Positions 1-64,000 of a stretch of DNA of 64,000 bases are shown in pieces. Both the position numbers and the translations under genes were made by a program. How positions within the stretch are numbered: the first letter of the stretch is position 1; each line of letters starts with the position of its first letter. The notes below the pieces were generated by a model, which worked only from the letters and a program-made list of their open reading frames with translations, was not told the origin of the DNA and searched no databases. The DNA is from a virus, in IMG/VR virus record IMGVR_UViG_3300035670_000067, positions 32,001 through 96,000 of that record. One strand, written 5' to 3'.

Positions 1-812
1 TGCAAGCTCATTTGGAATTGCAGATCATATAGCAATGTTCCAGAACCATTACCTTCAGAATCTTTGCCGCCATTACTTGTGCCAGTGTTTAATCCTGTCA
101 TTATCACATTCTCATATGTATTTCCATTCAAGAATAATGTCCCGATCTTACCCAGAGGTCCACAACTACAAAGATAGTTGAACATATAGGCCTCTTTGTG
201 TTGTACTGAAGTATGCGCCAGCCAGCAACTTAGGGCTATAGTAACAATACCATCGTTCAAATTGGATACAGGCGCATTCGTTCTGAATTTTCTTGGTCTT
301 GACAATTGTGAAAATGATACGGGCATCGCAGCTTCCCAGTTATTGTAGAATCTAAATCTAAATTCACTAAAGGACTGGTCTTTATCTTGATACTTATATT
401 GAAAATAACCATCTCTGACTTGCGTCGTGCTGGGCTGAGCCTGCATGAAGTTTTGGCTATCGGAAAGTATGAAATCTAAACTGTATCGAAAATATTGATT
501 ATGAGTCATAACGTCAAAATCTACAGATGCTGGCACTACATCTTGATACGTGTTATCGTTTACGATTAAATTGGCTCTGCTATGCTTGGCGACTTCTTCG
601 CCAAGATTGTAATGCAGAGCTTCTATCTCTGTCTTTGTCTTATTGGCTATATGCCACGAACAGTCTATGGTGATCCTTCTATCTACTTCGTCAGATGGTT
701 TTAGCAGAGCGCCTATCGCTCTGGGGAATGTTAATGATATCGGATTGCTAGAACCGGAAAATGCGACGTTCGTTATGTGAGATATTCTGACCCCTCCAAG
801 AATAGCTGACAT
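1..812 (-). CDS. Partial tail protein, probable distal tail/baseplate hub (runs off window start)
   Basis: ATG at 810-812 overlaps the tape measure TAA; frame open to position 1 (MSAILGGVRISHITNV...); position after tape measure. Confidence 0.55.
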   Translation of the reverse strand, partial: MSAILGGVRISHITNVAFSGSSNPISLTFPRAIGALLKPSDEVDRRITIDCSWHIANKTKTEIEALHYNLGEEVAKHSRANLIVNDNTYQDVVPASVDFDVMTHNQYFRYSLDFILSDSQNFMQAQPSTTQVRDGYFQYKYQDKDQSFSEFRFRFYNNWEAAMPVSFSQLSRPRKFRTNAPVSNLNDGIVTIALSCWLAHTSVQHKEAYMFNYLCSCGPLGKIGTLFLNGNTYENVIMTGLNTGTSNGGKDSEGNGSGTLLYDLQFQMSL

Positions 813-3800
813 TATGCAACACTCCAGACATCGCCAGTGCCAGCGTTATCGAAGACACTCACACCACCTCTTTTCCCAGCAACTGCCCCTCTATTTTCTT
901 CTCTAAGTCTGCGCATAGCGTTTAGCATACCAGTTTCAACAGCTTGCGCAGTTTCTTTCTGTGTCGCTTCTCCGCCCCTAACTGTAAGCGGATCAGGCGA
1001 AATATTGAGCTGTTTCTGTATCTCGCCGATTAACCCTTCCCAAGTTCCCTGCCCCTGTATAGCTCTTTCCTTATAATCAACCTTACCAAACGCTGCTTCT
1101 ATCTTGTCAACTTGTGATCTAACGTATGCATCTCTGGCGGCAGCATCTTGAATCTCAGCAGCATTCGCTGCGACTTCTTTCATGTATCTGTTATAAACAG
1201 TGCGAGAAGCTTTTGTTATTTGAGAAGCTGTCCAATTAGTCTTGGGGAGACCACCAGTGAATGTCTGTCCAGCATATGTTCCACTTCGCGCTGCTCTTTG
1301 AGCTTTCTCAGCTATTGACTGTCTTCTGGTTTTTTCATAATCATGAATATCTGTTAAGACTTGAGCCTTATTGCCAGCAGCACCGGCGGCTCTCGCTGCT
1401 CCAGCTTGCCCGCTAAGATAGTCTAAAATCTTTTCGCCATATTCTTTCAGTGTATCGGTGACTTGACCGATGCTATTTTCTATAGCTTGAGCAGCAATCT
1501 CAGCATTGTCTTTAAGTAACTTTTCATTTTCTTTTATCTTGTCAGCAACTCTAGCACGTTCTCTCTTGACTGCGTCAGAAGCGTTTTTGGTATTAGGATC
1601 AAAGAATTGATCTGCATTCGCAAAAAGATTTTTTAATACTTCTGGCGTCGCCTTATCAAACCTTACATCTAATCCGAATTTTTTTGCTATATCCAAAGAG
1701 GCCGCTTGCAGCATAGTGTCAAACGCGAACATAGCCGGAGACGTGTATTTTAAAATATTCCAGATCAATTGGAAAATTCCATATAATGCATACGCTGTCG
1801 TCACGATAGACTTCAATCCATTATAAACACTTCTAACTCCATCCATTATAGTTGTGATAACTTTATTGTCGCTATTCAATATCCAATCAAATATCTGTAA
1901 TATGATATCATATATCTTATACAACGCGATTGTTCCAGCAACTAAAAACGTCTCCCACAACCATTTCATAGCTGACACAGTTTCGCCAGAAAATATAGAA
2001 TTCTTCATTAAAGCTCCGATATCGAATGAAGCTATCAGAACTCCAATCTGAGATAATAACCAGATTAATCCTAATGACGCATAAGTCAACGCTTTGTTTA
2101 TAGCGAAAACGATCATGCTGTAAATTTCTTGTCCGAATCTTTTCAATTTATCTACACTATACATATCGCCTCTAAATATACCAACGAACACGTTCTTTAT
2201 TTTTTCGCCAATCGTAAGTATTTTCAACAATGCGTCTGAGACTATTCTGGCAAACATAATGATATAATTTGTATCGCCCATTTTCATCATACTGGTGAAA
2301 AATTTATAGATATCCATAAGTTTAGACTTTATCTTTTCTATGACTTGAGGATCGAACATCGTACCATGCACTAATGATTTCACCGCTTCCAAGAATTTCT
2401 CGAAAGAAGCTTTCATGAAATCAACCACTGGTCTGAGTACCACTAAGGCTTTACCAAATCTTTCGATTATAGATTCTATTCTGGACGATGTCAGAATTTT
2501 TCCTAATTCTTTCCAATATGACATCATCTTATTGGAAAAAACTGTCGCAGATAAAAGTTTATCAAGCAACTTAGCGAATGACAATTTCGCAACATTTATT
2601 GTTTCATTGATTCTCGCTAACTTACTTTGCATCGTGTTTAGCGCCATCCCAACCTGTGCAGAAACAGATTTTTCAAGTTTTTCAAACTCTTGACGCATCT
2701 GCGCTATTTCTTCAATCGCACCCTTCTTACTAAAGATACCAAATGCTCTACGAGCTTGCACCAAGCCGAAAACTTTAGATAATTTTTCAACTGGGATTTT
2801 ACCCAGTTGTTGAATCATCTGAGCGAATCCTTCACCAAATCCGCGCTTCTTTGTTACATCCTGTATTTTATTCATATCCAAGCCAAGAGCTTCCATCTCT
2901 TTCCTGGCTTTACTCGAAGGTCTATAAACAGCTTCTGCGAATCTCTGCATATATTTACTGCTAGTCCCGGCAGAACCTCTGCCAAATGCGCGAGTCAGAT
3001 ACGCCAACTGTATCGCGGCTTCTCTAGCAGGAACACCTAATGATTCGAGAATAGAAGCTGCAGATGACAATGCTGGACCATACTCTTGCAGTGTAGTAAC
3101 GCCTAAGGTCGTACCAGCATTCAATATTCTGCCAGCTTCAGCAGCATCTTTCAATTGACTCTTATAAGCGTTGAAGAAAGTTACCAATGAATTTGTCGCT
3201 TCGCCCAAGTCTGACATATCACCCATCGCCAACTGTACTGAAGCTCTCAGAACATCAAGCGCTTCTTTCTGAGTACGAAACCCTGATGACAATGTATTGA
3301 ACATCGCTTCGTTTATAGCTTCAAACGACATACCAGTTCTATACATCATTTTTTGAACTGCTGTCATCACCCACTGGAATTTAGTTCCATAGATATCAAT
3401 TACTTCTTGTGCGGCCTTAACAGCACCTCTTTCAAACGAAACAAATAACACAAGACTGTCGTTAGCGAATTTAGCGATACTTTCTAAGATATTATTCATT
3501 GACATCCGTGTCAATGCAGCAAGCCCCTTCCAGAAAGAAGACCAAATTTCTTTTATGACTCTCACAGATCCCTTAACTATAGCGCCAATAATTCTAAATC
3601 CAGCAGTCAACACATCACCGATGACTTTCATGGATTTAGTAACTATATCAATAACTTCTTCAAATATGAGTTGAATACGTCCAGCAATTACTTGTATTGT
3701 GGATATTACTCCCATGACAACTAATGTGATACCGGCCATCACCGCAGCACCAATCGCTGTGCCGCCACCTGGACCGCCAGCTAATGTCCCGATAATACCA

Positions 3801-4855
3801 CCGATTAAACCTGAAGCAAGTGTATAACCGATACCCCTTATTGCACCGCCAACCGAAACCGCCAACTTTCTTAAACTGAATGTCAAGAAATTGAAAAACA
3901 TTTCGGCGATTGTTCCTGCGGCTCTACCTAAATCGCCAGCGACTGCGCTAACAGTGTCGCCAAAGATACTACCAACCGTAGAAGCAATTGATCCAACGGC
4001 GGCTCTGGCAGATCCTGATGTTCTTGACTGCAACGCCATCTGTTGCATTTTAGTACCGATATCAATAGCAGTAAAACCAAGAGCGCCACCCAGTTCTAAT
4101 GCCCCCTGTCTAACTGTATTACGTATCATATCTCTTCGTTGTTTTAGTACCTTGGCTCTTTCTCTAAATTGAGAACGCATAGTTCTCTGATATGCGGAAT
4201 TAGCTTTAGCTCTTAACCGCTGAACTCTTAATTCTTCTGCTATATCTCCACCAACAATTCCAGTTTGACCAGCTAATTTGCCAGACGCAGAACGAACATA
4301 GTTATTTGCTATTTCGCGAACTTCTTTTATAGAGCGTCCGTATTTATGCATACCGGCAGCAGCTTTATCCATATTAACTACTGATATTTTAGCTAAAGTG
4401 TCTCTCATCGGCTGCAGATATTTGTTTGCATTCAGCGCAGAAACACCAGCCTGCTTCAATTTAAGTGAAAGAGCGGCAATTTTCATATTATATGAATGCA
4501 TTACCCTAACTTTAGCAGAATTCATAATTGACGCCATAGTTCTAGATATACTATCGCCAGTTTGCCTAAAACTTCTGGAAGTTTTAGCGGAAACACTACG
4601 CAAATTCCCATATCTATTCTGAAGTAATCTTATCGTCCCACTGTAATCCCCAAGCTTCTTATCTGCTCTTTCAGCAGACTTCACCAAAGCATCTACATCT
4701 GCTTTAGTAAGTGTAAACCCCTTACCGGAAGTCTTACGAATTTTTTCTAATTCTGCGCGTAAATCAGCCGCAGTACCAACTAATTTAGCGATCTGCTTCT
4801 GAGAGTTGCCGGTCTTTATGCCAAGAACAAATCTTATTTCTCGTTCTCTGGCCAT
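812..4855 (-). CDS. Tail tape measure protein
   Basis: 1347 aa, helical Ala/Gly-rich, TP901-like core (LSSGF...A.QLA.G...AG....RF), follows tail tube and chaperones. Confidence 0.9.
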   Translation of the reverse strand: MAREREIRFVLGIKTGNSQKQIAKLVGTAADLRAELEKIRKTSGKGFTLTKADVDALVKSAERADKKLGDYSGTIRLLQNRYGNLRSVSAKTSRSFRQTGDSISRTMASIMNSAKVRVMHSYNMKIAALSLKLKQAGVSALNANKYLQPMRDTLAKISVVNMDKAAAGMHKYGRSIKEVREIANNYVRSASGKLAGQTGIVGGDIAEELRVQRLRAKANSAYQRTMRSQFRERAKVLKQRRDMIRNTVRQGALELGGALGFTAIDIGTKMQQMALQSRTSGSARAAVGSIASTVGSIFGDTVSAVAGDLGRAAGTIAEMFFNFLTFSLRKLAVSVGGAIRGIGYTLASGLIGGIIGTLAGGPGGGTAIGAAVMAGITLVVMGVISTIQVIAGRIQLIFEEVIDIVTKSMKVIGDVLTAGFRIIGAIVKGSVRVIKEIWSSFWKGLAALTRMSMNNILESIAKFANDSLVLFVSFERGAVKAAQEVIDIYGTKFQWVMTAVQKMMYRTGMSFEAINEAMFNTLSSGFRTQKEALDVLRASVQLAMGDMSDLGEATNSLVTFFNAYKSQLKDAAEAGRILNAGTTLGVTTLQEYGPALSSAASILESLGVPAREAAIQLAYLTRAFGRGSAGTSSKYMQRFAEAVYRPSSKARKEMEALGLDMNKIQDVTKKRGFGEGFAQMIQQLGKIPVEKLSKVFGLVQARRAFGIFSKKGAIEEIAQMRQEFEKLEKSVSAQVGMALNTMQSKLARINETINVAKLSFAKLLDKLLSATVFSNKMMSYWKELGKILTSSRIESIIERFGKALVVLRPVVDFMKASFEKFLEAVKSLVHGTMFDPQVIEKIKSKLMDIYKFFTSMMKMGDTNYIIMFARIVSDALLKILTIGEKIKNVFVGIFRGDMYSVDKLKRFGQEIYSMIVFAINKALTYASLGLIWLLSQIGVLIASFDIGALMKNSIFSGETVSAMKWLWETFLVAGTIALYKIYDIILQIFDWILNSDNKVITTIMDGVRSVYNGLKSIVTTAYALYGIFQLIWNILKYTSPAMFAFDTMLQAASLDIAKKFGLDVRFDKATPEVLKNLFANADQFFDPNTKNASDAVKRERARVADKIKENEKLLKDNAEIAAQAIENSIGQVTDTLKEYGEKILDYLSGQAGAARAAGAAGNKAQVLTDIHDYEKTRRQSIAEKAQRAARSGTYAGQTFTGGLPKTNWTASQITKASRTVYNRYMKEVAANAAEIQDAAARDAYVRSQVDKIEAAFGKVDYKERAIQGQGTWEGLIGEIQKQLNISPDPLTVRGGEATQKETAQAVETGMLNAMRRLREENRGAVAGKRGGVSVFDNAGTGDVWSVA

Positions 4856-5487
4856 TATTTCACGCTGTTAGGATTCCATTTACCATAGTTGAGTTTGAAA
4901 TTAGGAGCCTTCTTAGAATATTCTATTAGCTGCGTTCTCAAATTTTCAAATTCTTCGTGAGACATTGTTGCCAATCTGTTCTTCACGTTATCAACATCTA
5001 TATATGGAAGTTTTATCTCTCCATTCATTACTTTCGCCCTAGCTTCATCTATGGACTGCTTAGAATAACCGTGCTGTGCAATCATAAGATCAAATTGTGA
5101 CATGCTGGGCTGAACTGTTACAAATGCATTAGACGTATGTAGCTGCTGCCCCGTAGTGGCGGCTGGCTGGGCATTTTGAGCAGCAATGGCGGCGTCTCCA
5201 AACATGCTCTTGTCCTTTTTAGGGTCTGCATACATACGCCGTTGCATACAGCCTATTGCGAACATGATAGATTCAATTAATGATGGATCTTCTGAGTCCA
5301 CCATATCAACAAATTCAGATAATGTCTTACACCCGCCCATCCCCATTGTCGCTGCTATCGCAACAGAACGTTGAATTAAATCATAACGTTCTACATTAAA
5401 GATCTCCTCGCCTATCTGTACCTGATGTACAACCTTAGAGGCGAGGAGATCTTTGTAATACTTTTCGTCTCTGTCTACTGCATTCAC
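4855..5487 (-). CDS. Probable tail assembly chaperone (second)
   Basis: Synteny between chaperone and tape measure; translationally coupled. Confidence 0.45.
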   Translation of the reverse strand: MNAVDRDEKYYKDLLASKVVHQVQIGEEIFNVERYDLIQRSVAIAATMGMGGCKTLSEFVDMVDSEDPSLIESIMFAIGCMQRRMYADPKKDKSMFGDAAIAAQNAQPAATTGQQLHTSNAFVTVQPSMSQFDLMIAQHGYSKQSIDEARAKVMNGEIKLPYIDVDNVKNRLATMSHEEFENLRTQLIEYSKKAPNFKLNYGKWNPNSVK

Positions 5488-5918
5488 TTAGACGCGATAT
5501 TGATGATGTCAGAAGGCTTAACGTCTTCTTCTTTGTCTATAGTGCCAGTAAGTGCGAATTTGAAAACAAGCTGCATAGTATAAAGATCCATAATTTCCTC
5601 AAGACGTTTCTTTGCTTCTTCAATATCCATGGATTTGAATTCAGGATGTGCCTTGCCCAAGGATATCACTATACCCTTCATCATATTACCAAGCATCTTG
5701 TCATTCTCTCCATCAATTTTATTTTCAATAGCACTTAACTCATCAAACTCTTCTTCAGACAACCCAACTGCTCCCTCTTTTTTCTGGAGAAAACGCATTC
5801 TGGTAAACGCACTACTCTCTTCCTTATCCATCAAAGCCTTATGCTCAGAATAAGTGAGAGTCGTAAACGTGTAAACCTTTTCATCTGCGAGCTTGACGAG
5901 CAACTTTCTCATTTCCAA
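5484..5918 (-). CDS. Probable tail assembly chaperone
   Basis: Acidic helical 144 aa directly after the tail tube gene. Confidence 0.55.
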   Translation of the reverse strand: MEMRKLLVKLADEKVYTFTTLTYSEHKALMDKEESSAFTRMRFLQKKEGAVGLSEEEFDELSAIENKIDGENDKMLGNMMKGIVISLGKAHPEFKSMDIEEAKKRLEEIMDLYTMQLVFKFALTGTIDKEEDVKPSDIINIASK

Positions 5919-5947
5919 TTCCTTTATGTTGGATTAGAACTAATAAC

Positions 5948-5979
5948 AAAAAAGAAGCCGGCTCAAAGAGCCGGCTTCG
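5948..5979 (-). terminator. Intrinsic terminator after tail tube gene
   Basis: GAAGCCGGCTC-ttt-GAGCCGGCTTC hairpin followed by T-run on minus strand. Confidence 0.85.
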
Positions 5980-5998
5980 GATGGCTTCGAGGTTTTCT

Positions 5999-6433
5999 TT
6001 AGACGTTAGCGTTCCACACCGGGGCGGTCGCACCCAGCGAGATGTGGCCAGGATCAGCAATCGTAAACGTCAAATCACTTGTGACGAAGTCATTCTGTGT
6101 ACTGGCCACAGAATAGTTACTGAGCTTACAAGCTTCAATAGTTCCAGCAAGACCGCCGCCGTTGGGACCAAACCCAAGCACGACGTCAACATAGTTGTTT
6201 GTCAACATCGCATCACTGAGAGTCCAGCGTGAGCTGGACGCAGTAATCTCGCCAGATCTATTGCCAAGCTCGATAGCAAGTGGAAGACGATAATCGCCAC
6301 CGTACAGACTCTGAGGATCGCCGTCATAACTGACAGAGATTTCTGTCATCACGCCGACGCCAACAGCAGGTGAAACCGCATTCTCTGCTCTAACAACCAT
6401 AGTACCGACAGAAAACTGATATGTGTACGCCAT
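5999..6433 (-). CDS. Tail tube (major tail) protein
   Basis: 144 aa beta-rich, GC-richer codons like the capsid gene, own terminator, position before chaperones. Confidence 0.7.
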   Translation of the reverse strand: MAYTYQFSVGTMVVRAENAVSPAVGVGVMTEISVSYDGDPQSLYGGDYRLPLAIELGNRSGEITASSSRWTLSDAMLTNNYVDVVLGFGPNGGGLAGTIEACKLSNYSVASTQNDFVTSDLTFTIADPGHISLGATAPVWNANV

Positions 6434-6493
6434 GATTTTCTCCTAGTTGATTTTTAAGCCATCACGATATTTATCTATCTTGCCCAAACACTC

Positions 6494-7828
6494 TCAATCC
6501 TTCAAATACACTAAATCCAAATATGACTGCAATTCGATCATAGAATTTTCCCATGTCCTCCACACAACCGATGCATATCTATTGTCTATTTCTAAACGCT
6601 GTTCGGCAGTGCCGCGTTCTTCATAAACCTGATTCATTTTGTCTCCAAGTTCCTGAATATCACCAAATCCCATTTCTTCTCCCTCATAATAGGCCGAAGT
6701 CCCGACAGCCAATTTATCGTCGCATCTTCTATATGAAACTTCTTTACACAAATATCTCGCACCCTCCATATATTCCATATAACCACAACATTCATTATTC
6801 AATTGAATGATTGGCTTTTTCATAGCTCCTAATTCTAATCCAGGAAGCCAAGTAGATTCACCACTAGAGAATCCAACCAAACAATCTATACGAGAATACA
6901 CATGAGGCAACACTTCTGGATGAATTGGTACGTCTAATACTGAAATATGAGGTAACTTGTTTGCTGGCAACCCTAGCTTGGCAATGCAGGCATTTAGTTC
7001 AAGCCTTATTGACCATTTAGATCTATCCTCTTGATACTCTCCATAAGGCCGATTGCCATACTTGCAGACCAGCAGAAGGCTAACAGGATCATCTTTTGTA
7101 AACGTATTACAATAGGCTTGAACGATTTCTTCAACACCCTTCCTATAGTTCCAGCTTCCCACCACACCAAATACATATCTGTTACGAAGAGACACAATAT
7201 CAATTGGCGTAATTCCAGGGTGAAATAATTTCCCATCATAACCTATCCTCACTGTTGCTAATTGGGACTTAACTCCCGATTCTTTAAATCTGCGATAATC
7301 TATTTCTGTGGGGCATAAGATAAGATTCGCGTTATTACACCATTCCACAAGTCTAGGTTGCATCCTTCTAGTCTCGATCATAGTCCAGCCTATTACAATT
7401 CTATCAGTTGGCAAGAATTCTTTCTGTAGATGTCCAGGACCAGCTATAACAAGGAATATAGATTTACTAATATCAAAACACGGATTATTCACATACCATT
7501 GCAATCTACTAAACAATGCTGGATGAATATCAATTGGTGATTTTATTGGCGAAAGTTTGATATCATATAATCCAGTCTTTTCAAGACCAAATATCACTTC
7601 TCTTGTGTGCCCAGCATACCCACCATAGAAATCAACATAACCTCTAATATGCAGATTTCTCTTTTTAGCTCCAACGAAATCATTGACCAAAAACGGTCTG
7701 GCTAACGCACCTTCTGACGTCAATACATTTCCAATATCTAATGGACATAGATTCATCTCTTCAGCAACTGGATTAGAACAAGTATCACTATTGTTAGATT
7801 TATCTTTTTTTGCCCTTATCATGGCCAC
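6494..7828 (-). CDS. Glycosyltransferase, GT-B fold (GT4-like)
   Basis: GGYAGHTRE, TMIET, RKGVEE, GESTWLPGLELGAM motifs. Confidence 0.8.
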   Translation of the reverse strand: MAMIRAKKDKSNNSDTCSNPVAEEMNLCPLDIGNVLTSEGALARPFLVNDFVGAKKRNLHIRGYVDFYGGYAGHTREVIFGLEKTGLYDIKLSPIKSPIDIHPALFSRLQWYVNNPCFDISKSIFLVIAGPGHLQKEFLPTDRIVIGWTMIETRRMQPRLVEWCNNANLILCPTEIDYRRFKESGVKSQLATVRIGYDGKLFHPGITPIDIVSLRNRYVFGVVGSWNYRKGVEEIVQAYCNTFTKDDPVSLLLVCKYGNRPYGEYQEDRSKWSIRLELNACIAKLGLPANKLPHISVLDVPIHPEVLPHVYSRIDCLVGFSSGESTWLPGLELGAMKKPIIQLNNECCGYMEYMEGARYLCKEVSYRRCDDKLAVGTSAYYEGEEMGFGDIQELGDKMNQVYEERGTAEQRLEIDNRYASVVWRTWENSMIELQSYLDLVYLKD

Positions 7829-8316
7829 TCATCCTCGGTTCCATATCTGCTTTGGTAATCTTCATCCTTTGCTGAGACCACGAGAGAAAAATTCATAAAT
7901 CCACAATACTTCTCAAATTGATTTGAATATCTGAATTCTCTTTGTGTTCTCAAGCACTTGGCTACATACAAACCATAATTGCTAGGACTGTTTACTTCGC
8001 ATAATTGTTGTGGACGTTTATTTAAAATATTTTCTATCTCGTCCATTATCTTACTAGCGGTCGTCCTAGGATTCTTATCCGTCTTTTCAACCCACACATA
8101 AAATCCTATAGAAGCGTGTTCTGCTGGCAACTTTTCTTCAGCATTTTCTATCACGTAATCGTAACATATCTGTGGATATCTATTGCCGATAGGATTGCCG
8201 TCACTTGGATGTATTTCTATATTACCATTCTGGTCTTTTGCCAGCAGTTTCACCAAAATTGGCGATAATTCAAGGACTAATGGAATCTTTGCTTCTATTT
8301 TGATTGCTGTTGGCAT
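7819..8316 (-). CDS. Probable tail terminator/completion protein
   Basis: YPQICY motif, size and synteny. Confidence 0.5.
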   Translation of the reverse strand: MPTAIKIEAKIPLVLELSPILVKLLAKDQNGNIEIHPSDGNPIGNRYPQICYDYVIENAEEKLPAEHASIGFYVWVEKTDKNPRTTASKIMDEIENILNKRPQQLCEVNSPSNYGLYVAKCLRTQREFRYSNQFEKYCGFMNFSLVVSAKDEDYQSRYGTEDEWP

Positions 8317-8936
8317 TATTCACCGACTTGTTGAAGTATTAGCCTCGGGATTTCTTCCAACATTCTTTTCTCTGCCAATTCTAAAGATTTATCCATCCAC
8401 TGATATCCTGGTGCAATCTTTGATACAGAAGTAGTAAACACAACACCATATTTTTCTGAGCCTGCTTTCTGCGCGTTCAGCCAAGTTGAAGTGCTAGTAT
8501 ATCTTAACTCATTATCTATGTATCTTTGGCGAAATTTGCCTCTTAATCTATTGTATGGAATAGCAAGTGCGTATGGATGTTTGTAAGATCTTGGAGGCAG
8601 CGCTTTTCTACCATACTGTTCTATGATCAATGGGAAAAACGCTTCCATGACTGATTCGGATAAAATGATTCTTGATGTCAATTTATTATTTTCTATTCTT
8701 AAGCTTACACCAGCACCAATTTTGGGATTTGTAATTTTTCTATTCTCAGATTTTAACTTATCAACTATACCTGCATATTTCCTAGTCGCTGGACTACGCA
8801 TCAAAACCGTTTTGAGTGACTGTCTTAAAATCTTTGGTCCATTAGCATTAATGACATTAATACTCTTTTGGACTTTCTTCAAAAGAACCTTACTTAATTT
8901 TGTTTCAAATTCTTTCGTTGATAAATTATTACGCAT
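8316..8936 (-). CDS. Basic neck/tail-completion protein (HK97 gp10-like position)
   Basis: Basic 206 aa between head closure and tail terminator. Confidence 0.4.
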   Translation of the reverse strand: MRNNLSTKEFETKLSKVLLKKVQKSINVINANGPKILRQSLKTVLMRSPATRKYAGIVDKLKSENRKITNPKIGAGVSLRIENNKLTSRIILSESVMEAFFPLIIEQYGRKALPPRSYKHPYALAIPYNRLRGKFRQRYIDNELRYTSTSTWLNAQKAGSEKYGVVFTTSVSKIAPGYQWMDKSLELAEKRMLEEIPRLILQQVGE

Positions 8937-11070
8937 TGGCGAAATTCACTTCTTCTATACGTTCAGCGTTTACTTCCAAATGATGTCCTCTACCTGCCGC
9001 GTCATTGACGTGAACAACTCTAAATATAATTCCTTCTTCGCTTGTCATCGAACTTGATTCGCTCGCTTCAGAAGAGGAAGATGTGCTCAAAAATGTTGAG
9101 GAGCTCGAGCTGAATGAACTTGTTGAAGAACTGGAACTTCTAGTAGAACTGCTTGAAGAAGAAGAATAACTGTACGGTGTACTCAATTCTAACGTGCTCA
9201 GCGATGTTGAGCTATCAGATGATGATGTAGATTCAATTACACTACTGGACGATGAAGACGACTGTGAAGAAGTCGAAGATGATGAAGACGACTGTGAAGA
9301 ATCTGATGACTGAGAAGTTGGCGATGACGAACTACTAGACGATGATTCTTGCAGAAGCGTGGATGATGACGACGAAGATGTTTCTGACGCTTCGGTTGAC
9401 GAAGACGAAGACGAAGACGATGACGTTTCAGATGCTTCGGTTGACGAAGACGAAGACGAAGTTGATGACGAAGACGATGATAAAGACGAAGATGTTTCCG
9501 ATGCTTCGGTTGATGAAGAAGATAACGAAGTTGATGACGAAGACGAAGACGAAGACGATGACGTTTCAGATGCTTCGGTTGACGAAGACGAAGACGATGA
9601 CGAAGAAGTTTCCGATACTTCTGTTGATGAAGAAGATAGCGAAGTTGATGATGAAGACGAAGACGAAGACGATGACGTTTCAGATGCTTCGGTTGACGAA
9701 GACGAAGACGAAGACGAAGAAGTTTCCGATACTTCAGTTGATGACGACGAAGAGGATGACGAAGACGTTTCCGATACTTCTGTTGATGAAGAAGATAATG
9801 AAGTTGATGAAGATGATGACGAAGACGAAGATGATGTTTCCGACGCTTCGGTTGATGATGACGAAGATGAAGAAGAAGATGTTTCAGATGCTTCGGTTGA
9901 CGAAGACGATGACGAAGACGATAACGAAGACGATGACGTTTCAGATGCTTCGGTTGACGAAGACGAAGATGAACTACTTAAAGACGTAGAACTACTCGAA
10001 GACGACATTTCAGGTCCTTCTTCTTCAATGTCGCCAGATTCCATATTTACAGCTATTAAATCCGCGTTCCCCATAGTGTCTGGAATAGTGGGGAAAGAAG
10101 TAATATCATCAAATCTATACCAAGAATAAATATTAGCAAACTTTGGATGAGATTCTAGATTTTTTGGTCTACCGTCATTCCATATAAGAGCAACATCTGA
10201 TCCAGCTTTAGCGAATTCTCCTAAAGCTATTTCTTTATTTGAAATATAACCATCATCAAGATTTGTGTGCCAAAACACATAATCATCAAGATAGTAAGCA
10301 CCGCCAGAAACGGTGGCTGAAAGAAATTTAGATATTGATGTTCTAGAAACAACCGGTAGTGAAAAATCATTAGGAGTTGCCGTATACCCAATCAGCTTAT
10401 TATCTTCATATATTCTTATATCTTTTCCAGGATTGAATACACAAATAACACAATGCCATCTTCTATCATCGATGAAATTTGATTGATGTATGGAAGATGC
10501 AGTAAGATATAATTTGTTTTGCTGATTTCTACAATAAACTTGCCATATAGCACCAGGACCTGAATCAACTATCATTCGAATTCTAACGAAAATATCGCCC
10601 CAATTAGCTAAATTGACTAAGATTTGACTGAGAGCATATTGATTTAGATCTAAACCATCCCATCTCCACCAACATGAAATGGACCATCCAGAATTTGGAA
10701 AAAAAGAAACTGGAGGATTAGTCCCCACAAAATTGATAGATTCATCCACACCATCTAATCTTATTGCTTTTTGATTGCCGTAACTTGATGACGATGACCA
10801 ACTTGAAAACTCTATCGAAGATTCACCAATACTGCTTGAAGACCAAGAATTGAACTCTGCGCTTGTTGAAGTGCTAGATGTCGAGCTTCTTGACGATGAT
10901 GAAGAAGAACTGAATGAGCTATATTCTCGTGAAGTAAGAGAAGAAGATAATGAAGTTGATGAAGATGATGAAGATGATGAAGAGCTAAATGAATTGTATT
11001 CTCTTGAAGATATTGAAGAAAAACTTTGCGAATTTTCTGTACTACTCGATGAAGAAATATCTACAGACAT
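8929..11070 (-). CDS. Ser/Thr-rich mucin-like virion protein with LamG/ConA-like domain and head-closure-like C-terminus
   Basis: AIRLDGVDESI...WSISCWW...WHCVICVF...IRIYEDN...YLDD...SWYRFDD LamG pattern between poly-Ser tracts; about 10 TE(A/V)SET-S(n) repeats; ends FRVVHVNDAAGRGHHLEV. Confidence 0.75.
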   Translation of the reverse strand: MSVDISSSSSTENSQSFSSISSREYNSFSSSSSSSSSSTSLSSSLTSREYSSFSSSSSSSRSSTSSTSTSAEFNSWSSSSIGESSIEFSSWSSSSSYGNQKAIRLDGVDESINFVGTNPPVSFFPNSGWSISCWWRWDGLDLNQYALSQILVNLANWGDIFVRIRMIVDSGPGAIWQVYCRNQQNKLYLTASSIHQSNFIDDRRWHCVICVFNPGKDIRIYEDNKLIGYTATPNDFSLPVVSRTSISKFLSATVSGGAYYLDDYVFWHTNLDDGYISNKEIALGEFAKAGSDVALIWNDGRPKNLESHPKFANIYSWYRFDDITSFPTIPDTMGNADLIAVNMESGDIEEEGPEMSSSSSSTSLSSSSSSSSTEASETSSSSLSSSSSSSSTEASETSSSSSSSSSTEASETSSSSSSSSSSTSLSSSSTEVSETSSSSSSSSSTEVSETSSSSSSSSSTEASETSSSSSSSSSSTSLSSSSTEVSETSSSSSSSSSTEASETSSSSSSSSSSTSLSSSSTEASETSSSLSSSSSSTSSSSSSTEASETSSSSSSSSSTEASETSSSSSSTLLQESSSSSSSSPTSQSSDSSQSSSSSSTSSQSSSSSSSVIESTSSSDSSTSLSTLELSTPYSYSSSSSSSTRSSSSSTSSFSSSSSTFLSTSSSSEASESSSMTSEEGIIFRVVHVNDAAGRGHHLEVNAERIEEVNFANA

Positions 11071-11348
11071 TATTCACCTGTCAAATCAATAAGTTGGTCA
11101 TTGTTATGCCATTGCATCAGCTGTGGAAATATCTCGCTGTAAGAATATCTATCCCATTGACTAAATTCTTCAGGCAGCAAATGCGGATTAGCTGAGTAAT
11201 GTTTAGTCACCTTTATAACTGTTAATCCAGTCTTTGTTCTTATACAATCACCAATATTCTTTTCAACTATTATTCCAGCATCCATGTATTCTTGAACTTT
11301 ATTCCAATTTTCTTGGAATGATGTATCAACTATGAAATAGATATTCAT
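11070..11348 (-). CDS. Hypothetical protein
   Basis: 92 aa ORF coupled to both neighbours (ATGA and TAATG overlaps). Confidence 0.6.
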   Translation of the reverse strand: MNIYFIVDTSFQENWNKVQEYMDAGIIVEKNIGDCIRTKTGLTVIKVTKHYSANPHLLPEEFSQWDRYSYSEIFPQLMQWHNNDQLIDLTGE

Positions 11349-12058
11349 GACGAGCTACTCCCACTGGTTGATGAAGATGATGAATTTGTTACGCTACTAG
11401 ACGATGACGATGATGATGAACTGTGAGAGCCATATCCGCTACTGGTACTTGAAGATTCAGAACTTGAAGAACTACTAGAAGCGGAAGAAGTGGACTCTGT
11501 TGCATAACCTATACTTGTGGAAGAACTTGAGCTAGAACTTCTAGAAGATTCACTAGATGAAGAACTCAGTGAGCTCGTGCTAGATAATGAACTAGTTGAA
11601 GACCAGCTTTGTGAAGTGCTCAGTTCTCTGCTCGAACTTGAATAAGAACTAGATGAACTTGATGAACTACTAGAAGAAGATGAACTTGAAGATGACCAGC
11701 TCGAAAATTCTATTGATGAACTACTTGAAGACGAACTTGACGAACTACTTGAAGAAGAACTAAATGAACTATACTCTTCATCTTCATCACCATATGCATA
11801 TTGCTGATGTACTCTTATGAAATCCCCATCTCTGATATTCGTGCCATAATCAAAGAAAAACAAGTATCTGGATTTCGATAAGTTCCCAGCATCCCCGCCT
11901 TCAGCTAAACTTGGAATTTCTTCTTGTTCAAATGTACATATTACATTTCTTGCGACAGTCACTAGCTTACGAATACGTTCTCCATATTCATTGCGCGTAC
12001 CAAGATCGCGCAATCTGAGTATCGAACATTTTCGTATTAGTAACCCTTGGAAACTCAT
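11345..12058 (-). CDS. Head-closure/head-tail adaptor N-terminal part (SPP1 gp16-like) with poly-Ser tail
   Basis: MSF..LL...CSI.R...NEYGE...NV.C...YLFF.....IRDGDFIRV pattern, then about 140 aa of Ser/Thr. Confidence 0.7.
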   Translation of the reverse strand: MSFQGLLIRKCSILRLRDLGTRNEYGERIRKLVTVARNVICTFEQEEIPSLAEGGDAGNLSKSRYLFFFDYGTNIRDGDFIRVHQQYAYGDEDEEYSSFSSSSSSSSSSSSSSSSIEFSSWSSSSSSSSSSSSSSSSSYSSSSRELSTSQSWSSTSSLSSTSSLSSSSSESSRSSSSSSSTSIGYATESTSSASSSSSSSESSSTSSGYGSHSSSSSSSSSSVTNSSSSSTSGSSSS

Positions 12059-12723
12059 ACTGCTTCGTATACGAAACTGTTGAATTGAGGCAACAGAGAA
12101 AACAGATACTCAATATATTGATCCAAACTCATTCGTGTTGAATCGCTGGTCGTCCTGCCAGCTAACACGTAACGGTATTTGCCTATCTCTTCTTCAAGTA
12201 TATCACCCTTGGCATATACAGATGGATTTAATCTAGCCATTGTTCTATTGATTATGCAAAGCTGGAGCAAGGACAATATTGATGCAGGTGAAGATGTTCC
12301 AAATGTCCCAACGATTTTTATATTCCTTATCCCCTTGGGGAAAACGCCAGCTTCTTCGTCATTGCCATATTCTATGTTATCTATAGGATTTATAATTTCT
12401 ATCTTACCAGTGTTAGGTTCATACCAGATTTCTCTTGTCGCACTTGTCTGCGTCACATTTACACTTGTCTCGGCCAAATCTTCTCCAATAAGCGTCATGG
12501 AAACCAATGAAACTATGGGAATTGGAGTTACGAATAGATGCTTAGTCCCGTCGCCATCAAAGTATAATGTCTGTTCTATTGCTTCCCAAGTAAATCCAGA
12601 TTTTTGCGTAATTTCTTCGTAAGACGCACTTCTTATGAGAGTAGGTATATCACTAATACTAAAACTAGGATTCAATATCCTAAAATATTCTGCGATTTGA
12701 TCATCTGTCAGAAAATCGGCCAC
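12055..12723 (-). CDS. Head-tail connector (gp6/gp15-like)
   Basis: FDGDG..HLFV.PIP.VS, FPKGIRNIKI.GTFG, EEIGKYRY patterns typical of phage connectors. Confidence 0.7.
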   Translation of the reverse strand: MADFLTDDQIAEYFRILNPSFSISDIPTLIRSASYEEITQKSGFTWEAIEQTLYFDGDGTKHLFVTPIPIVSLVSMTLIGEDLAETSVNVTQTSATREIWYEPNTGKIEIINPIDNIEYGNDEEAGVFPKGIRNIKIVGTFGTSSPASILSLLQLCIINRTMARLNPSVYAKGDILEEEIGKYRYVLAGRTTSDSTRMSLDQYIEYLFSLLPQFNSFVYEAV

Positions 12724-12732
12724 GCTTCACCT

Positions 12733-13737
12733 CTATTCGTTAGGCTTAGTATCTGTCTTTTGACCGACTTTCTGACGCTTTTCCCATTCTTCGAATTTAC
12801 TTTCTGGCTTGCAATACAATCCCCTAGTGGGTTCGTTCGCTATATCACCCAATCCATCTGTCGCATAAGCAACAGCTTCTTCAAATGGGACATGATCGAA
12901 AACTTTCAATTCAGATTTTTCATTGCAATTGTATATCTTTAATCCAACAGCATCAAAGTGTGGCTTCAGCTGTGGAAAATATTCTTCTCGCATTCTCTTG
13001 TATGTATTCAAGTTACAATTGACAGCGCCCTTGTCGCGGCCTTCATCGAAATGATAGGTATTTGTTTCGCTCATATTAAGATCAACGCCAAGCAAGAATA
13101 TAGTTCTAAATCCAAGCAAGAACAATATCCTAATGGCCGGCAATATCACACTTCTACCACCGCCATAGTCTTCAGCATTCCCCCAATTAAGAGTATCTTC
13201 CCAAAGCCATCTATTGGCGTGGAATTTACTATTCCTCTTGAAATAGTACACGTTAGGGACATCGCCAACATTACAATCCAACGGACAATCGTTATAGTTG
13301 TCCCACAATGGTTTGTCTACCGCTCCTATCGGAACGAATTTCATAATCTTAGGATCAACCCAAATAGAACGAATAAATCTAGATGGATCATCAACACTGA
13401 TCCACGCATCTGGCCTATATGTTCTTGGACTATTGTTTAATCCTAGAGTCCAACAATTCTTCAATTTGGTCAAATCAAGAAGTTTGAAGCTTGGGCCGCC
13501 CGCTATGAGGAACGCCGTTGCGCCTTTGTAGTGCCCCAGTAAGGCGTTTGCAGTGTTCCCTTCTCTTGTCCAGAAGAAAGGCATTGGCTGAAACCATTCT
13601 TTTTCATAGGTGTGGCCCAGCCATAACTTTCTGTCTTTGATCATTTCATAAGCGCGGCCATCTCGCATACGAGAATCGTCTTTTCTGTCGCGCTTCAGCC
13701 CACGCTCACAGACATTGTTCATTTTCTTTGGCTTCAT
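12733..13737 (-). CDS. Maf/DUF115-like (MptE-like fold) putative glycosyltransferase
   Basis: AFLIAGGPSF, LGLNN, WISVD, S....AIRILFLLGFRTIFLLGVDL, YHFD, IYNC motifs. Confidence 0.7.
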   Translation of the reverse strand: MKPKKMNNVCERGLKRDRKDDSRMRDGRAYEMIKDRKLWLGHTYEKEWFQPMPFFWTREGNTANALLGHYKGATAFLIAGGPSFKLLDLTKLKNCWTLGLNNSPRTYRPDAWISVDDPSRFIRSIWVDPKIMKFVPIGAVDKPLWDNYNDCPLDCNVGDVPNVYYFKRNSKFHANRWLWEDTLNWGNAEDYGGGRSVILPAIRILFLLGFRTIFLLGVDLNMSETNTYHFDEGRDKGAVNCNLNTYKRMREEYFPQLKPHFDAVGLKIYNCNEKSELKVFDHVPFEEAVAYATDGLGDIANEPTRGLYCKPESKFEEWEKRQKVGQKTDTKPNE

Positions 13738-14468
13738 CGCTGAATCTCCAGATGTTTGCCAGCTTCAGGATCACGCTCATGATTTAGATGGAACTGTTTT
13801 TTCTTTGTAGACAATTTCCATTTTTGAAAACGCTTCTTGAACTGTAAGTCTGACTTTGGATTTAATCCTTTGTTGAACATGTGAAAATCTCTACTATTAC
13901 CTTCGATGTAGTATCCATTCAATAGGTTCTTGTGGACCATCTGAAAATATCCAGCTCCAACATTGCCCATTTTACGATTGCTGATTGCGGCTAAATCTGC
14001 AGTCTTTTCAATCAAAGACGGATATTGAATACAGTCTATTAATTGATCAACATCTTGCACTTTGTTTGACCAGCGTCCAACAGATATCATTTTGCTCAAT
14101 CTATCTTCTGAACTCATAATCAGTTCGGACACTTCTTTCCAAAATCCTAATTCATAAACCATGTCACAATCAGAAAACACAACATATTCGGTATCTTCGT
14201 CAAGCATCTTTACTTGATCATTTCTGGTATAGCCGCGCATAGCGAAACGTTCTTTATCTTCCATTAAAAGCAACTTAATCTTTAATCCACACTTCCTATA
14301 GAAATCTACAACTTCTTCAGTTGTTGGATTCCCATTGTTGGGCATGGCACACACGTTAACGACCAATTGATTCTGCGAAAAGAATTTTTGTTCAACTGCT
14401 AAACTGGATAAATCCCAGCAAAGACGTCTCTGATAATTGTGACACAATAATAGGATCTCTATTTTCAT
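13734..14468 (-). CDS. Glycosyltransferase, GT-A fold (GT2-like)
   Basis: RN...EYVVFSDCDM DxD motif, GAGYFQM, SD.QF, HLNH. Confidence 0.7.
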   Translation of the reverse strand: MKIEILLLCHNYQRRLCWDLSSLAVEQKFFSQNQLVVNVCAMPNNGNPTTEEVVDFYRKCGLKIKLLLMEDKERFAMRGYTRNDQVKMLDEDTEYVVFSDCDMVYELGFWKEVSELIMSSEDRLSKMISVGRWSNKVQDVDQLIDCIQYPSLIEKTADLAAISNRKMGNVGAGYFQMVHKNLLNGYYIEGNSRDFHMFNKGLNPKSDLQFKKRFQKWKLSTKKKQFHLNHERDPEAGKHLEIQR

Positions 14469-14474
14469 GTTACC

Positions 14475-16052
14475 TCACGGAGTTAGATATTGTCTGAAGT
14501 TGTGTTTGACGATTCTTCGTTTGCCGCCAAGTCTTGTTATGACATACCATACAAGAGTGTCTTGGGAAGGTATTGGCATCTTACCGCCGCACATCCGCGC
14601 TAGATGCTTTGTGAAGGCTGTTTTTTCAATCGAGAAAAACGTACAAATTCTTTTGTGGCGATGCTTAGGCTGTTCTATCTTCAGCCCACTAAATAGAGGC
14701 TTTGTCTTATTGAAGTCTGGCAGCTTGTCTGCCCACCAATCTAATAGATGAAGCCAGTGGATTCCATTTTTCTCATAAATCGGATCATGTTTAATCTTAG
14801 TGTATCCCCAAGGTGAAGCTGTCAAGGTTGCGTCCCACGCTTCTTCGGGAATTTCTATTTTATCACACTTTGGCGTCACATCGCAATCCATCTTTATCCA
14901 ATATCTAGTCTTTACATTTTTCGCAACACCGAAAACAAATGCGCTGAGCATATGCTCTTTGTCTGACAAATCTGAAGAGTTCGGCCAAGTGATAACGCGA
15001 GTGCTGTTGTCTACTTCTGTAATAACAAAATCAATACATTTGCTGTCAGCAAATACAATCTTTTTCATATGTTTGATAGGTTCGACATTCTGCCAAAGTT
15101 TCCAATTCTTCAAGAAATGATGTAAATACTTATTATTGACTGCTGTTACTAATGTACAAAGATCCGCATTATTGTCTTTCTCTTGCAACCACTTTTCTAC
15201 TGAGCTATCGTGAAAGCAAGAATGCTCAATATCAATGAATCCATTCTCTCGCATCTCAGAATATGTCTTTTTCCAATATTCGCAATTCTTATATCTACCG
15301 ACATGCTTGTGTCCATGATAATGTATAATCTTTGTATCTTTGGTGACTGTTCCAAATCTAACAGATTCGCCCCATTCTGTGCCAGCCAATCTATGCTCTA
15401 CAAGAGGAAGCATTAGCTGACACGCTATTTCGTCAACTATTCTAGTCGTACAGCGCTTCTCATACCCGCGCTGACATATCTCATTCCATTTTTCTAAGGC
15501 TGGATCACCACTAATCCAGCCATTGATGCCCGTGTTTATTGCCGCGCCATAGGCTAACGCGCCAGCTATTAATTCAGGGCAAGCCTTCTTCCAAGCGTTT
15601 ATTCTACGTGAAATAGAACTACCAGTTGTTTTCCAATTCGCAAAATTCCCTGTAACAAATCCATTAGCTGCTATCATCATGAAATATTCATCTATTGGAT
15701 TCAAAACAAGTGTATCGGCATCCAGAAACATCACTAAATCAAAATTATTCACATAGCGATGTAATGTTGGCTTTATGCTCAGCGGATAATCATTAGATTC
15801 TGGCATATAAGCGGTGAAACACTTGAGCTCTTTCAATTTTGAAAGGAACCAGTCGTCCTGCAACCCCTGTAACAGAACAACTATACTTCCATTCCAAACC
15901 TTGCGCAATGAATAGATGCTAACAAGCATCCTCAAGCAGCATTTTGTTCCACGATTGAAATAGATTACTGTCTTACTGCATGTTAAAGAATCTAACATAT
16001 TTTCTTCCATCAATAACTCGTTTAATGATGTTTCTTTGGTTGTAGCACTCAT
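14475..16052 (-). CDS. Two-domain glycosyltransferase (GT8-like plus second GT-A domain)
   Basis: VMFLDADTLV, INTG, DE, IIHYHG..K; second domain YWIKMDCD and QDT. Confidence 0.7.
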   Translation of the reverse strand: MSATTKETSLNELLMEENMLDSLTCSKTVIYFNRGTKCCLRMLVSIYSLRKVWNGSIVVLLQGLQDDWFLSKLKELKCFTAYMPESNDYPLSIKPTLHRYVNNFDLVMFLDADTLVLNPIDEYFMMIAANGFVTGNFANWKTTGSSISRRINAWKKACPELIAGALAYGAAINTGINGWISGDPALEKWNEICQRGYEKRCTTRIVDEIACQLMLPLVEHRLAGTEWGESVRFGTVTKDTKIIHYHGHKHVGRYKNCEYWKKTYSEMRENGFIDIEHSCFHDSSVEKWLQEKDNNADLCTLVTAVNNKYLHHFLKNWKLWQNVEPIKHMKKIVFADSKCIDFVITEVDNSTRVITWPNSSDLSDKEHMLSAFVFGVAKNVKTRYWIKMDCDVTPKCDKIEIPEEAWDATLTASPWGYTKIKHDPIYEKNGIHWLHLLDWWADKLPDFNKTKPLFSGLKIEQPKHRHKRICTFFSIEKTAFTKHLARMCGGKMPIPSQDTLVWYVITRLGGKRRIVKHNFRQYLTP

Positions 16053-16818
16053 TTAACAATTCCTCTGCTGCCTCTTCATGCTCTAAATGTACCTTCAGTG
16101 TCTCTATAAATTTTTTCAACAAATCGAACTGCTCTTTGCTTATCCCAGTAACACACTCTTTCACTTCACCAAAATCAAATCTAATTGGATCGCATCTTAT
16201 TGAACTATCATTGTCGCCTATAAGATTCTGTATAACTAACACTAATTCCATCAATGATAAAGTGCTGATATCTGGGATTTTATTGCTCGTGACACAATCT
16301 ATGAAATTATCTAACTCTGCAAATTTGATTCTTGTCAACGGATTATCTGTAACAATGTAAGATTTATTTATCAGCAATGATAGCGCGATATTGCACACCG
16401 TTGTATCAGTCCTCATTGATGAACAAAATCCATATAAGCTTGGAACATCAATTATATTTATTCTTGAACCGCTAATAGACGAGCAGTTGTTATGTTCTGA
16501 TTTGAATAAAACAAATCGCTTGTATTTCTTGGATCTAATGATATCTAAACACTTTACATTCAATGCATGTAAATATCCTACGAAGTCTTGCTCTTTCCAC
16601 AACTCTTCATAATCCAGTATAACACACCAATATATCGTGTCATACTCTTCTTTTATTTCGTAATTTAGAATATCACAGATTTCAAGATTTGCAACATCAA
16701 TATCGTTGAATTTGTGGTATAGATTTATATCTACACCATCTACTTTTCTTAAATTGCCAATATTGGAAAATATCTTATATCCAACATTCCCCAATGCTCC
16801 AATCACCAGATCTTTCAT
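15973..16818 (-). CDS. Divergent NAD(P)-dependent epimerase/dehydratase-like protein
   Basis: N-terminal LVIGALGNVG Rossmann motif; SLYG....MRTD..V. Confidence 0.5.
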   Translation of the reverse strand: MKDLVIGALGNVGYKIFSNIGNLRKVDGVDINLYHKFNDIDVANLEICDILNYEIKEEYDTIYWCVILDYEELWKEQDFVGYLHALNVKCLDIIRSKKYKRFVLFKSEHNNCSSISGSRINIIDVPSLYGFCSSMRTDTTVCNIALSLLINKSYIVTDNPLTRIKFAELDNFIDCVTSNKIPDISTLSLMELVLVIQNLIGDNDSSIRCDPIRFDFGEVKECVTGISKEQFDLLKKFIETLKVHLEHEEAAEELLNECYNQRNIIKRVIDGRKYVRFFNMQ

Positions 16819-17990
16819 AGTAGATTAAACACCTTTCTACATTCTATTTGATTAGCTTCGTAAAACAGTCTTGTGTTAATATCATTAGCCATATTGGGAT
16901 CATGCATTCTGGTGGCAGATTCTTCATGAATACCCATGGCTTCTGCGCAATACCAAATTGATACACCGCGCTTCTTAGCTCTAAAACAGAAATCAACATC
17001 ATTGCAGTCACCATAGTATTGTTCATCTAATCCATTAAGCTCTTTGTACAGATCTACATTTATAAGGGCACAGGCGAAGGTGACGGCATTTACCTCTCTG
17101 GTTGGATAAAAACACTTATCATGTTTTTTACCGCGTCCAACATGCTCAAACAAATTGTTTCCATCACCCATAATGATACCGGCATGTTGATACCTAAAAT
17201 CTGGATAATACAAGGAAGCGCCAACTATGCTCGCATTTTCTTCATGGCAAGCACAAAGCATCTCATTTATCCAATCAAAATGCTCCATCATATAGACATC
17301 ATCGTTTAGAAGAAGAACGTACTTATATCTGCCTTCGATATGACGATGTATGATAGTATTATTCAAATGACTGAAATTAAACCTGCTTGTATTCTCAAAC
17401 ATATCAACAGAATAGCGCTGTCCGTACATTTCATTGTATCTCTTCAAAAAATCTTGATCGCCATAAAATCCAAGGTATGGCGTCCCACGCTTTATGCATC
17501 CCAGACATTTATCTAATCTTGTAGAATTGGAACTAAGAATTACAATTGCCACATCTTCATCTATATGTCTCGTGTGCGCATATCTGTCTCCGCAGAAACC
17601 AGATATTTTAGTTGCGTTTCTTCCTTCTATCGCATGCGAAAATTGTATTTCGTTCTGTACTATGCCACGATATTCTCTTATCACTGATATTGTTGCTTTG
17701 CCCGCCAACACTGCCGCCACCATTGCACACCAAGACCTGTCTGAGAACATATTACGACGGGCTAAGACCACCACTGGCACACCAGCCCCGCCCCCCAGCC
17801 CCGCCCTACTTGTGAAAACGTTTACCGGGGTCTTTATACCATTCTTTTTCTTGTAATAATCGAAAACTATAATATCTGCCTTAGACTGTTCAGCTATATA
17901 AAACAACTCTTGTTCTTTGTTTGACGTATCATAAATTCCGTCAGTCCTAACTAAAATTTCCCAGTCTTGATTGTGTGTTATCATTTTCAT
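16815..17990 (-). CDS. Glycosyltransferase family 2
   Basis: FNFS..NN, LLLNDD, VGA.LYYPD..YQHAG, AVTFAC, DVDFCFR, HEESATR. Confidence 0.85.
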   Translation of the reverse strand: MKMITHNQDWEILVRTDGIYDTSNKEQELFYIAEQSKADIIVFDYYKKKNGIKTPVNVFTSRAGLGGGAGVPVVVLARRNMFSDRSWCAMVAAVLAGKATISVIREYRGIVQNEIQFSHAIEGRNATKISGFCGDRYAHTRHIDEDVAIVILSSNSTRLDKCLGCIKRGTPYLGFYGDQDFLKRYNEMYGQRYSVDMFENTSRFNFSHLNNTIIHRHIEGRYKYVLLLNDDVYMMEHFDWINEMLCACHEENASIVGASLYYPDFRYQHAGIIMGDGNNLFEHVGRGKKHDKCFYPTREVNAVTFACALINVDLYKELNGLDEQYYGDCNDVDFCFRAKKRGVSIWYCAEAMGIHEESATRMHDPNMANDINTRLFYEANQIECRKVFNLL

Positions 17991-18017
17991 AAAAGAAATA
18001 ACCTTATGGACGAAAAT

Positions 18018-18054
18018 AAAAAGGCCGGTGGATTTGATAATCCACCGGCCTTTT
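18018..18054 (-). terminator. Intrinsic terminator after major capsid gene
   Basis: AAAAGGCCGGTGGAT/ATCCACCGGCCTTTT inverted repeat with T-run. Confidence 0.85.
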
Positions 18055-18065
18055 AGCGTGGTCGG

Positions 18066-19052
18066 TTAGAAGGAGACTGTCGTGCTCAGATTGTCGATCT
18101 CGCAGGTCATATCTGTCCGATTGAACTGGAAGGCGATACGCTCACTGGTAACGTACTTCCGCTGATCGGATTCGATGACTTTATCAGATTCGAGTTTGAT
18201 GCGCCGACGATCACCAATCTCGCAGGCTTCACGATGCATGACCACCGCGTGACCTGACGGAGCGTTAGCGAGTTCGTACACACGAACGCCATAGATGGTG
18301 GTCAGCATACCATCTGACTCACCAGCTGAGCCAAGACCAGTGATGAAGCTCGCCAGAGCCAGACCAGTCATGCTCGTGTTTTTGAAGTTGGTGTTTGACC
18401 GAATATTCGCAGCCTGATCGGGAGGAACGATGCAGATCAGACGGCTCTTGTTGCGACCATATTTCCCAAGGTTATAGATCGCGTTATTAACCATGTCTTC
18501 ATCGAAGGCGGCACCACCGCCAGCGACTTCTGACGCACCAGATTCATTGGCAACGGTGAAGATACCGTCAAACGCAAGACGCGAATCACGGATATACCAG
18601 TTGGCGGTTGTCGCGGACTCAGGCGTCGGCGCAGTAGCGGTGTGATCAACATCGCCCTGGAGGAACGCCAGTTCTTCCGCCTCAGCAATAGCATCGGCGA
18701 AGTCCTGCAGAACCTGAGCCACAACGTCAGGCTGAGAATCTTCGATAGCTTCTTCGTCAATCATGACGTAAGCCATCAGTTTCTTAGCCGTCCATGTGAC
18801 TGAAGTCGCCGCATAGCTTGTCAGCGTAGCGGTCGTACCATCAGGAATATAGTACGCTGAACCGCCGCTAGTTCTCTTCGGCTTGGTCCATGTGCGCGAA
18901 GGCATGGTGAATGACGGGACCAGTCTACGAATCAGGTTGCGTTCGCGAACGAACTCGATCACCTGATTCGCCAGAGGCGTCGGAAGATAAGCACTGATGC
19001 TGGACCCAGAGGTCGCAACTGACAGTGCCTTGCGGATAAGCTCGACACTCAT
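18066..19052 (-). CDS. Major capsid protein (HK97 fold)
   Basis: YLP..LANQVI...RE, AKKL.AY..I.EE..EDS, FA.AIA.AEE.AFL.GD, TIYGVRV. Confidence 0.92.
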   Translation of the reverse strand: MSVELIRKALSVATSGSSISAYLPTPLANQVIEFVRERNLIRRLVPSFTMPSRTWTKPKRTSGGSAYYIPDGTTATLTSYAATSVTWTAKKLMAYVMIDEEAIEDSQPDVVAQVLQDFADAIAEAEELAFLQGDVDHTATAPTPESATTANWYIRDSRLAFDGIFTVANESGASEVAGGGAAFDEDMVNNAIYNLGKYGRNKSRLICIVPPDQAANIRSNTNFKNTSMTGLALASFITGLGSAGESDGMLTTIYGVRVYELANAPSGHAVVMHREACEIGDRRRIKLESDKVIESDQRKYVTSERIAFQFNRTDMTCEIDNLSTTVSF

Positions 19053-19073
19053 TGTTTTTATTCCTTGTCTTTG

Positions 19074-20180
19074 TTACTTCTGGGTCGTTGACGCTAACAG
19101 AAGACCAAAGTAAACACTGGTCGCTTTACTCTGCTCTTCCTTGCTTAACGCCGCAAACTCATCAGGATTGCCCTTCAGAGCATTGCCGTCGCCAAGCAGA
19201 TGGAGAACGTATTTGACAGTTTCGGGATCCGAAGCGTCCTTGAGAACTTTCTTGATCTTATTAGGATCGGGCTGTTCTGAGGACTGTTCGCTTTTCTTGC
19301 CAAGCTGGGCGGTGAGAGCGGCAACGCTCTTAACCAGTTCAGCCATGACAGGATTTTCTGTCTCAAATTTCTTCTGCGCAGCGGCTTTCGCAGCATCCGC
19401 TTCCTGTTTCAGTTCTTCAGCTGTCTTGGCTTTCTGAGACAGAGCAGTGATCGCATCAGCAAGCTGTTTCTGCGAAGCAGCAACAGTATCCACAAGCGCT
19501 TTCATCGCAGCAACAGAATCAGCAACAGGCTTAATCTGTTCTGCGACCATTGTCTTCGCCTTTTCCTCAGAAACGCCACTCGGCGTCGGCTGAGGAACTT
19601 TATCGGTCTTGGTGGCCATATGTTTCTCCTTGTTAGAGATCTTGTTTTGCAGTGATTTCCCGGTTGCTTCTAAAATAGAAGCTGCGGGATTTGCTGGTAA
19701 ACCTACAACGCTAACTTCAAAAAGTTCCATTTCTTTGATTCTATACTCAGTAATACTTCCTGTGTCAGGATCTTCCACCCTTTCCACTCTCTTTACACGC
19801 AATCTGATGGACATTGAATTTAGAATACCTTCTTTAATTTTAGTCCAGATATCATCAACATCATTTGCCTTGCTAAACTTCACGGTAACGATAAGACCTT
19901 TATCGTCCACCTCGGTCTTCACAACCTTGCCAACCGGCTTGTCTGTGTCGTGATTGAAGAATACCGTGTTGGCACCGGGCTGTAATAGATCTTTTTCAGA
20001 TTTCTTCCAAGCTTCGAGTGTAATGACGTCACGAACACGATCTTTGACAATAGTACCAGCATATCCAACAAGAATTCTATCACCACCCTTTTCACTCACA
20101 CCCTTTATCTTAAAAAGACTGTCAATAGCTTTATTCACGTCTTTTTCAACAGATTTCTTGATCTTCATTTTCTTTTCCAT
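19074..20180 (-). CDS. HK97-family prohead protease with C-terminal scaffold-like region
   Basis: GYA....DR..D, FFNHD...PVG, IK.G.LNSMSI, LFEVSVV..PANP.A. Confidence 0.92.
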   Translation of the reverse strand: MEKKMKIKKSVEKDVNKAIDSLFKIKGVSEKGGDRILVGYAGTIVKDRVRDVITLEAWKKSEKDLLQPGANTVFFNHDTDKPVGKVVKTEVDDKGLIVTVKFSKANDVDDIWTKIKEGILNSMSIRLRVKRVERVEDPDTGSITEYRIKEMELFEVSVVGLPANPAASILEATGKSLQNKISNKEKHMATKTDKVPQPTPSGVSEEKAKTMVAEQIKPVADSVAAMKALVDTVAASQKQLADAITALSQKAKTAEELKQEADAAKAAAQKKFETENPVMAELVKSVAALTAQLGKKSEQSSEQPDPNKIKKVLKDASDPETVKYVLHLLGDGNALKGNPDEFAALSKEEQSKATSVYFGLLLASTTQK

Positions 20181-21742
20181 TACTCGCCTAAGAGGTATAG
20201 ATTGCGATAGTGGTTACTTACTTTGACTTCCTTCAAAAGCATATCAATCATAGTAGCTAATTTTTCTTGATTCCCGTCAAAATGCTTTTCACAAATCTTT
20301 AATGTCTGAATAAATCCGTATATGAGTTGTTTTTCTTCATCAGTAAAGGTGGACATAATGGTGTCATTAAAAACATTGTCTGTATTTAGACGCTCTTTTG
20401 CACACTTCACAATCAGAGATAAAGCAGAATCAACAATATCCTTCTTGGGTTTCTGCTGAGTCTGTTGACCACTACCCTGTCTGGAAGGCGGCACTATTCT
20501 GCCAGATGGATCAACTTGCCCACCGCCAGGAAGAATATTAATCGGCGTATCACCCCATGGAACTTTAGACATACCCTTCTTAGCGCGTCTTTCATTAATG
20601 ACTATAACGCCATTTCTAAGATCGTCACTATCTATTCTCCCTTCTGTCTCTGCATCTTCAAGATCGATAGCGCCAAACTCTAACTTTAGATCCATAAAAC
20701 CAAAACCGTCTTCTATGATCTCTTTTGTATAAGCGTAAGCTTCTTTATTCAATATAGGTTTTAGCGCACCATTCTTATAAATGCGAACTTGTTCTGCAGA
20801 ATTCAATTTGCCGGTAGTCTCATCAACTATACCCATGATGAATGGCTGCATCTTGAAAACAGCAAAAATTCTATTTCTTATTTCCTTGCCATATTCAGAG
20901 AATTCCATATCTTTATTATTGAGCGCTATTCTAACCCAACTCAGCTTATCACTATTCGTAATAAATGTCCTATGTGAATTACTTGCCCCCTTAAACTTAG
21001 ATTCCCAGTATTCTCTGAATTTCTTTAATTCTGTTCTGCTTAATCCAGGAACAGTCAAAACACCGCGAGCCTCTGCGCCATTGATAAAATTGTTCGAATT
21101 GTAATTAGCTCTGAGCAGATCTGTTGCCACACTATTCGCGACAACGTCTATTGGCTTTAATCCGTATGGTGTAGAACTCATGGGCAAGATGTTCAGAAGA
21201 ATTATTTCGTCCTTATCAAACTTAGGCGAATCTTCTGTAACGATCCCATTAGAAGTCTGTATGTAAGTATTCTTTTCGTAAAGATTACCACTTTTGTCTG
21301 TTCTTATTTTGATCGAAGCAGATTTTATCGCATAAATTTCTCTAAGAAGTTTCTGCCGCTTAACCTTTTCTATTGTACCGTATCCCCATATCAGAAGATC
21401 ACGTAAGAACTTTTCTCTTATTTCTCTAAACGACTCTTTGTTTAGATTGGGGTCGTTCAAGAATTCTGTGACGACTTCTATACGGCTCTTTACTTTACCA
21501 TCTATCTTTTGGTCTTTGTCCTTAGGCACTATTGACCAATTTGTCTGTGTGCAATCGTCAACTATTCTGTTGATCGTAGCAAACAGCCATTCATTCGCAT
21601 GATATAATTCAAAGGCGTCACTATTACTTACTCTGATGAACATTTCTTGGATAGGTGCGCCACTACGCACAAACCCATCTATTTCGCCAGATGCATCTTT
21701 TATAATCAGCCCGGTCGCTTCTGATAACGTCAGTCTTTTCAT
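20180..21742 (-). CDS. Portal protein
   Basis: DLLIWG, YGL.PI, F.NGA..RGVL, DMEF.E, I.AVFK..P, INE.R...GM..VPWGD. Confidence 0.92.
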   Translation of the reverse strand: MKRLTLSEATGLIIKDASGEIDGFVRSGAPIQEMFIRVSNSDAFELYHANEWLFATINRIVDDCTQTNWSIVPKDKDQKIDGKVKSRIEVVTEFLNDPNLNKESFREIREKFLRDLLIWGYGTIEKVKRQKLLREIYAIKSASIKIRTDKSGNLYEKNTYIQTSNGIVTEDSPKFDKDEIILLNILPMSSTPYGLKPIDVVANSVATDLLRANYNSNNFINGAEARGVLTVPGLSRTELKKFREYWESKFKGASNSHRTFITNSDKLSWVRIALNNKDMEFSEYGKEIRNRIFAVFKMQPFIMGIVDETTGKLNSAEQVRIYKNGALKPILNKEAYAYTKEIIEDGFGFMDLKLEFGAIDLEDAETEGRIDSDDLRNGVIVINERRAKKGMSKVPWGDTPINILPGGGQVDPSGRIVPPSRQGSGQQTQQKPKKDIVDSALSLIVKCAKERLNTDNVFNDTIMSTFTDEEKQLIYGFIQTLKICEKHFDGNQEKLATMIDMLLKEVKVSNHYRNLYLLGE

Positions 21743-21770
21743 CTACAAGTCTCCATAGAGCCTATATCTG

Positions 21771-24047
21771 TCAATCAATCCCACTAATATTCACATCACT
21801 AAATTCAATGGCAACTTGTGAAGTCTGGTTTATTTCGCAATTATAAACTGATCCGAAAATACTATCTATAACGTCTTTCCCATAACCGGTAGGATGATCA
21901 ACTTTGTTGCCCTTCAAATATTTCAAATGTCTGGATTCTCTTGCGAAAATATAATCATAAGGATATTCAACTCTATTTTCAACAAAACAATTCTTTGCTT
22001 TTACTGGAACTTCATCTGTTCTGTCAAGCGAAAGTAAATCTGTATCTATACCTCTATCTTCAAGCGATTGCTTGAACATGTGAGAGTTGTAACTGTCTGC
22101 TGTTATCTTGGCAATCTTGAATCCGCGCTTCAATAATGCCATGACAATATATTGCAAGATTCCGGTATAGTATATCTCACCATTTTTCAGCAATCGCACA
22201 TCAACTTTATCAGATGGATCTATCCATCCTATGAAATCAAGTTTGATTAGTGGCTTATCTTGCCACATTTCATCATCATCTACATCTTTAGGCTTTTCTT
22301 CTTTTGACAGATCTTCAGTCAACGGATCTGGCTCATTCATCGCTTTAGAAAACTCTTTGTTTTCGAGCGGATCGACTCTAACCTTGACCCAGCCAACGCA
22401 ATGAGTTAGTGAAAATGCGGTTTTATCCTTATTCTTCGATAAGTCGAAGTGCATATAGTAATCTGCTTCTATATCAGGAGTAAACCAGTCAGCAAACGCA
22501 CCATTCCCACGATATGGATTAGCAGTACAATTTTCATATTCTCTGCAAGCATACTTATTCTGTGTCAATGCTCTTTTCTGATAAACCGGACACTGCCTGC
22601 ATGTCTCGCAAACATTCTTATCGACAAATTCTGGGTCTCCCCAAAATGTCTCTATAACACCCATCGGCACAGCACCGAAATCTCGCATAGTCCTGCGATA
22701 ATCTCGTTCAAGCTGCTGCTTAAAATCGTCTTTTGTCAACTTAGGATGTATTTCCCAAGTTGCCTTCTGAACAGCGTATGCGCTTTTGTTCGTTTCAGAG
22801 ATTCTTTTTAATTCATAGAACTTATGCATCACGAAGTCGTCGTCATACCGCGGTGTCGTAATTCCGATCATTTTATAATGTTCTGGAAATCTAGTCTTGC
22901 ACGAACCAAATGCTGCTTCCCAACATTCTTCCGCCTTTGATTCTCCAGAGTCATCGTCTGTTCCTCCAGAAGAAGCCAAGAAGAATGCTATTTCGTCACC
23001 AACCCATTGAAGAGTGTTGTACCCAAGCCACCCAAAGGCTTGGGAGTTGCCGCTCAACGCAACCAAATTCTTTTGAAAGAAAACTGCTTGAACACTCGGG
23101 GTGTCATATTTCTTTTCAAACCAAGCACAATTCTGCAAATGACCAAGAAATTCTTTGAAGAATACGTTCTTTGCTTGATTTTCGTTTCTTGCAACGTTGA
23201 TGAAATATATGGGAGATCCCGGTGAAAGACCATAATATGACTGTGGGCTATACATGCACAAGCAACGATATATTCCATAAAGGTGTATAATACTAGAGAT
23301 GAAGTCTTTACCACTATTTTCAGGATATAATCCATTAGCGCAATAATTGTGATATGGATGGTCGCAGATTATATCATAGACCAATTCTGTTTTTCTAGGT
23401 TGGATGGATTCTAGACTAACCCAATGTATATTCGCAATGTGTTTATGTCGAGCTTCTGCAATTTCTGTCGGATTAATCGTCGGCGACAAAAATGTTCGCG
23501 GTGCCGCCATATAATCTCCAATAGACATCTTAGATATCGGAATTTTTCCCTTTCCTACAACATCTATGTTATGTTCATCTGTTGCATCGAGATACATCCC
23601 ATTAGAAAACGTGTATCTCTTTGTTTTTTGTAATCCTCTGGCAACGCACAACCCCTTATTCCAAATTTCTTTATTATTTTCATCTCTGCTCTGGACAATA
23701 ACCATTTGCCCGCACAACGATGACATTTTTCTAGGGCCACCATTTGTCCAAATTATTGTTTCTCCAGAAAGACAACCTTTTCCTAATAATAACAAAGCCT
23801 CACGCACTTCAGGTTTTGTAACTTCTACAGCAATTTCCATAATTTTAGGACGACAACCGCGACCAGTTCTAGGATTGAATTTACAATTTAGATATTCTTT
23901 ACTCTCTATAAATTCTACGATGTCTACAGGCTGTGTTTCCCAAATATCTTCTGGCGATGTCCCTATAGAGTGCGCCAAATATTTGAATGGATCAGCAACA
24001 AATTGATTTTCGTGTCCTCTTGAAATCTTGCGTGATTGTGCTGGCAT
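21771..24047 (-). CDS. terL: Terminase large subunit, intein-containing
   Basis: Walker A GKG|SGKD split by intein, Walker B VGDE, nuclease HFDLS...D, KVDHP..GKDV.D. Confidence 0.9.
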   Translation of the reverse strand: MPAQSRKISRGHENQFVADPFKYLAHSIGTSPEDIWETQPVDIVEFIESKEYLNCKFNPRTGRGCRPKIMEIAVEVTKPEVREALLLLGKGCLSGETIIWTNGGPRKMSSLCGQMVIVQSRDENNKEIWNKGLCVARGLQKTKRYTFSNGMYLDATDEHNIDVVGKGKIPISKMSIGDYMAAPRTFLSPTINPTEIAEARHKHIANIHWVSLESIQPRKTELVYDIICDHPYHNYCANGLYPENSGKDFISSIIHLYGIYRCLCMYSPQSYYGLSPGSPIYFINVARNENQAKNVFFKEFLGHLQNCAWFEKKYDTPSVQAVFFQKNLVALSGNSQAFGWLGYNTLQWVGDEIAFFLASSGGTDDDSGESKAEECWEAAFGSCKTRFPEHYKMIGITTPRYDDDFVMHKFYELKRISETNKSAYAVQKATWEIHPKLTKDDFKQQLERDYRRTMRDFGAVPMGVIETFWGDPEFVDKNVCETCRQCPVYQKRALTQNKYACREYENCTANPYRGNGAFADWFTPDIEADYYMHFDLSKNKDKTAFSLTHCVGWVKVRVDPLENKEFSKAMNEPDPLTEDLSKEEKPKDVDDDEMWQDKPLIKLDFIGWIDPSDKVDVRLLKNGEIYYTGILQYIVMALLKRGFKIAKITADSYNSHMFKQSLEDRGIDTDLLSLDRTDEVPVKAKNCFVENRVEYPYDYIFARESRHLKYLKGNKVDHPTGYGKDVIDSIFGSVYNCEINQTSQVAIEFSDVNISGID
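23316..23774 (-). mobile_element. Mini-intein (153 aa) in terminase Walker A
   Basis: Starts CLSGET, block B AT.EH, block F VYDI...HNY.ANG, ends PEN before Ser+1; no endonuclease domain. Confidence 0.9.
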
Positions 24048-24277
24048 TAGAACTTACCAAATGTCACGATATTGTTTAAGAACAAACGATAAACAAACGA
24101 TCCCTTCATACCCAATAATTCTTTGTCGATCTGCACACGCAAATCAGCAAATGGTACAGAAATCAATTTCATTCTATATATTCTCAACTTTTTACTACGC
24201 AGCGATTCATCTACTTCATTAGAAGACATATACTTGAAATATAATCTGAGATATTTTCTAAGTTTTGACATCTTCAT
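24047..24277 (-). CDS. Hypothetical basic protein
   Basis: Coupled ORF between the small and large terminase genes. Confidence 0.5.
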   Translation of the reverse strand: MKMSKLRKYLRLYFKYMSSNEVDESLRSKKLRIYRMKLISVPFADLRVQIDKELLGMKGSFVYRLFLNNIVTFGKF

Positions 24278-25085
24278 GTGACACTTCTATCACTTTGCCA
24301 ACGCCAGAAGTAGTTTTGACACTAGCTTCCATAAGTCCTCTGCGTATTGCAGATTGGACTTCTGTATCCTTAACATGTAATCCTATCAGCTCAACTATAG
24401 TTCTAAGAATAATCTTGAATCCGTCAGGCGTCAAGAAAAAGTCTGATTTTCTTTCGACTTTATCTATTCTCTCTATTGACTTGCCTATTGAGTCAACCAA
24501 TCTGGATATTCTATCTATTACCTGCCCATCAGTAAGTGAAGTTTCATTATCCACAATTTCTTTGATCAGAAAGAATTTCTCACCATTTCCCAAATGCTCT
24601 GCGGATAACGTCTCTTCTATGGCCTTAAGAAGTTTGTTGGGATTCTTTACTGGCTTATGCCTACTGAACCTATCTATGTATTGCGTAAGCATAACGCGCA
24701 GTGTGGCTAATTCTTTCTTGTGATCCAAAATATCTGGATCATTAATGAAAACAGTTAACACATCTGCCAATTGTTCGGTATACACACCCTTATACTTATC
24801 TAAGGCGGATGCAGTCCCGCTAACTAAGGCTCTCGTATTTGCTCCACCATGGAATCTACAATATAAACTTCCATCAGATGCTGCTCTTTTACATCTAACT
24901 TTAGGCAGATCATATAACTTTTTATTCTCTTCGTCTCGCTGATGCTTCATCCTAAAGCATCGCAACTTGCCACCCTTTACTCTATGTTCAATGGGAATAT
25001 CTTCACCAGACATCCCTATAAGATGCCCGTGTTCTTTATAAAGTTGGCGTCTTGCCTTCTTTTCTTTTGCAAAGTCTCTGGTCAT
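24258..25085 (-). CDS. Probable terminase small subunit (HGG motif)
   Basis: C...C....YCRFHGG motif, helical C-terminus, upstream of terL. Confidence 0.55.
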   Translation of the reverse strand: MTRDFAKEKKARRQLYKEHGHLIGMSGEDIPIEHRVKGGKLRCFRMKHQRDEENKKLYDLPKVRCKRAASDGSLYCRFHGGANTRALVSGTASALDKYKGVYTEQLADVLTVFINDPDILDHKKELATLRVMLTQYIDRFSRHKPVKNPNKLLKAIEETLSAEHLGNGEKFFLIKEIVDNETSLTDGQVIDRISRLVDSIGKSIERIDKVERKSDFFLTPDGFKIILRTIVELIGLHVKDTEVQSAIRRGLMEASVKTTSGVGKVIEVSHEDVKT

Positions 25086-25131
25086 GTTTCTTTCCGTCTA
25101 ATAGAAAGAATAACCAGCTGGAACAATCTAA

Positions 25132-25539
25132 TTAGTTCTTAGTTAACCATTCAAATATGGCTCTTATAACAGCCATCAATGTAACCGCTGATATTCCACT
25201 TCCCGCCACTACAGCGGCAGTTCTTTTCCTACTTGGTTTTCTGCCGCGCAGCCATTCTATATCCCCCTCCATTTTCAAAATCTTTTTAGAAATACAGATA
25301 TCGTTAACTTCCATTTTCTCAATTTGTCCACTCATAGAATCTATTTGTCCACGCATATTATCTATAGAAGTCTTATGTCCCTCTAACATCTGCCTTATAC
25401 CGACCACCCTACCCAAGGGATCGCCAACAATCGCTTCCTTTAATACGTTTAACGAATCATCTATACTATCAAACCGTCTATCGCCGGATTGCTTATGTTC
25501 GCGACATTCTTTTATAGATACTGGGCGATCATCAGACAT
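25132..25539 (-). CDS. Coiled-coil protein with C-terminal membrane helix (holin-like)
   Basis: C-terminal AVVAGSGISAVTLMAVIRAIF hydrophobic stretch. Confidence 0.45.
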   Translation of the reverse strand: MSDDRPVSIKECREHKQSGDRRFDSIDDSLNVLKEAIVGDPLGRVVGIRQMLEGHKTSIDNMRGQIDSMSGQIEKMEVNDICISKKILKMEGDIEWLRGRKPSRKRTAAVVAGSGISAVTLMAVIRAIFEWLTKN

Positions 25540-26129
25540 TAGGTGTTCTTATCTATGTGTTCGTACCATTCTAATCTAACATTCGTCAAATTTGAATTTG
25601 TTCCTGAAGTTAGTCTAAGCAAGTACTTTGTATTTCTCTTCAAGATCAATTCTTCATCATTTCTAACTATCGAAGCTGATCTGGCTTGCGCTGATGCACC
25701 ACCGCCCTTATAAGTATGGATCAACCTTCCATCTGTTGAACCGCCAGTTATTCCCTTGTGAATAGTGACTGTCGCAGCAGTCGAACTATTCCTATTATTA
25801 TTTCCAACAGTTTGTAAAGTAGTTCCAACTCTATCTGAATCTTCATATAAATCAAATTGCGTTATAGCCGAACCATCTAAATCAAACAACATATGAGCAT
25901 ATTTGGTTGAATTCGGTGTAGTGATCAAATAAACCTGAGCTTCTGAACTATTCAGTGCTACTGAATCGGTATAAATGAAGTGAGATCCTGCATGGATCTC
26001 ATGATGCGCGTAATCTATTATCTGAAGTGTATTCGTAGTCTTATCAACGCCAGAAATCCCATTAACCCATTTAATCCCACCAATAATCAGTGGTTTTATG
26101 AGTCTTTCTATAGCTGTTGATATCACCAT
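25539..26129 (-). CDS. Hypothetical, possibly virion beta-sandwich protein
   Basis: 196 aa Thr/Ser/Gly-rich ORF coupled to neighbours. Confidence 0.5.
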   Translation of the reverse strand: MVISTAIERLIKPLIIGGIKWVNGISGVDKTTNTLQIIDYAHHEIHAGSHFIYTDSVALNSSEAQVYLITTPNSTKYAHMLFDLDGSAITQFDLYEDSDRVGTTLQTVGNNNRNSSTAATVTIHKGITGGSTDGRLIHTYKGGGASAQARSASIVRNDEELILKRNTKYLLRLTSGTNSNLTNVRLEWYEHIDKNT

Positions 26130-26413
26130 TAATCTCCCATGTAATCATTGGCACCGAGGTATGAATTGGGACTAAAAGCGAAATATGCAGCCGCGCCAGC
26201 CATATCGCTTCTTCTTGCCCAACGAATAATGGTATCATTTCCTACAGTGTGCGTTCTGCGAACCGCCCATTCTGAAGTTGCTCTACTGGTCCCAACGTCT
26301 GCAAAGAATTCATAAACATAATCAACACCGCTGATTGTAACTTCAACAGTGACTTTATCAATAATGTCAGCAAACTGATTACCAACACTATTGAAAATCT
26401 TAGGCTTTGACAT
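26129..26413 (-). CDS. Hypothetical protein
   Basis: RBS AAGGA and TAATG coupling. Confidence 0.55.
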   Translation of the reverse strand: MSKPKIFNSVGNQFADIIDKVTVEVTISGVDYVYEFFADVGTSRATSEWAVRRTHTVGNDTIIRWARRSDMAGAAAYFAFSPNSYLGANDYMGD

Positions 26414-26451
26414 TGTCTTATCCTTTTACAGAAAAATCTGTCATGCTCTGA

Positions 26452-26640
26452 TTATTTGATAACTTTCTGATCTTCAGCACCAACAACTTTCTTTGCTGCT
26501 TCTATTCTATCCTGTGTTGGAATTTCGTATTCTTTGCGCTGTCTGAATTCTTCTTGCTTGCCTCTGTTCCAGAATTTGGTCGGACGAAAATATCCAACAA
26601 CTCTACTAAACACTTCGCATTCTCTTCCGCACTTAGCCAT
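26452..26640 (-). CDS. Stand-alone NrdD-type C-terminal glycyl-radical domain
   Basis: CEVFSRVVGYFRP...WNRGKQEEF.QR; ATG at 26638-26640 overlaps upstream TAA. Confidence 0.85.
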   Translation of the reverse strand: MAKCGRECEVFSRVVGYFRPTKFWNRGKQEEFRQRKEYEIPTQDRIEAAKKVVGAEDQKVIK

Positions 26641-27062
26641 TAGAGTAATCCTTGTCTTTGGAATCTCATTAGCTTTTCTCTGAGGGTTGTTCTTGCCATG
26701 TTCAAACATGCCGCTAAATCTGAAATGCTTACCGTATCGCCATGTTTCTTATATAACTGTAGAACTAACTCATCTATTCTTTTGCGGGCAACGTTTACCT
26801 TATGAATTCGTTCCAGTCTTTCTATCGGCGTCTCTGCATCGGCTAATCCCGTAACGGTTCTTGAAAATCCATAATTCGTATTTAATGTTTTCTTTCTAAG
26901 ACCAGAACCCAACTTATTTATGACTTCAAGTTGTTTCGTGATCTCTCCACTCAATTCTTTGAATATTTCTGAAGTTAAACTTTCAGCGCTTATTTCAGGA
27001 ACAGATTGACTTTGCTTGCTTGAGGGATCTGACATAGTGTCTTTCGAACGGCTCTTCATCAC
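26640..27062 (-). CDS. Protein with C-terminal helix-turn-helix
   Basis: SISDLAACLNMARTTLREKL. Confidence 0.55.
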   Translation of the reverse strand: MMKSRSKDTMSDPSSKQSQSVPEISAESLTSEIFKELSGEITKQLEVINKLGSGLRKKTLNTNYGFSRTVTGLADAETPIERLERIHKVNVARKRIDELVLQLYKKHGDTVSISDLAACLNMARTTLREKLMRFQRQGLL

Positions 27063-27831
27063 CCTGCCTCAGTAATATGCCGCCAAACTGCGGATTATGA
27101 TTTTTCCCGGCGGTTCTGGAAACAAACGGCGTTTTCATCTGCCAGCCGGGTGTCACTATAGATAACCCAGTGATTGTATTTGTCGGAATACCAACTGAAA
27201 TATATCTATGTCTGTGACTTCTAACTACAACATCAGAACGCTTTTCTCCCCATCTCATCTGATTAGCCCAGACTTCCGTTATTTCACCCATCGGTCCAGA
27301 TGATTCATAAGCCTGCCTTGATGTTGTTCCAATATGATGTGCTATGTTCACATTCCACCTGCCAACATCAATGAAAATCATCTGTGGTACTTCATCGCCA
27401 TCATATTTGTCAGCCTTCAAACAATCTGCAATCATTCTGGCTATTTCAGCAGACTGCCCGTCATGTACTTCTGTGCCGGCAGTCATCAAGAACTTGTTTA
27501 CTTTCTTGTTATGCCTAATCGGCTCTAGAATCTCAATCGCTGTATTTTTGTGATCATTCAAGTCATGACTGAATTGTGTTATGGAATTGTGATGTCTGTT
27601 ATCTACAACATCACCATTTACCACAATGGAATAACCCTCACCCTTAGTCACATCTGGAACCCATTCATTCCAGAACTCTTCCCAATACTGATACAATAAT
27701 AACTGAAATCTATTAGGCATGTATTTTCCACCACCGACCAATGTAATTCCATTTTTAGGACACATGCCGAATTTGCATCCGCCGTGTAAATCGCTAATGA
27801 TAATGAGATTATTTGTCTTCTGCGTTTTCAT
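26995..27831 (-). CDS. Calcineurin-like metallophosphoesterase
   Basis: SDLH, NGDVVD, GTEVH, HH, SHRH motifs. Confidence 0.8.
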   Translation of the reverse strand: MKTQKTNNLIIISDLHGGCKFGMCPKNGITLVGGGKYMPNRFQLLLYQYWEEFWNEWVPDVTKGEGYSIVVNGDVVDNRHHNSITQFSHDLNDHKNTAIEILEPIRHNKKVNKFLMTAGTEVHDGQSAEIARMIADCLKADKYDGDEVPQMIFIDVGRWNVNIAHHIGTTSRQAYESSGPMGEITEVWANQMRWGEKRSDVVVRSHRHRYISVGIPTNTITGLSIVTPGWQMKTPFVSRTAGKNHNPQFGGILLRQGDEEPFERHYVRSLKQAKSICS

Positions 27832-28053
27832 AACCTTCTCCTAGGACAACAGTTATATCAATCTGTAGCGCATCTAGAGATAAAAAGTTATTGAACGCTG
27901 TAACAAATGCGTTTTAGCCGCTCTAACACCACGCCCCACCCCGGCACATAGGCCAGCCCGCCTATTTGCGTCTAGACAGCCCCAAAAACGTTCTAGAAGC
28001 CGTTCCCGCCGTTGGCTGGTGCGCCACCTAGCCAACGGCACAGCAAAAACCAC

Positions 28054-28320
28054 CTAAGCTATGATCTTATCGCCCTTTGCTTCCATTATCGGCATGACTC
28101 TATCTGAATTAACCCAAAACGCGCCATTCCTTCCATCCTTGAGCTTCAGCATAATGCCGCTTGGTGAAATATCAACTATCTTGACTCTTACTGGCTTCTT
28201 TTCATCGCACAGTCTGACGATGTAAGATTTGCCGCGTTTGATCTCAATAGTCTTCTCTTCAATCTTCACATCTGTACCGTTCTGCTTCTCTTCCATCTTC
28301 TCTTCCATCTTCTCTTCCAT
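28054..28320 (-). CDS. Hypothetical protein (MEEK x3 N-terminus)
   Basis: ORF with SH3-like beta pattern. Confidence 0.45.
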   Translation of the reverse strand: MEEKMEEKMEEKQNGTDVKIEEKTIEIKRGKSYIVRLCDEKKPVRVKIVDISPSGIMLKLKDGRNGAFWVNSDRVMPIMEAKGDKIIA

Positions 28321-28564
28321 TTTGATTCACTTTCTTGTTCGATTTTCCAATAGCTAATACTTGTTATATTCCGGCTGCCATTACGGTAACGGCGACGGCT
28401 TCGGTTATATAGGCCGCCCCCTTAGGGGCGGCCATAACCGTATGTCGGCGCGGACGTTTTTTGAGAGAAATTGAACATTTTCCATCTTTCCTTTCCACTG
28501 AATCTCCAATCCGATGTACGATTTGCCAGCCGGTGACTAATATCTATTACATAGAAGTCTAGAA

Positions 28565-28596
28565 TAGGTGGTAGCCCTTTAAGGGGCTACCACCTA
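28565..28596 (-). terminator. Hairpin/terminator
   Basis: TAGGTGGTAGCCC...GGGCTACCACCTA inverted repeat downstream of the 28614 ORF. Confidence 0.6.
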
Positions 28597-28613
28597 ACGG
28601 CCACAGCATTTGA

Positions 28614-29117
28614 CTAGCCGGCGATGATCTTTTTCTTCTTTTTCTTGAGGATCTTGATGCCTTCGGCAGGCTTGATCACAGCTTCTGCTTTCGGCATATA
28701 AGTGTCCTCTTTCTTCACGAAATACTCAGCAGGAATGCTGAATGTCCACACATCGCCATCCTTTGTGAGAGGACAAACGATGCGTTCACCAATCTTCTTC
28801 GCGTCACGGAAGTAACCGCGAAGATAGATTTCATTGTTCCAGAAGAAAGAACCAAGCCACAAAGCAATCTGCCGAGCCTTTGTAACTTTGGTCTTCCACA
28901 TGCCTTCGGGATTAACAGAAATGGCGAACTTGGTCTTATCTTCATCATCCGTCAAGATGTCAAAACAGACCGGTTCGCCCTTTTTGAAACCCATCTTACG
29001 AACAGCGTGATTGTTAATCGCACTGTTGCTTTTCCCGGTGTTCAGAATGAGTGCCGGGAAGTCAACAGCACCACCAAATGAGTTCCGAGGGACCTTATCG
29101 AGCTTCACAAAAGCCAT
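28614..29117 (-). CDS. Hypothetical protein with Lys-rich tail
   Basis: Strong RBS CAGGAG, GC-richer codons. Confidence 0.65.
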   Translation of the reverse strand: MAFVKLDKVPRNSFGGAVDFPALILNTGKSNSAINNHAVRKMGFKKGEPVCFDILTDDEDKTKFAISVNPEGMWKTKVTKARQIALWLGSFFWNNEIYLRGYFRDAKKIGERIVCPLTKDGDVWTFSIPAEYFVKKEDTYMPKAEAVIKPAEGIKILKKKKKKIIAG

Positions 29118-29139
29118 GTTTTTTCTCCTGTTTTATGTT

Positions 29140-29511
29140 CTAGTTTTGCTCAAAACCGTCTTCTTTTTGATCAACTTTTTCTGTTTTCTCTTCGTTTTTT
29201 ACCTCTTCTTTCGTCGTTTCTTCTGCGATTTCTTCGTCTTTCACAAGCATCGGCTTAGGCATCAAACGTGCTCGGTTGATGCCATTTGTCCCCTTTGACT
29301 TGCCATATTGTGAAAGACTTTGAATGAATTGTTCCTTGTCAAAACTCTTGTGATTTCCAATTGTGACAATGTCATGATTATCTCTGACCGCCACGGCTAA
29401 CGTAGCAAGTAGACCAATCATCTCATCGCGGCTCATAAACCGGACAGCAACTGGAACTTCAACCGAGTTGACAAGAATTTCCTGATTACCATCGATCGTC
29501 TTAACGAGCAT
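29140..29511 (-). CDS. Hypothetical protein
   Basis: Overlaps epimerase stop; acidic C-terminus. Confidence 0.55.
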   Translation of the reverse strand: MLVKTIDGNQEILVNSVEVPVAVRFMSRDEMIGLLATLAVAVRDNHDIVTIGNHKSFDKEQFIQSLSQYGKSKGTNGINRARLMPKPMLVKDEEIAEETTKEEVKNEEKTEKVDQKEDGFEQN

Positions 29512-30352
29512 TTTGATAAAACTCCACTTGTGATTTTATGAGTTCTGTAATGCTTCTCTGTTGCGTGTGAATGGATTTCCATGTCGGACAGCATTCCAAT
29601 TTTAATGGATCATACGGTGGGAGCTCCTTATATTGTGGGTTTGCTTGTTTATTTGTGACCAGTTCGACTATCTTCAGGAGATCATCTAAAGAGATACTTT
29701 GTCCAGTGACATTGGAAATTGTTGATGTCTTACTATCTATCTTTTCAACAATGGCGTCTACGATTTTCAGCACATCAACAAATTCTCTAATCGGCGAGCG
29801 TCCGCGTTTTCTGTAGATCGTCAAGGGTTCTCCATACAGAACATGTCTAATCATCCGCGGAATGATGTGAGTCTCGTTGATGTGCGCTTCGCCATACTGC
29901 CCACTTGCGCCAGTAACATTGAAAAATCTCAAAATATTGTATTTCGTAGAATACCTCTTAACTAGAAGTTCCTGCATCAATTTGGTCATACCATAGTGGT
30001 TTATAGGCTCTAAACGACTTTCTTCCGTTATCATATCTTTTTTATTGCCATAAACTGAACAAGAAGAGGCTAAAATAACCGGGCAACGGTAACGGGCAAG
30101 CAACCGCCGCAGTTCAATTACATTGTTTTCGAAGTATTCATACGGCTTTTCTTCGCCTTCCGAAACGTATGCGTATGATCCTAAGTGAATAATTAGATCC
30201 GGTTGATTGTGGATATCAAGCGAATATGGAATGGTTGGATTCAAATTATAATGCCGTCCGCCGGTGTCGAAGAGCATTAGCTGGTGATTCTTCAATCTTT
30301 CGCAGAGGAACTGTCCGATGTAGCCCTTGTGTCCGATGATAAGAATTTTCAT
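29501..30352 (-). CDS. NAD-dependent epimerase (UDP-glucose 4-epimerase-like)
   Basis: MKILIIGHKGYIG, ASSCSVYG, YGMTK, LRFFNV.GA, ETHIIP. Confidence 0.88.
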   Translation of the reverse strand: MKILIIGHKGYIGQFLCERLKNHQLMLFDTGGRHYNLNPTIPYSLDIHNQPDLIIHLGSYAYVSEGEEKPYEYFENNVIELRRLLARYRCPVILASSCSVYGNKKDMITEESRLEPINHYGMTKLMQELLVKRYSTKYNILRFFNVTGASGQYGEAHINETHIIPRMIRHVLYGEPLTIYRKRGRSPIREFVDVLKIVDAIVEKIDSKTSTISNVTGQSISLDDLLKIVELVTNKQANPQYKELPPYDPLKLECCPTWKSIHTQQRSITELIKSQVEFYQNAR

Positions 30353-30795
30353 TTTAGGAACCTTTTGTGTTGTGCATTGTGCATTGTACAAAGGTAATAA
30401 CACTGCAAAAAGCCATGTTTGCCGCATAACTGCAAAAAAAACATGCCGTATTGTGCCGTGCCGTATTGCCGCAAAACTGTGTATTGTTTCGTTTTTATGA
30501 AATCTGTTCTATAGAATTTGGATCTTGAGTCTGTAAATGGAATCAAGTGATCAAAGATTCAGCAGTCTATGAATCATTCATCTGTAGAATCTTAGATTCA
30601 ATAGTTTGTTCAGTTCTTATGAGGCGGGTGTGCCCCCCCAACAAAAAGTTGCTATTTGAAAATAAAAGAATTCAAATTATTCTCCATATATACCCCAGGT
30701 AAGGGGCATGGTTGTAGGTTATATGGATATTCAAAATTTCCGGACGTCTTTTTGGAAATCTGGATTTGCAGTGCCACATTGTACCGCGCCGTATT

Positions 30796-30955
30796 GTACA
30801 AAGTAATTCGTAACCGATTTGTGTATAAACGAAATCGGCTTGAAAATTTGTCATATAATCCGGGAGGAATTGTGTATAAACGAAATCGGCTTGAAAATTT
30901 GTTATATAACTTTGGTATCGTACAAAGTAATTCGTAACCGATTTGTGTATAAACA
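30796..30955. repeat. Interleaved 33-35 bp direct repeats containing three TGTGTATAA (DnaA-box consensus) motifs
   Basis: GTACAAAGTAATTCGTAACCGATTTGTGTATAAAC x2; TTGTGTATAAACGAAATCGGCTTGAAAATTTGT x2. Confidence 0.8.
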
Positions 30956-31046
30956 AATTTAAGCCGAATTTTTGTTATATGTTTGTGGGGGAATATCACA
31001 CGCCGGCCAAAGGCTCCCCCCGCCACAAGGGCGGGGGGGCATCGCA

Positions 31047-31205
31047 TTAGGCCATACGGCCAGCAGCAAATTCGCCGGGGGCGAGGCGAACTTCGACGTT
31101 AGCCCGCGCGTTGATAGCGCGGGCGTAACGGCGGGTTTCGCCGCTCGCAATGCGAGCGGCGAGCCGCGCAGCGCGGCTAGGCTTGCTGGGACGGGGGGTA
31201 CTCAT
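31047..31205 (-). CDS. Small Arg/Ala-rich protein (52 aa, MSTPRPSKPSRAARL...)
   Basis: AACCGAAAG leader shared with neighbours; GC hairpin at about 31013-31040 downstream; not in the ORF track. Confidence 0.5.
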   Translation of the reverse strand: MSTPRPSKPSRAARLAARIASGETRRYARAINARANVEVRLAPGEFAAGRMA

Positions 31206-31248
31206 ACTTTGTCTTTCGGTTGAGGGGTTGTGGGATTATGGGGCGGGG

Positions 31249-31503
31249 TTACATGTCCGCCACTTCGACCGCCATTACGGCAGCCTTGGCGGCGGCGGCG
31301 GCCATATCTTCATTGCCGCCGTCAATGGCATCGGCGGCGGCGGCGAGCAAGGCCGCCGTAGCCCTGAAGGCTTGCCACTGGAAAAGCGTCCCCCGTTCTT
31401 CTAATGTCTTGAAGTAGGCGGCGGCGGCAGCGTAGGCGGCGGCGGCGCCGAATTCGGCGCGCAGTGTTTCATCCAGCATGGCCAGTAACAATTTGCGATA
31501 CAT
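31249..31503 (-). CDS. Ala-rich early protein
   Basis: AACCGAAAGGA RBS before MYRKLL. Confidence 0.55.
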   Translation of the reverse strand: MYRKLLLAMLDETLRAEFGAAAAYAAAAAYFKTLEERGTLFQWQAFRATAALLAAAADAIDGGNEDMAAAAAKAAVMAVEVADM

Positions 31504-31574
31504 GACGATTCCTTTCGGTTTTGGGATTAGGGGGAATGTGGGACCGGGCGGCAATGCCGCCCGGTCCCGTTGCG

Positions 31575-32198
31575 TTACTTAAGGTCCGGGTTCGCCGCCG
31601 CCCATTCGGCGGTGGCTTTGAGCATGGCCACCGCCACGGCGGCGGCATCAATCGCCGCCGTCAGTGGCATTGGACGGACCCGCGCCGCTACTTCCGCCAC
31701 AAGGGTGGCGGCGGCGGTGGCGTCTTCGTTGCGCATGGTACGCAACGCGGCAAGGCCAATGCCTTCCAACCCTTCACGGGTAGCGGCATCGCCTGCGGCG
31801 ATAGCGTACAGGCCCGATACCTTGCCGGACTCACTGTAGGCGCTTGGAGAAGCGCCGGGAGCGGCCTTTCCAGTGGCAGCTCGCGCCGTCCACACTTCTT
31901 GCCATGCATGGCGAGCGAGGCAAGCGCCCTTGAGCGGGGAGCCCTCGACACTCACCGCTACCTTCAAGGCGGCCGCCGGGAAAGCGGCGGCGGCGGCGAA
32001 GTGCAGGAACCCCGCCGCCGCGTTTGCGGGGCGAGCGGCGAGGGTGGCAATTGCCAACACTTTGGCATCAGTGTTGGCGGCGGGCACCGTGGGCGGCACC
32101 GTGGGCGGCACCGTGGGCGGCACCGTGGGCGGCACCGTGGGCGGCACCGTGGGCGGCACCGCCGCCTTGCTTTGCTTGTTTTGCTTCTTACTGTTCAT
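31575..32198 (-). CDS. Ala-rich early protein with (VPPT)6 repeat
   Basis: ACCGAAAGGA RBS; 12-bp tandem repeat at about 32083-32160. Confidence 0.65.
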   Translation of the reverse strand: MNSKKQNKQSKAAVPPTVPPTVPPTVPPTVPPTVPPTVPAANTDAKVLAIATLAARPANAAAGFLHFAAAAAFPAAALKVAVSVEGSPLKGACLARHAWQEVWTARAATGKAAPGASPSAYSESGKVSGLYAIAAGDAATREGLEGIGLAALRTMRNEDATAAATLVAEVAARVRPMPLTAAIDAAAVAVAMLKATAEWAAANPDLK

Positions 32199-32587
32199 GG
32201 TACTGTTCCTTTCGGTATGGCGGCATTCAATCCACCTAACATTACCGCCATATCGCTAGGTGGGGCTAGGCGGCACTTGCAGCCTAGCCTATTGCTTTCC
32301 CGCGCCTTATGGTGGGGGTCCGTGGGTCAGCTGCTATCAAAGAACGCCGGATATTCTGCAATATCCGCCACTAAGATACTGGAATAGTAGGGAAGCGCAA
32401 ATCGCTTTTTGCGAAATAAAATAAATTCTTTTTCGCTTGACAAGTGAGGAATTGCGAATTCGCCAGTAAACAGTAGGGTTTTTGAGCGATTTTGCCCCTT
32501 TTTGGCGGCGAAATTGGCGGCGAAATTCCTGCTTTTTGCCGCTTTTCGGCGGTGCATCTTTTTGGACAAATGGCGGCGGCGGCGAAT

Positions 32588-32698
32588 TGCCGCCACCATT
32601 GCCGCCACCATTGCCGCCACCATTGCCGCCATTTCGTATCGTTGCCGCCACCATTGCCGCCACCATTGCCGCCATTTCGTATCGTTGCCGCCACCATT
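32588..32698. repeat. 12-bp tandem repeat TTGCCGCCACCA
   Basis: Multiple copies interspersed with TTTCGTATCG. Confidence 0.85.
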
Positions 32699-32758
32699 AC
32701 AAGGTGAGAAAAAAGAAATTGTTGCAAGGTGAGAATTGGCATGGCGTATGCAATGCAT

Positions 32759-32909
32759 GAAACATGCCAATTCGGCAACGTAGCAGGAAACATGCCAATT
32801 CGGCAACGTAGCAGGAAACATGCCAATTCGGCAACGTAGCAGGAAACATGCCAATTCGGCAACGTAGCAGGAAACATGCCAATTCGGCAACGTAGCAGGA
32901 AACATGCCA
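32759..32909. repeat. 28-bp perfect tandem repeat, 5 copies plus a partial
   Basis: GAAACATGCCAATTCGGCAACGTAGCAG; no spacers. Confidence 0.95.
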
Positions 32910-33377
32910 TGTTTACGTATAATCGCAAATCGCAATTTGAAATCGCAAATCGCAATAATTTCGCATTGTAGTTTGTGGCGCAAAGCGCTTTGCTCAATAT
33001 ATATACTTAGGTTCCGCAGTCCGTTATCTGGATCTGATTCACGGTCTTTATTCTGAGATCTAGAATCGTTTTTAGTGCTCGCAACTCTGGATCCCGCTCC
33101 CGGGTCGCCCCATCTACCAGATCCCGATTCAATATATATAGTCCGGGATTCCCGAATCCGGTGGCCCGGCCAGATCGGGATTCCATATTATATATAGAGA
33201 ATCAATATATATAGATTTGGAATTTTCTAAATCCCGGAGCCGCGGACGAGTCTGGAATCAGTATTATATATTGCGGTTTGCAATGCCGCATTGCACATTG
33301 CGATTGTAAATCGTAAATCGCAATGTCACATACAAAAAGAAAAACCGCAATCGGTTTTTGCCGATTGCGGTTTGCGA

Positions 33378-33743
33378 TTAGAATCGCACAATCACCGCCG
33401 CGATTTCGCGCTCCAATTCGCGAACATATGCGCAACGTTGAAACGCCATTGCATCGCACGCATACCCATATGCGCGTTCCGTCAATCCGCGTGTATTGAT
33501 TGCGGATTCGAAATTCGCAACCTCCATCACATTGTGGAGTTTCTCCACAATGAGCATTGCACGATCATACACGAATTGGCGATATGCCAATTCGAATAGC
33601 TTAGGATGCATGTTTTTGTAAACGCGAAATGAGAATTCGCCAGCATCCATTGCATATTGCAATGTATAGCTAGGATGCTCAAATTCACGGCATGGCATTT
33701 CTTTCACGTCACGAAACACAATTCGCCGCTTTTTGCTTCCCAT
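33378..33743 (-). CDS. Early hypothetical protein (cassette)
   Basis: Own promoter, AACCGAAAGGG RBS and terminator. Confidence 0.6.
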   Translation of the reverse strand: MGSKKRRIVFRDVKEMPCREFEHPSYTLQYAMDAGEFSFRVYKNMHPKLFELAYRQFVYDRAMLIVEKLHNVMEVANFESAINTRGLTERAYGYACDAMAFQRCAYVRELEREIAAVIVRF

Positions 33744-34246
33744 TGCTTTGCCCTTTCGGTTATGGCGGTGTGATTGCCGCCTACGCATACCATAGCCACA
33801 CAATAGCGCAGTACAAGCAATTACCATTATTTACTTTGTGCCATATTGCAATGCCAAATGCTGAATCTGTAAACCGCAACTGCTAACAGATCCGGAATCG
33901 GTATTGCGCTGGCTGACTCAGGATCGCGATCCTGAATCCCAAGTAAGATCCCAGATTGGTTTAGCGTTTACTGATTCGCGATCGTAACCCGTCCCATTCG
34001 GCCTGCGCACCAGTCCCCCAGTCCAACGGAGGATCCCGAATCAATATTATAAGTCGGTAAGGATCTGGATTTGGTATTTACTGATCTGGAATTTTCTAGG
34101 TTCCGGAGCCGCAGACGGGTCTGGAATCCATATTATATATTGCGGTTTACAATGCGGCATTGTACATTGCGATTGTAAATCGTGAATCGCAGTGTCGTAT
34201 ATAAAAAGAAAAACCGGAATCGGTTTTTGCCGATTGCGGTTTGTGA

Positions 34247-34564
34247 TTACATTGCTTCCAGTTCAATACAAATCGGCAACCCCTCATCGTGCAACCTAAT
34301 CACGAGACGAAAATCGGTTTTGCACGCATTAAGACTCGGCAACGTAGTGATTTCCCATCCCGGATGGGAAATCAACAATCGCAATTGCAAATTGCGAACC
34401 AATTCCCGCGGTTCCTTGTGGCCGTACTTATTGCAAAACCGCGCCGCGTTTTGCAATACGGTTTCGACTTCCGGCCCGACAACCAGAAGCGAGGTGATAT
34501 GCTCATAACCCATGTAGTTTTCTCCCCACACCTCGATTTCCATACTTCGCTTGTTTCGCTTCAT
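34247..34564 (-). CDS. Early hypothetical protein (cassette)
   Basis: Own promoter, AACCGAAAGGG RBS and terminator. Confidence 0.6.
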   Translation of the reverse strand: MKRNKRSMEIEVWGENYMGYEHITSLLVVGPEVETVLQNAARFCNKYGHKEPRELVRNLQLRLLISHPGWEITTLPSLNACKTDFRLVIRLHDEGLPICIELEAM

Positions 34565-35050
34565 GTTTCGTATCCCTTTCGGTTGTGGCGGCGTTATTGC
34601 CATCTAAGCATACCATAGCCTTGCCGTAGTGTAGCGCAAGCGAATTTGACCATTTACTTTGTAGTAAATCGTAAATTGCAATACGGCATTGTAAATTGCA
34701 ATACGGCATTGTAATCCGTAATCCATAATCCATAATCTCAATACGATCCCGAATCGGTTTTAGACTAACCGATTCCCGATCAATAAGTGCGATCCCGAAT
34801 CGGTTTTAGGCTAACCGATTCATGATCGTATCCGGTCCTATTCGGCCTACTCCCCGGTCTGGTAGAGGATCCGGATTCGGCATTATGGCTCCGGAATTTT
34901 CTAAGCTCCGGAGCCGCAGACGGGTCTGGAATCCATATTATATATTGCGGTTTACAATGCGGCATTGTACATTGCGATTGTAAATCGTGAATCGCAGTGT
35001 CACATACAAAAAGAAAAACCGGAATGGCAACTTGCCATTCCGGTTTTTTA

Positions 35051-35353
35051 TTACCTTACGCAAATCTGATTGTCGTCTAGGTATACGACAATTTCAATAT
35101 CAGATTCTATGTCGCCAACGTATACCGGTTCCGGCGCGTTATGCCGTATTGCGAATTGCAATAGCATAGCGGCAAAACATTGCATATCGTGAACTACTCT
35201 TTCAGATTGCGAAAAACGTGCACGATTGTCAAATGTCCATCGTGCACATTCTTCTTCAATCGCCTCAGCAAATGTTTCGCCGTCAAGTGTCACATTGAAG
35301 ATTAGAATTTGCTCTTGCTCTTCACAAACCCGCACCTTGCAAGCCGTTCCCAT
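35051..35353 (-). CDS. Early hypothetical protein
   Basis: Last of a 3-gene unit; RBS AAGGA. Confidence 0.55.
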   Translation of the reverse strand: MGTACKVRVCEEQEQILIFNVTLDGETFAEAIEEECARWTFDNRARFSQSERVVHDMQCFAAMLLQFAIRHNAPEPVYVGDIESDIEIVVYLDDNQICVR

Positions 35354-35354
35354 G

Positions 35355-35588
35355 TTACGATTCCTTATTTGTGATTTGTGATTCCATAAGCATATTGCAC
35401 ATTTGCATAATAGCTTCCATTGCCGTATTGTAGTATCGGCAGAATTTATCGTGATCTACGTTTCCCGGTAGCCCCAAGGCATCCGGCCCATTAGTGTCAT
35501 TTACGACACTAATAGTTTTATTGCAAGTTACGATACACGATTCGTTGTTGGTATCGTCAATGTAAAATTCGGCTATGGTATTGAACAT
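35355..35588 (-). CDS. Early hypothetical protein
   Basis: Middle of a 3-gene unit. Confidence 0.5.
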   Translation of the reverse strand: MFNTIAEFYIDDTNNESCIVTCNKTISVVNDTNGPDALGLPGNVDHDKFCRYYNTAMEAIMQMCNMLMESQITNKES

Positions 35589-35594
35589 TGCTAT

Positions 35595-35816
35595 TTACTC
35601 TTTGGCTTCGTCAATCATATCACGCATGGCGGCCAATGCGCCAAGCGCGATTGACAATTGCGTACCGAATTCCTCGCGATTCACGCTTGCCGGCAATCCT
35701 GCAATGCGAAATCCGGGACAACAAAACATAACCGTGATTTGCGATTCACGGTCAAACGACACCGTAGCGGTGTCGTCCTCGATTTCGTTGACCTCATACT
35801 TGTGCTGCTCAAACAT
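35595..35816 (-). CDS. Early hypothetical protein
   Basis: Promoter 35844 and AACCGAAAGGG RBS. Confidence 0.55.
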   Translation of the reverse strand: MFEQHKYEVNEIEDDTATVSFDRESQITVMFCCPGFRIAGLPASVNREEFGTQLSIALGALAAMRDMIDEAKE

Positions 35817-36312
35817 AGTGTGCCCCTTTCGGTTAGGTACTATACCATAGCTTCGCCGTAGTGTAGCGCAAGCAATCCCAGCAATGTATTTTGTGGCGTA
35901 TTACAATACCAAATACTGAATCTGTAATCTGTAACCCGCTACCATCTGCTGATCTATAATCGTAACTTAATCTACTGAATCACGATCGCAGTGGGGGATC
36001 GTGATTCAACAGTTACTCTTATGATTCCTGATCGTGAGTCGCACCCGTACCGTCCAAGGCACTCCCCCTGTATTCACACCCTGATCCTCTTTCTATAACT
36101 ATAATCTTAGATCACAACACTAAATGGTGGTTTGCGCTCACTGATCAATTATTGGCTCCCACTCCCTAATCGTTGATCTATATATATACGATCAAGATTC
36201 ACCGTTCAATATCATATATAATGATCTTCTTCCATTCTGGATCGTATTTCTGTATTCGCCATCCGCCTCATGCCCCAAAAAGAAGTGGCGCGGGTACCCG
36301 CGCCACTACCGT

Positions 36313-36633
36313 TTACCGGCAGTTTTGCTGCTCGCAGTAAGCCGTCCCGCGATGCTCCCACTCGCTCGACTTCTGGAACCGCACCTTGCCGTGCGGCTTA
36401 CGGAATCCGCTACCGTTCGCGTGGCACCGGATAGCGGCGATTCGCGGCATGTTGGCCGGGGCGATATCGTGGCCGGTCGCTTCCGTCTGTTCCAGGCACA
36501 CTTCCCGGAGGTCAAACGGCCTGCCATCCACGAACACCAGCTTGGGCTTCCAGCCGGTAATGAATCCGGTGGCTTGCAGTGCCATCAGTGCCCCGGCATC
36601 CTTGTAAACCTTTACGTGCTGACCGAGTTCCAT
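36313..36633 (-). CDS. Early hypothetical protein, paralogue of 55605-55946
   Basis: Shared LGQ.V.V and PAN.PRI..IRC.ANG.GF..PH.K..F.KSS.WEHRG. Confidence 0.7.
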   Translation of the reverse strand: MELGQHVKVYKDAGALMALQATGFITGWKPKLVFVDGRPFDLREVCLEQTEATGHDIAPANMPRIAAIRCHANGSGFRKPHGKVRFQKSSEWEHRGTAYCEQQNCR

Positions 36634-37079
36634 GTGAGTCTCTCCTTTTGGGTTGGTGCGGCGTTTTTGCCGCTACCAGTACAATAGCCCTAGCCAGCAT
36701 TGGAACAAGTGGGTAGAAGTTTTTGTTTTTGTCTTGTTTTCTTGGAGAGTCGCGGCCTCCCCGCCCCGATCCCGATTCATATCTTATTATCTTGATAACT
36801 CCCCTTGCCCCTCCGCCCCGATCCCGATTCATGTAATCTGAATACGATCGTTGGATATCCAAGGAATCTCAATACGAATCTTCAATAGATCGCAATATAT
36901 AGGGATGATCGCGAATCCACGCAATATATGGCGAATCCGCAATATAGATCCGCTCACAATATAAAAGAAAATGGCGGAGGTCACTCGCTGACACAGCGCG
37001 ACCTCCGCCACCAACCGAAAGGAGTCCGAACATGAGCATGGATATGGAGAGGACGTATTAGGCCCTCCCCATATAAGAA

Positions 37080-37289
37080 CTAACAAAACAGAATGGCTAC
37101 CGGCATGTTTTCCGTGAGGTTTGTACCTCCGGTCATGACCACGTTACGCGGCATTGTGATTTCCACGATGACCTTGTGCGTGGCCACCATGTATCCATTC
37201 TGTGAAGGCATCAGCTTGCCTACGAATCTCAGGCTGTTGTGGTCCAGCCGAACGTCCACGGTCTTGTTGATAAATGATAGCAGACTCAT
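37080..37289 (-). CDS. Early hypothetical protein
   Basis: RBS GAGG before MSLLSF. Confidence 0.5.
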   Translation of the reverse strand: MSLLSFINKTVDVRLDHNSLRFVGKLMPSQNGYMVATHKVIVEITMPRNVVMTGGTNLTENMPVAILFC

Positions 37290-37297
37290 GTGAACCT

Positions 37298-37570
37298 CTA
37301 CTTGAAGTTGGCGATCTTGCGCCAGGCATTCGGGCCGAGGCCGTTGATAAGCTCCTGGAACAGCCACAAGCCGTTGACCAGAGCGTAGCAGTGGCCGGTG
37401 TCCGTGAACACCCAGTAGACCTTGTTCTCGAACACCCGGCCAATCTCGTCGTAGAGTCCCTCGTCTTTGGTAAGCCGAACGTCAGCCCGCTTGGCCTTTT
37501 TCAGCGTCAGGCTAACCTGGACCTTTTCTGCAGCCCTGATTGCATCGGCTGCCCACTGTGGGATTTCCAT
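37298..37570 (-). CDS. Early hypothetical protein
   Basis: Promoter 37625, AACCGAAAGGG RBS, MEIPQW start. Confidence 0.6.
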   Translation of the reverse strand: MEIPQWAADAIRAAEKVQVSLTLKKAKRADVRLTKDEGLYDEIGRVFENKVYWVFTDTGHCYALVNGLWLFQELINGLGPNAWRKIANFK

Positions 37571-37921
37571 GTTACTGCCCTTTCGGTTGAGCATAGGCGC
37601 GGCACCATTGCCTTGCCTGCCCTTATTATAGGCCGCCACGCTTATCATGCAAGCGGCCAGATAAACTCTTTATTGTCTGGTTTTTCTGGTAGATCCGGCC
37701 TATTATCTGCCGTTGTGGCCAGTGTACCCTATAAGATTACCCTGTAGGACGCATTTTAGAGCCCTCTAGATGTACCCTGTTTGCTGGCCTAGCCTACCAT
37801 GGGCAACTAGTTTTGTGTGCTCAAAACACGGTCACAACGCATCCGCGGCCGGCGCAGGATCCAGATTCACCGTCCATTTCCTCAACAAATAAAAAGGCCC
37901 GGAGTGAATCCGGGCCGGTTG

Positions 37922-38143
37922 TCAGACGTGCATGACCTGTCGCATATGGCCGTACAATCCGGTCAGGCCACAGTAGACCTCGCTGACGTCGCCGTTTGCC
38001 AGTGCCGTTTTCGCGTATTCCAGGAACGGCTTGCACCCGTCGTCCCTGAGCTGCGTCGCCAGAAGCTCGGCGTTGGCGACGTCCTTCTGGGCCTCCGAAA
38101 TCGTGGGCGGGGTGATGTCAACCTTGTACGTTGCGAATTCCAT
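37922..38143 (-). CDS. Early hypothetical protein
   Basis: AAGGAGG RBS; terminator at 37891-37916. Confidence 0.6.
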   Translation of the reverse strand: MEFATYKVDITPPTISEAQKDVANAELLATQLRDDGCKPFLEYAKTALANGDVSEVYCGLTGLYGHMRQVMHV

Positions 38144-39503
38144 GGTCAGTCCTCCTTGTTGCTGGGGCCGGGCCGCTTGATTCCGGCGGCATCATCGTCC
38201 TTGTCAATCATGCCGGCCCAGATTACGCCGCCGCCCCAGATCAGAGCGCACAGGATTAGCAAGCAGTACCACAGAGAAGACATACAGACCTCCATCGGTT
38301 GTTTGGGTAAGGCGTTTTGCCTTACCTGCCACTACTATAGGTGCGGCCAGTATTGGAACAAGTGGTTTGAATAAATCTGTTTGTCTTTATTATCGGTGTC
38401 CGGACCTCCGTCCCGATCCAGATTCACATTCTAGTATCGTATCCGGAGGCTCCGCTAGGATCGTGAATTGGGGTCCCCGAATGATCCGGATTCAACCATA
38501 CCGAAATAGGATCTTGATATTATAAGACGATTCCCGATCTTACTTCTATGTCGCGCATATATATTCAAGATCGTGAAATATATAACTGATTCTAACTCTC
38601 TAGGATGCATCAGATCTTTGATCTGACAATCCTAGAAAGAAAAAGAAAAAATCTATAAAGCTACATTGTAACTTTGCACCATACTATTATTTCACTATTT
38701 ACAAATCACAATATCACATTTTACATTTTATTTTGCGGCAACTGGCAATACCACTATTTACAATACAGACTCCATATCTAGAAACCAGAACATCTTCCCA
38801 GATCTCTTTTGTATAGCCCCCATTATATATGGCACACATACCCAACATATGGATTCATGATATCCGTATTCTAGAATCATCTTTACTTTGTGCAACTGGC
38901 AATACGGCATTGTAGCAATCGGCAACTGGCATTGCGGCAAACTGCAATCGGCAACGCTACTTTGTGCAACTTTTTCTGTAAAACAGACTCTAGATATCTG
39001 TGAAACCGAAACGGTATCTTTTTATGTAAACACGGGCGGGGCAATATGTTACGTCACAGAAAGAGTCGTTTTCTATGACCAGATCCGGTCAAATTTGTGT
39101 ATAAAAACGGTCTCAGATCTTTCAAAAACATGATCATGAATCCGTATTTGAAGTGGAATTCCTCTCCCATCCTAAATATTTCGGTAAACTTTTCTCACGA
39201 TTCCGGTAATTTTTCTCACGATTTCGGTAACTTTTTACAGATCCCCATCATTTTTTGTAATTTCTTTACAGATCTACAATCCCTTTGAAACTTCTTTACA
39301 ATCCGACAAGATTACCGAAAGATCAGAGGTACTGTTACCCTATACCATACGCTCTCTCATCATATCATATCATCATATAGAAGTAGATATATGAGAGCCT
39401 ATCTCTTTTGCTTTGTTTTTGTTGAGAGCCTCCCACCTCTTCCATATAGATAATCAGCAGAAACTAATTTGATTCTCTGATTTTTATAGGGCGGCCCGCC
39501 ACT

Positions 39504-39701
39504 TCAGGAATCTAACAAAGAACATCCACATGCTGAACAAATCATTTCCTCAATATGATCATCAGAAGCGAATATAGGGTGAATCTCATTTCCTTCTGAA
39601 TCAACATCTTCATCCTCACTGATCTCCCACTTTTGCATAGCGCAATCAACACAATAGATGTCAGCATCTCCGGAATAACCAAGAATAGTCCATGCTTTCA
39701 T
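39504..39701 (-). CDS. Small Cys-containing acidic protein
   Basis: CxxC...CxxC. Confidence 0.5.
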   Translation of the reverse strand: MKAWTILGYSGDADIYCVDCAMQKWEISEDEDVDSEGNEIHPIFASDDHIEEMICSACGCSLLDS

Positions 39702-39854
39702 TAGACATCTTTCTGAATTTCTTGCGCGAGATCGTTGATTGTTACATTAGCTTGATTTGCTATAATGGCGAGCTCCTGCATCGCCGAAATGTACTTATCT
39801 AGCGGCAGTTCAAAGAAACGCACCCGTACAGCATAGAACAGACAAAGGAGTTCT

Positions 39855-40484
39855 TCAGACATAGGATTTCTCAGAACTGTTAATCTGTTCTTCTCCACCG
39901 AAAATGCTTTGACCGCAAACCTGGCTTTCGCCGAAAACATGAACATTCCCAAAGATTCGAGCATATCCGTAGACATGAGCGTTATCGTGGATGTGAGCAT
40001 TTCCAGAAACATTCGCATTTTCAGAGATGCGAGCTTCCTCGTAGACCCAAGCATTACCGAAAATGCGAGCTTCGTTGAAAACCTGAGCGTAGCCCATGAC
40101 GCAAGCCTTATCATTGATAAGAGTTGCATCATAGACACGCGCATAACCGAAGACACGAGCGTGACCGAAGACACGGACATAATCATAAACGCGAGCGTGA
40201 CCAAAGATTGCGGCTTGCTCAGAGATGCAAGCAGCATCTTGGACTATGGCATATTCATAGATGCGAGCGTTTCCGTAGATCTGAGCGTCGTTCATGACCC
40301 GAGCTTCTCCATAGACCTGAGCATTTTCGCGAACCCAGCAGTCGCCGTATTGACTAAGATTCCGTTCCGATTCGATCCACCCGCCGAGATCGCCAGCCTT
40401 GACGTCATCGAAATTATGCAACGCACGGATGCGGCGAAGCTTCGGAAAATCTGGGTGGGTTTCGTGAAGGATTTCGTACTTCAT
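39855..40484 (-). CDS. Hexapeptide-repeat (left-handed beta-helix) protein, copy 1
   Basis: MKYEI...RIRAL..F.DVKAGDLGGWIESE.NLSQ.G.CWV then (xxNAxV)n. Confidence 0.85.
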   Translation of the reverse strand: MKYEILHETHPDFPKLRRIRALHNFDDVKAGDLGGWIESERNLSQYGDCWVRENAQVYGEARVMNDAQIYGNARIYEYAIVQDAACISEQAAIFGHARVYDYVRVFGHARVFGYARVYDATLINDKACVMGYAQVFNEARIFGNAWVYEEARISENANVSGNAHIHDNAHVYGYARIFGNVHVFGESQVCGQSIFGGEEQINSSEKSYV

Positions 40485-40665
40485 TTTTGATTACCTTTCT
40501 GCTGAAGCTCTTGCTGAAGTTCTCGTTTCATATCTCGAAGACGCTGCATACCGTCTTTGTCATCTTCATGAGAAGCGGCGCAAACTCGGTTTTTGGCAAT
40601 CAAGTAAAACCAAGAATCTCCGCCACCAATCATCTTTGTGATTTTGATGTCTTCCATTGATTACC

Positions 40666-40941
40666 TCACTCGATGATGGTGGTAACTTCGGGGATGCTTG
40701 CCGTGGTGTGAAGCAGATACCACTTGCCATTGTCAAACATGGCGTACACGGGAAGTTCTTCAACAAGGTTGAACTCGTAGAACATGGCGCTCATGGTTGG
40801 CTTGATGTCGCTGGTTGCTGCGATGAGTTCTCGAATAGTGGCCGGATCATCCGCTGGCATACAATCCACAATGTCCGGGATAAGGTAGTGATACTGCTCG
40901 TGCTTCTGCAGCTTGTTCTTTGCCCATTTGATTACGTTCAT
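40666..40941 (-). CDS. Early hypothetical protein
   Basis: Promoter 40988, AAGGAG RBS. Confidence 0.6.
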   Translation of the reverse strand: MNVIKWAKNKLQKHEQYHYLIPDIVDCMPADDPATIRELIAATSDIKPTMSAMFYEFNLVEELPVYAMFDNGKWYLLHTTASIPEVTTIIE

Positions 40942-41202
40942 TGTGAACTCCTTGTTTGTGTTGTGTAGCCTTTGTGCTACTGCCCTTATTATAGCTGTTC
41001 TTGGCCTTCTTGCAAACTACCGGATAAAGTCTTTGTTGTCTTGTTTCTACGGAAGAATCAGCCAATTTGTGTATGACCAGAATGTTCTTGCAATTTACTG
41101 ATCAGTCTGTAGATCTTTCAACTAAAATGCGTTACGTTTGCTTGCTCTATTGGAGCCAGAGTTTAGTGGCCAATATAATCTAGTTGCGAGGAATCATTTA
41201 GA

Positions 41203-41670
41203 TTAATCCTTTACACTAAGATTTCCGGAGACCTGAGCGTTGCCGCAGACCTGAGCGTTGCCGCAGACCCGAGCGTTTTCGTGGACACGAGCGTTGTCGA
41301 AGACCCAAGCGTTTCCGTAGACCCAAGCGTTTTCGCAGACATGAGCGTTTCCAGAGACCAGAGCGTTGCCGAAGACCCAAGCGTTTTCGCAGACACGAGC
41401 GTTTTCGCAGACACGAGCGTTGCCGAAGACCCAAGCGTTTCCGTAGACCCAAGCGCTGCCGGAGACCTGAGCGTCGTCGAAGACCTGAGCGTTTCCGTAG
41501 ACCTGAGCGTCTCCGTAGACCCAGCAGTCTCCGTACCGGCTAAGATTCCGTTCCGATTCGATCCAGCCACCGAGGTCGCCGGCCTTGACGTTACCGAAAT
41601 CCTGCAACGCACGGATACGGTGAAGCTTCGGGTTGTCCGGGTGGACTTCGGTAGTGATTTCGTACTTCAT
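41203..41670 (-). CDS. Hexapeptide-repeat protein, copy 2
   Basis: Same N-domain and 18-bp repeat units. Confidence 0.85.
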   Translation of the reverse strand: MKYEITTEVHPDNPKLHRIRALQDFGNVKAGDLGGWIESERNLSRYGDCWVYGDAQVYGNAQVFDDAQVSGSAWVYGNAWVFGNARVCENARVCENAWVFGNALVSGNAHVCENAWVYGNAWVFDNARVHENARVCGNAQVCGNAQVSGNLSVKD

Positions 41671-41907
41671 TTCAGTTTACCTTTCCGGCTTGGTTTGCCT
41701 AACCGTATTATAGCCTGTCGGCATTATCCTACAAGCTACTGGAAAATGTAATTTGTTTCTAATCTGTTGGATTGTTGCAGACCGTTCTAGACGCGTTTAG
41801 GCTGTTACTGGCGTACCAGTGTACCCGCCGCCCACTGAAGCTGTCTAGAGTGGTCTATAGCGTGTCTATTGGCATATCATATAGGGCTAGGCTATTGGCG
41901 GCACAGC

Positions 41908-42432
41908 CTACTGTCTTATAATCGTATTATCGCAAATGGTTGAGTCATCCTTAATTCTAGCAGTTCCACAGACTATTGCATTTTCATGTATTCTAACGTA
42001 TCCACCGATAATGACTTGTTCGTAGACGTGTGCGTTATCGAAGATCTTAGCATTACCAGAAATCCACGCATCACCGTGTACTATGGTATATCCATAGATT
42101 TCAGCATATTCTTGAATTAAAGCGCGTTCATAGATTCTTGCGCATCCATGAACAAGTGCATTATCTTGAACTACAGCATTCCCCCTAACAGAAGCATTTT
42201 GGAAGACTCTTGCAAAACTGAGAATCTTTGCATGGTCACTAACCTGAGCTCTGTCGTAGACTTGGGCATTTTCATAAACCCAGCAACTTCCGATCTGGCT
42301 AAGATTATATTCAGACTCGATCCAACCGCCATAATCTCCAGCCTTGACGTGCCCAAAATCCTTCAACGCGATAATGCGTCTAAGTTTCGTGTTGAGGGGG
42401 CAGATTTCCGGAGTTATCTTGTATTTGTCCAT
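41908..42432 (-). CDS. Hexapeptide-repeat protein, copy 3 (divergent)
   Basis: MDKYKI...VKAGDYGGWIESE.NLSQ.GSCWV. Confidence 0.8.
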   Translation of the reverse strand: MDKYKITPEICPLNTKLRRIIALKDFGHVKAGDYGGWIESEYNLSQIGSCWVYENAQVYDRAQVSDHAKILSFARVFQNASVRGNAVVQDNALVHGCARIYERALIQEYAEIYGYTIVHGDAWISGNAKIFDNAHVYEQVIIGGYVRIHENAIVCGTARIKDDSTICDNTIIRQ

Positions 42433-42433
42433 G

Positions 42434-42706
42434 TCACACCAGTGGGTGATATTTACATGTTCTACGTTCTGCTTCAGACGGAGGTTCGGGTAGATCAACC
42501 GAATCTTCCACTGGCATCCAAAATGTCACATCATTAGAAAGAAATCCTTCATTGTTGTAGAATTGATCAAGAACAACTTTCCCACGTTTTGTTGTGCAGA
42601 ACTGTCCCCTGTAGACCATGCCAAATACTTCAAACCAATAGAATACATGCTGGTATTCTTTCGGTTGTTCTTGGTCTATTCTACGCCATTTGTTAGACAT
42701 GTTCAT
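42434..42706 (-). CDS. DUF551-like phage protein
   Basis: W..I..EQP...VTFWMP pattern; start approximate. Confidence 0.55.
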   Translation of the reverse strand: MNMSNKWRRIDQEQPKEYQHVFYWFEVFGMVYRGQFCTTKRGKVVLDQFYNNEGFLSNDVTFWMPVEDSVDLPEPPSEAERRTCKYHPLV

Positions 42707-43080
42707 GTCATCCCTTGAAGTTGATTTTGCGTAGGATTCTCGCAGCGGCGAGCGTATCAATTCTCAACAATGCTGGAACTGATGACAATTCATCGAACTC
42801 TGCCAACACGCATCCGGTTTGTGATTGAAATTTACATACGAGTTCACACGCTTCAGCGTGTTCTTTCATCTCGTATTCTCGGTTACAGAGTTCACAGACA
42901 TACAGATTCCTTTCGCGCATGATGATACCTCTTCAGCTTTGTGCGAGTTTATACAATACCAAGATGATGAAAAATATGATAAAGCAACCTACGCAACCTT
43001 CGCCGCCACCGTCATGGTGATAGATATCAAGACGCATTGCTTATTCCTTTGTTACTTAAGGACCGACACTCAGATATCCA

Positions 43081-43563
43081 TTAGTCAGTGAAAATTCCTT
43101 CCAACAAATATTCCTTACTACAGACCCGAGCGTTTCCACAGACCCGAGCGTTACAGAAGACACAAGCGTTTTCGTAGACCCGAGCGTTTTCGTAGACCCG
43201 AGCGTCTCCGTAGACCCAAGCGTCTCCATAGACCCGAGCGTCTCCGTAGACCCGAGCGTCTCCGTAGACCCAAGCGTTTCCGTAGACCCAAGCGTTTCCC
43301 ATGACCTGAGCGTTTTTGGAGACCTGAGCGTTTCCCATGACCTGAGCGTTTTTGGAGATCCGAGCCTCGTCGTAGACCTGAGCGTCTCCGTAGACCTGAG
43401 CGTCTCCGTAGACCCAGCAGTCTCCGTACTGGCTAAGATTCCGTTCCGATTTGATCCACCCGCCGAGGTCGCCAGCTTTGACGTCACCGAAATCCTTCAA
43501 CGCACGGATACGGTGAAGCTTCGGATTGTCCGGGTGGGTTTCGGGAAGGATTTCGTACTTCAT
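43081..43563 (-). CDS. Hexapeptide-repeat protein, copy 4
   Basis: Same N-domain and repeats. Confidence 0.85.
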   Translation of the reverse strand: MKYEILPETHPDNPKLHRIRALKDFGDVKAGDLGGWIKSERNLSQYGDCWVYGDAQVYGDAQVYDEARISKNAQVMGNAQVSKNAQVMGNAWVYGNAWVYGDARVYGDARVYGDAWVYGDARVYENARVYENACVFCNARVCGNARVCSKEYLLEGIFTD

Positions 43564-43816
43564 TTCGGTTTACCTTTCCGGCTTGGTTTGTTGCCAGTAG
43601 TGTTATACTGCTCAAACCATATCAAACAAGTAGCTTGAAAACACAAATAAACTCTCTTCTATTAGAACTATTACAGACCCTTCTAGACCGTTTGTTGTGC
43701 GCTACTAGTAGCCAAGTATGGCGGTACCGCTGACTTTTGTCTAGAGTGGTCCATAATAGGTCTGTTGGCTATTCTTAGGCTGGTTACACTAGGCAGCCCA
43801 GTAAACAGCCATGACA

Positions 43817-44110
43817 TCAGTCCATCTTGGAAATGTTCAACAACTTGTCAATTTCTTGACTGTTAGTGCGCATTTCGTCTCGTATCTTATCCAGCAGGTT
43901 ATCCTGGTGTTGGATTTCTTCGTTCAATTCAATTTTCTTATTGTTGATCGCTATGAATTTCTCATTCAAGTGAGTCTTCTCCTGAATGAGCTCGAGATAG
44001 GCACACAGGATATCTTGCGCACATTGAGGGCACAGCGTTCCAATATTCTGAATCTGAACATTCGGCATTGCGAATTCGGAAAGTTCGGCCTTACATTTAG
44101 CACAGTTCAT
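43817..44110 (-). CDS. Zn-finger plus coiled-coil protein
   Basis: CAKC...CPQC then heptads; AAGGAG RBS. Confidence 0.6.
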   Translation of the reverse strand: MNCAKCKAELSEFAMPNVQIQNIGTLCPQCAQDILCAYLELIQEKTHLNEKFIAINNKKIELNEEIQHQDNLLDKIRDEMRTNSQEIDKLLNISKMD

Positions 44111-44152
44111 GATTGTCTCCTTAGTAGCTTGTGGACTGTTTTCGTTAGACTT

Positions 44153-44464
44153 TTACAATTTCCCGGAAATAAAAGCATCTCCAGAGATTCGGGAAGAACC
44201 AGAAACCAAAGCGGAACCACAGACCCGAGCGTTTCCACAGACCCGAGCGTTACAGAAGACACAAGCGTTTTCGTAGACCCAAGCGTCTCCGTAGACCCGA
44301 GCGTTTCCGGAAACCCAGCAGTTACCGTCCTGGCTAAGATTTCATTCCGATTCGATCCACCCACCAAACTCACCAGCTTCAACATTGCCAAAACTCTTGA
44401 GCGCACGGATACGGCGAAGCTTCGGATTGTCCGGGTAAGTTTTGGCAGTGATTTCGTACTTCAT
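44153..44464 (-). pseudogene. Hexapeptide-repeat protein, copy 5, with in-frame TGA at codon 41
   Basis: MKYEITAKTYPDNPKL...GGWIESE*NLSQDGNCWV...GKL*; TGA at 44342-44344. Confidence 0.8.
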
Positions 44465-44584
44465 TCTGGTTGCCTTTCTGTGAAAATATAGACTTTACCG
44501 TTTGCCTAACCATATTGTAACACTTTCCAGCTATCTTACAAACAGTTGGATAAAGTGTTTATTGTCAGCGTTTAGATTATCTTG

Positions 44585-44657
44585 AGCCAATGGTCGGATT
44601 TGAACCGACGACCGGTTGATTACAAATCAACTGCTCTACCGACTGAGCTACACTGGC
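44585..44657 (-). tRNA. tRNA-Thr(UGU)
   Basis: Cloverleaf, anticodon arm GTTGA-TT-TGT-AA-TCAAC. Confidence 0.92.
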
Positions 44658-44676
44658 TTTTCACAACTGCGAACGA

Positions 44677-44762
44677 TGGTGTCTGGAGAGGGACTCGAAC
44701 CCTCACTTCCTTACGGAAAGCAGATTTTAAGTCTGCTGCGTATGCCATTTCGCCACCCAGAC
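44677..44762 (-). tRNA. tRNA-Leu(UAA)
   Basis: GCAGA-CT-TAA-AA-TCTGC, long variable arm, CCA encoded. Confidence 0.93.
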
Positions 44763-45103
44763 TGGTGGACCTGTCGGGAGTTGAACCCGAGTCCTATATA
44801 GCTTCTACAATGAAGTTGTTACATGCTTGTTCAATCGTTTATGGTACGATTAACAGAACCATGACTGTCTTTCCAGTCCGTCATTCGTATCTCTTCCGAC
44901 TGTCACCCGGAACCACCGGGATCGTCAGGCTGATTTACTGCTCAGCGAGCGAAGCAGGCTCCGTTAGGCCGCGAGGGCCACGGGAGCGGGGAAGGACAGA
45001 ACGGGTTTGGCAGTTCTGTTTTGACCGGAGTTTTGCGAGGCCAACGGTCATCCTCGGCATGAATTCATTATCTCCACTATACAGTCGAAACCTTTTCAGG
45101 CCC
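44763..45103 (-). ncRNA. ssrA: tmRNA
   Basis: 5' GGGCCTGA..GGTTTCGAC, 3' GACTCGGGTTCAACTCCCGACAGGTCCACCA; tag ORF AKPVLSFPAPVALAA* at 44964-45011. Confidence 0.95.
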
Positions 45104-45112
45104 ATTGATTGA

Positions 45113-45295
45113 TCACTTACTGATTGTAATCGCTCTCGCGATACAATACGGAATAACGGCCATACCGACCGCTTGCGCTGAAGCGCCGGCTTGCTGAACA
45201 GCGTTGGCTTCACCAGAAATGCTCAGCAAACTGAGCAATCCAATCACCGCAAACACACCGGCGATAGTCCAAACGATTCGGCCAAACGTCTTCAT
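45113..45295 (-). CDS. Small two-helix membrane protein
   Basis: Hydrophobic; A.QQA..A.Q......IPY.IARA. Confidence 0.6.
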   Translation of the reverse strand: MKTFGRIVWTIAGVFAVIGLLSLLSISGEANAVQQAGASAQAVGMAVIPYCIARAITISK

Positions 45296-45325
45296 ACTGA
45301 CTCTCCTTTGTTTGTGGAATAGAAC

Positions 45326-45781
45326 TTAGTTGTTACCGGGACAGAGTGCTTTGTCGTGAGCGGCAGGACAGAAGACCTTGTTATTCTTTCTGTCAAAATG
45401 AAGGCGACCGCCGCAATGTTCGCAGACAAACCCATTGGCATATCGCTTCGCATAGGAAGGAGCAACACGCGCAATCCTGTCCGCACACTGCATCGGCGTC
45501 AATCGAATAATGTGACGATTGACGTAAGTGGTTCCGGGAACCTTAACGCGCCGATACGTATTGAGCTGATCGCCAAGCGACCATCGCCTATTAACCTTGG
45601 ACAGATACCGCCGAACCACACCATGCGGATAAATCACGTAGAACTCGGGCCTGCCCGGGAGCTTGACCGCGACACTGCCGAACTTCTTGTGACCCTTTCC
45701 AGTCACATCCTGGAACCCTTGATTCACCAGGAAGCTCTTGGCCGTTTCCATCTCTTCTGCCGTGTACTGGGGGATTTCCAT
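45326..45781 (-). CDS. Early hypothetical protein with C-terminal Zn-ribbon
   Basis: Promoter 45820; CEHC...C..H; partial similarity to 53022 ORF (YVI...G..RR). Confidence 0.6.
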   Translation of the reverse strand: MEIPQYTAEEMETAKSFLVNQGFQDVTGKGHKKFGSVAVKLPGRPEFYVIYPHGVVRRYLSKVNRRWSLGDQLNTYRRVKVPGTTYVNRHIIRLTPMQCADRIARVAPSYAKRYANGFVCEHCGGRLHFDRKNNKVFCPAAHDKALCPGNN

Positions 45782-45876
45782 AGGACACCTTTGGTTATGG
45801 TTTTGTGTGGCACAGTACCATTATACCACTTCAAAGTTATCTTACAAATGGGCTGATTTTATTTGTTTGTGTCTAG

Positions 45877-45950
45877 TAGGCCCGACTGGACTTGAACCAG
45901 TGACCCGCGGCTTATAAGACCGCTGCTCTAACCAACTGAGCTACGAGCCT
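45877..45950 (-). tRNA. tRNA-Ile(UAU)
   Basis: GCGGT-CT-TAT-AA-GCCGC anticodon arm, canonical D and T arms. Confidence 0.9.
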
Positions 45951-46165
45951 AGAGAAATCAAGCCTTATCGAAAATGGTGTCCTGGCATTTCTGACAAATG
46001 CCAGAAATCTTATATTCGCGCTTAGACCGTTCGTCACGGAAAGACTTTTCAGTAACATCACAGCCACAGAAAACACACTTATCCACAGCGATAAACTTGT
46101 TAGCGAAGATCCGAATCGGATTTGTTACTTCGGTCGTTTTCACACTAGCTCCTTTCGTTGAGTTT

Positions 46166-46242
46166 TGGTATCCCCAACGGGGTTCGAACCCGTAGCCTTC
46201 AGGATGAAAACCTGATGTGGTAGCCACTTCCACCATGGGGAC
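46166..46242 (-). tRNA. tRNA-Glu(UUC)
   Basis: TCAGG-TT-TTC-AT-CCTGA, CCA encoded. Confidence 0.88.
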
Positions 46243-46245
46243 ATT

Positions 46246-46322
46246 TGGTGCTCCGGCCGGGATTTGAACCCGGGACTCCGACATTAAAAGTGTCGTACTC
46301 TAGCCAACTGAGTTACCGGAGC
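46246..46322 (-). tRNA. tRNA-Lys(UUU)
   Basis: CGACA-CT-TTT-AA-TGTCG, CCA encoded. Confidence 0.9.
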
Positions 46323-46329
46323 TCCTTTC

Positions 46330-46632
46330 TTAGGTGTGGACTTGCCAAGTAACCATGTGAGGCATTTCCTTAGCCATCTCATGATTATGGCAAATCACGC
46401 CACCGTTGAATAGAAAATGGTCTTTCCCGCGAATTGCGTTGAAGGTGAACGAATATGGTGCAAAGTCCTTGAACAAAACGATGTCAATGTTGCGACGTTC
46501 GAGCCAAGAGTTCCCGTACATGTCAAGGTACTGCAGAGTACCAAGGAACTTCTTGTAGATTTGGTCGTTCTTTTTGGCCCAATCCATGATGGATTCGAAG
46601 TATTCCTTGAGGTCTTCGCAGACGATTAGCAT
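46330..46632 (-). CDS. DUF4120-like protein
   Basis: DFAPYSF.F...NGGVICH...WQVHT. Confidence 0.65.
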   Translation of the reverse strand: MLIVCEDLKEYFESIMDWAKKNDQIYKKFLGTLQYLDMYGNSWLERRNIDIVLFKDFAPYSFTFNAIRGKDHFLFNGGVICHNHEMAKEMPHMVTWQVHT

Positions 46633-47119
46633 GACTTCACCCCAGCCTTTTCGAGCTCGCGGTGCATCTTAGAAAGAGCAAACTTGTATCCCTTGATGAT
46701 ACACCAGATGCACTTGCCCTTGGCGACTTCGATTTCCCGCCTTTCGAGCTTGACCCCGCACTTTTGGCACGTTGCTTCCATAGAATGAACTCCTTTTTGT
46801 TTGTTGCCATGGTTTACTGGCAACGGTACTATTATACCACATCTGGCGGCGGAAGCAAGCAGCAAGAAAAACTTTAGTTTTTCATTCTTCTTTGAGTCTT
46901 GAAAAACTCAACTGATCTTCATCAATGTGACATTTGTATGTATTCGTTTCATTTTGTGGACCGCCGACTTTGATGATGAAATTGCACTGGTCAATCAAGT
47001 TCCAAGTGATCACATATAATCCAAGATTATGCTCTCGAATGAATTTATCCAGTGTTGTCATAATCTCAGAACAGACTTGTGGTGCGTCTTTGTCGGTTGA
47101 AATTGCTTCTTTTTGCAGG

Positions 47120-47650
47120 CTAATGAGCCGAGCCAATCTGCTGATATTCATGTCGCACTTTCTCCCAGTATGGCTTTGTCGACCTCTTCTTATATCCATC
47201 TGGTCCACCATTCCACATCCTAGCGAACACTTCATTAGTGGGAGCTGAACCAGTTCTGCGCTGATATACGCGACCGTAATGAAGCAAGTATGTATGACAG
47301 ACCATTTTAGCTTTCACTGGATCAAACATGTCTTGGTGTGAAAAATTCAATCCAGTAATTCTATTGAAGTCTGTTACCACCTCAATATGAATCTGCAATA
47401 AGCCGATAGCCTTGCCGTTATCGCCTATCGCTTGGCTGTTGTTCCGAGATTCCACTCGACTCATCGCTCTCACCAATCTTGCCGATGGCTTTGTTACGAT
47501 TTCTCCAGATACTAATACAAGCGGCGACAGCGCGATCACGCTTATCACCTTCAGCAATGCGGGTTGAAACACAAGCCCGCATGAAATCTTCCATGTTGTC
47601 ATAGTCGTTTGGATTAGGCATATTTTTCTCAAGTATCGCAAGGGCCGCAT
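47120..47650 (-). CDS. Lysozyme-like/lytic transglycosylase (start uncertain, possibly 47464)
   Basis: VES.NN..A.GD.G.A.G.LQI and ARMWNGGP.G motifs. Confidence 0.75.
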   Translation of the reverse strand: MRPLRYLRKICLIQTTMTTWKISCGLVFQPALLKVISVIALSPLVLVSGEIVTKPSARLVRAMSRVESRNNSQAIGDNGKAIGLLQIHIEVVTDFNRITGLNFSHQDMFDPVKAKMVCHTYLLHYGRVYQRRTGSAPTNEVFARMWNGGPDGYKKRSTKPYWEKVRHEYQQIGSAH

Positions 47651-48258
47651 TCGTGAGGGAACTTGCCGCCCAGCAAGTGGATCTTATGCCAGATTTGCAT
47701 TCCAAGCTTCCAAGCAATGATGGCATCTTCCATTGACATACCTTCTGAATTGATGTCGTCATCAAGCCTATCGTGAAATTCTTCCCAAGCTTGATCGCCA
47801 TTGATTTGTGGTTCTCGGCCAGTAACTCCCGGTGGGAAATTGTTCCCGCTCATGGCTAGCTCTTTCGCATGGAACCCGGCTTGTGATACATGTTAGGATA
47901 ACGAGCATTTCGCTGCATCTTCTCCTCGAAATCCCTCTGCCGATTCTCAAGCCGCTTCTGACGCATCTTGTACTTCACTTAGAATTTCCCCTCTTGTTAC
48001 GACCGCGTCGCGCCACTCCGCTCGGCGTAGCACACGTACACGGATTGAAACGAACGCATCCACAATTCTCGCAATTGTATTTGCGAACGGTGCCATCAGC
48101 AGACCTGCGGATGAGAGACTTGAGACCCTTCGAGTTTTCCATTTTCTTTCCTTGTGCTGAGGTTATGGTTTGGTAACACGCCTATTATAGCCTGTCTTGC
48201 TTTTCACGCAAGCGGTCTATACACTTTTGGAATTCTTTGTTTGTTGCTGTAGTTAATA

Positions 48259-48588
48259 TCAACCCTGTACACAAGCTTTTTCTTCAACTCGTACCTCCGC
48301 ATATTCTTTGTTTAGGATAGCCTTTCCCATCCTCCAGCGTCCCTTATCACCCATGCTAGGCCAAGAGATCACGAACAAATATTCGCTAGGTATGACCTGC
48401 ATAATCGGCATCTTAGTGAGCGGTTCTTCTTCAACACGCGCTACGAAGGTGGTGGTCCTTGGATAATGCAAATCCCTAAAGGATGTCTCCGCAGATTTGA
48501 CTACATATAGACTTCGCATTTCGCTTCCATTATGATAAACGAAGTGCATCAATCCTTCTTTGACAACCAGATTTCCGTGATATTGCAT
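48259..48588 (-). CDS. Hypothetical protein
   Basis: RBS GGAG, in operon. Confidence 0.5.
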   Translation of the reverse strand: MQYHGNLVVKEGLMHFVYHNGSEMRSLYVVKSAETSFRDLHYPRTTTFVARVEEEPLTKMPIMQVIPSEYLFVISWPSMGDKGRWRMGKAILNKEYAEVRVEEKACVQG

Positions 48589-48591
48589 TGG

Positions 48592-48936
48592 TCACTCCCA
48601 AGGGAACGGGCGCTTGATGTTCATAGTTTCTAGCGTACTATCCCATTTATCTGGAACATTTGCTTCCAGAAAATATGCATATTGAGATTCCTTTTCACTT
48701 TCCGGATTGTATCTTACCGCAACTTCACAATAACTTCCGAAATCGTGCGGATATGTAACAATCTTGAGATAAGCGTCACCGGGTGGTTCGCCAAAAAGTT
48801 TCAGCAGAAAAAGCTTGAATCGCCTGCATTCTTCTCGCATTTCTTCGATATACGGCACATCGCTTATTACTTGCACACACGGTTCGTCATGCGGACTGCA
48901 ACCGATTTCCAATGTTTCAAGCATACTCAACATCAC
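48592..48936 (-). CDS. Conserved-looking phage hypothetical protein
   Basis: IG..P.DE.CVQV...HDFGSY.EV motif. Confidence 0.55.
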   Translation of the reverse strand: MMLSMLETLEIGCSPHDEPCVQVISDVPYIEEMREECRRFKLFLLKLFGEPPGDAYLKIVTYPHDFGSYCEVAVRYNPESEKESQYAYFLEANVPDKWDSTLETMNIKRPFPWE

Positions 48937-49570
48937 AGTCTTCCTTTGTTGGAGGATTACGGAATATTCTACCTAGGAAATATGGCTCACTCTCGCGTTT
49001 ATAAGAAGTACAGACGATCTCCCACTGCTTTATAGAAAATGGCGATTCGTATTTTCTGTTGTCAGGCTCGAACAGCCATCTATTCAGTTGTTCTGCTAAG
49101 CTCTTCCTGAGATTACTACGGAAGGTCTTTACTTTCAGCAACTGAATGCATTTGAAAAGTTGCCAGTTATCAACTTTCAATTCTCGTAATGGCTGAACAT
49201 ATTTTTCGCCTAGTTCGTTCTGCACGTATTCAGTGAATGCTTTGTGTCCGTGCATCCACTTAGACAATTGTTGTCCGCGCAAATAAGCTTGATAGAACTT
49301 TTTGATGGTTTCCGATGCGTCTACGCTCGCGTGATTCATGTAAGTCCACGCTCGCGTAGTGGCGTATTCTATATCGAAGAATCCGCAATTCTCTTGGTCC
49401 CACACAACGGCGAAGAAATCACTATCATCGTAACCGTTGTGCTCATAAGTTCTGACAACACAACCTTCATATGCTGTTCGTTTATACATGATCCGTTCTT
49501 GTGCTGTGCCCTTGTCAACTACGACAGGTTCAGCACCAGGACTTTCAGAACAATTGTAGACTGTTACCAT
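48917..49570 (-). CDS. Early hypothetical protein
   Basis: Promoter 49597; NGYDDSDF.A..WD motif. Confidence 0.6.
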   Translation of the reverse strand: MVTVYNCSESPGAEPVVVDKGTAQERIMYKRTAYEGCVVRTYEHNGYDDSDFFAVVWDQENCGFFDIEYATTRAWTYMNHASVDASETIKKFYQAYLRGQQLSKWMHGHKAFTEYVQNELGEKYVQPLRELKVDNWQLFKCIQLLKVKTFRSNLRKSLAEQLNRWLFEPDNRKYESPFSIKQWEIVCTSYKRESEPYFLGRIFRNPPTKEDCDVEYA

Positions 49571-50438
49571 AGGATGCCCCTTTTGTTGGCAACGTTATTA
49601 TAGCTCTTCGCTGCTATCCTGCAAACGCCAAGACAAATTAGTTACAGGCTAGTATCGTTATCACAAACGTGATAGAGATAAAGCCAAACATCAATGCTAC
49701 TACTCCATATATAGCGATTCTTTCATCATATTGAACAATTTGTCGATCAAGTTCCTTAATATCTGATTCTGAGTATATTTTCATGCATGATATAGTTTTG
49801 ACCATTCACGCAGAAAACAGGCTCATCAGTATTCCACTCTCTCACTACTACTGGTACATGACAGAATTCCCAAATGAAATGTTTGATGAGTCTTCGTGTT
49901 ACTTGATTGATATGTTCCGGATTACGTCTTATCGTAATCTGTTTCTTATCAACTTCAAGCACAAGGAACTTGTAGAAGTACACCTTAGTCTGTTCGCCAT
50001 AAACGACTGAAATATGCCGTTTATGCCGTACAGAATTAATCCTAATCTGTTCAGGAGAAAGCATATTGTCACCAACACCTTTTGGCCATGGCGCACCATA
50101 GCCAGATTATGGCGTAAGACCCATTATAGACCGGCTCAGACAGGCTTTAGCTTGCGCAGGCTAACACTACCCATACCACAAGCAAAATGCGTCTAGAGCG
50201 GTCTATAAACGTTTCAACAGTTAGGACTTTTCACCTTTCTTAACCAGAATAGGCTTCGTACATTTGAAAACAGGCGCAAGAAGCTTTGCCGCTCTCTTGA
50301 AGTCCGCTACTGTTGGTGAATATGCGTGGTCCGTTAATTTCCTGTCTGGTGGCAGATAAGCCAACAGCGGGTTCATTTCTATCCAATGGCCGAAGTCAGC
50401 AAATGGCTGCAACGCCTCCATGACTTCTTTAGGATAAT

Positions 50439-51122
50439 TCATGGCGACACCGGGCTTCTGTCTTCACTGGCTTCGGGAGCGGGTGCCGAAAGATCAACGT
50501 CAAAGACGTATCCCTTTTGAGCCTTGTACTGATTAAGCACTTCTGACATGGCTTGATACACGTTAGAATTCGCATATGCAAGTAAGTCCAGTTTCCATTT
50601 TACAGTTTCCATAAGCCACTGATGAAAGTCAACCAGTGCGAAGATTTCACCATTGACATCAACGCGCCCATCCGTGATGGTGTAAGTGTTGTTATCAACG
50701 AGGACATTGCCAGTTTCAGAATTCAGCAGACAAACCAAATCTACATATGTTTGGAATATGTAGAGCTCTTTGGCAGGGAACGAATAGCCGCGCAATTCTG
50801 AAGCCGAGACACCGGATGCACCAGAGAAATCGCAACGAAGCTTGTACGTCTCGGAAACGAGATTTTTTACATCGTTTCCAAACAACGTAACGATCTGCTC
50901 ACGTATTGATTTCTTCCATGGCGCATACACTGGAATGTAACTGAGAATGCCAGCTTCCAATTCCAACTTACTTGGAATCGCGTCTAGCGTGACAGCACCA
51001 GTCATCATCCCAGAACGTGCAAACAGATTAACACGATTGTCAGTTTTCACTGTTTTCAGGAATTCAAACAATCGCATCATCCTGTGTAGGTAGTGATAGC
51101 TTGTATGTCGTCTTGTTTTCAC
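50439..51122 (-). CDS. Hypothetical protein
   Basis: 227 aa ORF coupled to neighbours. Confidence 0.55.
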   Translation of the reverse strand: MKTRRHTSYHYLHRMMRLFEFLKTVKTDNRVNLFARSGMMTGAVTLDAIPSKLELEAGILSYIPVYAPWKKSIREQIVTLFGNDVKNLVSETYKLRCDFSGASGVSASELRGYSFPAKELYIFQTYVDLVCLLNSETGNVLVDNNTYTITDGRVDVNGEIFALVDFHQWLMETVKWKLDLLAYANSNVYQAMSEVLNQYKAQKGYVFDVDLSAPAPEASEDRSPVSP

Positions 51123-51464
51123 TTCTTAGCTTCCTTGTGCATGACACGCACCTTCTTGGCGAAGAATAGAACAGTATCTGTTCCAACATAGACTTCTAGT
51201 AACTTCAATGCTTCCATGACGTTACCAGAATTTATGCTATCGCACATCTGTTCGTACGTGTCTTCTTGGATTGGAGGATAAGCATCGCATAACACCCTGA
51301 GTTCAGTTTTAATCCAGAACCCAAGTGTATGCTCTTTGAACGGCAACTTCACTGCTACCGAAGTAAGCTCAGCAATATGCCGTCTTCGCATGAATTGAGT
51401 AAGCATGTTGTATAAAATGATAATGCGGGGCGGTCCTTAGACCGCCCCGCATTTCTTATTCTGC

Positions 51465-52322
<858 letters not shown>

Positions 52323-52441
52323 AGTGAGTTACCCTTTTATTGAACGTTATGTGAGGCGCTTGCCTTACATGGTGCTATTATACCACCGTCTTGTTTTCTT
52401 GCAACCGGCCGGACAATGTTTTTGTTATCAATGCCTCCTTA

Positions 52442-53041
52442 TTATCCGATCAACCAACCCTGAGATTCAGTTGTTCCATACTCACTGATATGGTGAGCGT
52501 GTTCAGTCACGAATCTATCAAAGGCGGGTTTCGGACTATCATATGGGGTTCTGCCGAATATATTCAGATTCAGTCCATAATCATCAACTATCATAACTCC
52601 GCCTTCCTTCAGAATTTGGAATCCAATAGTCATATCAACATAGGCGTCCATACAATTGTGATTCCCATCAACGTATATCACATCGAATTCATCATTGTGC
52701 CCATAAGCATGAAGCAAATATGTCAACGAATCACAAACCAAGAGTTGGAATTTGTTGCCTAACGGTTCAAGATTTGCTTTCGCAGTCTCTTTGATGATGT
52801 CACGTTTAGCCATCAAATCCGAGCTTCCGAAAATATACGGGTCAACACCAATCCCACGAGCACTATCTGCTGTGAAAATATTGTTCATCATCCAAATAGC
52901 AGAACGACCCTCGAAAACGCCGATTTCTAGATATCGAACTTTCTCTTTACCGACAAATTGCTTGAGCAATTTGCTCCACAATTTTGTCTTTTTATGAACC
53001 CAATTGCGTGAAAAATGCGGTTCATGCTTTGGAGTTTCCAT
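52442..53041 (-). CDS. Class I SAM-dependent methyltransferase (Methyltransf_24-like)
   Basis: YLEIGVFEGRS, GVDP, FDVIYVDGNH, LKEGGVMIVDDY. Confidence 0.88.
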   Translation of the reverse strand: METPKHEPHFSRNWVHKKTKLWSKLLKQFVGKEKVRYLEIGVFEGRSAIWMMNNIFTADSARGIGVDPYIFGSSDLMAKRDIIKETAKANLEPLGNKFQLLVCDSLTYLLHAYGHNDEFDVIYVDGNHNCMDAYVDMTIGFQILKEGGVMIVDDYGLNLNIFGRTPYDSPKPAFDRFVTEHAHHISEYGTTESQGWLIG

Positions 53042-53396
53042 TATAGTCCTTTCTCTTATACCTATATTCGGACACTACTGGTCCCAGCCATTTCAATAAC
53101 TCACGGAATGACGGGAACTGTTTGAATTTATTGTTTCCGCGTCCTTTGTTCAGTACACCTTGTGTCGCACCAATTGATGTATCGTGTGGAGCAATACACC
53201 TTCTTATCGCGCCAGAAGAAGCGATAACATAATACACACGAGCCTTATATTCATTGCCCTTATATTTCCGTTTTGCAGTTACTCGATTATCCAATAGATG
53301 AATTGATTTACTTCTTATACTGGATAACTCGAGATTATACCTGAAACAGAAAGCAAAAAGTTCGCTACGCTCTAAGAGATTCTGCAAATTTATCAT
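53022..53396 (-). CDS. Hypothetical basic protein
   Basis: Overlapping operon ORF. Confidence 0.5.
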   Translation of the reverse strand: MINLQNLLERSELFAFCFRYNLELSSIRSKSIHLLDNRVTAKRKYKGNEYKARVYYVIASSGAIRRCIAPHDTSIGATQGVLNKGRGNNKFKQFPSFRELLKWLGPVVSEYRYKRKDYNGNSKA

Positions 53397-53700
53397 GTCG
53401 TTCTTCCCATCCGATTTCGTTGTACCTTATTTCTTTTTCTGCATGAGCTTTGATTTCTTCGAACGTTCGATACTTTTCCATCCAAGCGTATTGTTTTATC
53501 GCTTCTGCGGCAGCGTTCTTTAGAGCATTAAGAGTTCCATCCTTACATATCATGTAGATGTGATGATAGTTGTCATCACCACGGCAATAGAATGTCGCAT
53601 CCCAGCCCGGAGCTGAAAGCATTGCTTCGCGCAATTTTTGGAAATCTTCTTCGGTCCAGTTGAGAATCTGTTTACAGATGGTGAGCGGATGAGCGGCCAT
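53365..53700 (-). CDS. Hypothetical protein
   Basis: AGGAGG RBS. Confidence 0.55.
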   Translation of the reverse strand: MAAHPLTICKQILNWTEEDFQKLREAMLSAPGWDATFYCRGDDNYHHIYMICKDGTLNALKNAAAEAIKQYAWMEKYRTFEEIKAHAEKEIRYNEIGWEERHDKFAESLRA

Positions 53701-53912
53701 ATTACCTCCTACTTATAAATGGAACTATTTTAGTTGGCGAATTCGCAAGATATCCAAATCCATTTATCAGAAACGCATGTTTATCGGCAGTGATCATTTG
53801 CCCGCTTCCCCATAAATTGAAATCTAATGCCGGAATGATGTACTTCTGTGCCTTAGCAGTCTCAATCCTTTCCATTGGAAAACACGATGTATGAGTAATG
53901 TATTTTTCCATT

Positions 53913-54623
53913 TTACTTGGACTTACCCTTCCGACTTTCCTTTGATTTGCCGGTAATCGTACCGATTACGATCTTCTTGTTCACAATAATTGCACTCCTA
54001 CAGATATGAGCAAATCCTCCAATGACAGATTTGCCACAAACCTTAGAATCACCACTGACTATGGCGTCATGTTCGATTATCGCATTTTCAAGCACACGCG
54101 CTCTTCCAGAAATAATGGCACGGTCTCGAATTGTTACATCGCCATAGACATTAGTACATCCATTAACATAAGCGTATCCGCAAACATTTGCTCTGTCACC
54201 AACGAAAGCTGTATCGTAGATTTTGGCGCGTCCGTACACTCTTGCATCACCGCCGACACTTCCCTGTCCATAGATCATAGCATATTCGAAAACACAAGCA
54301 TTACCAAACACCTGAGCGTCACCAAACACCTGAGCGTCACCGTACACCTGAGCGTCACCGTACACCTGAGCGTCGCCGTAGGCCAGAGCGTTACCGGAGA
54401 CCCAAACATCGCCGGAGACCCGAGCGTCATCGAAGACCCAAGCGTTCCCGGAGACCTGAGCGTTCCCGTAGACCCAAGCGTTTCCGTCTTTGCTAAGGTT
54501 TTGTTCCGATTCGATCCACCCACCGAGATCGCCAACTTTGACATCACCGAAACTCTTCACCGCACAGATGCGATGAAACTTTGGATTATCCGGGTGGGTT
54601 TCGGCAATGATTTCGTACTTCAT
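53913..54623 (-). CDS. Hexapeptide-repeat protein, copy 6
   Basis: Same N-domain, longest repeat region; own promoter 54657. Confidence 0.85.
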   Translation of the reverse strand: MKYEIIAETHPDNPKFHRICAVKSFGDVKVGDLGGWIESEQNLSKDGNAWVYGNAQVSGNAWVFDDARVSGDVWVSGNALAYGDAQVYGDAQVYGDAQVFGDAQVFGNACVFEYAMIYGQGSVGGDARVYGRAKIYDTAFVGDRANVCGYAYVNGCTNVYGDVTIRDRAIISGRARVLENAIIEHDAIVSGDSKVCGKSVIGGFAHICRSAIIVNKKIVIGTITGKSKESRKGKSK

Positions 54624-54868
54624 ACTTGCTGCCTTTCATAGTTGGTACCTACCATTATTGTACCCTTCTTATAGCATCATGCAAACGCCCAGATAAAATA
54701 AGCACCAATCTCATTCTAGTTACAAATCAGTAAAAAGAGGCTCGAACTTCCTCATTAACACCTTATTTCCACTATCATAGTCTTGGGCATCACCGTAGCA
54801 ATGTCTTAGTGAAAATGTAGAACTCTCGGCGCAACAAGGATACGTCCAGTCACCTGACGCTGAACCTC

Positions 54869-54956
54869 TGGCGGAGAGAGTGGGATTTGAACCCACGGTA
54901 CATCGCTGTACTCCAGTTTTCAAGACTGGCGCTTTCAACCGCTCAGCCATCTCTCC
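54869..54956 (-). tRNA. tRNA-Ser(UGA)
   Basis: CCAGT-CT-TGA-AA-ACTGG, long variable arm, GCCA end. Confidence 0.95.
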
Positions 54957-55183
54957 GTAATCCTTTACTTATCGTTCCACTTGAATGTTGGCTGATTCAT
55001 TGTTTCGTTTTCATACACGACATAACTTGCGTATCCTCTCAACACAGCTTCTCTTCTCGTCTTTTGTAACAAACTATCGAATCTAAACATCAAAACCACT
55101 ATAAACGAAAACGCCACAGCTATCGGAACAAGCATGAACCACAATAGAGAATTTTCGCTTTTCATTTTTTGCTCCTTTGTGAG

Positions 55184-55260
55184 TGGCGTCCCCAGCAGGA
55201 CTTGAACCTGCGACCCGCAGATTAGAAATCTGCTGCTCTATCCAGCTGAGCTATGGGGAC
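55184..55260 (-). tRNA. tRNA-Arg(UCU)
   Basis: GCAGA-TT-TCT-AA-TCTGC, GCCA end. Confidence 0.93.
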
Positions 55261-55604
55261 GCTATTGAATACCAGTGAATTCTACATATAACATTACGGT
55301 CGTGCCATCTACTCCCTTATCTCATGCCAAATGAAATTCCCACAAGTAAGGCGTGGAGCATTACAGGTCACTTTCTCCTCGACAAAGAATGCACACCCAC
55401 GACAGTCTCCCATGATATCTCTTTTCATACGATCTTCTACTGCTCGATATTTCTTTCCATCTAAGACGATAATTTCACCCAGAGAACGTTGGACTTTGCT
55501 CTCTGCCAACTGACGTGGACCTAAATCATCCCAAGACATAGATACTTACTCCTTATTCCAACTTAGTGGAGGTCATACATTCTCTACTACGAAGTTTTAC
55601 TTCA

Positions 55605-55946
55605 TTACAACCCCCATTCTAGAAGAGCGTGTTCGACACTATTCTGCCGGCGCACACCACGATGCTCCCATACGCTACTCTTACGGAATTTGATTTTGCT
55701 GTGAGGTCTTGTGAAGCCAACCCCATTCGCCTTACAGCGGATATGCTTAATCCGTGGCAGGTTTGCTGGCTTCAGTTCATGAGCACAAGTTTCACACTGT
55801 TCGAAGATATTCGAGTTCGTTTTGAATATCTTGCCCTCCACCTTCACCTGATGAACCAGAAGTTGTTCGACAAACCCGCGATGCAGCTCAACCAGTGAAC
55901 CGTTTGGCATTTCAGCCCAAACTCTTACGTACTGGCCTAGACGCAT
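55605..55946 (-). CDS. Early hypothetical protein, paralogue of 36313-36633
   Basis: Shared C-terminal motif; promoter 55975, AAGGAG RBS. Confidence 0.7.
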   Translation of the reverse strand: MRLGQYVRVWAEMPNGSLVELHRGFVEQLLVHQVKVEGKIFKTNSNIFEQCETCAHELKPANLPRIKHIRCKANGVGFTRPHSKIKFRKSSVWEHRGVRRQNSVEHALLEWGL

Positions 55947-56033
55947 ATTATTCTCCTTTTGTGTTGGCGTGTTTATTATAGCACGCTACACACTTCTTAC
56001 AAAACGTACGAATGCTTTTGTTTTTCTGTTTTA

Positions 56034-56378
56034 TCAATATCCAGACATCGCCGCAAACTGGTCGTAGACCGAAGCCTTAATCCTTTTCCAATTGGGTATG
56101 AACACACTTCCATCACATTCACATGGTCTAGCTTTCAATTGATCAAATGAGCACTCCCATATAGAAGAATATGAAGTGTACCCATCGCAATCGCGTCCTT
56201 CGGTCAACATCATATTCAGAAGTCTCTCACCACCCGCATCATAAAAGAATTCATGTCCCTCTCCGTGAAACCCCTCTTCGGTCGGCGCTCTGTGGTAATG
56301 AACTATTCTTTCATCTGGCTTCAACGTTAGCTTTACCAGCCCACCATTCAGCCACGTCCAGAATCGTATGTTCTTCAT
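56034..56378 (-). CDS. Hypothetical protein
   Basis: TEEG...GRDCDG motif; structured 5' leader. Confidence 0.6.
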   Translation of the reverse strand: MKNIRFWTWLNGGLVKLTLKPDERIVHYHRAPTEEGFHGEGHEFFYDAGGERLLNMMLTEGRDCDGYTSYSSIWECSFDQLKARPCECDGSVFIPNWKRIKASVYDQFAAMSGY

Positions 56379-56597
56379 ATTTACTCCAAGTGGAAAGTAA
56401 AATCTCCCACGCTGGTCTGGCTCCAGCTATCCTGTTGGCAGCAGGACGCAACCACTGGGAGACTGGGAAGTCCCGCACACTTGGCGGGAAAGCTACTTGC
56501 GCCGCCATTATAATATGGCTTTAGAACACGTTTACAATGGCATAGAACACGTTTATTTAGTCTGGTAGGGTACTGGCACGTTAGACCAGTTGGAACA

Positions 56598-57161
56598 TTA
56601 TGCCGGGGTCTTGTAACCTTCCTTATCATAGTCCATAAGGATGTTGATCCCGAACGCTAATTGTTTGACTTTTCTCACAGGATCTCTATTATCTTGGAAG
56701 CAGAATAATTTGTGCCCCAGCAGGATTCTAATGCACTGACTCGTATTCCAATATTGTCTAACGAAATAGAACATGAAACAGTTATCGCACAGTATTAGAA
56801 CCGAACCACTATGTCCTTCTGGTTTATTAGCAGTTTTCGTATCTCCCATAATATACACGAGATTTCCAGGAAGTACACCAAGAACCTCATATCCATAAGT
56901 GTTGATCGGGTTGCGCCACAGCCATTGTATCTTACGCCATTTTCTGTTGTAATCCGGAACATCTCTTTTCCAAGCATTGCCGCCAGTGAGATCATCATTC
57001 AATGTCTCAAACCATCTAAAGAATTTGGGCAATCTGTTATTCTTCTCAAACTGTACTAAGATCACAACAAGCGGAAAGCTAACAATCAACAACGGAACAC
57101 AAGATAAGTATTTCAAGAACCACACGACTATCAATTTCAGCAACAGCATTGAATTTTTCAC
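56598..57161 (-). CDS. Phage membrane protein (WLWRNP family)
   Basis: N-terminal hydrophobic helices, LP..F.WF.T..D.L.G, WLWRNP. Confidence 0.6.
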   Translation of the reverse strand: MKNSMLLLKLIVVWFLKYLSCVPLLIVSFPLVVILVQFEKNNRLPKFFRWFETLNDDLTGGNAWKRDVPDYNRKWRKIQWLWRNPINTYGYEVLGVLPGNLVYIMGDTKTANKPEGHSGSVLILCDNCFMFYFVRQYWNTSQCIRILLGHKLFCFQDNRDPVRKVKQLAFGINILMDYDKEGYKTPA

Positions 57162-57181
57162 GCTACTCTCCTTAATAGAAA

Positions 57182-57208
57182 ACCCGGAGGGCTATTAGCC
57201 CTCCGGGT
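57182..57208 (-). terminator. Intrinsic terminator
   Basis: ACCCGGAGGGCTA/TAGCCCTCCGGGT plus T-run. Confidence 0.8.
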
Positions 57209-57236
57209 CCGGATGGGATGGGTGGGAGGGACCGGG

Positions 57237-57920
57237 TTAGGACTGTGAACTGGACGAAGACGAACTGAAGCTCTGTGAAGAATAAGTGCTGGACGAACTT
57301 GAAGAAACAGAGAGGCTTGAGCTCGATGAACTTGAGCTCGATGAACTTGAGCTTGATGAACTGTGTTCAGAACTGGAACTTGACGAACTGTCACCAGAAG
57401 TCGAAGAACTGGATGAACTGGACTGACTGGAGGCAGACTGGCTAGAAACCGAGGTTGAGCTCGAGCTTGAATAGCCACTAGGTTCGCGCGACGTCGAGCT
57501 CGAAGACGAACTTGACGAACTTGACGAACTTGACGACACTGATGCGGCGGTTGACGAACTTGACGATTCCGAAGTAACATCTGTGCCAAGCGAACTGATA
57601 GCGAGACGGCGAGGGCCACCCCATCTGCCAGCTTCCGACATCAGATAGACTTCAGCATACGAGGCCTGATCGACAGCAAAGGCTATGACGCCATTGTTGT
57701 CAATAGTCAGACCAGCGGTTTTCGCCGTCTGTGAAACGCCAGCGATAGCATTGCCAGTGGTCCGATCAACGCTCTTCAGATAAGTTGCTGACAGCAACCC
57801 AGAAGATCCGTGAAGTAACGCATTGGCGTAAGTATCGTAGACGTTAACGATCTTACCAACTGAACCGGCACCATCAGCTTCAGAATGCCCGCAGTTGAGG
57901 TATATCAGTTTGAATGCCAT
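57237..57920 (-). CDS. Probable virion/decoration protein with ~115-aa poly-Ser tail
   Basis: Paralogue of 57944 ORF plus Ser-rich C-terminus; GGAGG RBS; capsid-like codon usage. Confidence 0.65.
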   Translation of the reverse strand: MAFKLIYLNCGHSEADGAGSVGKIVNVYDTYANALLHGSSGLLSATYLKSVDRTTGNAIAGVSQTAKTAGLTIDNNGVIAFAVDQASYAEVYLMSEAGRWGGPRRLAISSLGTDVTSESSSSSTAASVSSSSSSSSSSSSSSTSREPSGYSSSSSTSVSSQSASSQSSSSSSSTSGDSSSSSSSEHSSSSSSSSSSSSSSSSLSVSSSSSSTYSSQSFSSSSSSSQS

Positions 57921-57943
57921 GAGGCATCCTCCTCACGTTCGAG

Positions 57944-58264
57944 TTACTGGACCACAACGCGGATCGGACCACTCTGGCGACCAGCGACTGAGATCAGGAA
58001 CACTTCGGTATATTCAGCATCGTCAACATAGAAGCGGATCAAGCCGTTATTGTCAATGGTGACACCAGTGGTTTTCGCAACCTGAGTGATAGCCGCACCC
58101 TGAGCGCCAGTGAGGACTGTGGCGGCGTAGATGGTGCAGAGACCATCTTCGCCATGCGTAAGAGCATTAGCATAAGTATTATAGACGTTCACAATTTTGC
58201 CGACCACTGAAGCGCCATCGGCTTCAAGATAATCACACTTCATATTTATCAGTTTGACAGCCAT
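57944..58264 (-). CDS. Probable virion/decoration protein
   Basis: EADGA..VGKIVNVY.TYANAL.HG and TIDNNG shared with 57237 ORF. Confidence 0.6.
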   Translation of the reverse strand: MAVKLINMKCDYLEADGASVVGKIVNVYNTYANALTHGEDGLCTIYAATVLTGAQGAAITQVAKTTGVTIDNNGLIRFYVDDAEYTEVFLISVAGRQSGPIRVVVQ

Positions 58265-58325
58265 TTGAATCTCCTGTACTTTTCAGTTAGTTGAACGACT
58301 TGCCTTATGGCAACTAACGAATAAA

Positions 58326-58769
58326 TCAATCCTTATCCAAAGACCATCGTATATCTACAACAGATTTTACACCATATTTCTTTGTCAGAGTATTCCGTCT
58401 TTTCAATGACACGGCACTATTTTTAGAAGCACACTTGCGCGAACAAAAGGCACCATATCCCTTATTGAATCCTCGAAATCTTTTTACTAACCCAGAACAC
58501 TCTACACATTGCGGATATTCAGTTATGTCGTGAATATACCTATATGCACGTTCACAAAATGGAAATTTGTCATTCTTGTTATATTCCATAATTGCACTAT
58601 ACAAATCTGGATGTTTGAATCTAATGACGTTATAAACATGTTGAGTTCCAAACCGAGCTATCAATTCTTGTAATAGGAGATCAATGATGGATTTATCAAT
58701 CATATATCGCCCTTTTGTTTCAACGGAAAGATCGGTGAATTGCTTGTCAGAATTCGATTTGGCTAACAC
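58326..58769 (-). CDS. Zn-finger protein resembling homing-endonuclease accessory domains
   Basis: CVEC, FCSRKC, KRRNT...KYGV. Confidence 0.55.
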   Translation of the reverse strand: MLAKSNSDKQFTDLSVETKGRYMIDKSIIDLLLQELIARFGTQHVYNVIRFKHPDLYSAIMEYNKNDKFPFCERAYRYIHDITEYPQCVECSGLVKRFRGFNKGYGAFCSRKCASKNSAVSLKRRNTLTKKYGVKSVVDIRWSLDKD

Positions 58770-59265
58770 GATTCAATTCTTAGGCCAATCGTTACGCGCC
58801 ATATTAGAAAACAACGAAGACTTCATAAACAATCATGAATCATTGGCTTACTATGTGAATAATGGCCCAGATGTGAAATTCTTATACAGATATTACAGAT
58901 TTGCTAGAAATCGTTGGCTTTCTCTTGGTGGTGAAAAGATAGATTGGCTTTCTGCGGAAGAGCGCGAATGTATTTGTCAACATCATGGTGGAGAAGTTTC
59001 TTGGACTCCAGAAATGGCAAACGTTCACAAATTTGCATTATTAGAACGTGATCACTTTTGGTATCAGAGATTCTTTGTAGAAGAACCGTTTGCTTGGCGC
59101 TATCGTAGGCTTAGAGACACTAGGTTGTTCATTAATGGTAATCCAACAACTCTTTCCACAGAGGAACTAGAAGAAAAGACCTATGAAATCTCTAGATCAG
59201 ATATTGAAACTTATACGAAAAGGCTCAAAGCAGAAGAAAAGCAGCGTAAGAAAAAAGAAGATTGA
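58684..59265 (+). CDS. Divergent pyrimidine-dimer glycosylase/MSMEG_6728-like protein
   Basis: P....S...L....L......Q.L.A...NH and H...LL.RD..WY pattern; start uncertain. Confidence 0.45.
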   Translation: MMDLSIIYRPFVSTERSVNCLSEFDLANTIQFLGQSLRAILENNEDFINNHESLAYYVNNGPDVKFLYRYYRFARNRWLSLGGEKIDWLSAEERECICQHHGGEVSWTPEMANVHKFALLERDHFWYQRFFVEEPFAWRYRRLRDTRLFINGNPTTLSTEELEEKTYEISRSDIETYTKRLKAEEKQRKKKED

Positions 59266-59593
59266 AAAGAATAAAGTAAACTATCCGTGGATAAAGCGTG
59301 AATATAGTTGTCGTGCTAAGGCGTATATGGCGTTCTTAGTAGACACGCACAATATCAGCGGAACATCTAGATCTACTAAGAAAGCGTTCAGGAAATTCGT
59401 ATACCCAAGATTAATTGAAAACTTTCCTGATTTGTTCCGTTTAGTTTCGGAATACTACAGATCCAGAAATCGCTCTATCACTGAAGAACATTTTATCGAA
59501 ATAGCGTATGCTAGGATGGTGAACATGTACAACGCCAACCTTACCGTCAAGCGTAAGGAACATCCTCTCAATTCTGGCAACAAATGTCTTAGA

Positions 59594-60622
59594 TTAGCTT
59601 ATCTTGGGCTCAAGAAAGATCTTTAGATCTAACTCATTTATCTTATTTACGATATTGAGCTGTTCGTCCAAAACGAGAAGAGTTATATGTCTATCGGCGA
59701 ACTCCACGCCTGGGATATATTCTGTGAACACTATTACATAGCGTCCATTTTGAGTTTTTGTAACATACGGATAAGAGCCGCAGACTTCTGATAATTGATA
59801 TATTTTGTCGTTCTTCTTCCTCGCTTCTTCACCAACGGCTCTTATAGATAACTGCTTTCGTGATATACAAGCGTTATACACAATCCACGGATCTTCACCA
59901 ACATTGAACAGACAAACACTTTCTGAATAATTCTTTATGAAATCAAACGGTTTATCGTTTGAACGAACTATTTCGTTTTTCCCAATATAACTGATTTCAG
60001 TATCTGGCACATCCCAGACTATACTGTTCCACATCGGTCTTAGTGTGAATAAAAGTCCTTGCTTGTGCTGGATTATGGTTGGCTGTATTGTTTTCACCTT
60101 ACTGGATCTAAGGATCAACTTCCTGGAAACTTCATAATGATCTTGATTCATCCAATTTGAGTTCGCTTCTAAAATAAATCCACACCCAAACCATTCGTCA
60201 TAAGCTGGAATATACGTAGTTTCTCCAATATGTATCGGCGGATTGCGAACACCCAAATAATTCAGACGATAATTTTCTATTGCCCCATCCGTATAAGTAT
60301 CGTTTTCACCTTCACCAAGATCATAGAATAACAGATCTGTATACCGCCATTTGTATCTTGGTGCATACGCCACCGCTTCATCTCTGAATATGTTACAGGC
60401 CAAAATCAAATGATTATTGTGAACAAATAAAATTGGATTCCCAGTACCGTAATTGAAGTGCCACAGGATTTCCATATTCTCCATGCTTGGCCATTCAATA
60501 CGTCCAACAACAACGTGCTGATCTTCTGCGCCTTCGGATGAACCGATATAAAACGCTACATACAGATATTCACCAAATTCGCAAACACTTGCGCTATGAG
60601 CACCCATCTCGATTTCGTTCAT
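59594..60622 (-). CDS. BNR-repeat sialidase-like beta-propeller
   Basis: AHSAS..E, G..EG..D, GNP.LF, RNPPI, IQPT, SYP motifs. Confidence 0.7.
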   Translation of the reverse strand: MNEIEMGAHSASVCEFGEYLYVAFYIGSSEGAEDQHVVVGRIEWPSMENMEILWHFNYGTGNPILFVHNNHLILACNIFRDEAVAYAPRYKWRYTDLLFYDLGEGENDTYTDGAIENYRLNYLGVRNPPIHIGETTYIPAYDEWFGCGFILEANSNWMNQDHYEVSRKLILRSSKVKTIQPTIIQHKQGLLFTLRPMWNSIVWDVPDTEISYIGKNEIVRSNDKPFDFIKNYSESVCLFNVGEDPWIVYNACISRKQLSIRAVGEEARKKNDKIYQLSEVCGSYPYVTKTQNGRYVIVFTEYIPGVEFADRHITLLVLDEQLNIVNKINELDLKIFLEPKIS

Positions 60623-61464
60623 TGTAGAAAAGACTCCGTTGCAGTTTTCATAAAATCACAATATTGATTGAGCCACCATGAGATATCCGTGACGTTTATT
60701 GGAATCTGCTTATAGAATAGATTGATGATTAGGTCGTCAAGCTGATTACTCCAACGTTTGAAGAGACCATTGCTTAGGGCTAACGTAGGCTTGCCACACA
60801 AATACGCTTCATAAAGTAACGTAGAATTTAAACCTATCACTTCATCACAAAATGAAATGGCTTCTCTAGACGTAATTGAATCTGCAACACGTATGCGAGG
60901 ATGAGATCTAACGTTATAACTAAGACATCTTGGGTGAGGTTTTACAAGTAGAAAGCTGCCTGGTCTAATTTCCAAAACATGTTCAACAAAAACGTTCATA
61001 TCTTTTATTTCGGAATCCCTCATTATCTGAACATCATCTTCTAGCTGTAATGGAACCAGAACATGATTGCTCTTTGTGTTAGAGATTCCTTTTCTATATT
61101 TATTCTTCAGTTGAGCCAATTCTTCATATTGTAATTGATTTGGGACAATGTCAAGCTTTTCCATTAAAGAAGACTTAGCACAAATGCCACTTCTATCTAT
61201 ATGATAATGTTTATCCTGTGGAAGCCAGCCAACTTCAAGAATAGCATGTGGAATCCTAGCTTCCACAATTCTATTCAGCATTCGCTCTGTTTGATAACTT
61301 GCCCCGTTCCATATAAAGGCAAACTGATATTTCTTAACATCTACACCATCTGGATTCACATCAACATTCCAATCAACCGTACCTCTCATTTGCATATATT
61401 CAAGAAATCTTGGCAACCAGACCGCTCCGTGCCTTTTGCATGGAGTGTAGACTAATATCTTCAT
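60619..61464 (-). CDS. KpsS/KpsC-like capsule-synthesis glycosyltransferase
   Basis: WNG, E.GWLPQ...D..GI.A.SSL, VPLQ...D.QI, VKPHP, NST..YEA...GKP. Confidence 0.8.
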   Translation of the reverse strand: MKILVYTPCKRHGAVWLPRFLEYMQMRGTVDWNVDVNPDGVDVKKYQFAFIWNGASYQTERMLNRIVEARIPHAILEVGWLPQDKHYHIDRSGICAKSSLMEKLDIVPNQLQYEELAQLKNKYRKGISNTKSNHVLVPLQLEDDVQIMRDSEIKDMNVFVEHVLEIRPGSFLLVKPHPRCLSYNVRSHPRIRVADSITSREAISFCDEVIGLNSTLLYEAYLCGKPTLALSNGLFKRWSNQLDDLIINLFYKQIPINVTDISWWLNQYCDFMKTATESFLQ

Positions 61465-61991
61465 TGTTCTCTCAACGCTATAAATGAAGTGTCTTGATCA
61501 TCATGCGTACATGATTGGATGTCCATAAAGATTCCTCTGTCCGCCAAGTGTTGAACCAACGCATGGAAAGCATCCGGCAATATCCGCCAACAGTCTATCG
61601 GATATCTGTGTATTCCTCTTTTATGGGGAACAGTGATAAACAGAATGCCACCGACATCAACAGTTCTGCACAAGGATTCAAACAATATCCATGGATATCT
61701 GCAATGCTCCAATGTTTGATGACACATGACAACATCGGCACAATCTATTCCGATATCATGCTTGTCCCATATGGCGTCTATGAAACGCTTATCCAAGACG
61801 ATATCAACACCCTTGCCAGCTTGGATATCTACACCGATATATTTGAATTTTTCAACTGGAAAAAGATCTCGCAAGTTGCCATTAACATCCAAACTTCCAA
61901 CTTCAACCACAGTTGACTTAACGTCAGAATTCCAATATTCTAGATATTTGCGAACAAAATCTTTAGTCCAATTTCTTATAGCGTCATGCAT
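61461..61991 (-). CDS. SAM-dependent methyltransferase
   Basis: EVGS.DVNG, GVDI..G.GVD, Q.LEH...PW, H.YP.DCWR. Confidence 0.85.
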   Translation of the reverse strand: MHDAIRNWTKDFVRKYLEYWNSDVKSTVVEVGSLDVNGNLRDLFPVEKFKYIGVDIQAGKGVDIVLDKRFIDAIWDKHDIGIDCADVVMCHQTLEHCRYPWILFESLCRTVDVGGILFITVPHKRGIHRYPIDCWRILPDAFHALVQHLADRGIFMDIQSCTHDDQDTSFIALREQ

Positions 61992-61993
61992 GG

Positions 61994-62287
61994 CTACTCC
62001 ACAGGTTCTAGAAAGATGTCACCATCTTTCATGGTGAAATCATATTGCGGCAAATCTTCGATATCATCAGTCCCAGTTAGAACAAAACATTCAGAAACTC
62101 CAATCATATTGAATTTATTATTAGATGTTTCCAATAATCCTATTGGATGGAATACTTGATATAGCGCGGAAGCTATATACCAATTCTTACGATCTAACAA
62201 AATATCTGCCGGTATCCAAACCTTCCCTGCCGGCACCGCCATTCCGTCATCGTCCGGAATAATATTTTCAAATGGGAAATCAATCAT
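61994..62287 (-). CDS. Hypothetical acidic protein
   Basis: Coupled ORF in the glycan cluster. Confidence 0.5.
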   Translation of the reverse strand: MIDFPFENIIPDDDGMAVPAGKVWIPADILLDRKNWYIASALYQVFHPIGLLETSNNKFNMIGVSECFVLTGTDDIEDLPQYDFTMKDGDIFLEPVE

Positions 62288-62898
62288 ATATCCAACCTAT
62301 TCGGCATCTTACCCCAGATTTGAAGATATCTTTTTCTATCATTTTCCCATATCCACTTTTTATCTCTATTTGATTTTGAATAACCGTAATGATAAACTTG
62401 ACTACGATTGTGTTGTAAGATCTTTTTATTCAATCCCATCACGCGCATCAACAAATCCCAATCAGCATATGCCACCTTGAAGGATTCATCAAATTTGCCA
62501 ATATCTTCGAACAAACTTTTCCTAATAAAAAACATATTGCATGGCATAAGTTTCTTTTCAGTAAATTCTTCGTTACCTTCAACAGGAGTACTTTGATTCG
62601 TCGAAACAGGAAACACCAACCCAACATCTTCTTCAAACGTTTTCTCAGCCATTCTATTCATATCGACATGAACATCTATATCAAAATCCATGAAACACAA
62701 TATCTCGCGTTGCGCTTGATTTGCTAATCTATTCCTAACGATTGGCAGATTTACTTTAGATATCGTATTATCAAATGTAATCCATTCACCACCAGAATCT
62801 ATAACGTAAGAATGTAATTGAAAATGTAAGGTCTTATAGCGCTCTCTTTCTGCGGCTATATTATAGTATTGAACAATGATAAAACTAATTGGCACCAT
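62284..62898 (-). CDS. Glycosyltransferase family 2
   Basis: RN..A, CFMDFDI, IG.FDE.F...Y.D.DL, VYH. Confidence 0.85.
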   Translation of the reverse strand: MVPISFIIVQYYNIAAERERYKTLHFQLHSYVIDSGGEWITFDNTISKVNLPIVRNRLANQAQREILCFMDFDIDVHVDMNRMAEKTFEEDVGLVFPVSTNQSTPVEGNEEFTEKKLMPCNMFFIRKSLFEDIGKFDESFKVAYADWDLLMRVMGLNKKILQHNRSQVYHYGYSKSNRDKKWIWENDRKRYLQIWGKMPNRLDI

Positions 62899-62908
62899 TT
62901 TTCTTCTC

Positions 62909-63292
62909 CTACTTAAATCTTAGAAAGTGATAATCGTCCCAGTTAAATTCTTCGTCAAACGAAGTGAATAAGCTTCTATCATCTATATAAATGTCTGCGA
63001 ATATTTTACGCGGATACCATTCGTATTTGAGATGTCCATCTCTACAATTTTCATTTATTGAATCAAATGTCAGTCCTTGTGTCTTACAGAATTCCACTGC
63101 CGAATCTAACAATTTTCTATCGGAAGTGTTTTCTCTGCATGTCCACAATACAATCTTATCACCAACACTACGTCTTGCAATAAGCCAATCAAATAGCTTC
63201 TTGTTTGGAATATATGTAGATATATCGTCGCTCAATTTTCCATATGGAACTTCCTTGATAAGTGTTCCATCAAAATCTACTGCGATTATCAT
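62909..63292 (-). CDS. HAD-superfamily hydrolase
   Basis: IAVDFDGT, LWTCR, K..ADIYIDDR. Confidence 0.88.
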   Translation of the reverse strand: MIIAVDFDGTLIKEVPYGKLSDDISTYIPNKKLFDWLIARRSVGDKIVLWTCRENTSDRKLLDSAVEFCKTQGLTFDSINENCRDGHLKYEWYPRKIFADIYIDDRSLFTSFDEEFNWDDYHFLRFK

Positions 63293-63993
63293 TTCAGTAT
63301 TTCTTTCAGCTTTTTCAGATCTTCTGTAAACAGCTTTCGCTTATCTGGTTTATTCATGTTGAGTGGACTGGGATGCAATAGCGGAAATACTTTGCCATAT
63401 TCTGTTTCGTAAACTTTACCGTGACAATCTGTTATTGTGCGGTCATTGCCAAGCAAAGCCTTCAATGCGAAATTGCCAAGAGTCACTATGATCCTTGGCT
63501 TCATTATCTCAATTTCTTGTTTTAGATATGCGAAACAATTTTTGATCTCTGATGGAACTGGCGCTCGATTGCCTTCCGTAAAGCATTTCACCACGTTCGT
63601 AACATAAAGCTCTTTCCGCGGCACTCCAACATGCTCTTCAAACATTTGATCAAAGAACTGGCCAGAACGACCAACAAACGGTCGCCTGATTTTAGTTTCT
63701 TCCTTGCCAGGATTCTGACCAACAATCATAATCTTGGCCCTTACACGCATACTACTAAAAACGTTTCCAGGATATCCTTCTACGAATTGTCCACCGATAT
63801 TGCATTTCTTGCAACTGAGACATGAGGCTTTTACCCTTTTCAACATATGCTTTCTATACAGATTTTCCTGAGGCTTCATGGAGCAGTCATCCATATCTAT
63901 CCAGTGGAATTTTCCATCTATTGGACTATTGAGGAGAAACCATGTCCGGACCACATCTACAGGTTGAACAGGTTGTTTATCTTCCATCTCCAT
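63289..63993 (-). CDS. Uracil-DNA glycosylase family 4-like
   Basis: CxxCxxC, VGQNPG..E....PFVG.SG, TNVVKC...NR.P, HPS. Confidence 0.9.
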   Translation of the reverse strand: MEMEDKQPVQPVDVVRTWFLLNSPIDGKFHWIDMDDCSMKPQENLYRKHMLKRVKASCLSCKKCNIGGQFVEGYPGNVFSSMRVRAKIMIVGQNPGKEETKIRRPFVGRSGQFFDQMFEEHVGVPRKELYVTNVVKCFTEGNRAPVPSEIKNCFAYLKQEIEIMKPRIIVTLGNFALKALLGNDRTITDCHGKVYETEYGKVFPLLHPSPLNMNKPDKRKLFTEDLKKLKEILK

Positions 63994-64000
63994 TTTATAT

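Follow-up and report, generated by a model that had tools for sequence, protein, structure and literature searches.

Organization of the head-tail region

The window, a stretch of 64,000 nucleotides, derives from the 110,384-bp contig of an uncultured phage whose terminase, portal, protease and HK97-type capsid are all matched in PHROGs. Every ORF of the region from 6494 to 17990 lies on the minus strand, as do the other genes described here. The major capsid gene (18066..19052; phrog_10, E = 1.9e-20), whose product is 49-73% identical in relatives (L001-L030), forms the upstream edge of a block of enzyme genes. Between it and the gene for the head-tail adaptor (12055..12723; phrog_442, E = 3e-5; homologs in relatives) lie genes for a GT2-like glycosyltransferase, an SDR epimerase-like protein, a dual GT-A enzyme with a GT8-like N-domain, a GT2 enzyme and a Maf/MptE-like transferase. 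A further, GT4-like gene is flanked by those for the tail terminator and the tail tube. The terminator, a gp17-like tail-completion protein (7819..8316), was recognised by its Atlas features (0.94, 'Tail terminator family') and by TM scores of 0.69-0.81 to PF11367 clusters. The tube protein (5999..6433) is assigned by position; it is 66-68% identical in relatives and weakly matches phrog_290. Next to the terminator gene, 8316..8936 encodes a conserved neck-region protein with homologs at the equal position in L031, L361 and others, and no family match in profile searches. The gene order and the tight packing of enzyme with structural genes are thus as the initial annotation had described them.

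A head-closure gene split by serine tracts

The neck genes had been described as rich in low-complexity Ser/Thr sequence, and two of them are indeed 41-46% Ser. The product of 11345..12058 (237 aa, 46% Ser) begins with the N-terminal part of a head-closure protein (~86-100 aa; phrog_615, E = 3.3e-5) and continues as a poly-Ser tail of ~135 aa. Against an HMM of the head-closure proteins of seven relatives it aligns to positions 1-86 of 121 (E = 4.8e-8). The product of 8929..11070 (713 aa, 41% Ser, 49% S+T) consists of poly-Ser, a LamG lectin-like domain (Laminin_G_3, E = 1.5e-4; 2e-11 for its paralog in a 1632-aa tail protein), poly-Ser again and ~35-40 aa resembling the C-terminal strands of head-closure proteins. 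Its last 50 aa match HMM positions 87-119 weakly (E = 0.011), with an HHxE motif aligned. Between the two halves lies a 92-aa gene (11070..11348), which is joined to its neighbors by ATGA and TAATG overlaps, is accompanied by the SD-like sequences GGGAG and AGGTGA, and gave neither a family match nor a useful Atlas match. The alignments indicate that poly-Ser, the 92-aa gene and a poly-Ser/LamG/poly-Ser segment together split the head-closure gene near position 86 of 121. The label 'neck genes' was therefore correct, and can be refined: tracts and LamG domain are inserted into a head-closure protein.

All six Ser codons are in use in the tracts, and 8929..11070 contains tandem units of 45-159 nt. 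In the 1632-aa tail protein, encoded just left of the region, poly-Ser and globular segments alternate, and three of the latter are LamG domains. A fourth poly-Ser protein (57237..57920, 41% Ser) combines a 104-aa domain with a Ser tail of ~120 aa. A tail-less paralog of it is found at 57944-58264, and GT2-like, methyltransferase, Capsule_synth (KpsC/S-like) and BNR genes lie upstream.

Enzymes shared across the capsid family

The Pfam matches of the window's own enzyme proteins all fall below the curated cut-offs; the enzyme classes rest on profiles of homologs and on folds, which support all six of the original class assignments. Three of the enzymes form a family core. The GT2-like protein (16815..17990) has a conserved NDD motif and a profile match to chondroitin synthase (E = 3e-4); PF13641 is matched by 6/13 homologs, and long homologs carry fused GT4 and GT2 domains. 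Its gene invariably follows the capsid gene, also in relatives that have no poly-Ser. The product of 15973..16818 resembles extended-SDR sugar-nucleotide epimerases/dehydratases (PDB 6vo6, E = 5e-11; UDP-GlcA decarboxylase, 2e-10), with the match limited to the Rossmann N-part and the C-part and the central catalytic part unmatched. Directly before the tube gene, 6494..7828 encodes a GT-B/GT4-like glycosyltransferase (phrog_2170, E = 1.6e-10; PF13692 matched by two of four homologs, at best with 5.7e-5), which is 38-49% identical to versions in poly-Ser-free relatives.

All three genes are retained in no fewer than seven relatives lacking both Ser tracts and the remaining three enzymes. Because these relatives keep them, the GT2-like, SDR-like and GT4-like enzymes cannot be dedicated to serine stalks. 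They would constitute a first layer, independent of the tracts, with two members after the capsid gene and one before the tube gene. By their position, and by analogy with some mycobacteriophages, they may modify the capsid or the tube.

A triad of transferases

The remaining three enzymes, referred to here as the triad, lie side by side. The first (14475..16052; glycogenin, E = 3e-4) has a GT8-like N-domain with DxD and HYHGxKH motifs, followed by a second GT-A domain; a DxD motif is kept in each, and PF01501 is matched by 4/22 homologs. The structure nearest to its model (pLDDT 88) is LARGE1 (E = 6e-15), followed by K4CP, LH3, UGGT and GlyE. The second (13734..14468) is a GT2 glycosyltransferase with an invariant DxD, a profile match to 5tze (E = 4e-8) and lower matches to SunS and GalT1; 11 of its 15 homologs match PF00535.

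The third member and universal component is a Maf/MptE(DUF115)-like transferase (12733..13737; phrog_4603, E = 1e-8), which matches PF01973 with E = 1.8e-6 at a score under the curated cut-off. More than 250 metagenomic homologs were found, and none by tblastn in 50,697 deposited phage genomes. Its model (pLDDT 82) superimposes on Maf (5mu5) with Z = 13.1 and an rmsd of 3.9 A over 197 residues, the 334-aa protein corresponding to the central domain only of the 632-residue Maf chain. Other fold matches are an MptE-like pyrophosphokinase (Z = 10.8), Cst-I/CstII (9.2-9.6), thiamine pyrophosphokinases (5-8) and SteA. At the sequence level, the sole PDB match of the family is a sialyltransferase, aligned over the invariant GxD...Y.FD stretch.

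Within the capsid family, the triad and a poly-Ser head-closure protein occur together in two members (the window and L031/L363). Both are missing from seven others, in which the head-closure protein is a plain 112-144 aa (L010/L361, L012, L014, L016, L017, L026 and L364); the Maf-like gene is absent from the entire 111-kb record carrying L364. The combination probably arose once in this family, and the contrast within it probably represents a single event.

Serine-rich virion proteins beside Maf-like genes

The comparison was extended to 77 non-duplicate viral loci with a Maf-like homolog, in which Ser-rich ORFs were sought within 10 kb. At a threshold of at least 50% Ser, such an ORF was present on the same strand in 51/77 loci, comprising 19/35 of a diverse clade and 32/42 of a high-GC clade; the other 26, many of them truncated, had none within this distance. 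At this threshold 64 ORFs lay on the strand of the gene and one on the opposite strand, and in control loci the two strands together yielded 7 per 1.10 Mb. With a strict threshold (at least 70% S+T in 40 aa), positive loci numbered 29 and contained 39 ORFs in 1.26 Mb, whereas random viral loci contained a single ORF in 1.10 Mb. Ser-rich ORFs are thus ~15- to 35-fold enriched near Maf-like genes. In a quick tree of the Maf-like proteins, positive loci fall on at least 10-12 separate branches.

Among 80 Maf-like loci, homologs of the dual GT-A enzyme were found in 29 and of the GT2 enzyme in 19, and in L054-L058 a single ORF fuses Maf-like and GT8 domains. In the high-GC clade the Maf-like gene is directly adjoined by a Ser/Gly-rich gene. 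Elsewhere the Ser-rich partners are virion parts, namely a T4 neck protein (L058), a head-completion protein (PF05521, L059), a triple LamG protein (L034) and a BclA_C protein (L056). The co-occurrence of poly-Ser genes with a glycosyltransferase block, as initially proposed, consequently holds for the dual GT-A, GT2 and Maf-like genes and fails for the three core genes, which are kept where poly-Ser is absent. This distribution indicates that the triad is mobile and travels with Ser-rich virion proteins, both in the capsid family and in many unrelated phages. We found no description of such a pairing in the literature.

Proposed function of the triad

We favor, with a probability of roughly 0.55, an arrangement in two layers, in which the core enzymes are joined by an acquired mobile triad that would O-glycosylate the poly-Ser tracts of virion appendages. 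As read from sequence, the phage particle is probably sugar-coated on serine stalks. Beyond the observed gene content, folds, insertion and genomic co-occurrence, we infer glycosylation of the tracts, the priming enzyme, the donor sugars, a bottle-brush coat and its biological role. The modification would take place in the cytoplasm, while the particle is being assembled or earlier. The Maf-like enzyme would be the best candidate for the step that acts on protein, because it is the sole ever-present member and its nearest relative of known structure is a flagellin Ser/Thr glycosyltransferase. Extension of the glycan, possibly into a repeating chain, could then fall to the GT2 together with the two-domain enzyme that resembles LARGE1 and K4CP. 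Candidate acceptors are the split head-closure protein and the 1632-aa tail protein. Head-completion rings are usually 12-fold; if the neck ring is too, it would display as many as twelve serine tails and an equal number of LamG arms.

The tracts might instead be unmodified flexible linkers that hold LamG domains off the neck and tail, with the transferases acting on the capsid or tube, on host envelope glycans or on DNA. We regard this as unlikely. The tracts invariably join globular or anchor domains, and bacterial carbohydrate-active enzymes, among them those of Saccharophagus degradans, are reported to contain polyserine linkers with no glycosylation shown (PMC2386152). Moreover, the core genes exist without poly-Ser, and therefore some transferases of the virion module clearly target other things. 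Linkers of this kind, however, leave unexplained the enrichment of Ser-rich ORFs near Maf-like genes, the 64:1 strand asymmetry, the abutment in the high-GC clade and the joint presence and absence in the capsid family. In addition, a scan of the enzymes of the region found no convincing membrane segment, as would be expected for envelope seroconversion, and no signal-like N-terminus.

The initial annotation had read all six enzymes as one pathway by which the stalks receive a single bottle-brush glycan. The six genes do lie in a single late operon, all in the same orientation and with ORFs that overlap or adjoin, and the SDR-like enzyme could provide a modified sugar donor. Yet only the triad tracks the Ser tracts. 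Since the three core enzymes are conserved where tracts and triad are missing, stalk glycosylation cannot be their primary role, though they might contribute to it, and we consider a single six-enzyme pathway improbable. It is highly improbable that the Maf/MptE-like protein is no glycosyltransferase and places another group on Ser, for example a phosphate- or pyrophosphate-linked one yielding an anionic brush: the pyrophosphokinase folds rank behind Maf only, and the phage genes searched encode neither a nonulosonate synthase nor a CMP-sugar synthetase, but Maf is the best fold match, the sialyltransferase match spans the invariant stretch, and GT8 and GT2 domains are encoded close to the gene or in fusion with it.

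Comparison with known systems

Maf enzymes act in the cytoplasm, where they transfer nonulosonic acids onto Ser/Thr residues of a surface protein that self-assembles. The structure that best matches the phage protein, 5mu5, is the flagellin O-glycosyltransferase Maf of Magnetospirillum magneticum, of Pfam family PF01973, which the phage protein shares at a sub-threshold score. Unlike Maf, the phage protein comprises the central catalytic domain only, and the phage has neither flagellin nor a nonulosonate pathway; its proposed targets are homopolymeric runs of Ser within proteins of the virion.

In Gram-positive cocci, SRRP adhesins are glycosylated by GtfA/B together with GT8 (e.g. GlyE) and GT2 (e.g. 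GalT1) enzymes. The phage likewise combines a candidate Ser-rich acceptor with clustered soluble GT8/GT2 enzymes, GlyE (5gvv) and GalT1 (5hea) are among the fold and profile matches of these enzymes, and the SSA repeats of the partner protein in L078 are reminiscent of those of SRRP. In contrast to the SRRP systems, the phage system is viral, its tracts are near-pure Ser, no accessory Sec export is implied, and no GtfA/B-type primer was recognised in the phage, the candidate primer being Maf-like.

The modeled pair of GT-A domains in 14475..16052, each with DxD, is akin to dual GT-A polymerases such as LARGE1, E. coli K4 chondroitin polymerase and Pasteurella heparosan synthase 2, and the best matches cover both domains of LARGE1 and K4CP. 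Identity is, however, 9-13%, many homologs consist of the N-domain alone, and polymerase activity is putative.

Low-complexity acceptor repeats with dedicated transferases, for which the phage is a candidate, are also known from the glycosylated fibers of giant viruses and from BclA of the Bacillus exosporium; a Mimivirus glycosyltransferase (R699) and a BclA_C domain were among the matches in this analysis. Those acceptors, in contrast, are collagen-like GXT or fibril proteins, found in viruses of eukaryotic hosts or on a spore, and no homology was found between them and the phage tracts.

Virion glycosylation, which is said to influence immune recognition of mycobacteriophages, reportedly affects a few capsid or tube residues in Che8, Corndog and Myrna, and the mycobacteriophage transferases are thought to modify their own particle. 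The phage described here is similar in that its transferases lie in the structural operon, one beside the capsid gene and another beside the tube gene; it differs in its set of enzymes and in having low-complexity stalks that each run to, or together comprise, hundreds of serines.

Genomic context and organization of the structural module

The virus contig comprises 110,384 bp (G+C 42%; completeness estimated by CheckV at 76%), and the window covers its bases 32001-96000. Within window positions 1-26000 every gene lies on the minus strand. The large terminase (21771-24047), portal (20180-21742), protease (19074-20180) and HK97-type capsid (18066-19052) genes, all recognized by PHROG matches, are followed in transcription order by five enzyme-like ORFs (12733-17990), which occupy the space between the capsid and the head-tail adaptor (12055-12723, phrog_442). 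Downstream lie an ORF combining the N-terminal part of a head-closure protein with a Ser tail (11345-12058, phrog_615), a 92-aa ORF, a 713-aa poly-Ser/LamG ORF (8929-11070), a 206-aa ORF, a tail-terminator/gp17-like ORF (7819-8316), a GT4-like glycosyltransferase ORF (6494-7828), the tube gene (5999-6433) and the tape measure (812-4855). No flagellin gene was seen in this module.

At the nucleotide level the head module matched no deposited phage, and the capsid yielded only partial matches at about 30% identity. Likewise, protein and BLAST searches of 50,697 phage records with the Maf-like protein (12733-13737) returned nothing, even at E 0.01. Consequently, no cultured relative is available. 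The metagenomic homologs of this protein number more than 250, all of them unnamed.

Two further features of the window were recorded. The large terminase has 758 aa compared with 560-590 aa in relatives, and its residues from about 92 to 239 have no counterpart there; this insert begins with Cys, has a mini-intein layout and gave no Pfam match. In one relative (L023) the terminase is longer still (973 aa). The rightmost part of the window (63289-63993) encodes a member of the uracil-DNA glycosylase superfamily (PF03167, E 4e-37).

Six predicted sugar enzymes within the head and tail genes

Pfam searches with the window's own enzymes gave sub-threshold matches only. Therefore, profiles were built from homologs and two of the proteins were modelled. 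On the basis of these profiles, motifs and models, all six enzyme classes proposed in the initial annotation stand, with varying strength. The first ORF after the capsid gene (16815-17990) is GT2-like and the second (15973-16818) resembles extended-SDR epimerases/dehydratases, its central catalytic part remaining without a match; both calls rest on homolog profiles. The third (14475-16052) is a two-domain GT-A enzyme. Its N-terminal domain carries the GT8 hallmarks D-A-D (DxD) and HYHGxKH (H-x-x-G-x-x-K), conserved in 21-22 homologs, and the profile of this domain matches glycogenin (E 3e-4); the protein itself has no Pfam GT8 match, which was found in 4 of 22 homologs. The C-terminal domain contains a conserved DxD of its own. 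In the model (pLDDT 88) the nearest structure is LARGE1 (E 6e-15), followed by UGGT, K4 chondroitin polymerase, LH3, GlyE and glycogenin. The fourth ORF (13734-14468) is a GT2 enzyme with invariant D100 and D102. PF00535 was detected in 11 of 15 homologs (best 6.3e-9) and the profile matches 5tze (E 4e-8), the window protein alone being without a Pfam match. The remote gene at 6494-7828 is GT-B/GT4-like, its profile finding no match in a sequence-only PDB search. None of the six enzymes has a convincing membrane segment.

The fifth ORF, encoding the Maf-like protein, scored 28.3 bits against PF01973 (DUF115), below the curated cut-off of 34.6 (E 1.8e-6; profile positions 126-170 only), and a whole-genome scan had the identical sub-threshold outcome. 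Several near homologs have a precomputed PF01973 match. The protein also matches phrog_4603, labelled alpha-2,3-sialyltransferase (E 1e-8). Its model (pLDDT 82) found as best fold the Magnetospirillum magneticum flagellin O-glycosyltransferase Maf (5mu5; VIA Z 13.1, rmsd 3.9 A, 197 residues aligned), aligning to residues 255-517, the central catalytic domain (Foldseek E 2.5e-4). Lower matches were an MptE-like kinase (Z 10.8), the GT42 enzymes Cst-I/CstII (9.2-9.6) and GT29 (about 8). The fold is shared with kinases as well. Across the 110-kb record, estimated to be 76% complete, neither NeuB (PF03102) nor a CMP-sugar synthetase (PF02348) was matched.

Serine-rich proteins and the interrupted head-closure gene

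The proteins encoded at 8929-11070 and 11345-12058 contain 41% and 46% Ser, respectively, and two further poly-Ser proteins are present in the record, one of 1632 aa in the tail module, immediately beyond the left edge of the window (genome 27094-31992, corresponding to L228:7094-11992, minus strand) and one at 57237-57920. All six Ser codons are in use in the Ser tracts, and tandem units of 45-159 nt are also present. A Laminin_G_3 (ConA-like lectin) domain occupies the middle of the 713-aa protein. In the 1632-aa protein five poly-Ser tracts alternate with four globular segments, the first of which, at the N-terminus, is a paralog of this LamG domain, and the last of which comprises two Laminin_G_3 domains (E 9e-32). 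At 57237-58264, Ser-tailed and tail-less paralogs are encoded in tandem. Upstream of this pair, a second sugar cluster (59594-62898) encodes GT2-like, methyltransferase, Capsule_synth (KpsC/S-like) and BNR/sialidase-like proteins. The motif E/D/Q-F/Y-x-S-W/F/Y-S-S occurs in 13 copies at the starts of Ser tracts in three proteins (8929-12058 region and L228:7094-11992). As a general sequon, E[FY]xS[WFY]SS was rejected, being absent from the Ser-rich proteins of other phages.

The two Ser-rich neck proteins together carry the parts of one head-closure protein. In relatives this protein has 112-144 aa. Typically for the family (PF05521-like, phrog_615), one chain of about 110-145 aa contains both the barrel strands, in its N-terminal part, and a strand with HHxE at its C-terminus; here, instead, the parts reside in two genes about 2.9 kb apart. 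The ORF at 11345-12058 opens with the first ~86-100 head-closure residues and continues into a Ser tail of ~135 aa, and the 713-aa protein ends with the C-terminal ~35-40 residues, which contain the HHxE motif. Using an HMM built from the head-closure proteins of seven relatives, positions 1-86 matched 11345-12058 (E 4.8e-8) and positions 87-119 matched, weakly (E 0.011), the last 50 residues of 8929-11070, the boundaries being exactly complementary. The region consists of three ORFs in three frames, which overlap at ATGA and TAATG junctions accompanied by Shine-Dalgarno-like sequences; within this assembly the split therefore appears genuine. Family and further searches assigned no function to the intervening 92-aa gene. 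The corresponding site of the relative L031 contains poly-Ser, a small domain of ~110 aa without an assigned family, and again poly-Ser, with no intervening gene and one frame break, which falls within a low-quality stretch.

Co-occurrence inside the capsid family

The adaptor sequences in the alignment were too variable for a profile scan. Capsid-based scans yielded about 30 loci with a capsid identity of 49-73%. Among these relatives, GT2-like and SDR-like genes are again found behind the capsid gene and a GT4-like gene ahead of the tube gene; in some cases the core genes appear as GT4+GT2 fusions of 850-960 aa. The remaining three genes, encoding the Maf-like, GT2 and dual GT-A enzymes (the triad), lie between capsid and adaptor in only one further member of the family besides the window, L031/L363, and the poly-Ser head-closure protein is confined to these same two phages. 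All triad-less relatives in which the neck is covered (L010/L361, L012, L014, L016, L017, L026 and L364) have a plain head-closure protein and no coding-strand Ser-rich ORF; a Maf-like gene is missing from the entire 111-kb record of L364. Within the capsid family this contrast probably amounts to one evolutionary event. At locus L006 a dual GT-A gene was found at the contig end.

Two relatives showed other arrangements. In L020 (51% capsid identity) an ORF of SSSSPEE repeats (4421-4721) lies about 1 kb past the capsid gene, at the contig end. In L012 a collagen triple-helix protein (16056-17508; Gly 24%, Thr 17%, Pro 13%; PF01391 E 1e-42) replaces the GT4-like gene in the slot after the tail terminator.

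Co-occurrence across phages

Scanning viral contigs with the Maf-like profile gave 80 loci out of 147 relatives, many on contigs of 100-476 kb. Dual GT-A or GT8 genes were present in 29 of the 80 loci and GT2 genes in 19; L054-L058 each have one ORF that combines Maf-like and GT8 domains. Under a strict threshold, poly-Ser ORFs lay no more than 10 kb away in 29 of 77 non-duplicate Maf-like loci (39 ORFs in 1.26 Mb), compared with 1 ORF in 1.10 Mb for 120 random viral loci. When the threshold was relaxed to 50% Ser or more in 40 aa, the positives rose to 51 of the 77 loci, 64 ORFs lying on the gene strand versus 1 on the opposite strand, and the controls gave 7 per 1.10 Mb on both strands. About a third of the Maf-like loci lack a Ser-rich neighbour, many of these being truncated. 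According to a quick tree rather than a careful search, the positive loci fall on at least 10-12 separate branches of the Maf-like tree. The Ser-rich partners elsewhere are particle or fibre-like parts (T4 neck protein, PF05521 head completion, triple-LamG, BclA_C, FG-GAP, Hint), and in a high-GC clade the Maf-like gene is directly abutted by a Ser/Gly-rich gene. At L075:10723-12261 and in about 30 similar high-GC loci, a Ser/Gly-rich Hint protein (intein-like, PT-HINT) of roughly 500 aa directly follows the Maf-like gene.

Loci picked by (TCN)10 contained 24 ORFs that nominally count as poly-Ser and none of the triad genes, although these loci are short and many of the ORFs are small and may be the antisense of acidic tracts. 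An apparent absence of Ser tracts from triad-bearing records under the TCN pattern was an artefact, as translation reveals SE- and SSA-type Ser-rich proteins in L032 and L078.

The six enzymes form two layers. The family-core layer (GT2-like, SDR-like and GT4-like) is independent of Ser stalks, and the triad is portable and travels with Ser-rich virion proteins. The initial annotation had proposed that all six enzymes and the poly-Ser neck proteins serve one bottle-brush glycan coat, with co-occurrence across relatives as a check; this co-occurrence holds for the triad and fails for the three core enzymes, which are kept without poly-Ser.

A candidate virion glycocalyx module

Cytoplasmic O-glycosylation of the Ser tracts is the most economical explanation for the pairing of triad and Ser-rich proteins. 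In this scheme the protein-directed transfer onto the Ser tracts would fall to the Maf-like enzyme, and the GT2 and the LARGE1-like two-domain enzyme would serve as glycan extenders. KpsC/KpsS-type enzymes use CMP-Kdo, and KpsC/S-like (Capsule_synth) and BNR genes adjoin the fourth poly-Ser gene (57237-57920). It is therefore conceivable, as a speculation, that a host CMP-ulosonic acid pool provides the donor. More generally, we tentatively propose, with a probability of roughly 0.4, that many uncultured phages possess a self-contained virion glycocalyx module in which near-homopolymeric Ser stalks are grafted into neck, head-completion and fibre proteins, and a portable cassette of Maf-like, GT8/dual GT-A and GT2 enzymes primes these stalks before polymerising long glycans on them, giving a mucin-like brush with LamG heads; in the present phage, head-closure would be made as two separately translated pieces.

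Phage particles are usually regarded as bare protein. If the proposal is true, a class of environmental phages that is widespread but has not been studied so far would construct dedicated acceptor stalks and coat them with sugars through enzymes of its own, with consequences for adsorption, sticking to mucus or capsule, protease resistance and immune recognition. It would also define a new protein-directed branch among the Maf/sialyltransferase-like enzymes; a compact glycan polymerase of the LARGE1 type may be a further addition. The capsid family offers a natural with/without comparison, triad and poly-Ser being either both there or both missing, and provides test substrates that are short and can be cloned. 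In addition, the interruption of the head-closure gene bears on how large insertions are tolerated in neck rings, or how such rings are assembled from split subunits.

Full-text searches found no paper on phage poly-Ser paired with Maf/DUF115, and general family scans revealed no likeness to GtfA/GtfB or accessory Sec components among the genes of the block. Known analogues are the glycosylation of mycobacteriophage virions, of flagellin by Maf and of SRRPs. Compared with the M. magneticum Maf, a chain of 632 residues with extra N- and C-terminal domains, the phage Maf-like protein (334 aa) corresponds to the central part only.

What the first reader, a model, noticed from the sequence alone, without database searches (positions are those of the whole stretch)
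8929..12058. Head-closure protein appears split over two genes, each half carrying a Ser-rich stalk
Seen: ORF 11345-12058 has the N-terminal ~85 aa of a gp16-like head-closure protein, ending IRDGDFIRV, then only poly-Ser. The expected final strands (Y/F-x-V-x-x-V-x-D-x-x-G-x-x-HHLEV) instead form the extreme C-terminus of ORF 8929-11070 (GIIFRVVHVNDAAGRGHHLEVNAERI, 8929-9033), about 2.7 kb away. They follow a 92-aa gene, a LamG-like domain and ~300 aa of Ser/Thr. Inference: a Ser-rich insertion in a hairpin loop acquired a lectin cassette and split the gene. The fold could reassemble by beta-strand complementation in trans, hanging LamG-tipped glycan whiskers from the neck. Alternatively, recombination between the Ser repeats could restore a single gene as a switch.
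Basis: partly seen in the sequence, partly recalled or inferred. Interest (0 to 1): 0.88.

Follow-up and report, generated by a model that had tools for sequence, protein, structure and literature searches.

The report
Phage neck stopper gene in two pieces
In this uncultured phage the small barrel protein that plugs the head after DNA packaging is encoded in two separate genes, with serine-rich stalks, a lectin-like domain and a 92-residue orphan gene in between. The two pieces would probably have to snap together to work, which would hang long, possibly sugar-coated whiskers from the phage neck.

Summary
ORF1 (12058-11345, minus strand) holds only positions 1-88 of 116 of a stopper/head-closure profile built from relatives (E 1e-18), and then poly-Ser. 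The missing last two strands, with the family's D-x-x-G-x-x-HHLEV motif, are the extreme C-terminus of ORF3 (11070-8929). No other stopper match exists in the 110-kb viral contig.

Unsplit relatives of 105-130 aa sit at the same gene position in four syntenic phages. Two other relatives carry Ser-rich and globular insertions in the same loop. One is a single ORF of at least 1120 aa. The other has both halves within 1.15 kb. So the loop insertion is shared, and the split by the orphan ORF2 (11348-11070) is particular to this phage.

Independent contigs from two to three samples of one study reproduce both gene junctions, so this is not an assembly artefact. All junctions are ATGA/TAATG overlaps, which suggest coupled translation.

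Reassembly of the two halves in trans is my best reading (about 0.55) but is only weakly supported by modelling (ipSAE 0.44, controls 0.00). I found no evidence for a recombination switch. A three-gene transferase-like cassette co-occurs with the Ser insertions (3 of 3 against 0 of 4 phages).

The scan had already noted this same stretch in an overlapping window (e1-6032940).

The parts
12055..12723 (-). Head-tail adaptor (gp15/gp6-like). Its stop overlaps the ORF1 start (ATGA).
   Evidence: phrog_442 head-tail adaptor E 3e-5. Homologues sit directly upstream of the stopper in L003, L004, L006 and L008.
11795..12058 (-). ORF1 aa 1-88: N-terminal four strands plus helix of the stopper/head-closure barrel.
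   Evidence: Profile of 7 unsplit relatives, positions 1-88 of 116, E 1.3e-18, the only match in the contig. phrog_615 E 1.5e-5. HMMER hits P0001-P0007.
11345..11794 (-). ORF1 aa 89-237: Ser-rich tail (103 Ser in 150 codons) with E[FY]SS[WF]SSS punctuation, ending in TGA that overlaps the ORF2 ATG.
11070..11348 (-). ORF2: 92-aa orphan gene between the halves, with a predicted small alpha/beta (ferredoxin/ACT-like) fold. Not an endonuclease by any test run here.
   Evidence: Only self-hit among 5.8 billion proteins. No paralogue in the contig. AF2 pLDDT 84, with no Foldseek PDB match at E<=0.001. Atlas structural neighbours are viral hypothetical proteins.
10789..11070 (-). ORF3 aa 1-94: Ser tract 1, with the same E[FY]xS[WF]SSS motif (4 copies) as the ORF1 tail.
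10021..10788 (-). ORF3 aa 95-350: LamG/ConA-like lectin-type domain.
   Evidence: Pfam Laminin_G_3 E 1.4e-4, 22.5 bits against a cut-off of 27.6. Atlas features 0.97 to viral Laminin_G_3 clusters.
9052..10020 (-). ORF3 aa 351-673: Ser/Thr tract 2, with 11 copies of TE[AV]SETSS in 45/69-nt tandem units. The repeat number is uncertain.
   Evidence: In Logan contigs 9418-9940 is broken into small unitigs.
8929..9051 (-). ORF3 aa 674-713 plus stop: the last two strands (beta-hairpin) of the stopper barrel with the family motif DAAGRGHHLEV.
   Evidence: phrog_1059 positions 75-107 of 111. Sole genome-wide hit, E 1.7e-4. Alignment A4 with the C-termini of L004, L006, L008, L009 and L010. Chimera test.
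8316..8936 (-). Next gene (206 aa): putative tail-completion/neck protein. Its start overlaps the ORF3 stop.
   Evidence: Position, and a homologue after the stopper in L004. No family hit, so the role is inferred from synteny.
12733..16052 (-). Three-gene transferase-like cassette (Maf/MptE-like 334 aa, 244 aa, 525 aa) that co-occurs with Ser-tract stoppers.
   Evidence: phrog_4603 E 1.1e-8 and MptE-like E 1.8e-6. Homologues occur only in L003 and L004, not in L006, L008, L009 or L010.

Best explanation
This is a stopper (head-closure, SPP1 gp16 / PBSX XkdH-like) gene in pieces. In an ancestor, the variable beta4-beta5 hairpin loop of the roughly 115-aa barrel took up a long Ser/Thr-rich insertion with lectin-like domains. 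That state is still seen unsplit, or nearly so, in two related phages. In this phage the insertion is cut by a 92-aa orphan gene, giving two polypeptides. ORF1 is barrel strands 1-4 plus a 150-aa Ser tail. ORF3 is Ser tract, LamG-like domain, a Ser/Thr tract of about 320 aa, and barrel strands 5-6. The three genes are translationally coupled through ATGA and TAATG overlaps. I infer that the C-terminal hairpin of ORF3 completes the ORF1 barrel in trans when the stopper ring (6 or 12 copies) forms under the adaptor. Each subunit would then tether a long, flexible LamG-tipped stalk to the neck. The stalk is probably O-glycosylated by the phage's own transferase cassette. What is shown: homology of both pieces, the break point, the real sequence, the lack of another stopper, and relatives with insertions in the same loop. 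What is inferred: co-assembly, outward-facing whiskers, and glycosylation.
For: N-half: 7 HMMER relatives, 4 of them unsplit (111-128 aa) and ending in ...V.D..G..HHLEV. The profile of unsplit relatives hits ORF1 at positions 1-88 of 116 only, E 1e-18, with a single match in the 110-kb contig. C-hairpin: sole phrog_1059 match in the contig, E 1.7e-4. The chimera test adds about 10 bits, and 2 of 12,514 controls reach it. Fold: the AF2 model of unsplit P0003 (pLDDT 75) has strands 9-22, 28-45, 64-70 and 80-83, a low-confidence loop at 84-99, then strands 100-108 and 116-123. It matches the T1 stopper, SPP1 gp16 (TM 0.62/0.71), XkdH, lambda FII and GTA. XkdH is also found by sequence profile, E 0.01. 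ORF1 therefore lacks 2 of 6 strands. Synteny: adaptor, stopper, next gene in L006, L008, L009 and L010 with plain stoppers. Insertions at the same loop: in L003 the N-half is fused in one ORF of at least 1120 aa; in L004 the N-half, Ser, a domain, Ser and the C-hairpin NIWMKVMHVDNVTAEDHHYEV lie within 1.15 kb. Sequence reality: an X1 contig covers 10986-12300 and an X2 contig covers 11081-11520 with no difference. Overlapping start/stop codons run along the whole chain from adaptor through ORF1, ORF2 and ORF3 to the next gene. Complex prediction on A3+A4 gave 'weak support': ipSAE 0.44, best of 3 controls 0.00. The runs agree in at least 82% of contacts and the partner's pLDDT is at least 57. 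In calibration the mark was reached by 58 of 80 solved complexes and 2 of 110 mismatched pairs, but scores of 0.60 or under by only 7 of those 80 and by both mismatches. Halves of a split gene can also pass by likeness to solved stopper structures.
Against: There is no experimental or expression evidence, and co-assembly is only weakly modelled. No second phage with a clean split was found, so the split may be recent and not selected. P0002 and P0006 sit on short contigs, and the L004 break looks like a frameshift. The C-hairpin on its own is statistically modest (15.6-18 bits). Whether the beta4-beta5 loop points outward in the ring was not tested. The contig is about 76% complete, so a second stopper outside it cannot be excluded, although the canonical slot is occupied. 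X1 may be the source sample, and X2 and X3 are from the same study.
Confidence: 0.55

Rival explanations
1. Recently broken gene. Insertion of ORF2 (or a rearrangement in the Ser tract) inactivated the stopper, and the contig represents a defective or low-fitness variant. The C-hairpin is intact only because there has been no time to decay.
For: No other cleanly split example was found in 1.84 billion representatives or among the loci fetched. ORF2 is an orphan.
Against: The same junctions appear in contigs of two to three samples at phage-like depth. Both junctions are neat coupling overlaps inside an operon made wholly of overlapping genes. No other stopper exists in the contig, although the rest of the structural module is intact.
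Confidence: 0.15
2. The N-half alone is a sufficient, minimal stopper. ORF3 is an independent neck or other fibre whose C-terminal hairpin is a vestige, or docks somewhere other than the ORF1 barrel.
For: Stoppers are small, are flexible as monomers, and fold on assembly (PMC10276861). The ORF1 N-half keeps all conserved N-terminal features.
Against: Every relative without a Ser insertion has the two C-terminal strands. The model needs them to close the barrel. The hairpin keeps the most conserved motif of the family.
Confidence: 0.12
3. One polypeptide is made after all, by recoding (two -1 shifts or hops across or around ORF2) or by RNA/protein splicing.
For: ORF2 is -1 relative to ORF1, and ORF3 is -1 relative to ORF2. 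L004 also shows a -1 break.
Against: There is no slippery heptamer at either junction. ORF2 is a well-folding separate protein. No intein or intron signature is present, and the break is flanked by plain Ser tracts. ATGA and TAATG are the usual termination-reinitiation overlaps.
Confidence: 0.05
4. Recombination switch: homologous exchange between the Ser tracts deletes ORF2 and restores a single gene in part of the population.
For: A 28-nt repeat at 89% identity (10900-10927 against 11750-11777, both coding for EYSSFSSSS) would fuse ORF1 and ORF3 in frame.
Against: The repeat is short and imperfect. The protein motifs are kept through synonymous differences rather than identical DNA.
Confidence: 0.03
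5. Assembly artefact or chimeric join inside the low-complexity Ser repeats.
For: Region 9418-9940 is fragmented in independent contigs, so the repeat number there is unsure. Relatives' contigs break at their Ser tracts.
Against: Both gene junctions, all of ORF1, ORF2, the LamG domain and the C-hairpin lie on long error-free contig pieces: 10986-12300, 9940-10939 and 8700-9418. Gene order matches relatives.
Confidence: 0.05

Closest known systems
Stopper / head-closure proteins (SPP1 gp16, PBSX XkdH 3F3B, lambda gpFII, T1 stopper 9L0E, RcGTA g7)
   Same: The N-half and C-hairpin together cover the family profile. The gene sits between the adaptor and the tail-completion gene. The model of a relative superposes on these structures.
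   Different: The known ones are single chains of 100-130 aa. Here the barrel is spread over two genes 2.7 kb apart, with more than 600 aa of Ser/Thr tracts, a LamG-like domain and an extra gene in the beta4-beta5 loop.
Phage genes in pieces (Aeh1 nrdA split by mobE; T4 topoisomerase genes 39/60 with mobA; phage 25 gene 43A/43B), reviewed in PMC2988022
   Same: A coding region that is contiguous in relatives is split by an intervening ORF into two polypeptides that must reassemble.
   Different: Those are enzymes split by homing endonucleases. Here a virion beta-barrel is split inside a disordered insertion, and the intervening ORF shows no endonuclease features.
Fractured genes joined by split inteins (PMC2677866)
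   Same: Two gene halves with an inserted ORF between them, in environmental phage-like DNA.
   Different: There are no intein blocks at the break. The ends are Ser tracts, so any joining would be non-covalent.
Virion glycosylation of mycobacteriophages (Freeman et al. 2023, PMC10527164, as cited in PMC12619734)
   Same: Transferase genes lie inside the structural operon next to structural proteins with Ser/Thr-rich extensions.
   Different: There the glycans sit on short C-terminal extensions of the capsid and tail-tube subunits. Here the presumed targets are tracts of hundreds of residues inserted in a neck protein, and glycosylation is untested.
Neck appendages with sugar-binding modules (T4 fibritin whiskers; lactococcal phage neck passage structure or collar-whisker proteins). 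This comparison is from my own knowledge and was not checked here.
   Same: Fibres at the head-tail junction, some tipped with carbohydrate-binding domains.
   Different: Those are separate proteins that dock on the neck. Here the fibre would be anchored by supplying two strands of the stopper barrel itself.

Membership tests
Stopper / head-closure (Hc1; SPP1 gp16, XkdH-like) | Sequence match to family profiles | tested here: met
   ORF1 aa 8-85 match phrog_615, E 1.5e-5. Profile of relatives, E 1.3e-18. ORF3 tail matches phrog_1059, genome-wide E 1.7e-4. No Pfam hit.
Stopper / head-closure (Hc1; SPP1 gp16, XkdH-like) | Complete six-stranded barrel in one polypeptide of about 100-130 aa | tested here: not met
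   ORF1 covers profile positions 1-88 of 116 and ORF3 covers about 90-113. The two are separated by two stop codons and ORF2.
Stopper / head-closure (Hc1; SPP1 gp16, XkdH-like) | Stopper fold | tested here: inconclusive
   Met for the unsplit relative P0003 (Foldseek to 9l0e, 7z4w_1, 3f3b, 8k37). For the window's two chains there is only a 'weak support' complex: 0.44 against controls of 0.00.
Stopper / head-closure (Hc1; SPP1 gp16, XkdH-like) | Gene position between the adaptor and the tail-completion/terminator genes | tested here: met
   Order is TerL, portal, protease, MCP..., adaptor, ORF1-3, 206 aa, 165 aa, GT, tube-like, TMP. The same slot is used in L006, L008, L009 and L010.
Stopper / head-closure (Hc1; SPP1 gp16, XkdH-like) | Forms a 6- or 12-mer ring below the adaptor and closes the channel | not testable with these tools
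   Needs virions or cryo-EM.
Genes in pieces (Aeh1 nrdA/mobE type) | Contiguous in relatives, split here by an intervening ORF | tested here: met
   Unsplit P0003, P0004, P0005, P0007, L006, L009 and L010, plus L003 as one ORF of at least 1120 aa. ORF2 lies between the halves.
Genes in pieces (Aeh1 nrdA/mobE type) | The intervening ORF is a homing endonuclease | tested here: not met
   ORF2 has no Pfam hit and no significant PHROG hit (phrog_11162, unknown function, E 0.04), and no PDB fold match. It is an orphan.
Genes in pieces (Aeh1 nrdA/mobE type) | The halves reassemble into a working protein | not testable with these tools
   Only a weak modelling pass is available.
Split-intein fractured genes | Intein N- and C-halves flank the break | tested here: not met
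   No intein family was found in ORF1 or ORF3. The break is flanked by Ser tracts.
LamG / ConA-like lectin domain (Laminin_G_3) | Match above Pfam's gathering score | tested here: inconclusive
   22.5 bits against a cut-off of 27.6, E 1.4e-4. Atlas features 0.97, with all top named clusters Laminin_G_3. No fold or ligand test was run.
Phage virion O-glycosylation system | Transferases in the structural operon plus Ser/Thr-rich virion targets | tested here: met
   phrog_2170 glycosyltransferase E 1.6e-10. phrog_4603 sialyltransferase-like E 1.1e-8. ORF1 and ORF3 are 51% and 49% Ser+Thr. The cassette co-occurs with Ser-tract stoppers.
Phage virion O-glycosylation system | Glycans actually attached to the tracts | not testable with these tools
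   Needs glycoproteomics.

The most novel reading that the evidence does not exclude
An obligate two-chain stopper. The C-terminal beta-hairpin of a 713-aa mucin-like, LamG-tipped fibre supplies strands 5-6 of each stopper barrel. Head closure and the mounting of 6 or 12 glycosylated neck whiskers would then be one and the same assembly step, which would be the first virion barrel protein known to be built by trans strand complementation of a gene in pieces.
Probability: 0.45. Interest if true: 0.78.

Novelty: new variant of a known kind. Interest (0 to 1): 0.62.

Why it matters
Stoppers are among the smallest and most uniform parts of the tailed-phage neck. This case shows that one loop can carry insertions of hundreds to more than a thousand residues, and that the barrel may tolerate being encoded in two genes. 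That extends the genes-in-pieces idea from phage enzymes to a virion building block. It also points to a new way of anchoring decoration fibres. It links a transferase cassette to Ser-rich virion proteins in uncultured subsurface phages, which would be a mucin-like coat. It also offers a natural split point for engineering display on the phage neck. For annotation, it warns that a 'truncated' stopper followed by Ser-rich ORFs need not be a pseudogene.

Tried and rejected
They sit on contigs of 575, 3841 and 1187 nt, so their ends may be contig breaks.
- The word-based search for short homologues of the N-half found nothing.
- Viral-contig scans with the N-half, the adaptor and P0002 found nothing.
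- The search for long proteins ending in the C-hairpin (A4, 'longer') returned only the alignment's own members, so no second split example was found.
- phrog_615 over the contig gave no candidate in the loose first look, although hmmscan finds it. This is a prefilter miss.
- A local HMM of 4 or 7 unsplit relatives scores the short C-hairpin alone only at E 0.7-2. The chimera test replaced it.
- PDB phmmer with the N-half gave only chance RecO hits.
- Pfam on the inserted domains of L003 and L004 found nothing, so the L004 break as a frameshift remains an inference. It rests on a TTG-only start, a break inside a globular stretch, and Ns in the contig.
- The ORF2 fold search gave no match at E<=0.001.
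- Sequencing runs: no RNA holder is listed.
- Deletion joints have sides of 27 nt or less and depths unlike the phage's, so I read them as other organisms' repeats. Contigs cannot show rare variants in any case.
- Region 9418-9940 lacks long contig cover.
- Alternative genetic codes: reading TGA as a residue extends ORF1 by only 5 codons before a TAG.


Full report
**Setting.** The window is bases 32001-96000 of a 110,384-bp IMG/VR viral contig that is about 76% complete. It comes from subsurface or soil metagenomes of a single study. The minus strand carries a siphovirus-type late module:

- TerL (21771-24047), portal, protease and major capsid protein (18066-19052).
- Several unassigned and transferase-like genes.
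- An adaptor (12055-12723; phrog_442).
- The three ORFs of the finding.
- Genes of 206 aa and 165 aa.
- A GT1-like glycosyltransferase (phrog_2170, E 1.6e-10).
- A tube-like 144-aa protein, and a tape-measure protein (812-4855).

- ORF1 (12058-11345, 237 aa) starts MSFQGLL. It reaches IRDGDFIRV at aa 75-83 and then becomes a Ser tract (103 Ser in 150 codons).
- ORF2 (11348-11070, 92 aa) starts at an ATGA overlap with the ORF1 stop and ends at a TAATG overlap with the ORF3 start.
- ORF3 (11070-8929, 713 aa) has five segments: Ser tract 1 (aa 1-94), a LamG-like domain (aa 95-350), Ser/Thr tract 2 (aa 351-673, with 11 copies of TE[AV]SETSS), and a 40-aa tail containing IIFRVVHVNDAAGRGHHLEV.
- The adaptor stop overlaps the ORF1 start, and the ORF3 stop overlaps the next gene's start. 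The whole chain is therefore built for coupled translation.

**Are the two ends halves of one family?**

- ORF1 aa 8-85 match PHROG 615 (connector) positions 14-87 of 117, E 1.5e-5.
- The last 45 aa of ORF3, taken alone, match only PHROG 1059 (connector), positions 75-107 of 111. In a six-frame scan of the whole contig that is the single phrog_1059 match, E 1.7e-4.
- A full HMMER search of 1.84 billion representatives with ORF1 aa 1-95 gave seven relatives. Four are ordinary 111-128-aa proteins (P0003, P0004, P0005, P0007). After the conserved GD-x-[IV]-x-[IV] strand they continue with a short variable loop and then ...V.D..G..HHLEV..., which is the motif at the end of ORF3.
- Loci fetched through the conserved tube-like protein show plain stoppers of 105-130 aa in the same slot in L006, L008, L009 and L010. 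L010 ends KYKVLAVMDDAGRGNHLKI, close to the window's FRVVHVNDAAGRGHHLEV.
- A profile of the seven unsplit proteins matches the contig only once, at ORF1, covering positions 1-88 of 116, E 1.3e-18.
- The hairpin is too short for a significant local hit, so I tested it in context. ORF1(1-88) joined to the ORF3 tail scores 74.0 bits. Joined to 12,514 other 36-mers from all six frames of the window, it scores 64.2 +/- 1.2 bits, and two reach 74.
- Taken together with the position at the end of the neighbouring gene, I regard the homology of both pieces as established.

**Fold and break point.**

- The profile finds PBSX XkdH (3F3B) over its full length, E 0.01.
- An AlphaFold2 model of P0003 has pLDDT 75. 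Its strands are 9-22, 28-45, 64-70 and 80-83. A low-confidence loop follows at 84-99, then strands 100-108 and 116-123.
- The model matches stoppers from T1, SPP1 (gp16 in 7Z4W, TM 0.62/0.71), SaPI1, GTA, Bxb1 and lambda.
- The window's break falls in the beta4-beta5 loop, the most length-variable stretch of the alignment.
- ORF1 therefore has four of the six strands, and ORF3 supplies the last hairpin.

**Relatives with insertions.**

- P0002 and P0006 are N-halves followed by Ser tracts, but they lie on short contigs.
- L003 is 80% identical to P0006. It carries the N-half fused in a single open frame of at least 1120 aa to Ser tracts and two globular domains, and the frame runs off the contig end.
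- L004 has the window's synteny: Maf-like gene, adaptor, stopper, 188-aa gene, 176-aa gene, GT1, tube. It encodes the N-half, a Ser tract, a globular domain, a Ser tract and then a C-hairpin (NIWMKVMHVDNVTAEDHHYEVIMEV) within 1.15 kb.
- The L004 unit is in two overlapping frames, and the junction lies inside the globular stretch. The only start for the second frame is a TTG, and the contig contains Ns. I therefore read the break as a probable frameshift error, but this is unresolved.
- So a large insertion in this loop is shared by a subgroup. The clean split by a separate gene is seen only here.
- The E[FY]xS[WF]SSS punctuation runs through the ORF1 tail and ORF3 tract 1, on both sides of ORF2. 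This fits ORF2 having landed inside a once-continuous tract.
- The STE[AV]SETSS unit is shared with L003, L004 and P0006.

**Is the sequence real?**

- Logan contigs of run X1, which may be the source sample, cover 10986-12300, 9940-10939 and 8700-9418 without a difference.
- Run X2 covers 11081-11520, the ORF1/ORF2 junction, without a difference.
- Run X3 has pieces abutting at 11068/11069.
- Only the tandem region 9418-9940 is fragmented, so the repeat number is unsure but the frame stays open.
- Reading TGA as sense extends ORF1 by only five codons.

**ORF2.**

- It is an orphan, with only a self-hit among 5.8 billion proteins and no paralogue in the contig.
- It folds confidently in the best model (pLDDT 84, although the other four models are poor) into a small alpha/beta domain.
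- It has no PDB fold match. Atlas neighbours are viral hypothetical proteins and ACT-like domains.
- Nothing marks it as a homing endonuclease or an intein. Its G+C content (0.33) is like that of its neighbours.

**Mechanism.**

- The best reading is non-covalent reassembly. The ORF3 hairpin would complete the ORF1 barrel during ring formation.
- Stopper monomers are reported to be flexible and to order only on assembly (PMC10276861), which would make this easier.
- Complex prediction with alignments of the N-halves (A3) and C-hairpins (A4) gave 'weak support': ipSAE 0.44, best of three controls 0.00. The runs agree in at least 82% of contacts, and the partner's pLDDT is at least 57.
- In calibration the mark was reached by 58 of 80 solved complexes and 2 of 110 mismatched pairs. 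Scores of 0.60 or under were reached by only 7 of those 80 and by both mismatches. Halves of a split gene may also pass from memory of solved stoppers.
- If the halves do assemble, each of the 6 or 12 subunits would tether a LamG-like domain on a Ser/Thr linker of about 320 residues, and would also carry a free 150-residue Ser tail.

**Glycosylation is inferred.**

- The Maf/MptE-like gene (phrog_4603, E 1.1e-8), the 244-aa gene and the 525-aa gene upstream of the adaptor have homologues only in L003 and L004. Those are the two relatives with Ser-tract stoppers.
- The four phages with plain stoppers lack these three genes, while the GT1-like gene is found in four of the relatives (L004, L006, L008, L009), with and without insertions; no hit was found in L010, and the L003 locus ends before that slot.
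- That is 3 of 3 against 0 of 4, but the numbers are small and the phages are not independent.
- Virion O-glycosylation by operon-encoded transferases is known in mycobacteriophages (Freeman et al. 2023, cited in PMC12619734).

**Rivals.** Five rival readings are scored in their own section: a recent inactivating break, an N-half that suffices alone, recoding into one chain, a recombination switch, and an assembly artefact. On the switch, the only repeat flanking ORF2 is 28 nt at 89% identity. It would fuse the frames correctly, but no credible junction was seen.

**Comparison and novelty.**

- As a family, the gene pair belongs with stopper/head-closure proteins by sequence, position and the fold of its relatives. 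It fails the 'one complete chain' feature.
- As an arrangement, it resembles phage genes in pieces (PMC2988022), but without an endonuclease. It also resembles fractured genes (PMC2677866), but without inteins.
- I know of no described stopper with a mucin-like loop insertion, or one encoded in two genes. That statement rests on my own knowledge and two literature searches.
- I rate it a new variant of known kinds, with interest 0.62.

Noticed in passing
window 12733-16052 (minus); L003:1657-6427; L004:3810-7294: A three-gene cassette (Maf/MptE-like 334 aa, 244 aa, 525 aa) between the head genes and the adaptor has homologues only in the two relatives whose stoppers carry Ser insertions. The four relatives with plain stoppers lack it. 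The GT1-like gene at 6494-7828 is found in four of the relatives (L004, L006, L008, L009), both with and without insertions.
   Followed up: partly
L004:8600-8730: The insertion-bearing stopper of IMGVR_UViG_3300002231_000163 is broken by a -1 frame change inside its inserted globular domain. The second frame has only a TTG start, and the contig has Ns. It is either a sequencing error or a real, perhaps programmed, shift.
   Followed up: partly
window 9052-10020; L003:8300-11360; L004:8250-8560; P0006: The unit STE[AV]SETSS(S) recurs in the Ser tracts of phages whose stopper N-halves are only 28-40% identical. It could be a conserved sequon or horizontally exchanged tract cassettes.
   Followed up: partly
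L003:7115-7978: In IMGVR_UViG_3300022220_000006 a 287-aa gene with a signal-peptide-like N-terminus sits between the adaptor and the stopper. It has no Pfam hit.
   Followed up: no
window 9342-10129 (+ strand): Long Asp/Glu-rich and Lys/Thr/Met-rich ORFs run antisense to Ser tract 2. They are mirror images of the TCN/AGY repeats, not genes.
   Followed up: no
window 21771-24047 (minus): The TerL ORF is long (758 aa), and its PHROG match comes in two stretches. This is compatible with the mini-intein noted by another reader (e1-6032948). I did not examine it.
   Followed up: no
window 30000-58000: G+C content rises to 0.45-0.52, against about 0.40 in the structural module, and long ORFs are few. 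I did not examine this.
   Followed up: no

Follow-up and report, generated by a model that had tools for sequence, protein, structure and literature searches.

The 64-kb window analysed here belongs to an uncultured phage genome of 110,384 bp from a subsurface metagenome, whose assembly is closed by a 132-base overlap of its ends. Part of its minus strand is organised as a series of small early cassettes, and the spacers beside them hold most copies of an 11-bp word, GATCNNGANTC, in which two classic adenine-methylation sites, GATC and GANTC, are set two bases apart and eight bases are fixed. GATC is the Dam/Sau3AI-type site and GANTC the CcrM/HinfI-type site. The cassettes and the copies of the word around them are listed below, the arrays in the direction of transcription.

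33378..38295, minus strand: ten small genes (49-121 aa) in six promoter-leader-ORF-terminator cassettes
39132..39142, plus strand: solitary copy in a 1.4-kb non-coding stretch, transcriptionally upstream of the first cassette
38415..38539, both strands: 3-copy array (38415+, 38483+, 38529-), 54-168 bp upstream of the -35 element of promoter 38334-38361
37858..37868, plus strand: single copy directly past terminator 37896-37916 and 206 bp upstream of promoter 37625-37652
36768..36917, plus strand: three co-oriented copies (36768, 36820, 36907), 60-199 bp upstream of promoter 36681-36708
35951..36200, both strands: array of five exact copies and one 1-mismatch copy, with a 37-bp dyad (35997-36033), a 1-mismatch dyad (35951-35987), a divergent pair (35977-/35997+) and a GANTC-NN-GATC-NN-GANTC triple (36023-36040)
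34745..34878, both strands: 5-copy array with perfect 37-bp dyads at 34745-34781 and 34791-34827, and 34868+; 106-229 bp upstream of promoter 34612-34639
33889..34042, both strands: 5-copy array with a perfect dyad (33889-33925), a degenerate dyad (33947-33983), 33928+ and 34032+; 69-212 bp upstream of promoter 33789-33816
33057..33183, plus strand: 3-copy array past the last cassette terminator (33342-33373), in which copy 33057 forms a dyad whose second half carries one mismatch
30521..30531, plus strand: outlying copy in intergenic DNA, about 95 bp upstream of an epimerase-family gene (29501-30427)

The six promoters serving the small genes are sigma-70-like and share one build, TTGnnn-N16-TATnnT, and the copies lie 54-320 bp upstream of them. 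Arrays sit downstream of the preceding terminators, in predicted non-transcribed DNA adjoining the promoters, about 9 kb upstream of the terminase gene. As the initial annotation had stated, the copies avoid coding sequence: all 26 in the block 33057-39142 fall outside the called minus-strand ORFs. Its further statement, which places them between a terminator and the next promoter, is true of the five inner spacers but not of the two ends of the block: no cassette terminator lies upstream of copies 38415-38539 and 39132, and no downstream cassette promoter was identified for copies 33057-33173. None of the ten cassette proteins matches a Pfam family, and PHROGs gave one weak match (E 0.006) for the 91-aa ORF at 37298-37573, to a family of unknown function.

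Abundance and anatomy of the composite word

The entire genome contains 29 copies of the word, and 26 of them fall within 33057-39142, which is 5.6% of its length. Window shuffles yielded 3.0 +/- 1.75 copies (largest 9), compared with 28 in the window. A first-order Markov simulation of 33000-39200 gave 0.28 (largest 3) against the 26 observed, an enrichment of about 95-fold that is restricted to 6 kb. These figures agree with the earlier estimate of well under one copy per 6 kb, and the regular-expression count against shuffles that had been proposed as a check finds that the word is not spread genome-wide. Each coordinate and strand listed at that time was reproduced (19 forward and 7 reverse, plus 30521). 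The copy at 30521, taken alone, is compatible with chance. One extra copy, missed at first reading, is found at 60139 within a coding ORF.

The gap between the two sub-sites is exact: a gap of 2 gives 26 copies, and gaps of 0, 1 and 3-6 give 0-1. The remaining free positions vary, with 12 different dinucleotides at NN, and A, T and G at the N of GANTC in 13, 11 and 2 copies; since the flanks differ as well, the copies are not plain duplications, as had been noted from the sequence at the outset. Some are paralogous (repeat families D6, D8 and D13), and a 175-nt cassette repeat, D2, carries one 1-mismatch copy. Flank identity inside the repeat families falls to 63-92% while the fixed bases persist, which argues that selection keeps the sites. 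Exact and 1-mismatch copies stand at 26 to 18, where chance predicts about 1 to 17. Among sites that match at the seven remaining fixed positions, G stands at position 1 in 26 of 30 and C at position 11 in 26 of 32. On this sequence evidence, selection is acting on all eight fixed bases. The 6.2-kb block contains 53 GATC sites, 25 of them inside the composite word, and the other 28 compare with about 24 expected; because solitary GATC is not enriched, the composite appears to be the functional unit. The centres of its sub-sites are 6.5 bp apart, on nearly opposite helix faces, a spacing unusual for one small DNA-binding domain.

About half of the copies take part in a larger unit of 37 bp with two-fold symmetry, GATCNNGANTC-N15-GANTCNNGATC. 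We delimited 22 units, comprising four perfect dyads, two with one mismatch, six with two or three mismatches, and ten without a partner half, so that an inverted partner at N15 is recognisable in 12 of the 22; most sites show a second GANTC at N15. Occurrence in both orientations, fixed internal spacing and two-fold symmetric units together give the geometry of an operator or iteron array. Free positions of the dyads are complementary in 4/18 cases and spacer arms in 16/42, and an Rfam scan returned no family at the gathering score. The unpaired free positions and the Rfam result indicate that the element is read as double-stranded DNA and not as a hairpin. A REP/MITE-like palindrome or an RNA hairpin is a poor description of these units, as their arms are not kept complementary and ten units have no partner.

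Phage methylase genes and relatives

The phage encodes two methylase-like proteins. One is a Dam-family D12 methylase with YSGNK, FxGxG and DPPY motifs, which passes the Pfam cut-off at 43 bits and reaches 47 bits against the NCBIfam Dam model, whose cut-off is 115; its best solved relative is T4 Dam, in an alignment limited to residues 5-80. The other, a beta-class methylase-like protein of 186 aa, passes the Pfam N6_N4_Mtase cut-off at 38 bits, matches CcrM over the SAM motif only (E 1e-4) and has DPVY, not DPPY, as motif IV. Both genes lie within a 5-hydroxymethyl-dU (hmdU) hypermodification operon, together with genes for a 5-hmdU DNA kinase (E 9e-62), a thymidylate-synthase-like protein, a dNMP kinase and a GT2 glycosyltransferase. 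To judge from its genes, the phage has DNA that probably derives from hmdU. All four thymines of the word are in a TC context. Thymidine hypermodification has been reported to be sequence-specific, with motifs still undefined (PMC5889632).

A 110-kb relative (G001) has neither methylase gene and zero copies of the word; it is the one relative on which the association between arrays and methylase genes is based. Three portal relatives (L056, L086 and L087) have no GATC in 17-19 kb, from which GATC restriction seems to matter in the lineage. Sequence scans of other genomes revealed no comparable array among the matches listed, and no conserved counterpart of this one among them; the initial remark that no equivalent had been described thus agrees with both the literature and the sequence searches, among the matches listed. 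The arrays are known from this single genome, which is without close relatives.

An operator-like role and its alternatives

We favour, at a probability of about 0.4, the reading that the arrays are operator-like and serve the control or insulation of the early promoters by one sequence-specific reader, probably in a methylation-coupled manner; the protein binding, the promoter regulation and the role of methylation are what we infer. The word GATC-NN-GA(A/T/g)TC would be the half-site of an element on double-stranded DNA, the full 37-bp element consisting of a half-site, 15 variable bases and an inverted half-site. The exact 2-base gap implies one reader contacting both sub-sites, and the whole word would be read by a single protein, probably a dimer, either phage-encoded or carried in the virion. 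Sites stacked 3-5 deep in the non-transcribed spacers before each early sigma-70-like promoter would, when bound, leave the early cassettes switched off, activated or insulated as a set. Binding is probably methylation-sensitive, given that the sub-sites are Dam-type and CcrM/HinfI-type targets and the phage carries both methylase classes, and such sensitivity would let the phage distinguish newly made copies of its DNA from the fully modified DNA that enters the cell. In a more elaborate and rather improbable version, the word would bear a two-mark code written by the phage's own Dam-type and CcrM-type enzymes, possibly together with hypermodification, through hmdU, of its four TC thymines, and a single reader would sense the combined state, separate injected parental from newly replicated DNA, and time the early genes or stepwise entry from a terminal repeat.

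The operator-like reading retains parts of two roles suggested initially. The proposed switch, reading two host methyltransferases, is correct in its position upstream of early promoters, and its link to methylation is circumstantial and runs through the phage, not the host; a pure reading of two methylation sites is disfavoured by the enrichment of the exact-gap composite alone. The proposed protein-binding array fits the composite with its exact gap, but no binder was found: Pfam, PHROG and Atlas searches returned no candidate binding protein, no clear regulator emerged when about 35 further ORFs were scanned against Pfam, and the SeqA, DpnI_C and GcrA (PF07750) domains are absent from the phage genome.

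It is unlikely that the arrays are modification hot spots without a dedicated reader, that is, targets for the phage Dam-like and beta-class methylases and possibly the hmdU enzymes, forming densely modified patches in the first-entering DNA that would alter its structure, block host nucleases or proteins, or change polymerase access. The location of both methylase-like genes in the hmdU operon, the reported sequence specificity of hypermodification, the enzyme-sharp recognition of the site and the joint absence of arrays and methylase genes in the relative are all in keeping with such patches; two independent enzymes, however, do not explain the exact gap or the 37-bp dyads, and solitary GATC is not enriched in the block. 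The latter also weighs against decoys, in which non-cleavable (methylated or hypermodified) GATC and GANTC in expendable DNA would absorb two-site host restriction enzymes. What favours this role, also suggested initially, comes down to the identities of the sites: GATC restriction seems relevant to a lineage in which three portal relatives lack GATC, and both GATC and GANTC are mildly depleted outside the arrays (observed/expected 0.73 and 0.81). A sponge, however, requires density and not an exact gap, fixed dyads or promoter adjacency, and we know of no precedent for decoy arrays of this kind; we regard them as very improbable here.

The arrays may instead serve a terminal repeat and not transcription, through T5-like stepwise injection, holding or protection of the ends, repeat recombination or packaging, a proposal we consider doubtful. 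In two public runs the contig depth of the block 32880..39493 is about 1.5-2 times that of its flanks, at low coverage and with one figure per contig (25-26.5 versus 15.5-18 in run X1; 9.3-11 versus 6-8 and 3.9 in run X2). Tandem repeats at 32727-32937 and iteron-like repeats near 39150-39300 flank the block, which coincides with the motif zone. The raised depth hints weakly at a collapsed long terminal repeat, and T5 and SPO1 likewise have small genes under strong promoters of their own in their terminal repeats. Against this, the depth comes from contigs only, the copies follow the promoters spacer by spacer and not the block borders, and no homologue of a T5 pre-early protein was recognised among the cassette proteins in Pfam or PHROGs. 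A selfish or neutral repeat, whether a small REP- or MITE-like palindrome spread through the spacers or a residue of cassette duplication, would account for the clear paralogues and the 1-mismatch copy in D2, yet conservation is limited to the eight fixed bases, with differing interiors and flanks, and there is neither hairpin complementarity at the free positions nor a conserved terminal inverted repeat. With about 30% flank divergence, about 6% of copies would retain all eight bases under neutral decay; in fact the exact copies are more numerous than those with one mismatch, and we regard this origin as highly improbable. No more credible is an alternative promoter, with the word at or near the start site for a modified or phage-specific polymerase. 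In its favour, the GANTC side is AT-rich (65% versus 46% on the GATC side, p 0.03) with TAnnnT-like hexamers frequently 1-4 bases from GANTC, and the GATC side is GC-rich; but 7/26 copies are inverted, the dyads would have to be promoters arranged in convergent or divergent pairs, a -35 element is missing at the required distance, and the ORFs scanned included no recognisable phage RNA polymerase or sigma gene.

Several known systems resemble the operator-like arrays in part. The pap, agn43, opvAB and gtr switches and the phage Mu mom promoter also place several methylation sites in non-coding DNA upstream of a promoter, where they overlap Lrp or OxyR sites so that methylation and binding are mutually exclusive. 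Those sites are plain GATC in 2-4 copies, served by a host methylase and a host regulator, whereas here an 11-bp two-site composite with a fixed gap occurs in 26 copies before six promoters, in a phage with methylase genes. SeqA at oriC and GcrA with CcrM show a protein reading methylation state at clustered GATC or promoter GANTC; they come from different bacterial classes, neither domain is phage-encoded, and neither system has a composite site. To our knowledge, clusters of methylation sites acting as switches are described for single site types only, GATC in enterobacteria and P1 and GANTC in alphaproteobacteria. P1 pac contains seven TGATCA/G hexamers, and their methylation by Dam controls cleavage of the site; P1 encodes its own Dam (cited in PMC6449724). 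Both are phage cis-elements of clustered adenine-methylation sites in a phage with a Dam-family gene, but pac is one 162-bp intragenic packaging site and the present arrays extend over 6 kb of promoter-adjoining spacers. We know of no composite methylation-site array in the terminal-repeat early regions of T5 and SPO1, which share with this locus small genes each with a strong promoter and terminator and, as hinted here by contig depth only, a possible long terminal repeat. SPO1 has hmU DNA, comparable with the probably hmdU-derived DNA of the present phage, and its TF1 binds near early promoters.

If correct, the operator-like reading would reveal a new viral route coupling DNA modification to the gene programme, and a rare, directly testable tie of phage 'orphan' methylases to regulation, beyond anti-restriction. 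Short direct and inverted repeats upstream of several promoters, in two-fold symmetric units with a variable centre, are also found where one protein controls a set of promoters: phi29 p4 has inverted sites about 15 bp apart, pSM19035 carries omega heptad arrays, and parC is built of iterons. Unlike in those arrays, eight positions here are invariant and three free, an unusual sharpness of recognition, and even without a role for methylation the arrays define a very sharp putative protein recognition site of 11 bp, or 37 bp as a dyad.

The composite word and its symmetric units

A search of both strands recovered every copy of the word GATCNNGANTC, GATC-NN-GANTC, that the initial annotation had listed, each at its coordinate and strand: 19 forward and 7 reverse copies at 33057-39142, the motif block in the spacers between early cassettes, and one at 30521. 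A further copy at 60139 was missing from that list. The claim of enrichment was borne out, with 28 copies observed against 3.0 ± 1.75 expected from dinucleotide-preserving shuffles of the window, and the word is not equally frequent genome-wide, 26 of its 29 genome copies lying inside the 6-kb block. For 33000-39200, first-order simulation gave a Markov expectation of 0.28 copies (maximum 3), against the 26 observed; copies with one mismatch number 18 in the block against 4.6 expected, and those with two mismatches 109 against 52.

The distance between GATC and GANTC is exact in the block, where a gap of 2 gives 26 occurrences and gaps of 0, 1 and 3-6 give 0 or 1. Sites in which the remaining seven fixed bases match have G at position 1 in 26 of 30 cases and C at position 11 in 26 of 32, and selection acts on all eight fixed bases of the word. 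On its own, GATC shows no enrichment in the block (28 observed, about 24 expected) and solitary GANTC shows only a mild one; the composite word is the unit under selection. Outside the arrays both sites fall mildly below expectation, the ratio of observed to expected being 0.73 for GATC and 0.81 for GANTC. The reported variation of the NN and the flanks also held: NN takes 12 different values, with C or G preferred at its first base, and the N of GANTC is A in 13 copies, T in 11 and G in 2. Flank identity between paralogous copies is down to 63-92%, which argues that the sites are maintained by selection and not by recent duplication.

Type IIB sites include the form GAY(N5)RTC; a site of this type is ruled out, since 11 of the 26 copies have T at position 9. 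The idea of a nick site of the T5 type is likewise ruled out by the clustering of the copies and their occurrence in both orientations.

In the position profile, most sites carry a second GANTC 15 bases past the first, followed by a second GATC.

Dyad units, counted as GATCNNGANTC-N15-GANTCNNGATC (n = 22)
Perfect partner half (37-bp dyads), at 33889, 34745, 34791 and 35997: 4 units
Partner half with one mismatch: 2 units
Partner half with two or three mismatches: 6 units
Without a partner half: 10 units

Two copies form a divergent pair (35977/35997), and at 36023-36040 lies a triple, GANTC-NN-GATC-NN-GANTC. Complementarity at the free positions of the six best dyads is no more than chance level (4 of 18 cases), and their spacer arms are complementary in 16 of 42; no Rfam family reached its gathering score. 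The non-complementary free positions and the Rfam result together rule out an RNA or hairpin reading, and a REP or MITE reading fails on a defining feature, arm complementarity at the free positions. The selected feature is the word on double-stranded DNA, not a hairpin.

Early cassettes and DNA-modification genes

The minus strand carries all long ORFs of the genome. The block contains six cassettes with ten small genes (49-121 aa), and all six are equipped with a sigma-70-like promoter (TTGnnn and TATnnT, 16 bases apart), a hairpin leader, a ACCGAAAGG-type ribosome site and a predicted intrinsic terminator. None of the ten cassette proteins matched Pfam; PHROGs gave one weak match only (E 0.006), whose family has no known function, and an ESM Atlas look-up of the 106-aa cassette protein returned low-confidence, uninformative matches. 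All 26 block copies of the word are non-coding, as had been proposed. Where copies stand ahead of one of the six promoters, their distance upstream from the -35 is 54-320 bp, and a spacer contains 1 to 5 of them. Three cassettes are bounded by a 175-nt repeat, 78-88% identical between its copies at window 33206-33380, 34075-34249 and 34880-35054, which spans a terminator, a CAAT-rich block, a TATAAT box, a copy of the motif with one mismatch and a hairpin. The one motif-poor spacer, at window 37700-37800, has three AGGGTA repeats in place of the word, perhaps sites of a second type.

An operon for hmdU hypermodification lies beyond the window, as an overlapping run of minus-strand genes at genome 100950-106243 (L021:4950-10243). 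Its two methylase-like genes occupy genome 101660-102337 and 105683-106243.

Genes of the hmdU operon in order of transcription (all minus strand), and the adjoining ligase gene
1: beta-class N6/N4 methylase-like (PF01555, 38 bits)
2: unknown, 153 aa
3: 5-hmdU DNA kinase (PF18723, E 9e-62)
4: dNMP kinase
5: thymidylate-synthase-like
6: D12/Dam-family methylase (PF02086, 43 bits)
7: GT2 glycosyltransferase
Genome 106252-107574: ATP-dependent DNA ligase, directly upstream of the operon run

No amino-acid:DNA transferase was recognised in the operon. Hypermodification of hmdU is reported to be sequence-specific, by motifs described as still unknown (PMC5889632). The Dam-like protein has YSGNK, FxGxG-type SAM and DPPY motifs; its best solved relative is T4 Dam, aligned over residues 5-80 only, and it scores under the NCBIfam Dam cut-off. 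In the small beta-class protein (186 aa) the DPPY motif reads DPVY, and its likeness to CcrM and YhdJ is confined to the surroundings of the SAM motif. The phage thus appears to have one gene for each methylase class with the classic targets GATC and GANTC, the targets of its own two proteins being putative.

Relatives and occurrences elsewhere

The 6-kb block gave no blastn match in the phage database, and single-sequence searches of IMG/VR with the terminase and the Dam-like protein found no relatives. Portal homologues are at most 51% identical, so the phage has no close relatives. None of 80 IMG/VR portal-alignment loci holds a cluster of the word, and five long relatives scanned over their whole records have 0, 0, 0, 1 and 5 copies, all dispersed. 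One complete relative, G001 (109,578 bp, portal 46% identical), has no copy of the word; homologues of the kinase and the thymidylate-synthase-like protein are present in it and both methylases are absent. A dyad screen that does recover the motif in this phage found in the non-coding DNA of G001 no comparable array of another gapped word. As a single data point, G001 speaks for arrays and methylase genes occurring together.

Scans for the 37-bp dyad gave 17 single matches in IMG/VR, which is chance level, and at least 120 single matches in metagenome contigs, again at chance level. Among the metagenome matches listed, the only dense case (L165:370-810, JACKZZ010001864.1) is a simple tandem satellite with a constant NN, in which a TTGCGAT-rich block is followed by 440 bp with 17 words of the GATCTCGATTC type; the contig has no similarity to this phage. 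Among the matches listed for GTDB genomes there were chance matches and one conserved Paenibacillus coding site (L239-L313). This is one conserved coding sequence found in many species, and was rejected as an array, being a coincidence of codons.

Possible functions of the arrays and the genome ends

The arrays are a real, strongly selected, lineage-specific cis-element of a single uncultured genome. The nearest known systems are the Dam-dependent switches with GATC clusters (pap, agn43, opvAB and Mu mom) and other systems built on methylation sites, namely the P1 pac site, SeqA/oriC and GcrA/CcrM. On the side of protein-binding arrays, the nearest are the phi29 p4 sites, omega heptads and parC iterons. 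In outline, the working of the arrays resembles all of these, but they belong to none: the reader by which each system is defined is missing here, and the fixed-gap composite site is without counterpart. SeqA, GcrA and DpnI_C domains are not encoded in the phage genome. The initial annotation had known of no described equivalent, and a search of the literature on GATC, GANTC and phage likewise turned up no such arrays. The element appears to match nothing described while being akin to known methylation-site and operator arrays.

Our preferred reading, to which we give a probability of about 40%, is that these are operator-like arrays for one putative reader, with methylation coupling plausible. 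The word would be an operator-like site for one sequence-specific reader of double-stranded DNA, through which all the early cassettes would be controlled or insulated together. As an example of methylation coupling, this reader might tell modified DNA on entry apart from DNA that has been replicated. The operator-like part is favoured because the gap is exact, dyad units occur, recognition is sharp and sites are stacked beside every early promoter. The coupling is made plausible by what the two sub-sites are, by the phage's two methylase-family genes and by the one relative that is negative, and the methylation-dependent form of the reading would claim about half of the probability. Pfam scans of about 45 phage ORFs revealed no evident regulator.

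The arrays could also be modification hot spots that work without a reader, which we consider unlikely. Three portal relatives (L056, L086, L087) lack GATC entirely over 17-19 kb of DNA with 35-38% G+C, a complete avoidance, so GATC restriction probably matters in the lineage; GATC is not avoided by this phage or G001. It is improbable that the arrays are restriction decoys. The GANTC-adjacent side of the sites is AT-rich (65%), with frequent TAnnnT-like hexamers, and the GATC-adjacent side GC-rich (46% AT; p 0.03); there is a very slim chance that the arrays are alternative promoters, and selfish or neutral repeats have an equally slim one.

Service in terminal-repeat biology (stepwise injection, end protection or packaging) is rather unlikely, less so than decoys and more so than hot spots. 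The record is 110,384 bp long, the window being bases 32001-96000, and its ends (G000 1-132 and 110253-110384) overlap by about 132 bases save one homopolymer A, so the assembly is circular and probably complete. The record is flagged as 'linear' and 76% complete. Four runs, all from a single subsurface or soil study, contain the stretch as contigs only; none of them is an RNA run.

Contig depth in two of the sequencing runs
X1: left flank 15.5-18.1 (28.9-32.6 kb); block 24.9-26.5 (32.9-41.3 kb); right flank not resolved
X2: left flank 6.1-8.2; block 9.3-11; right flank 3.9 (beyond 39.7 kb)

In these two runs, with contigs over window 28879-41327, one figure per contig and low coverage, depth at roughly 32.9-39.5 kb is about 1.5-2 times that on both sides. 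The raised zone coincides with the motif zone, a hint that the block may be a long terminal repeat of about 6.6 kb collapsed by assembly. One border of the block, at window 32727-32937, has six tandem 28-nt units, and the other, at window 39150-39300, has iteron-like repeats of the GATCTGTAAAGAA and TTACCGAAATCGTGAGAAAA types. In the order of transcription, the block is followed by a siphovirus-type module with genes for terminase, portal, protease, capsid and tape measure. At window 44584-55260 the minus strand also carries seven tRNA genes and one for a tmRNA (tag AKPVLSFPAPVALAA).
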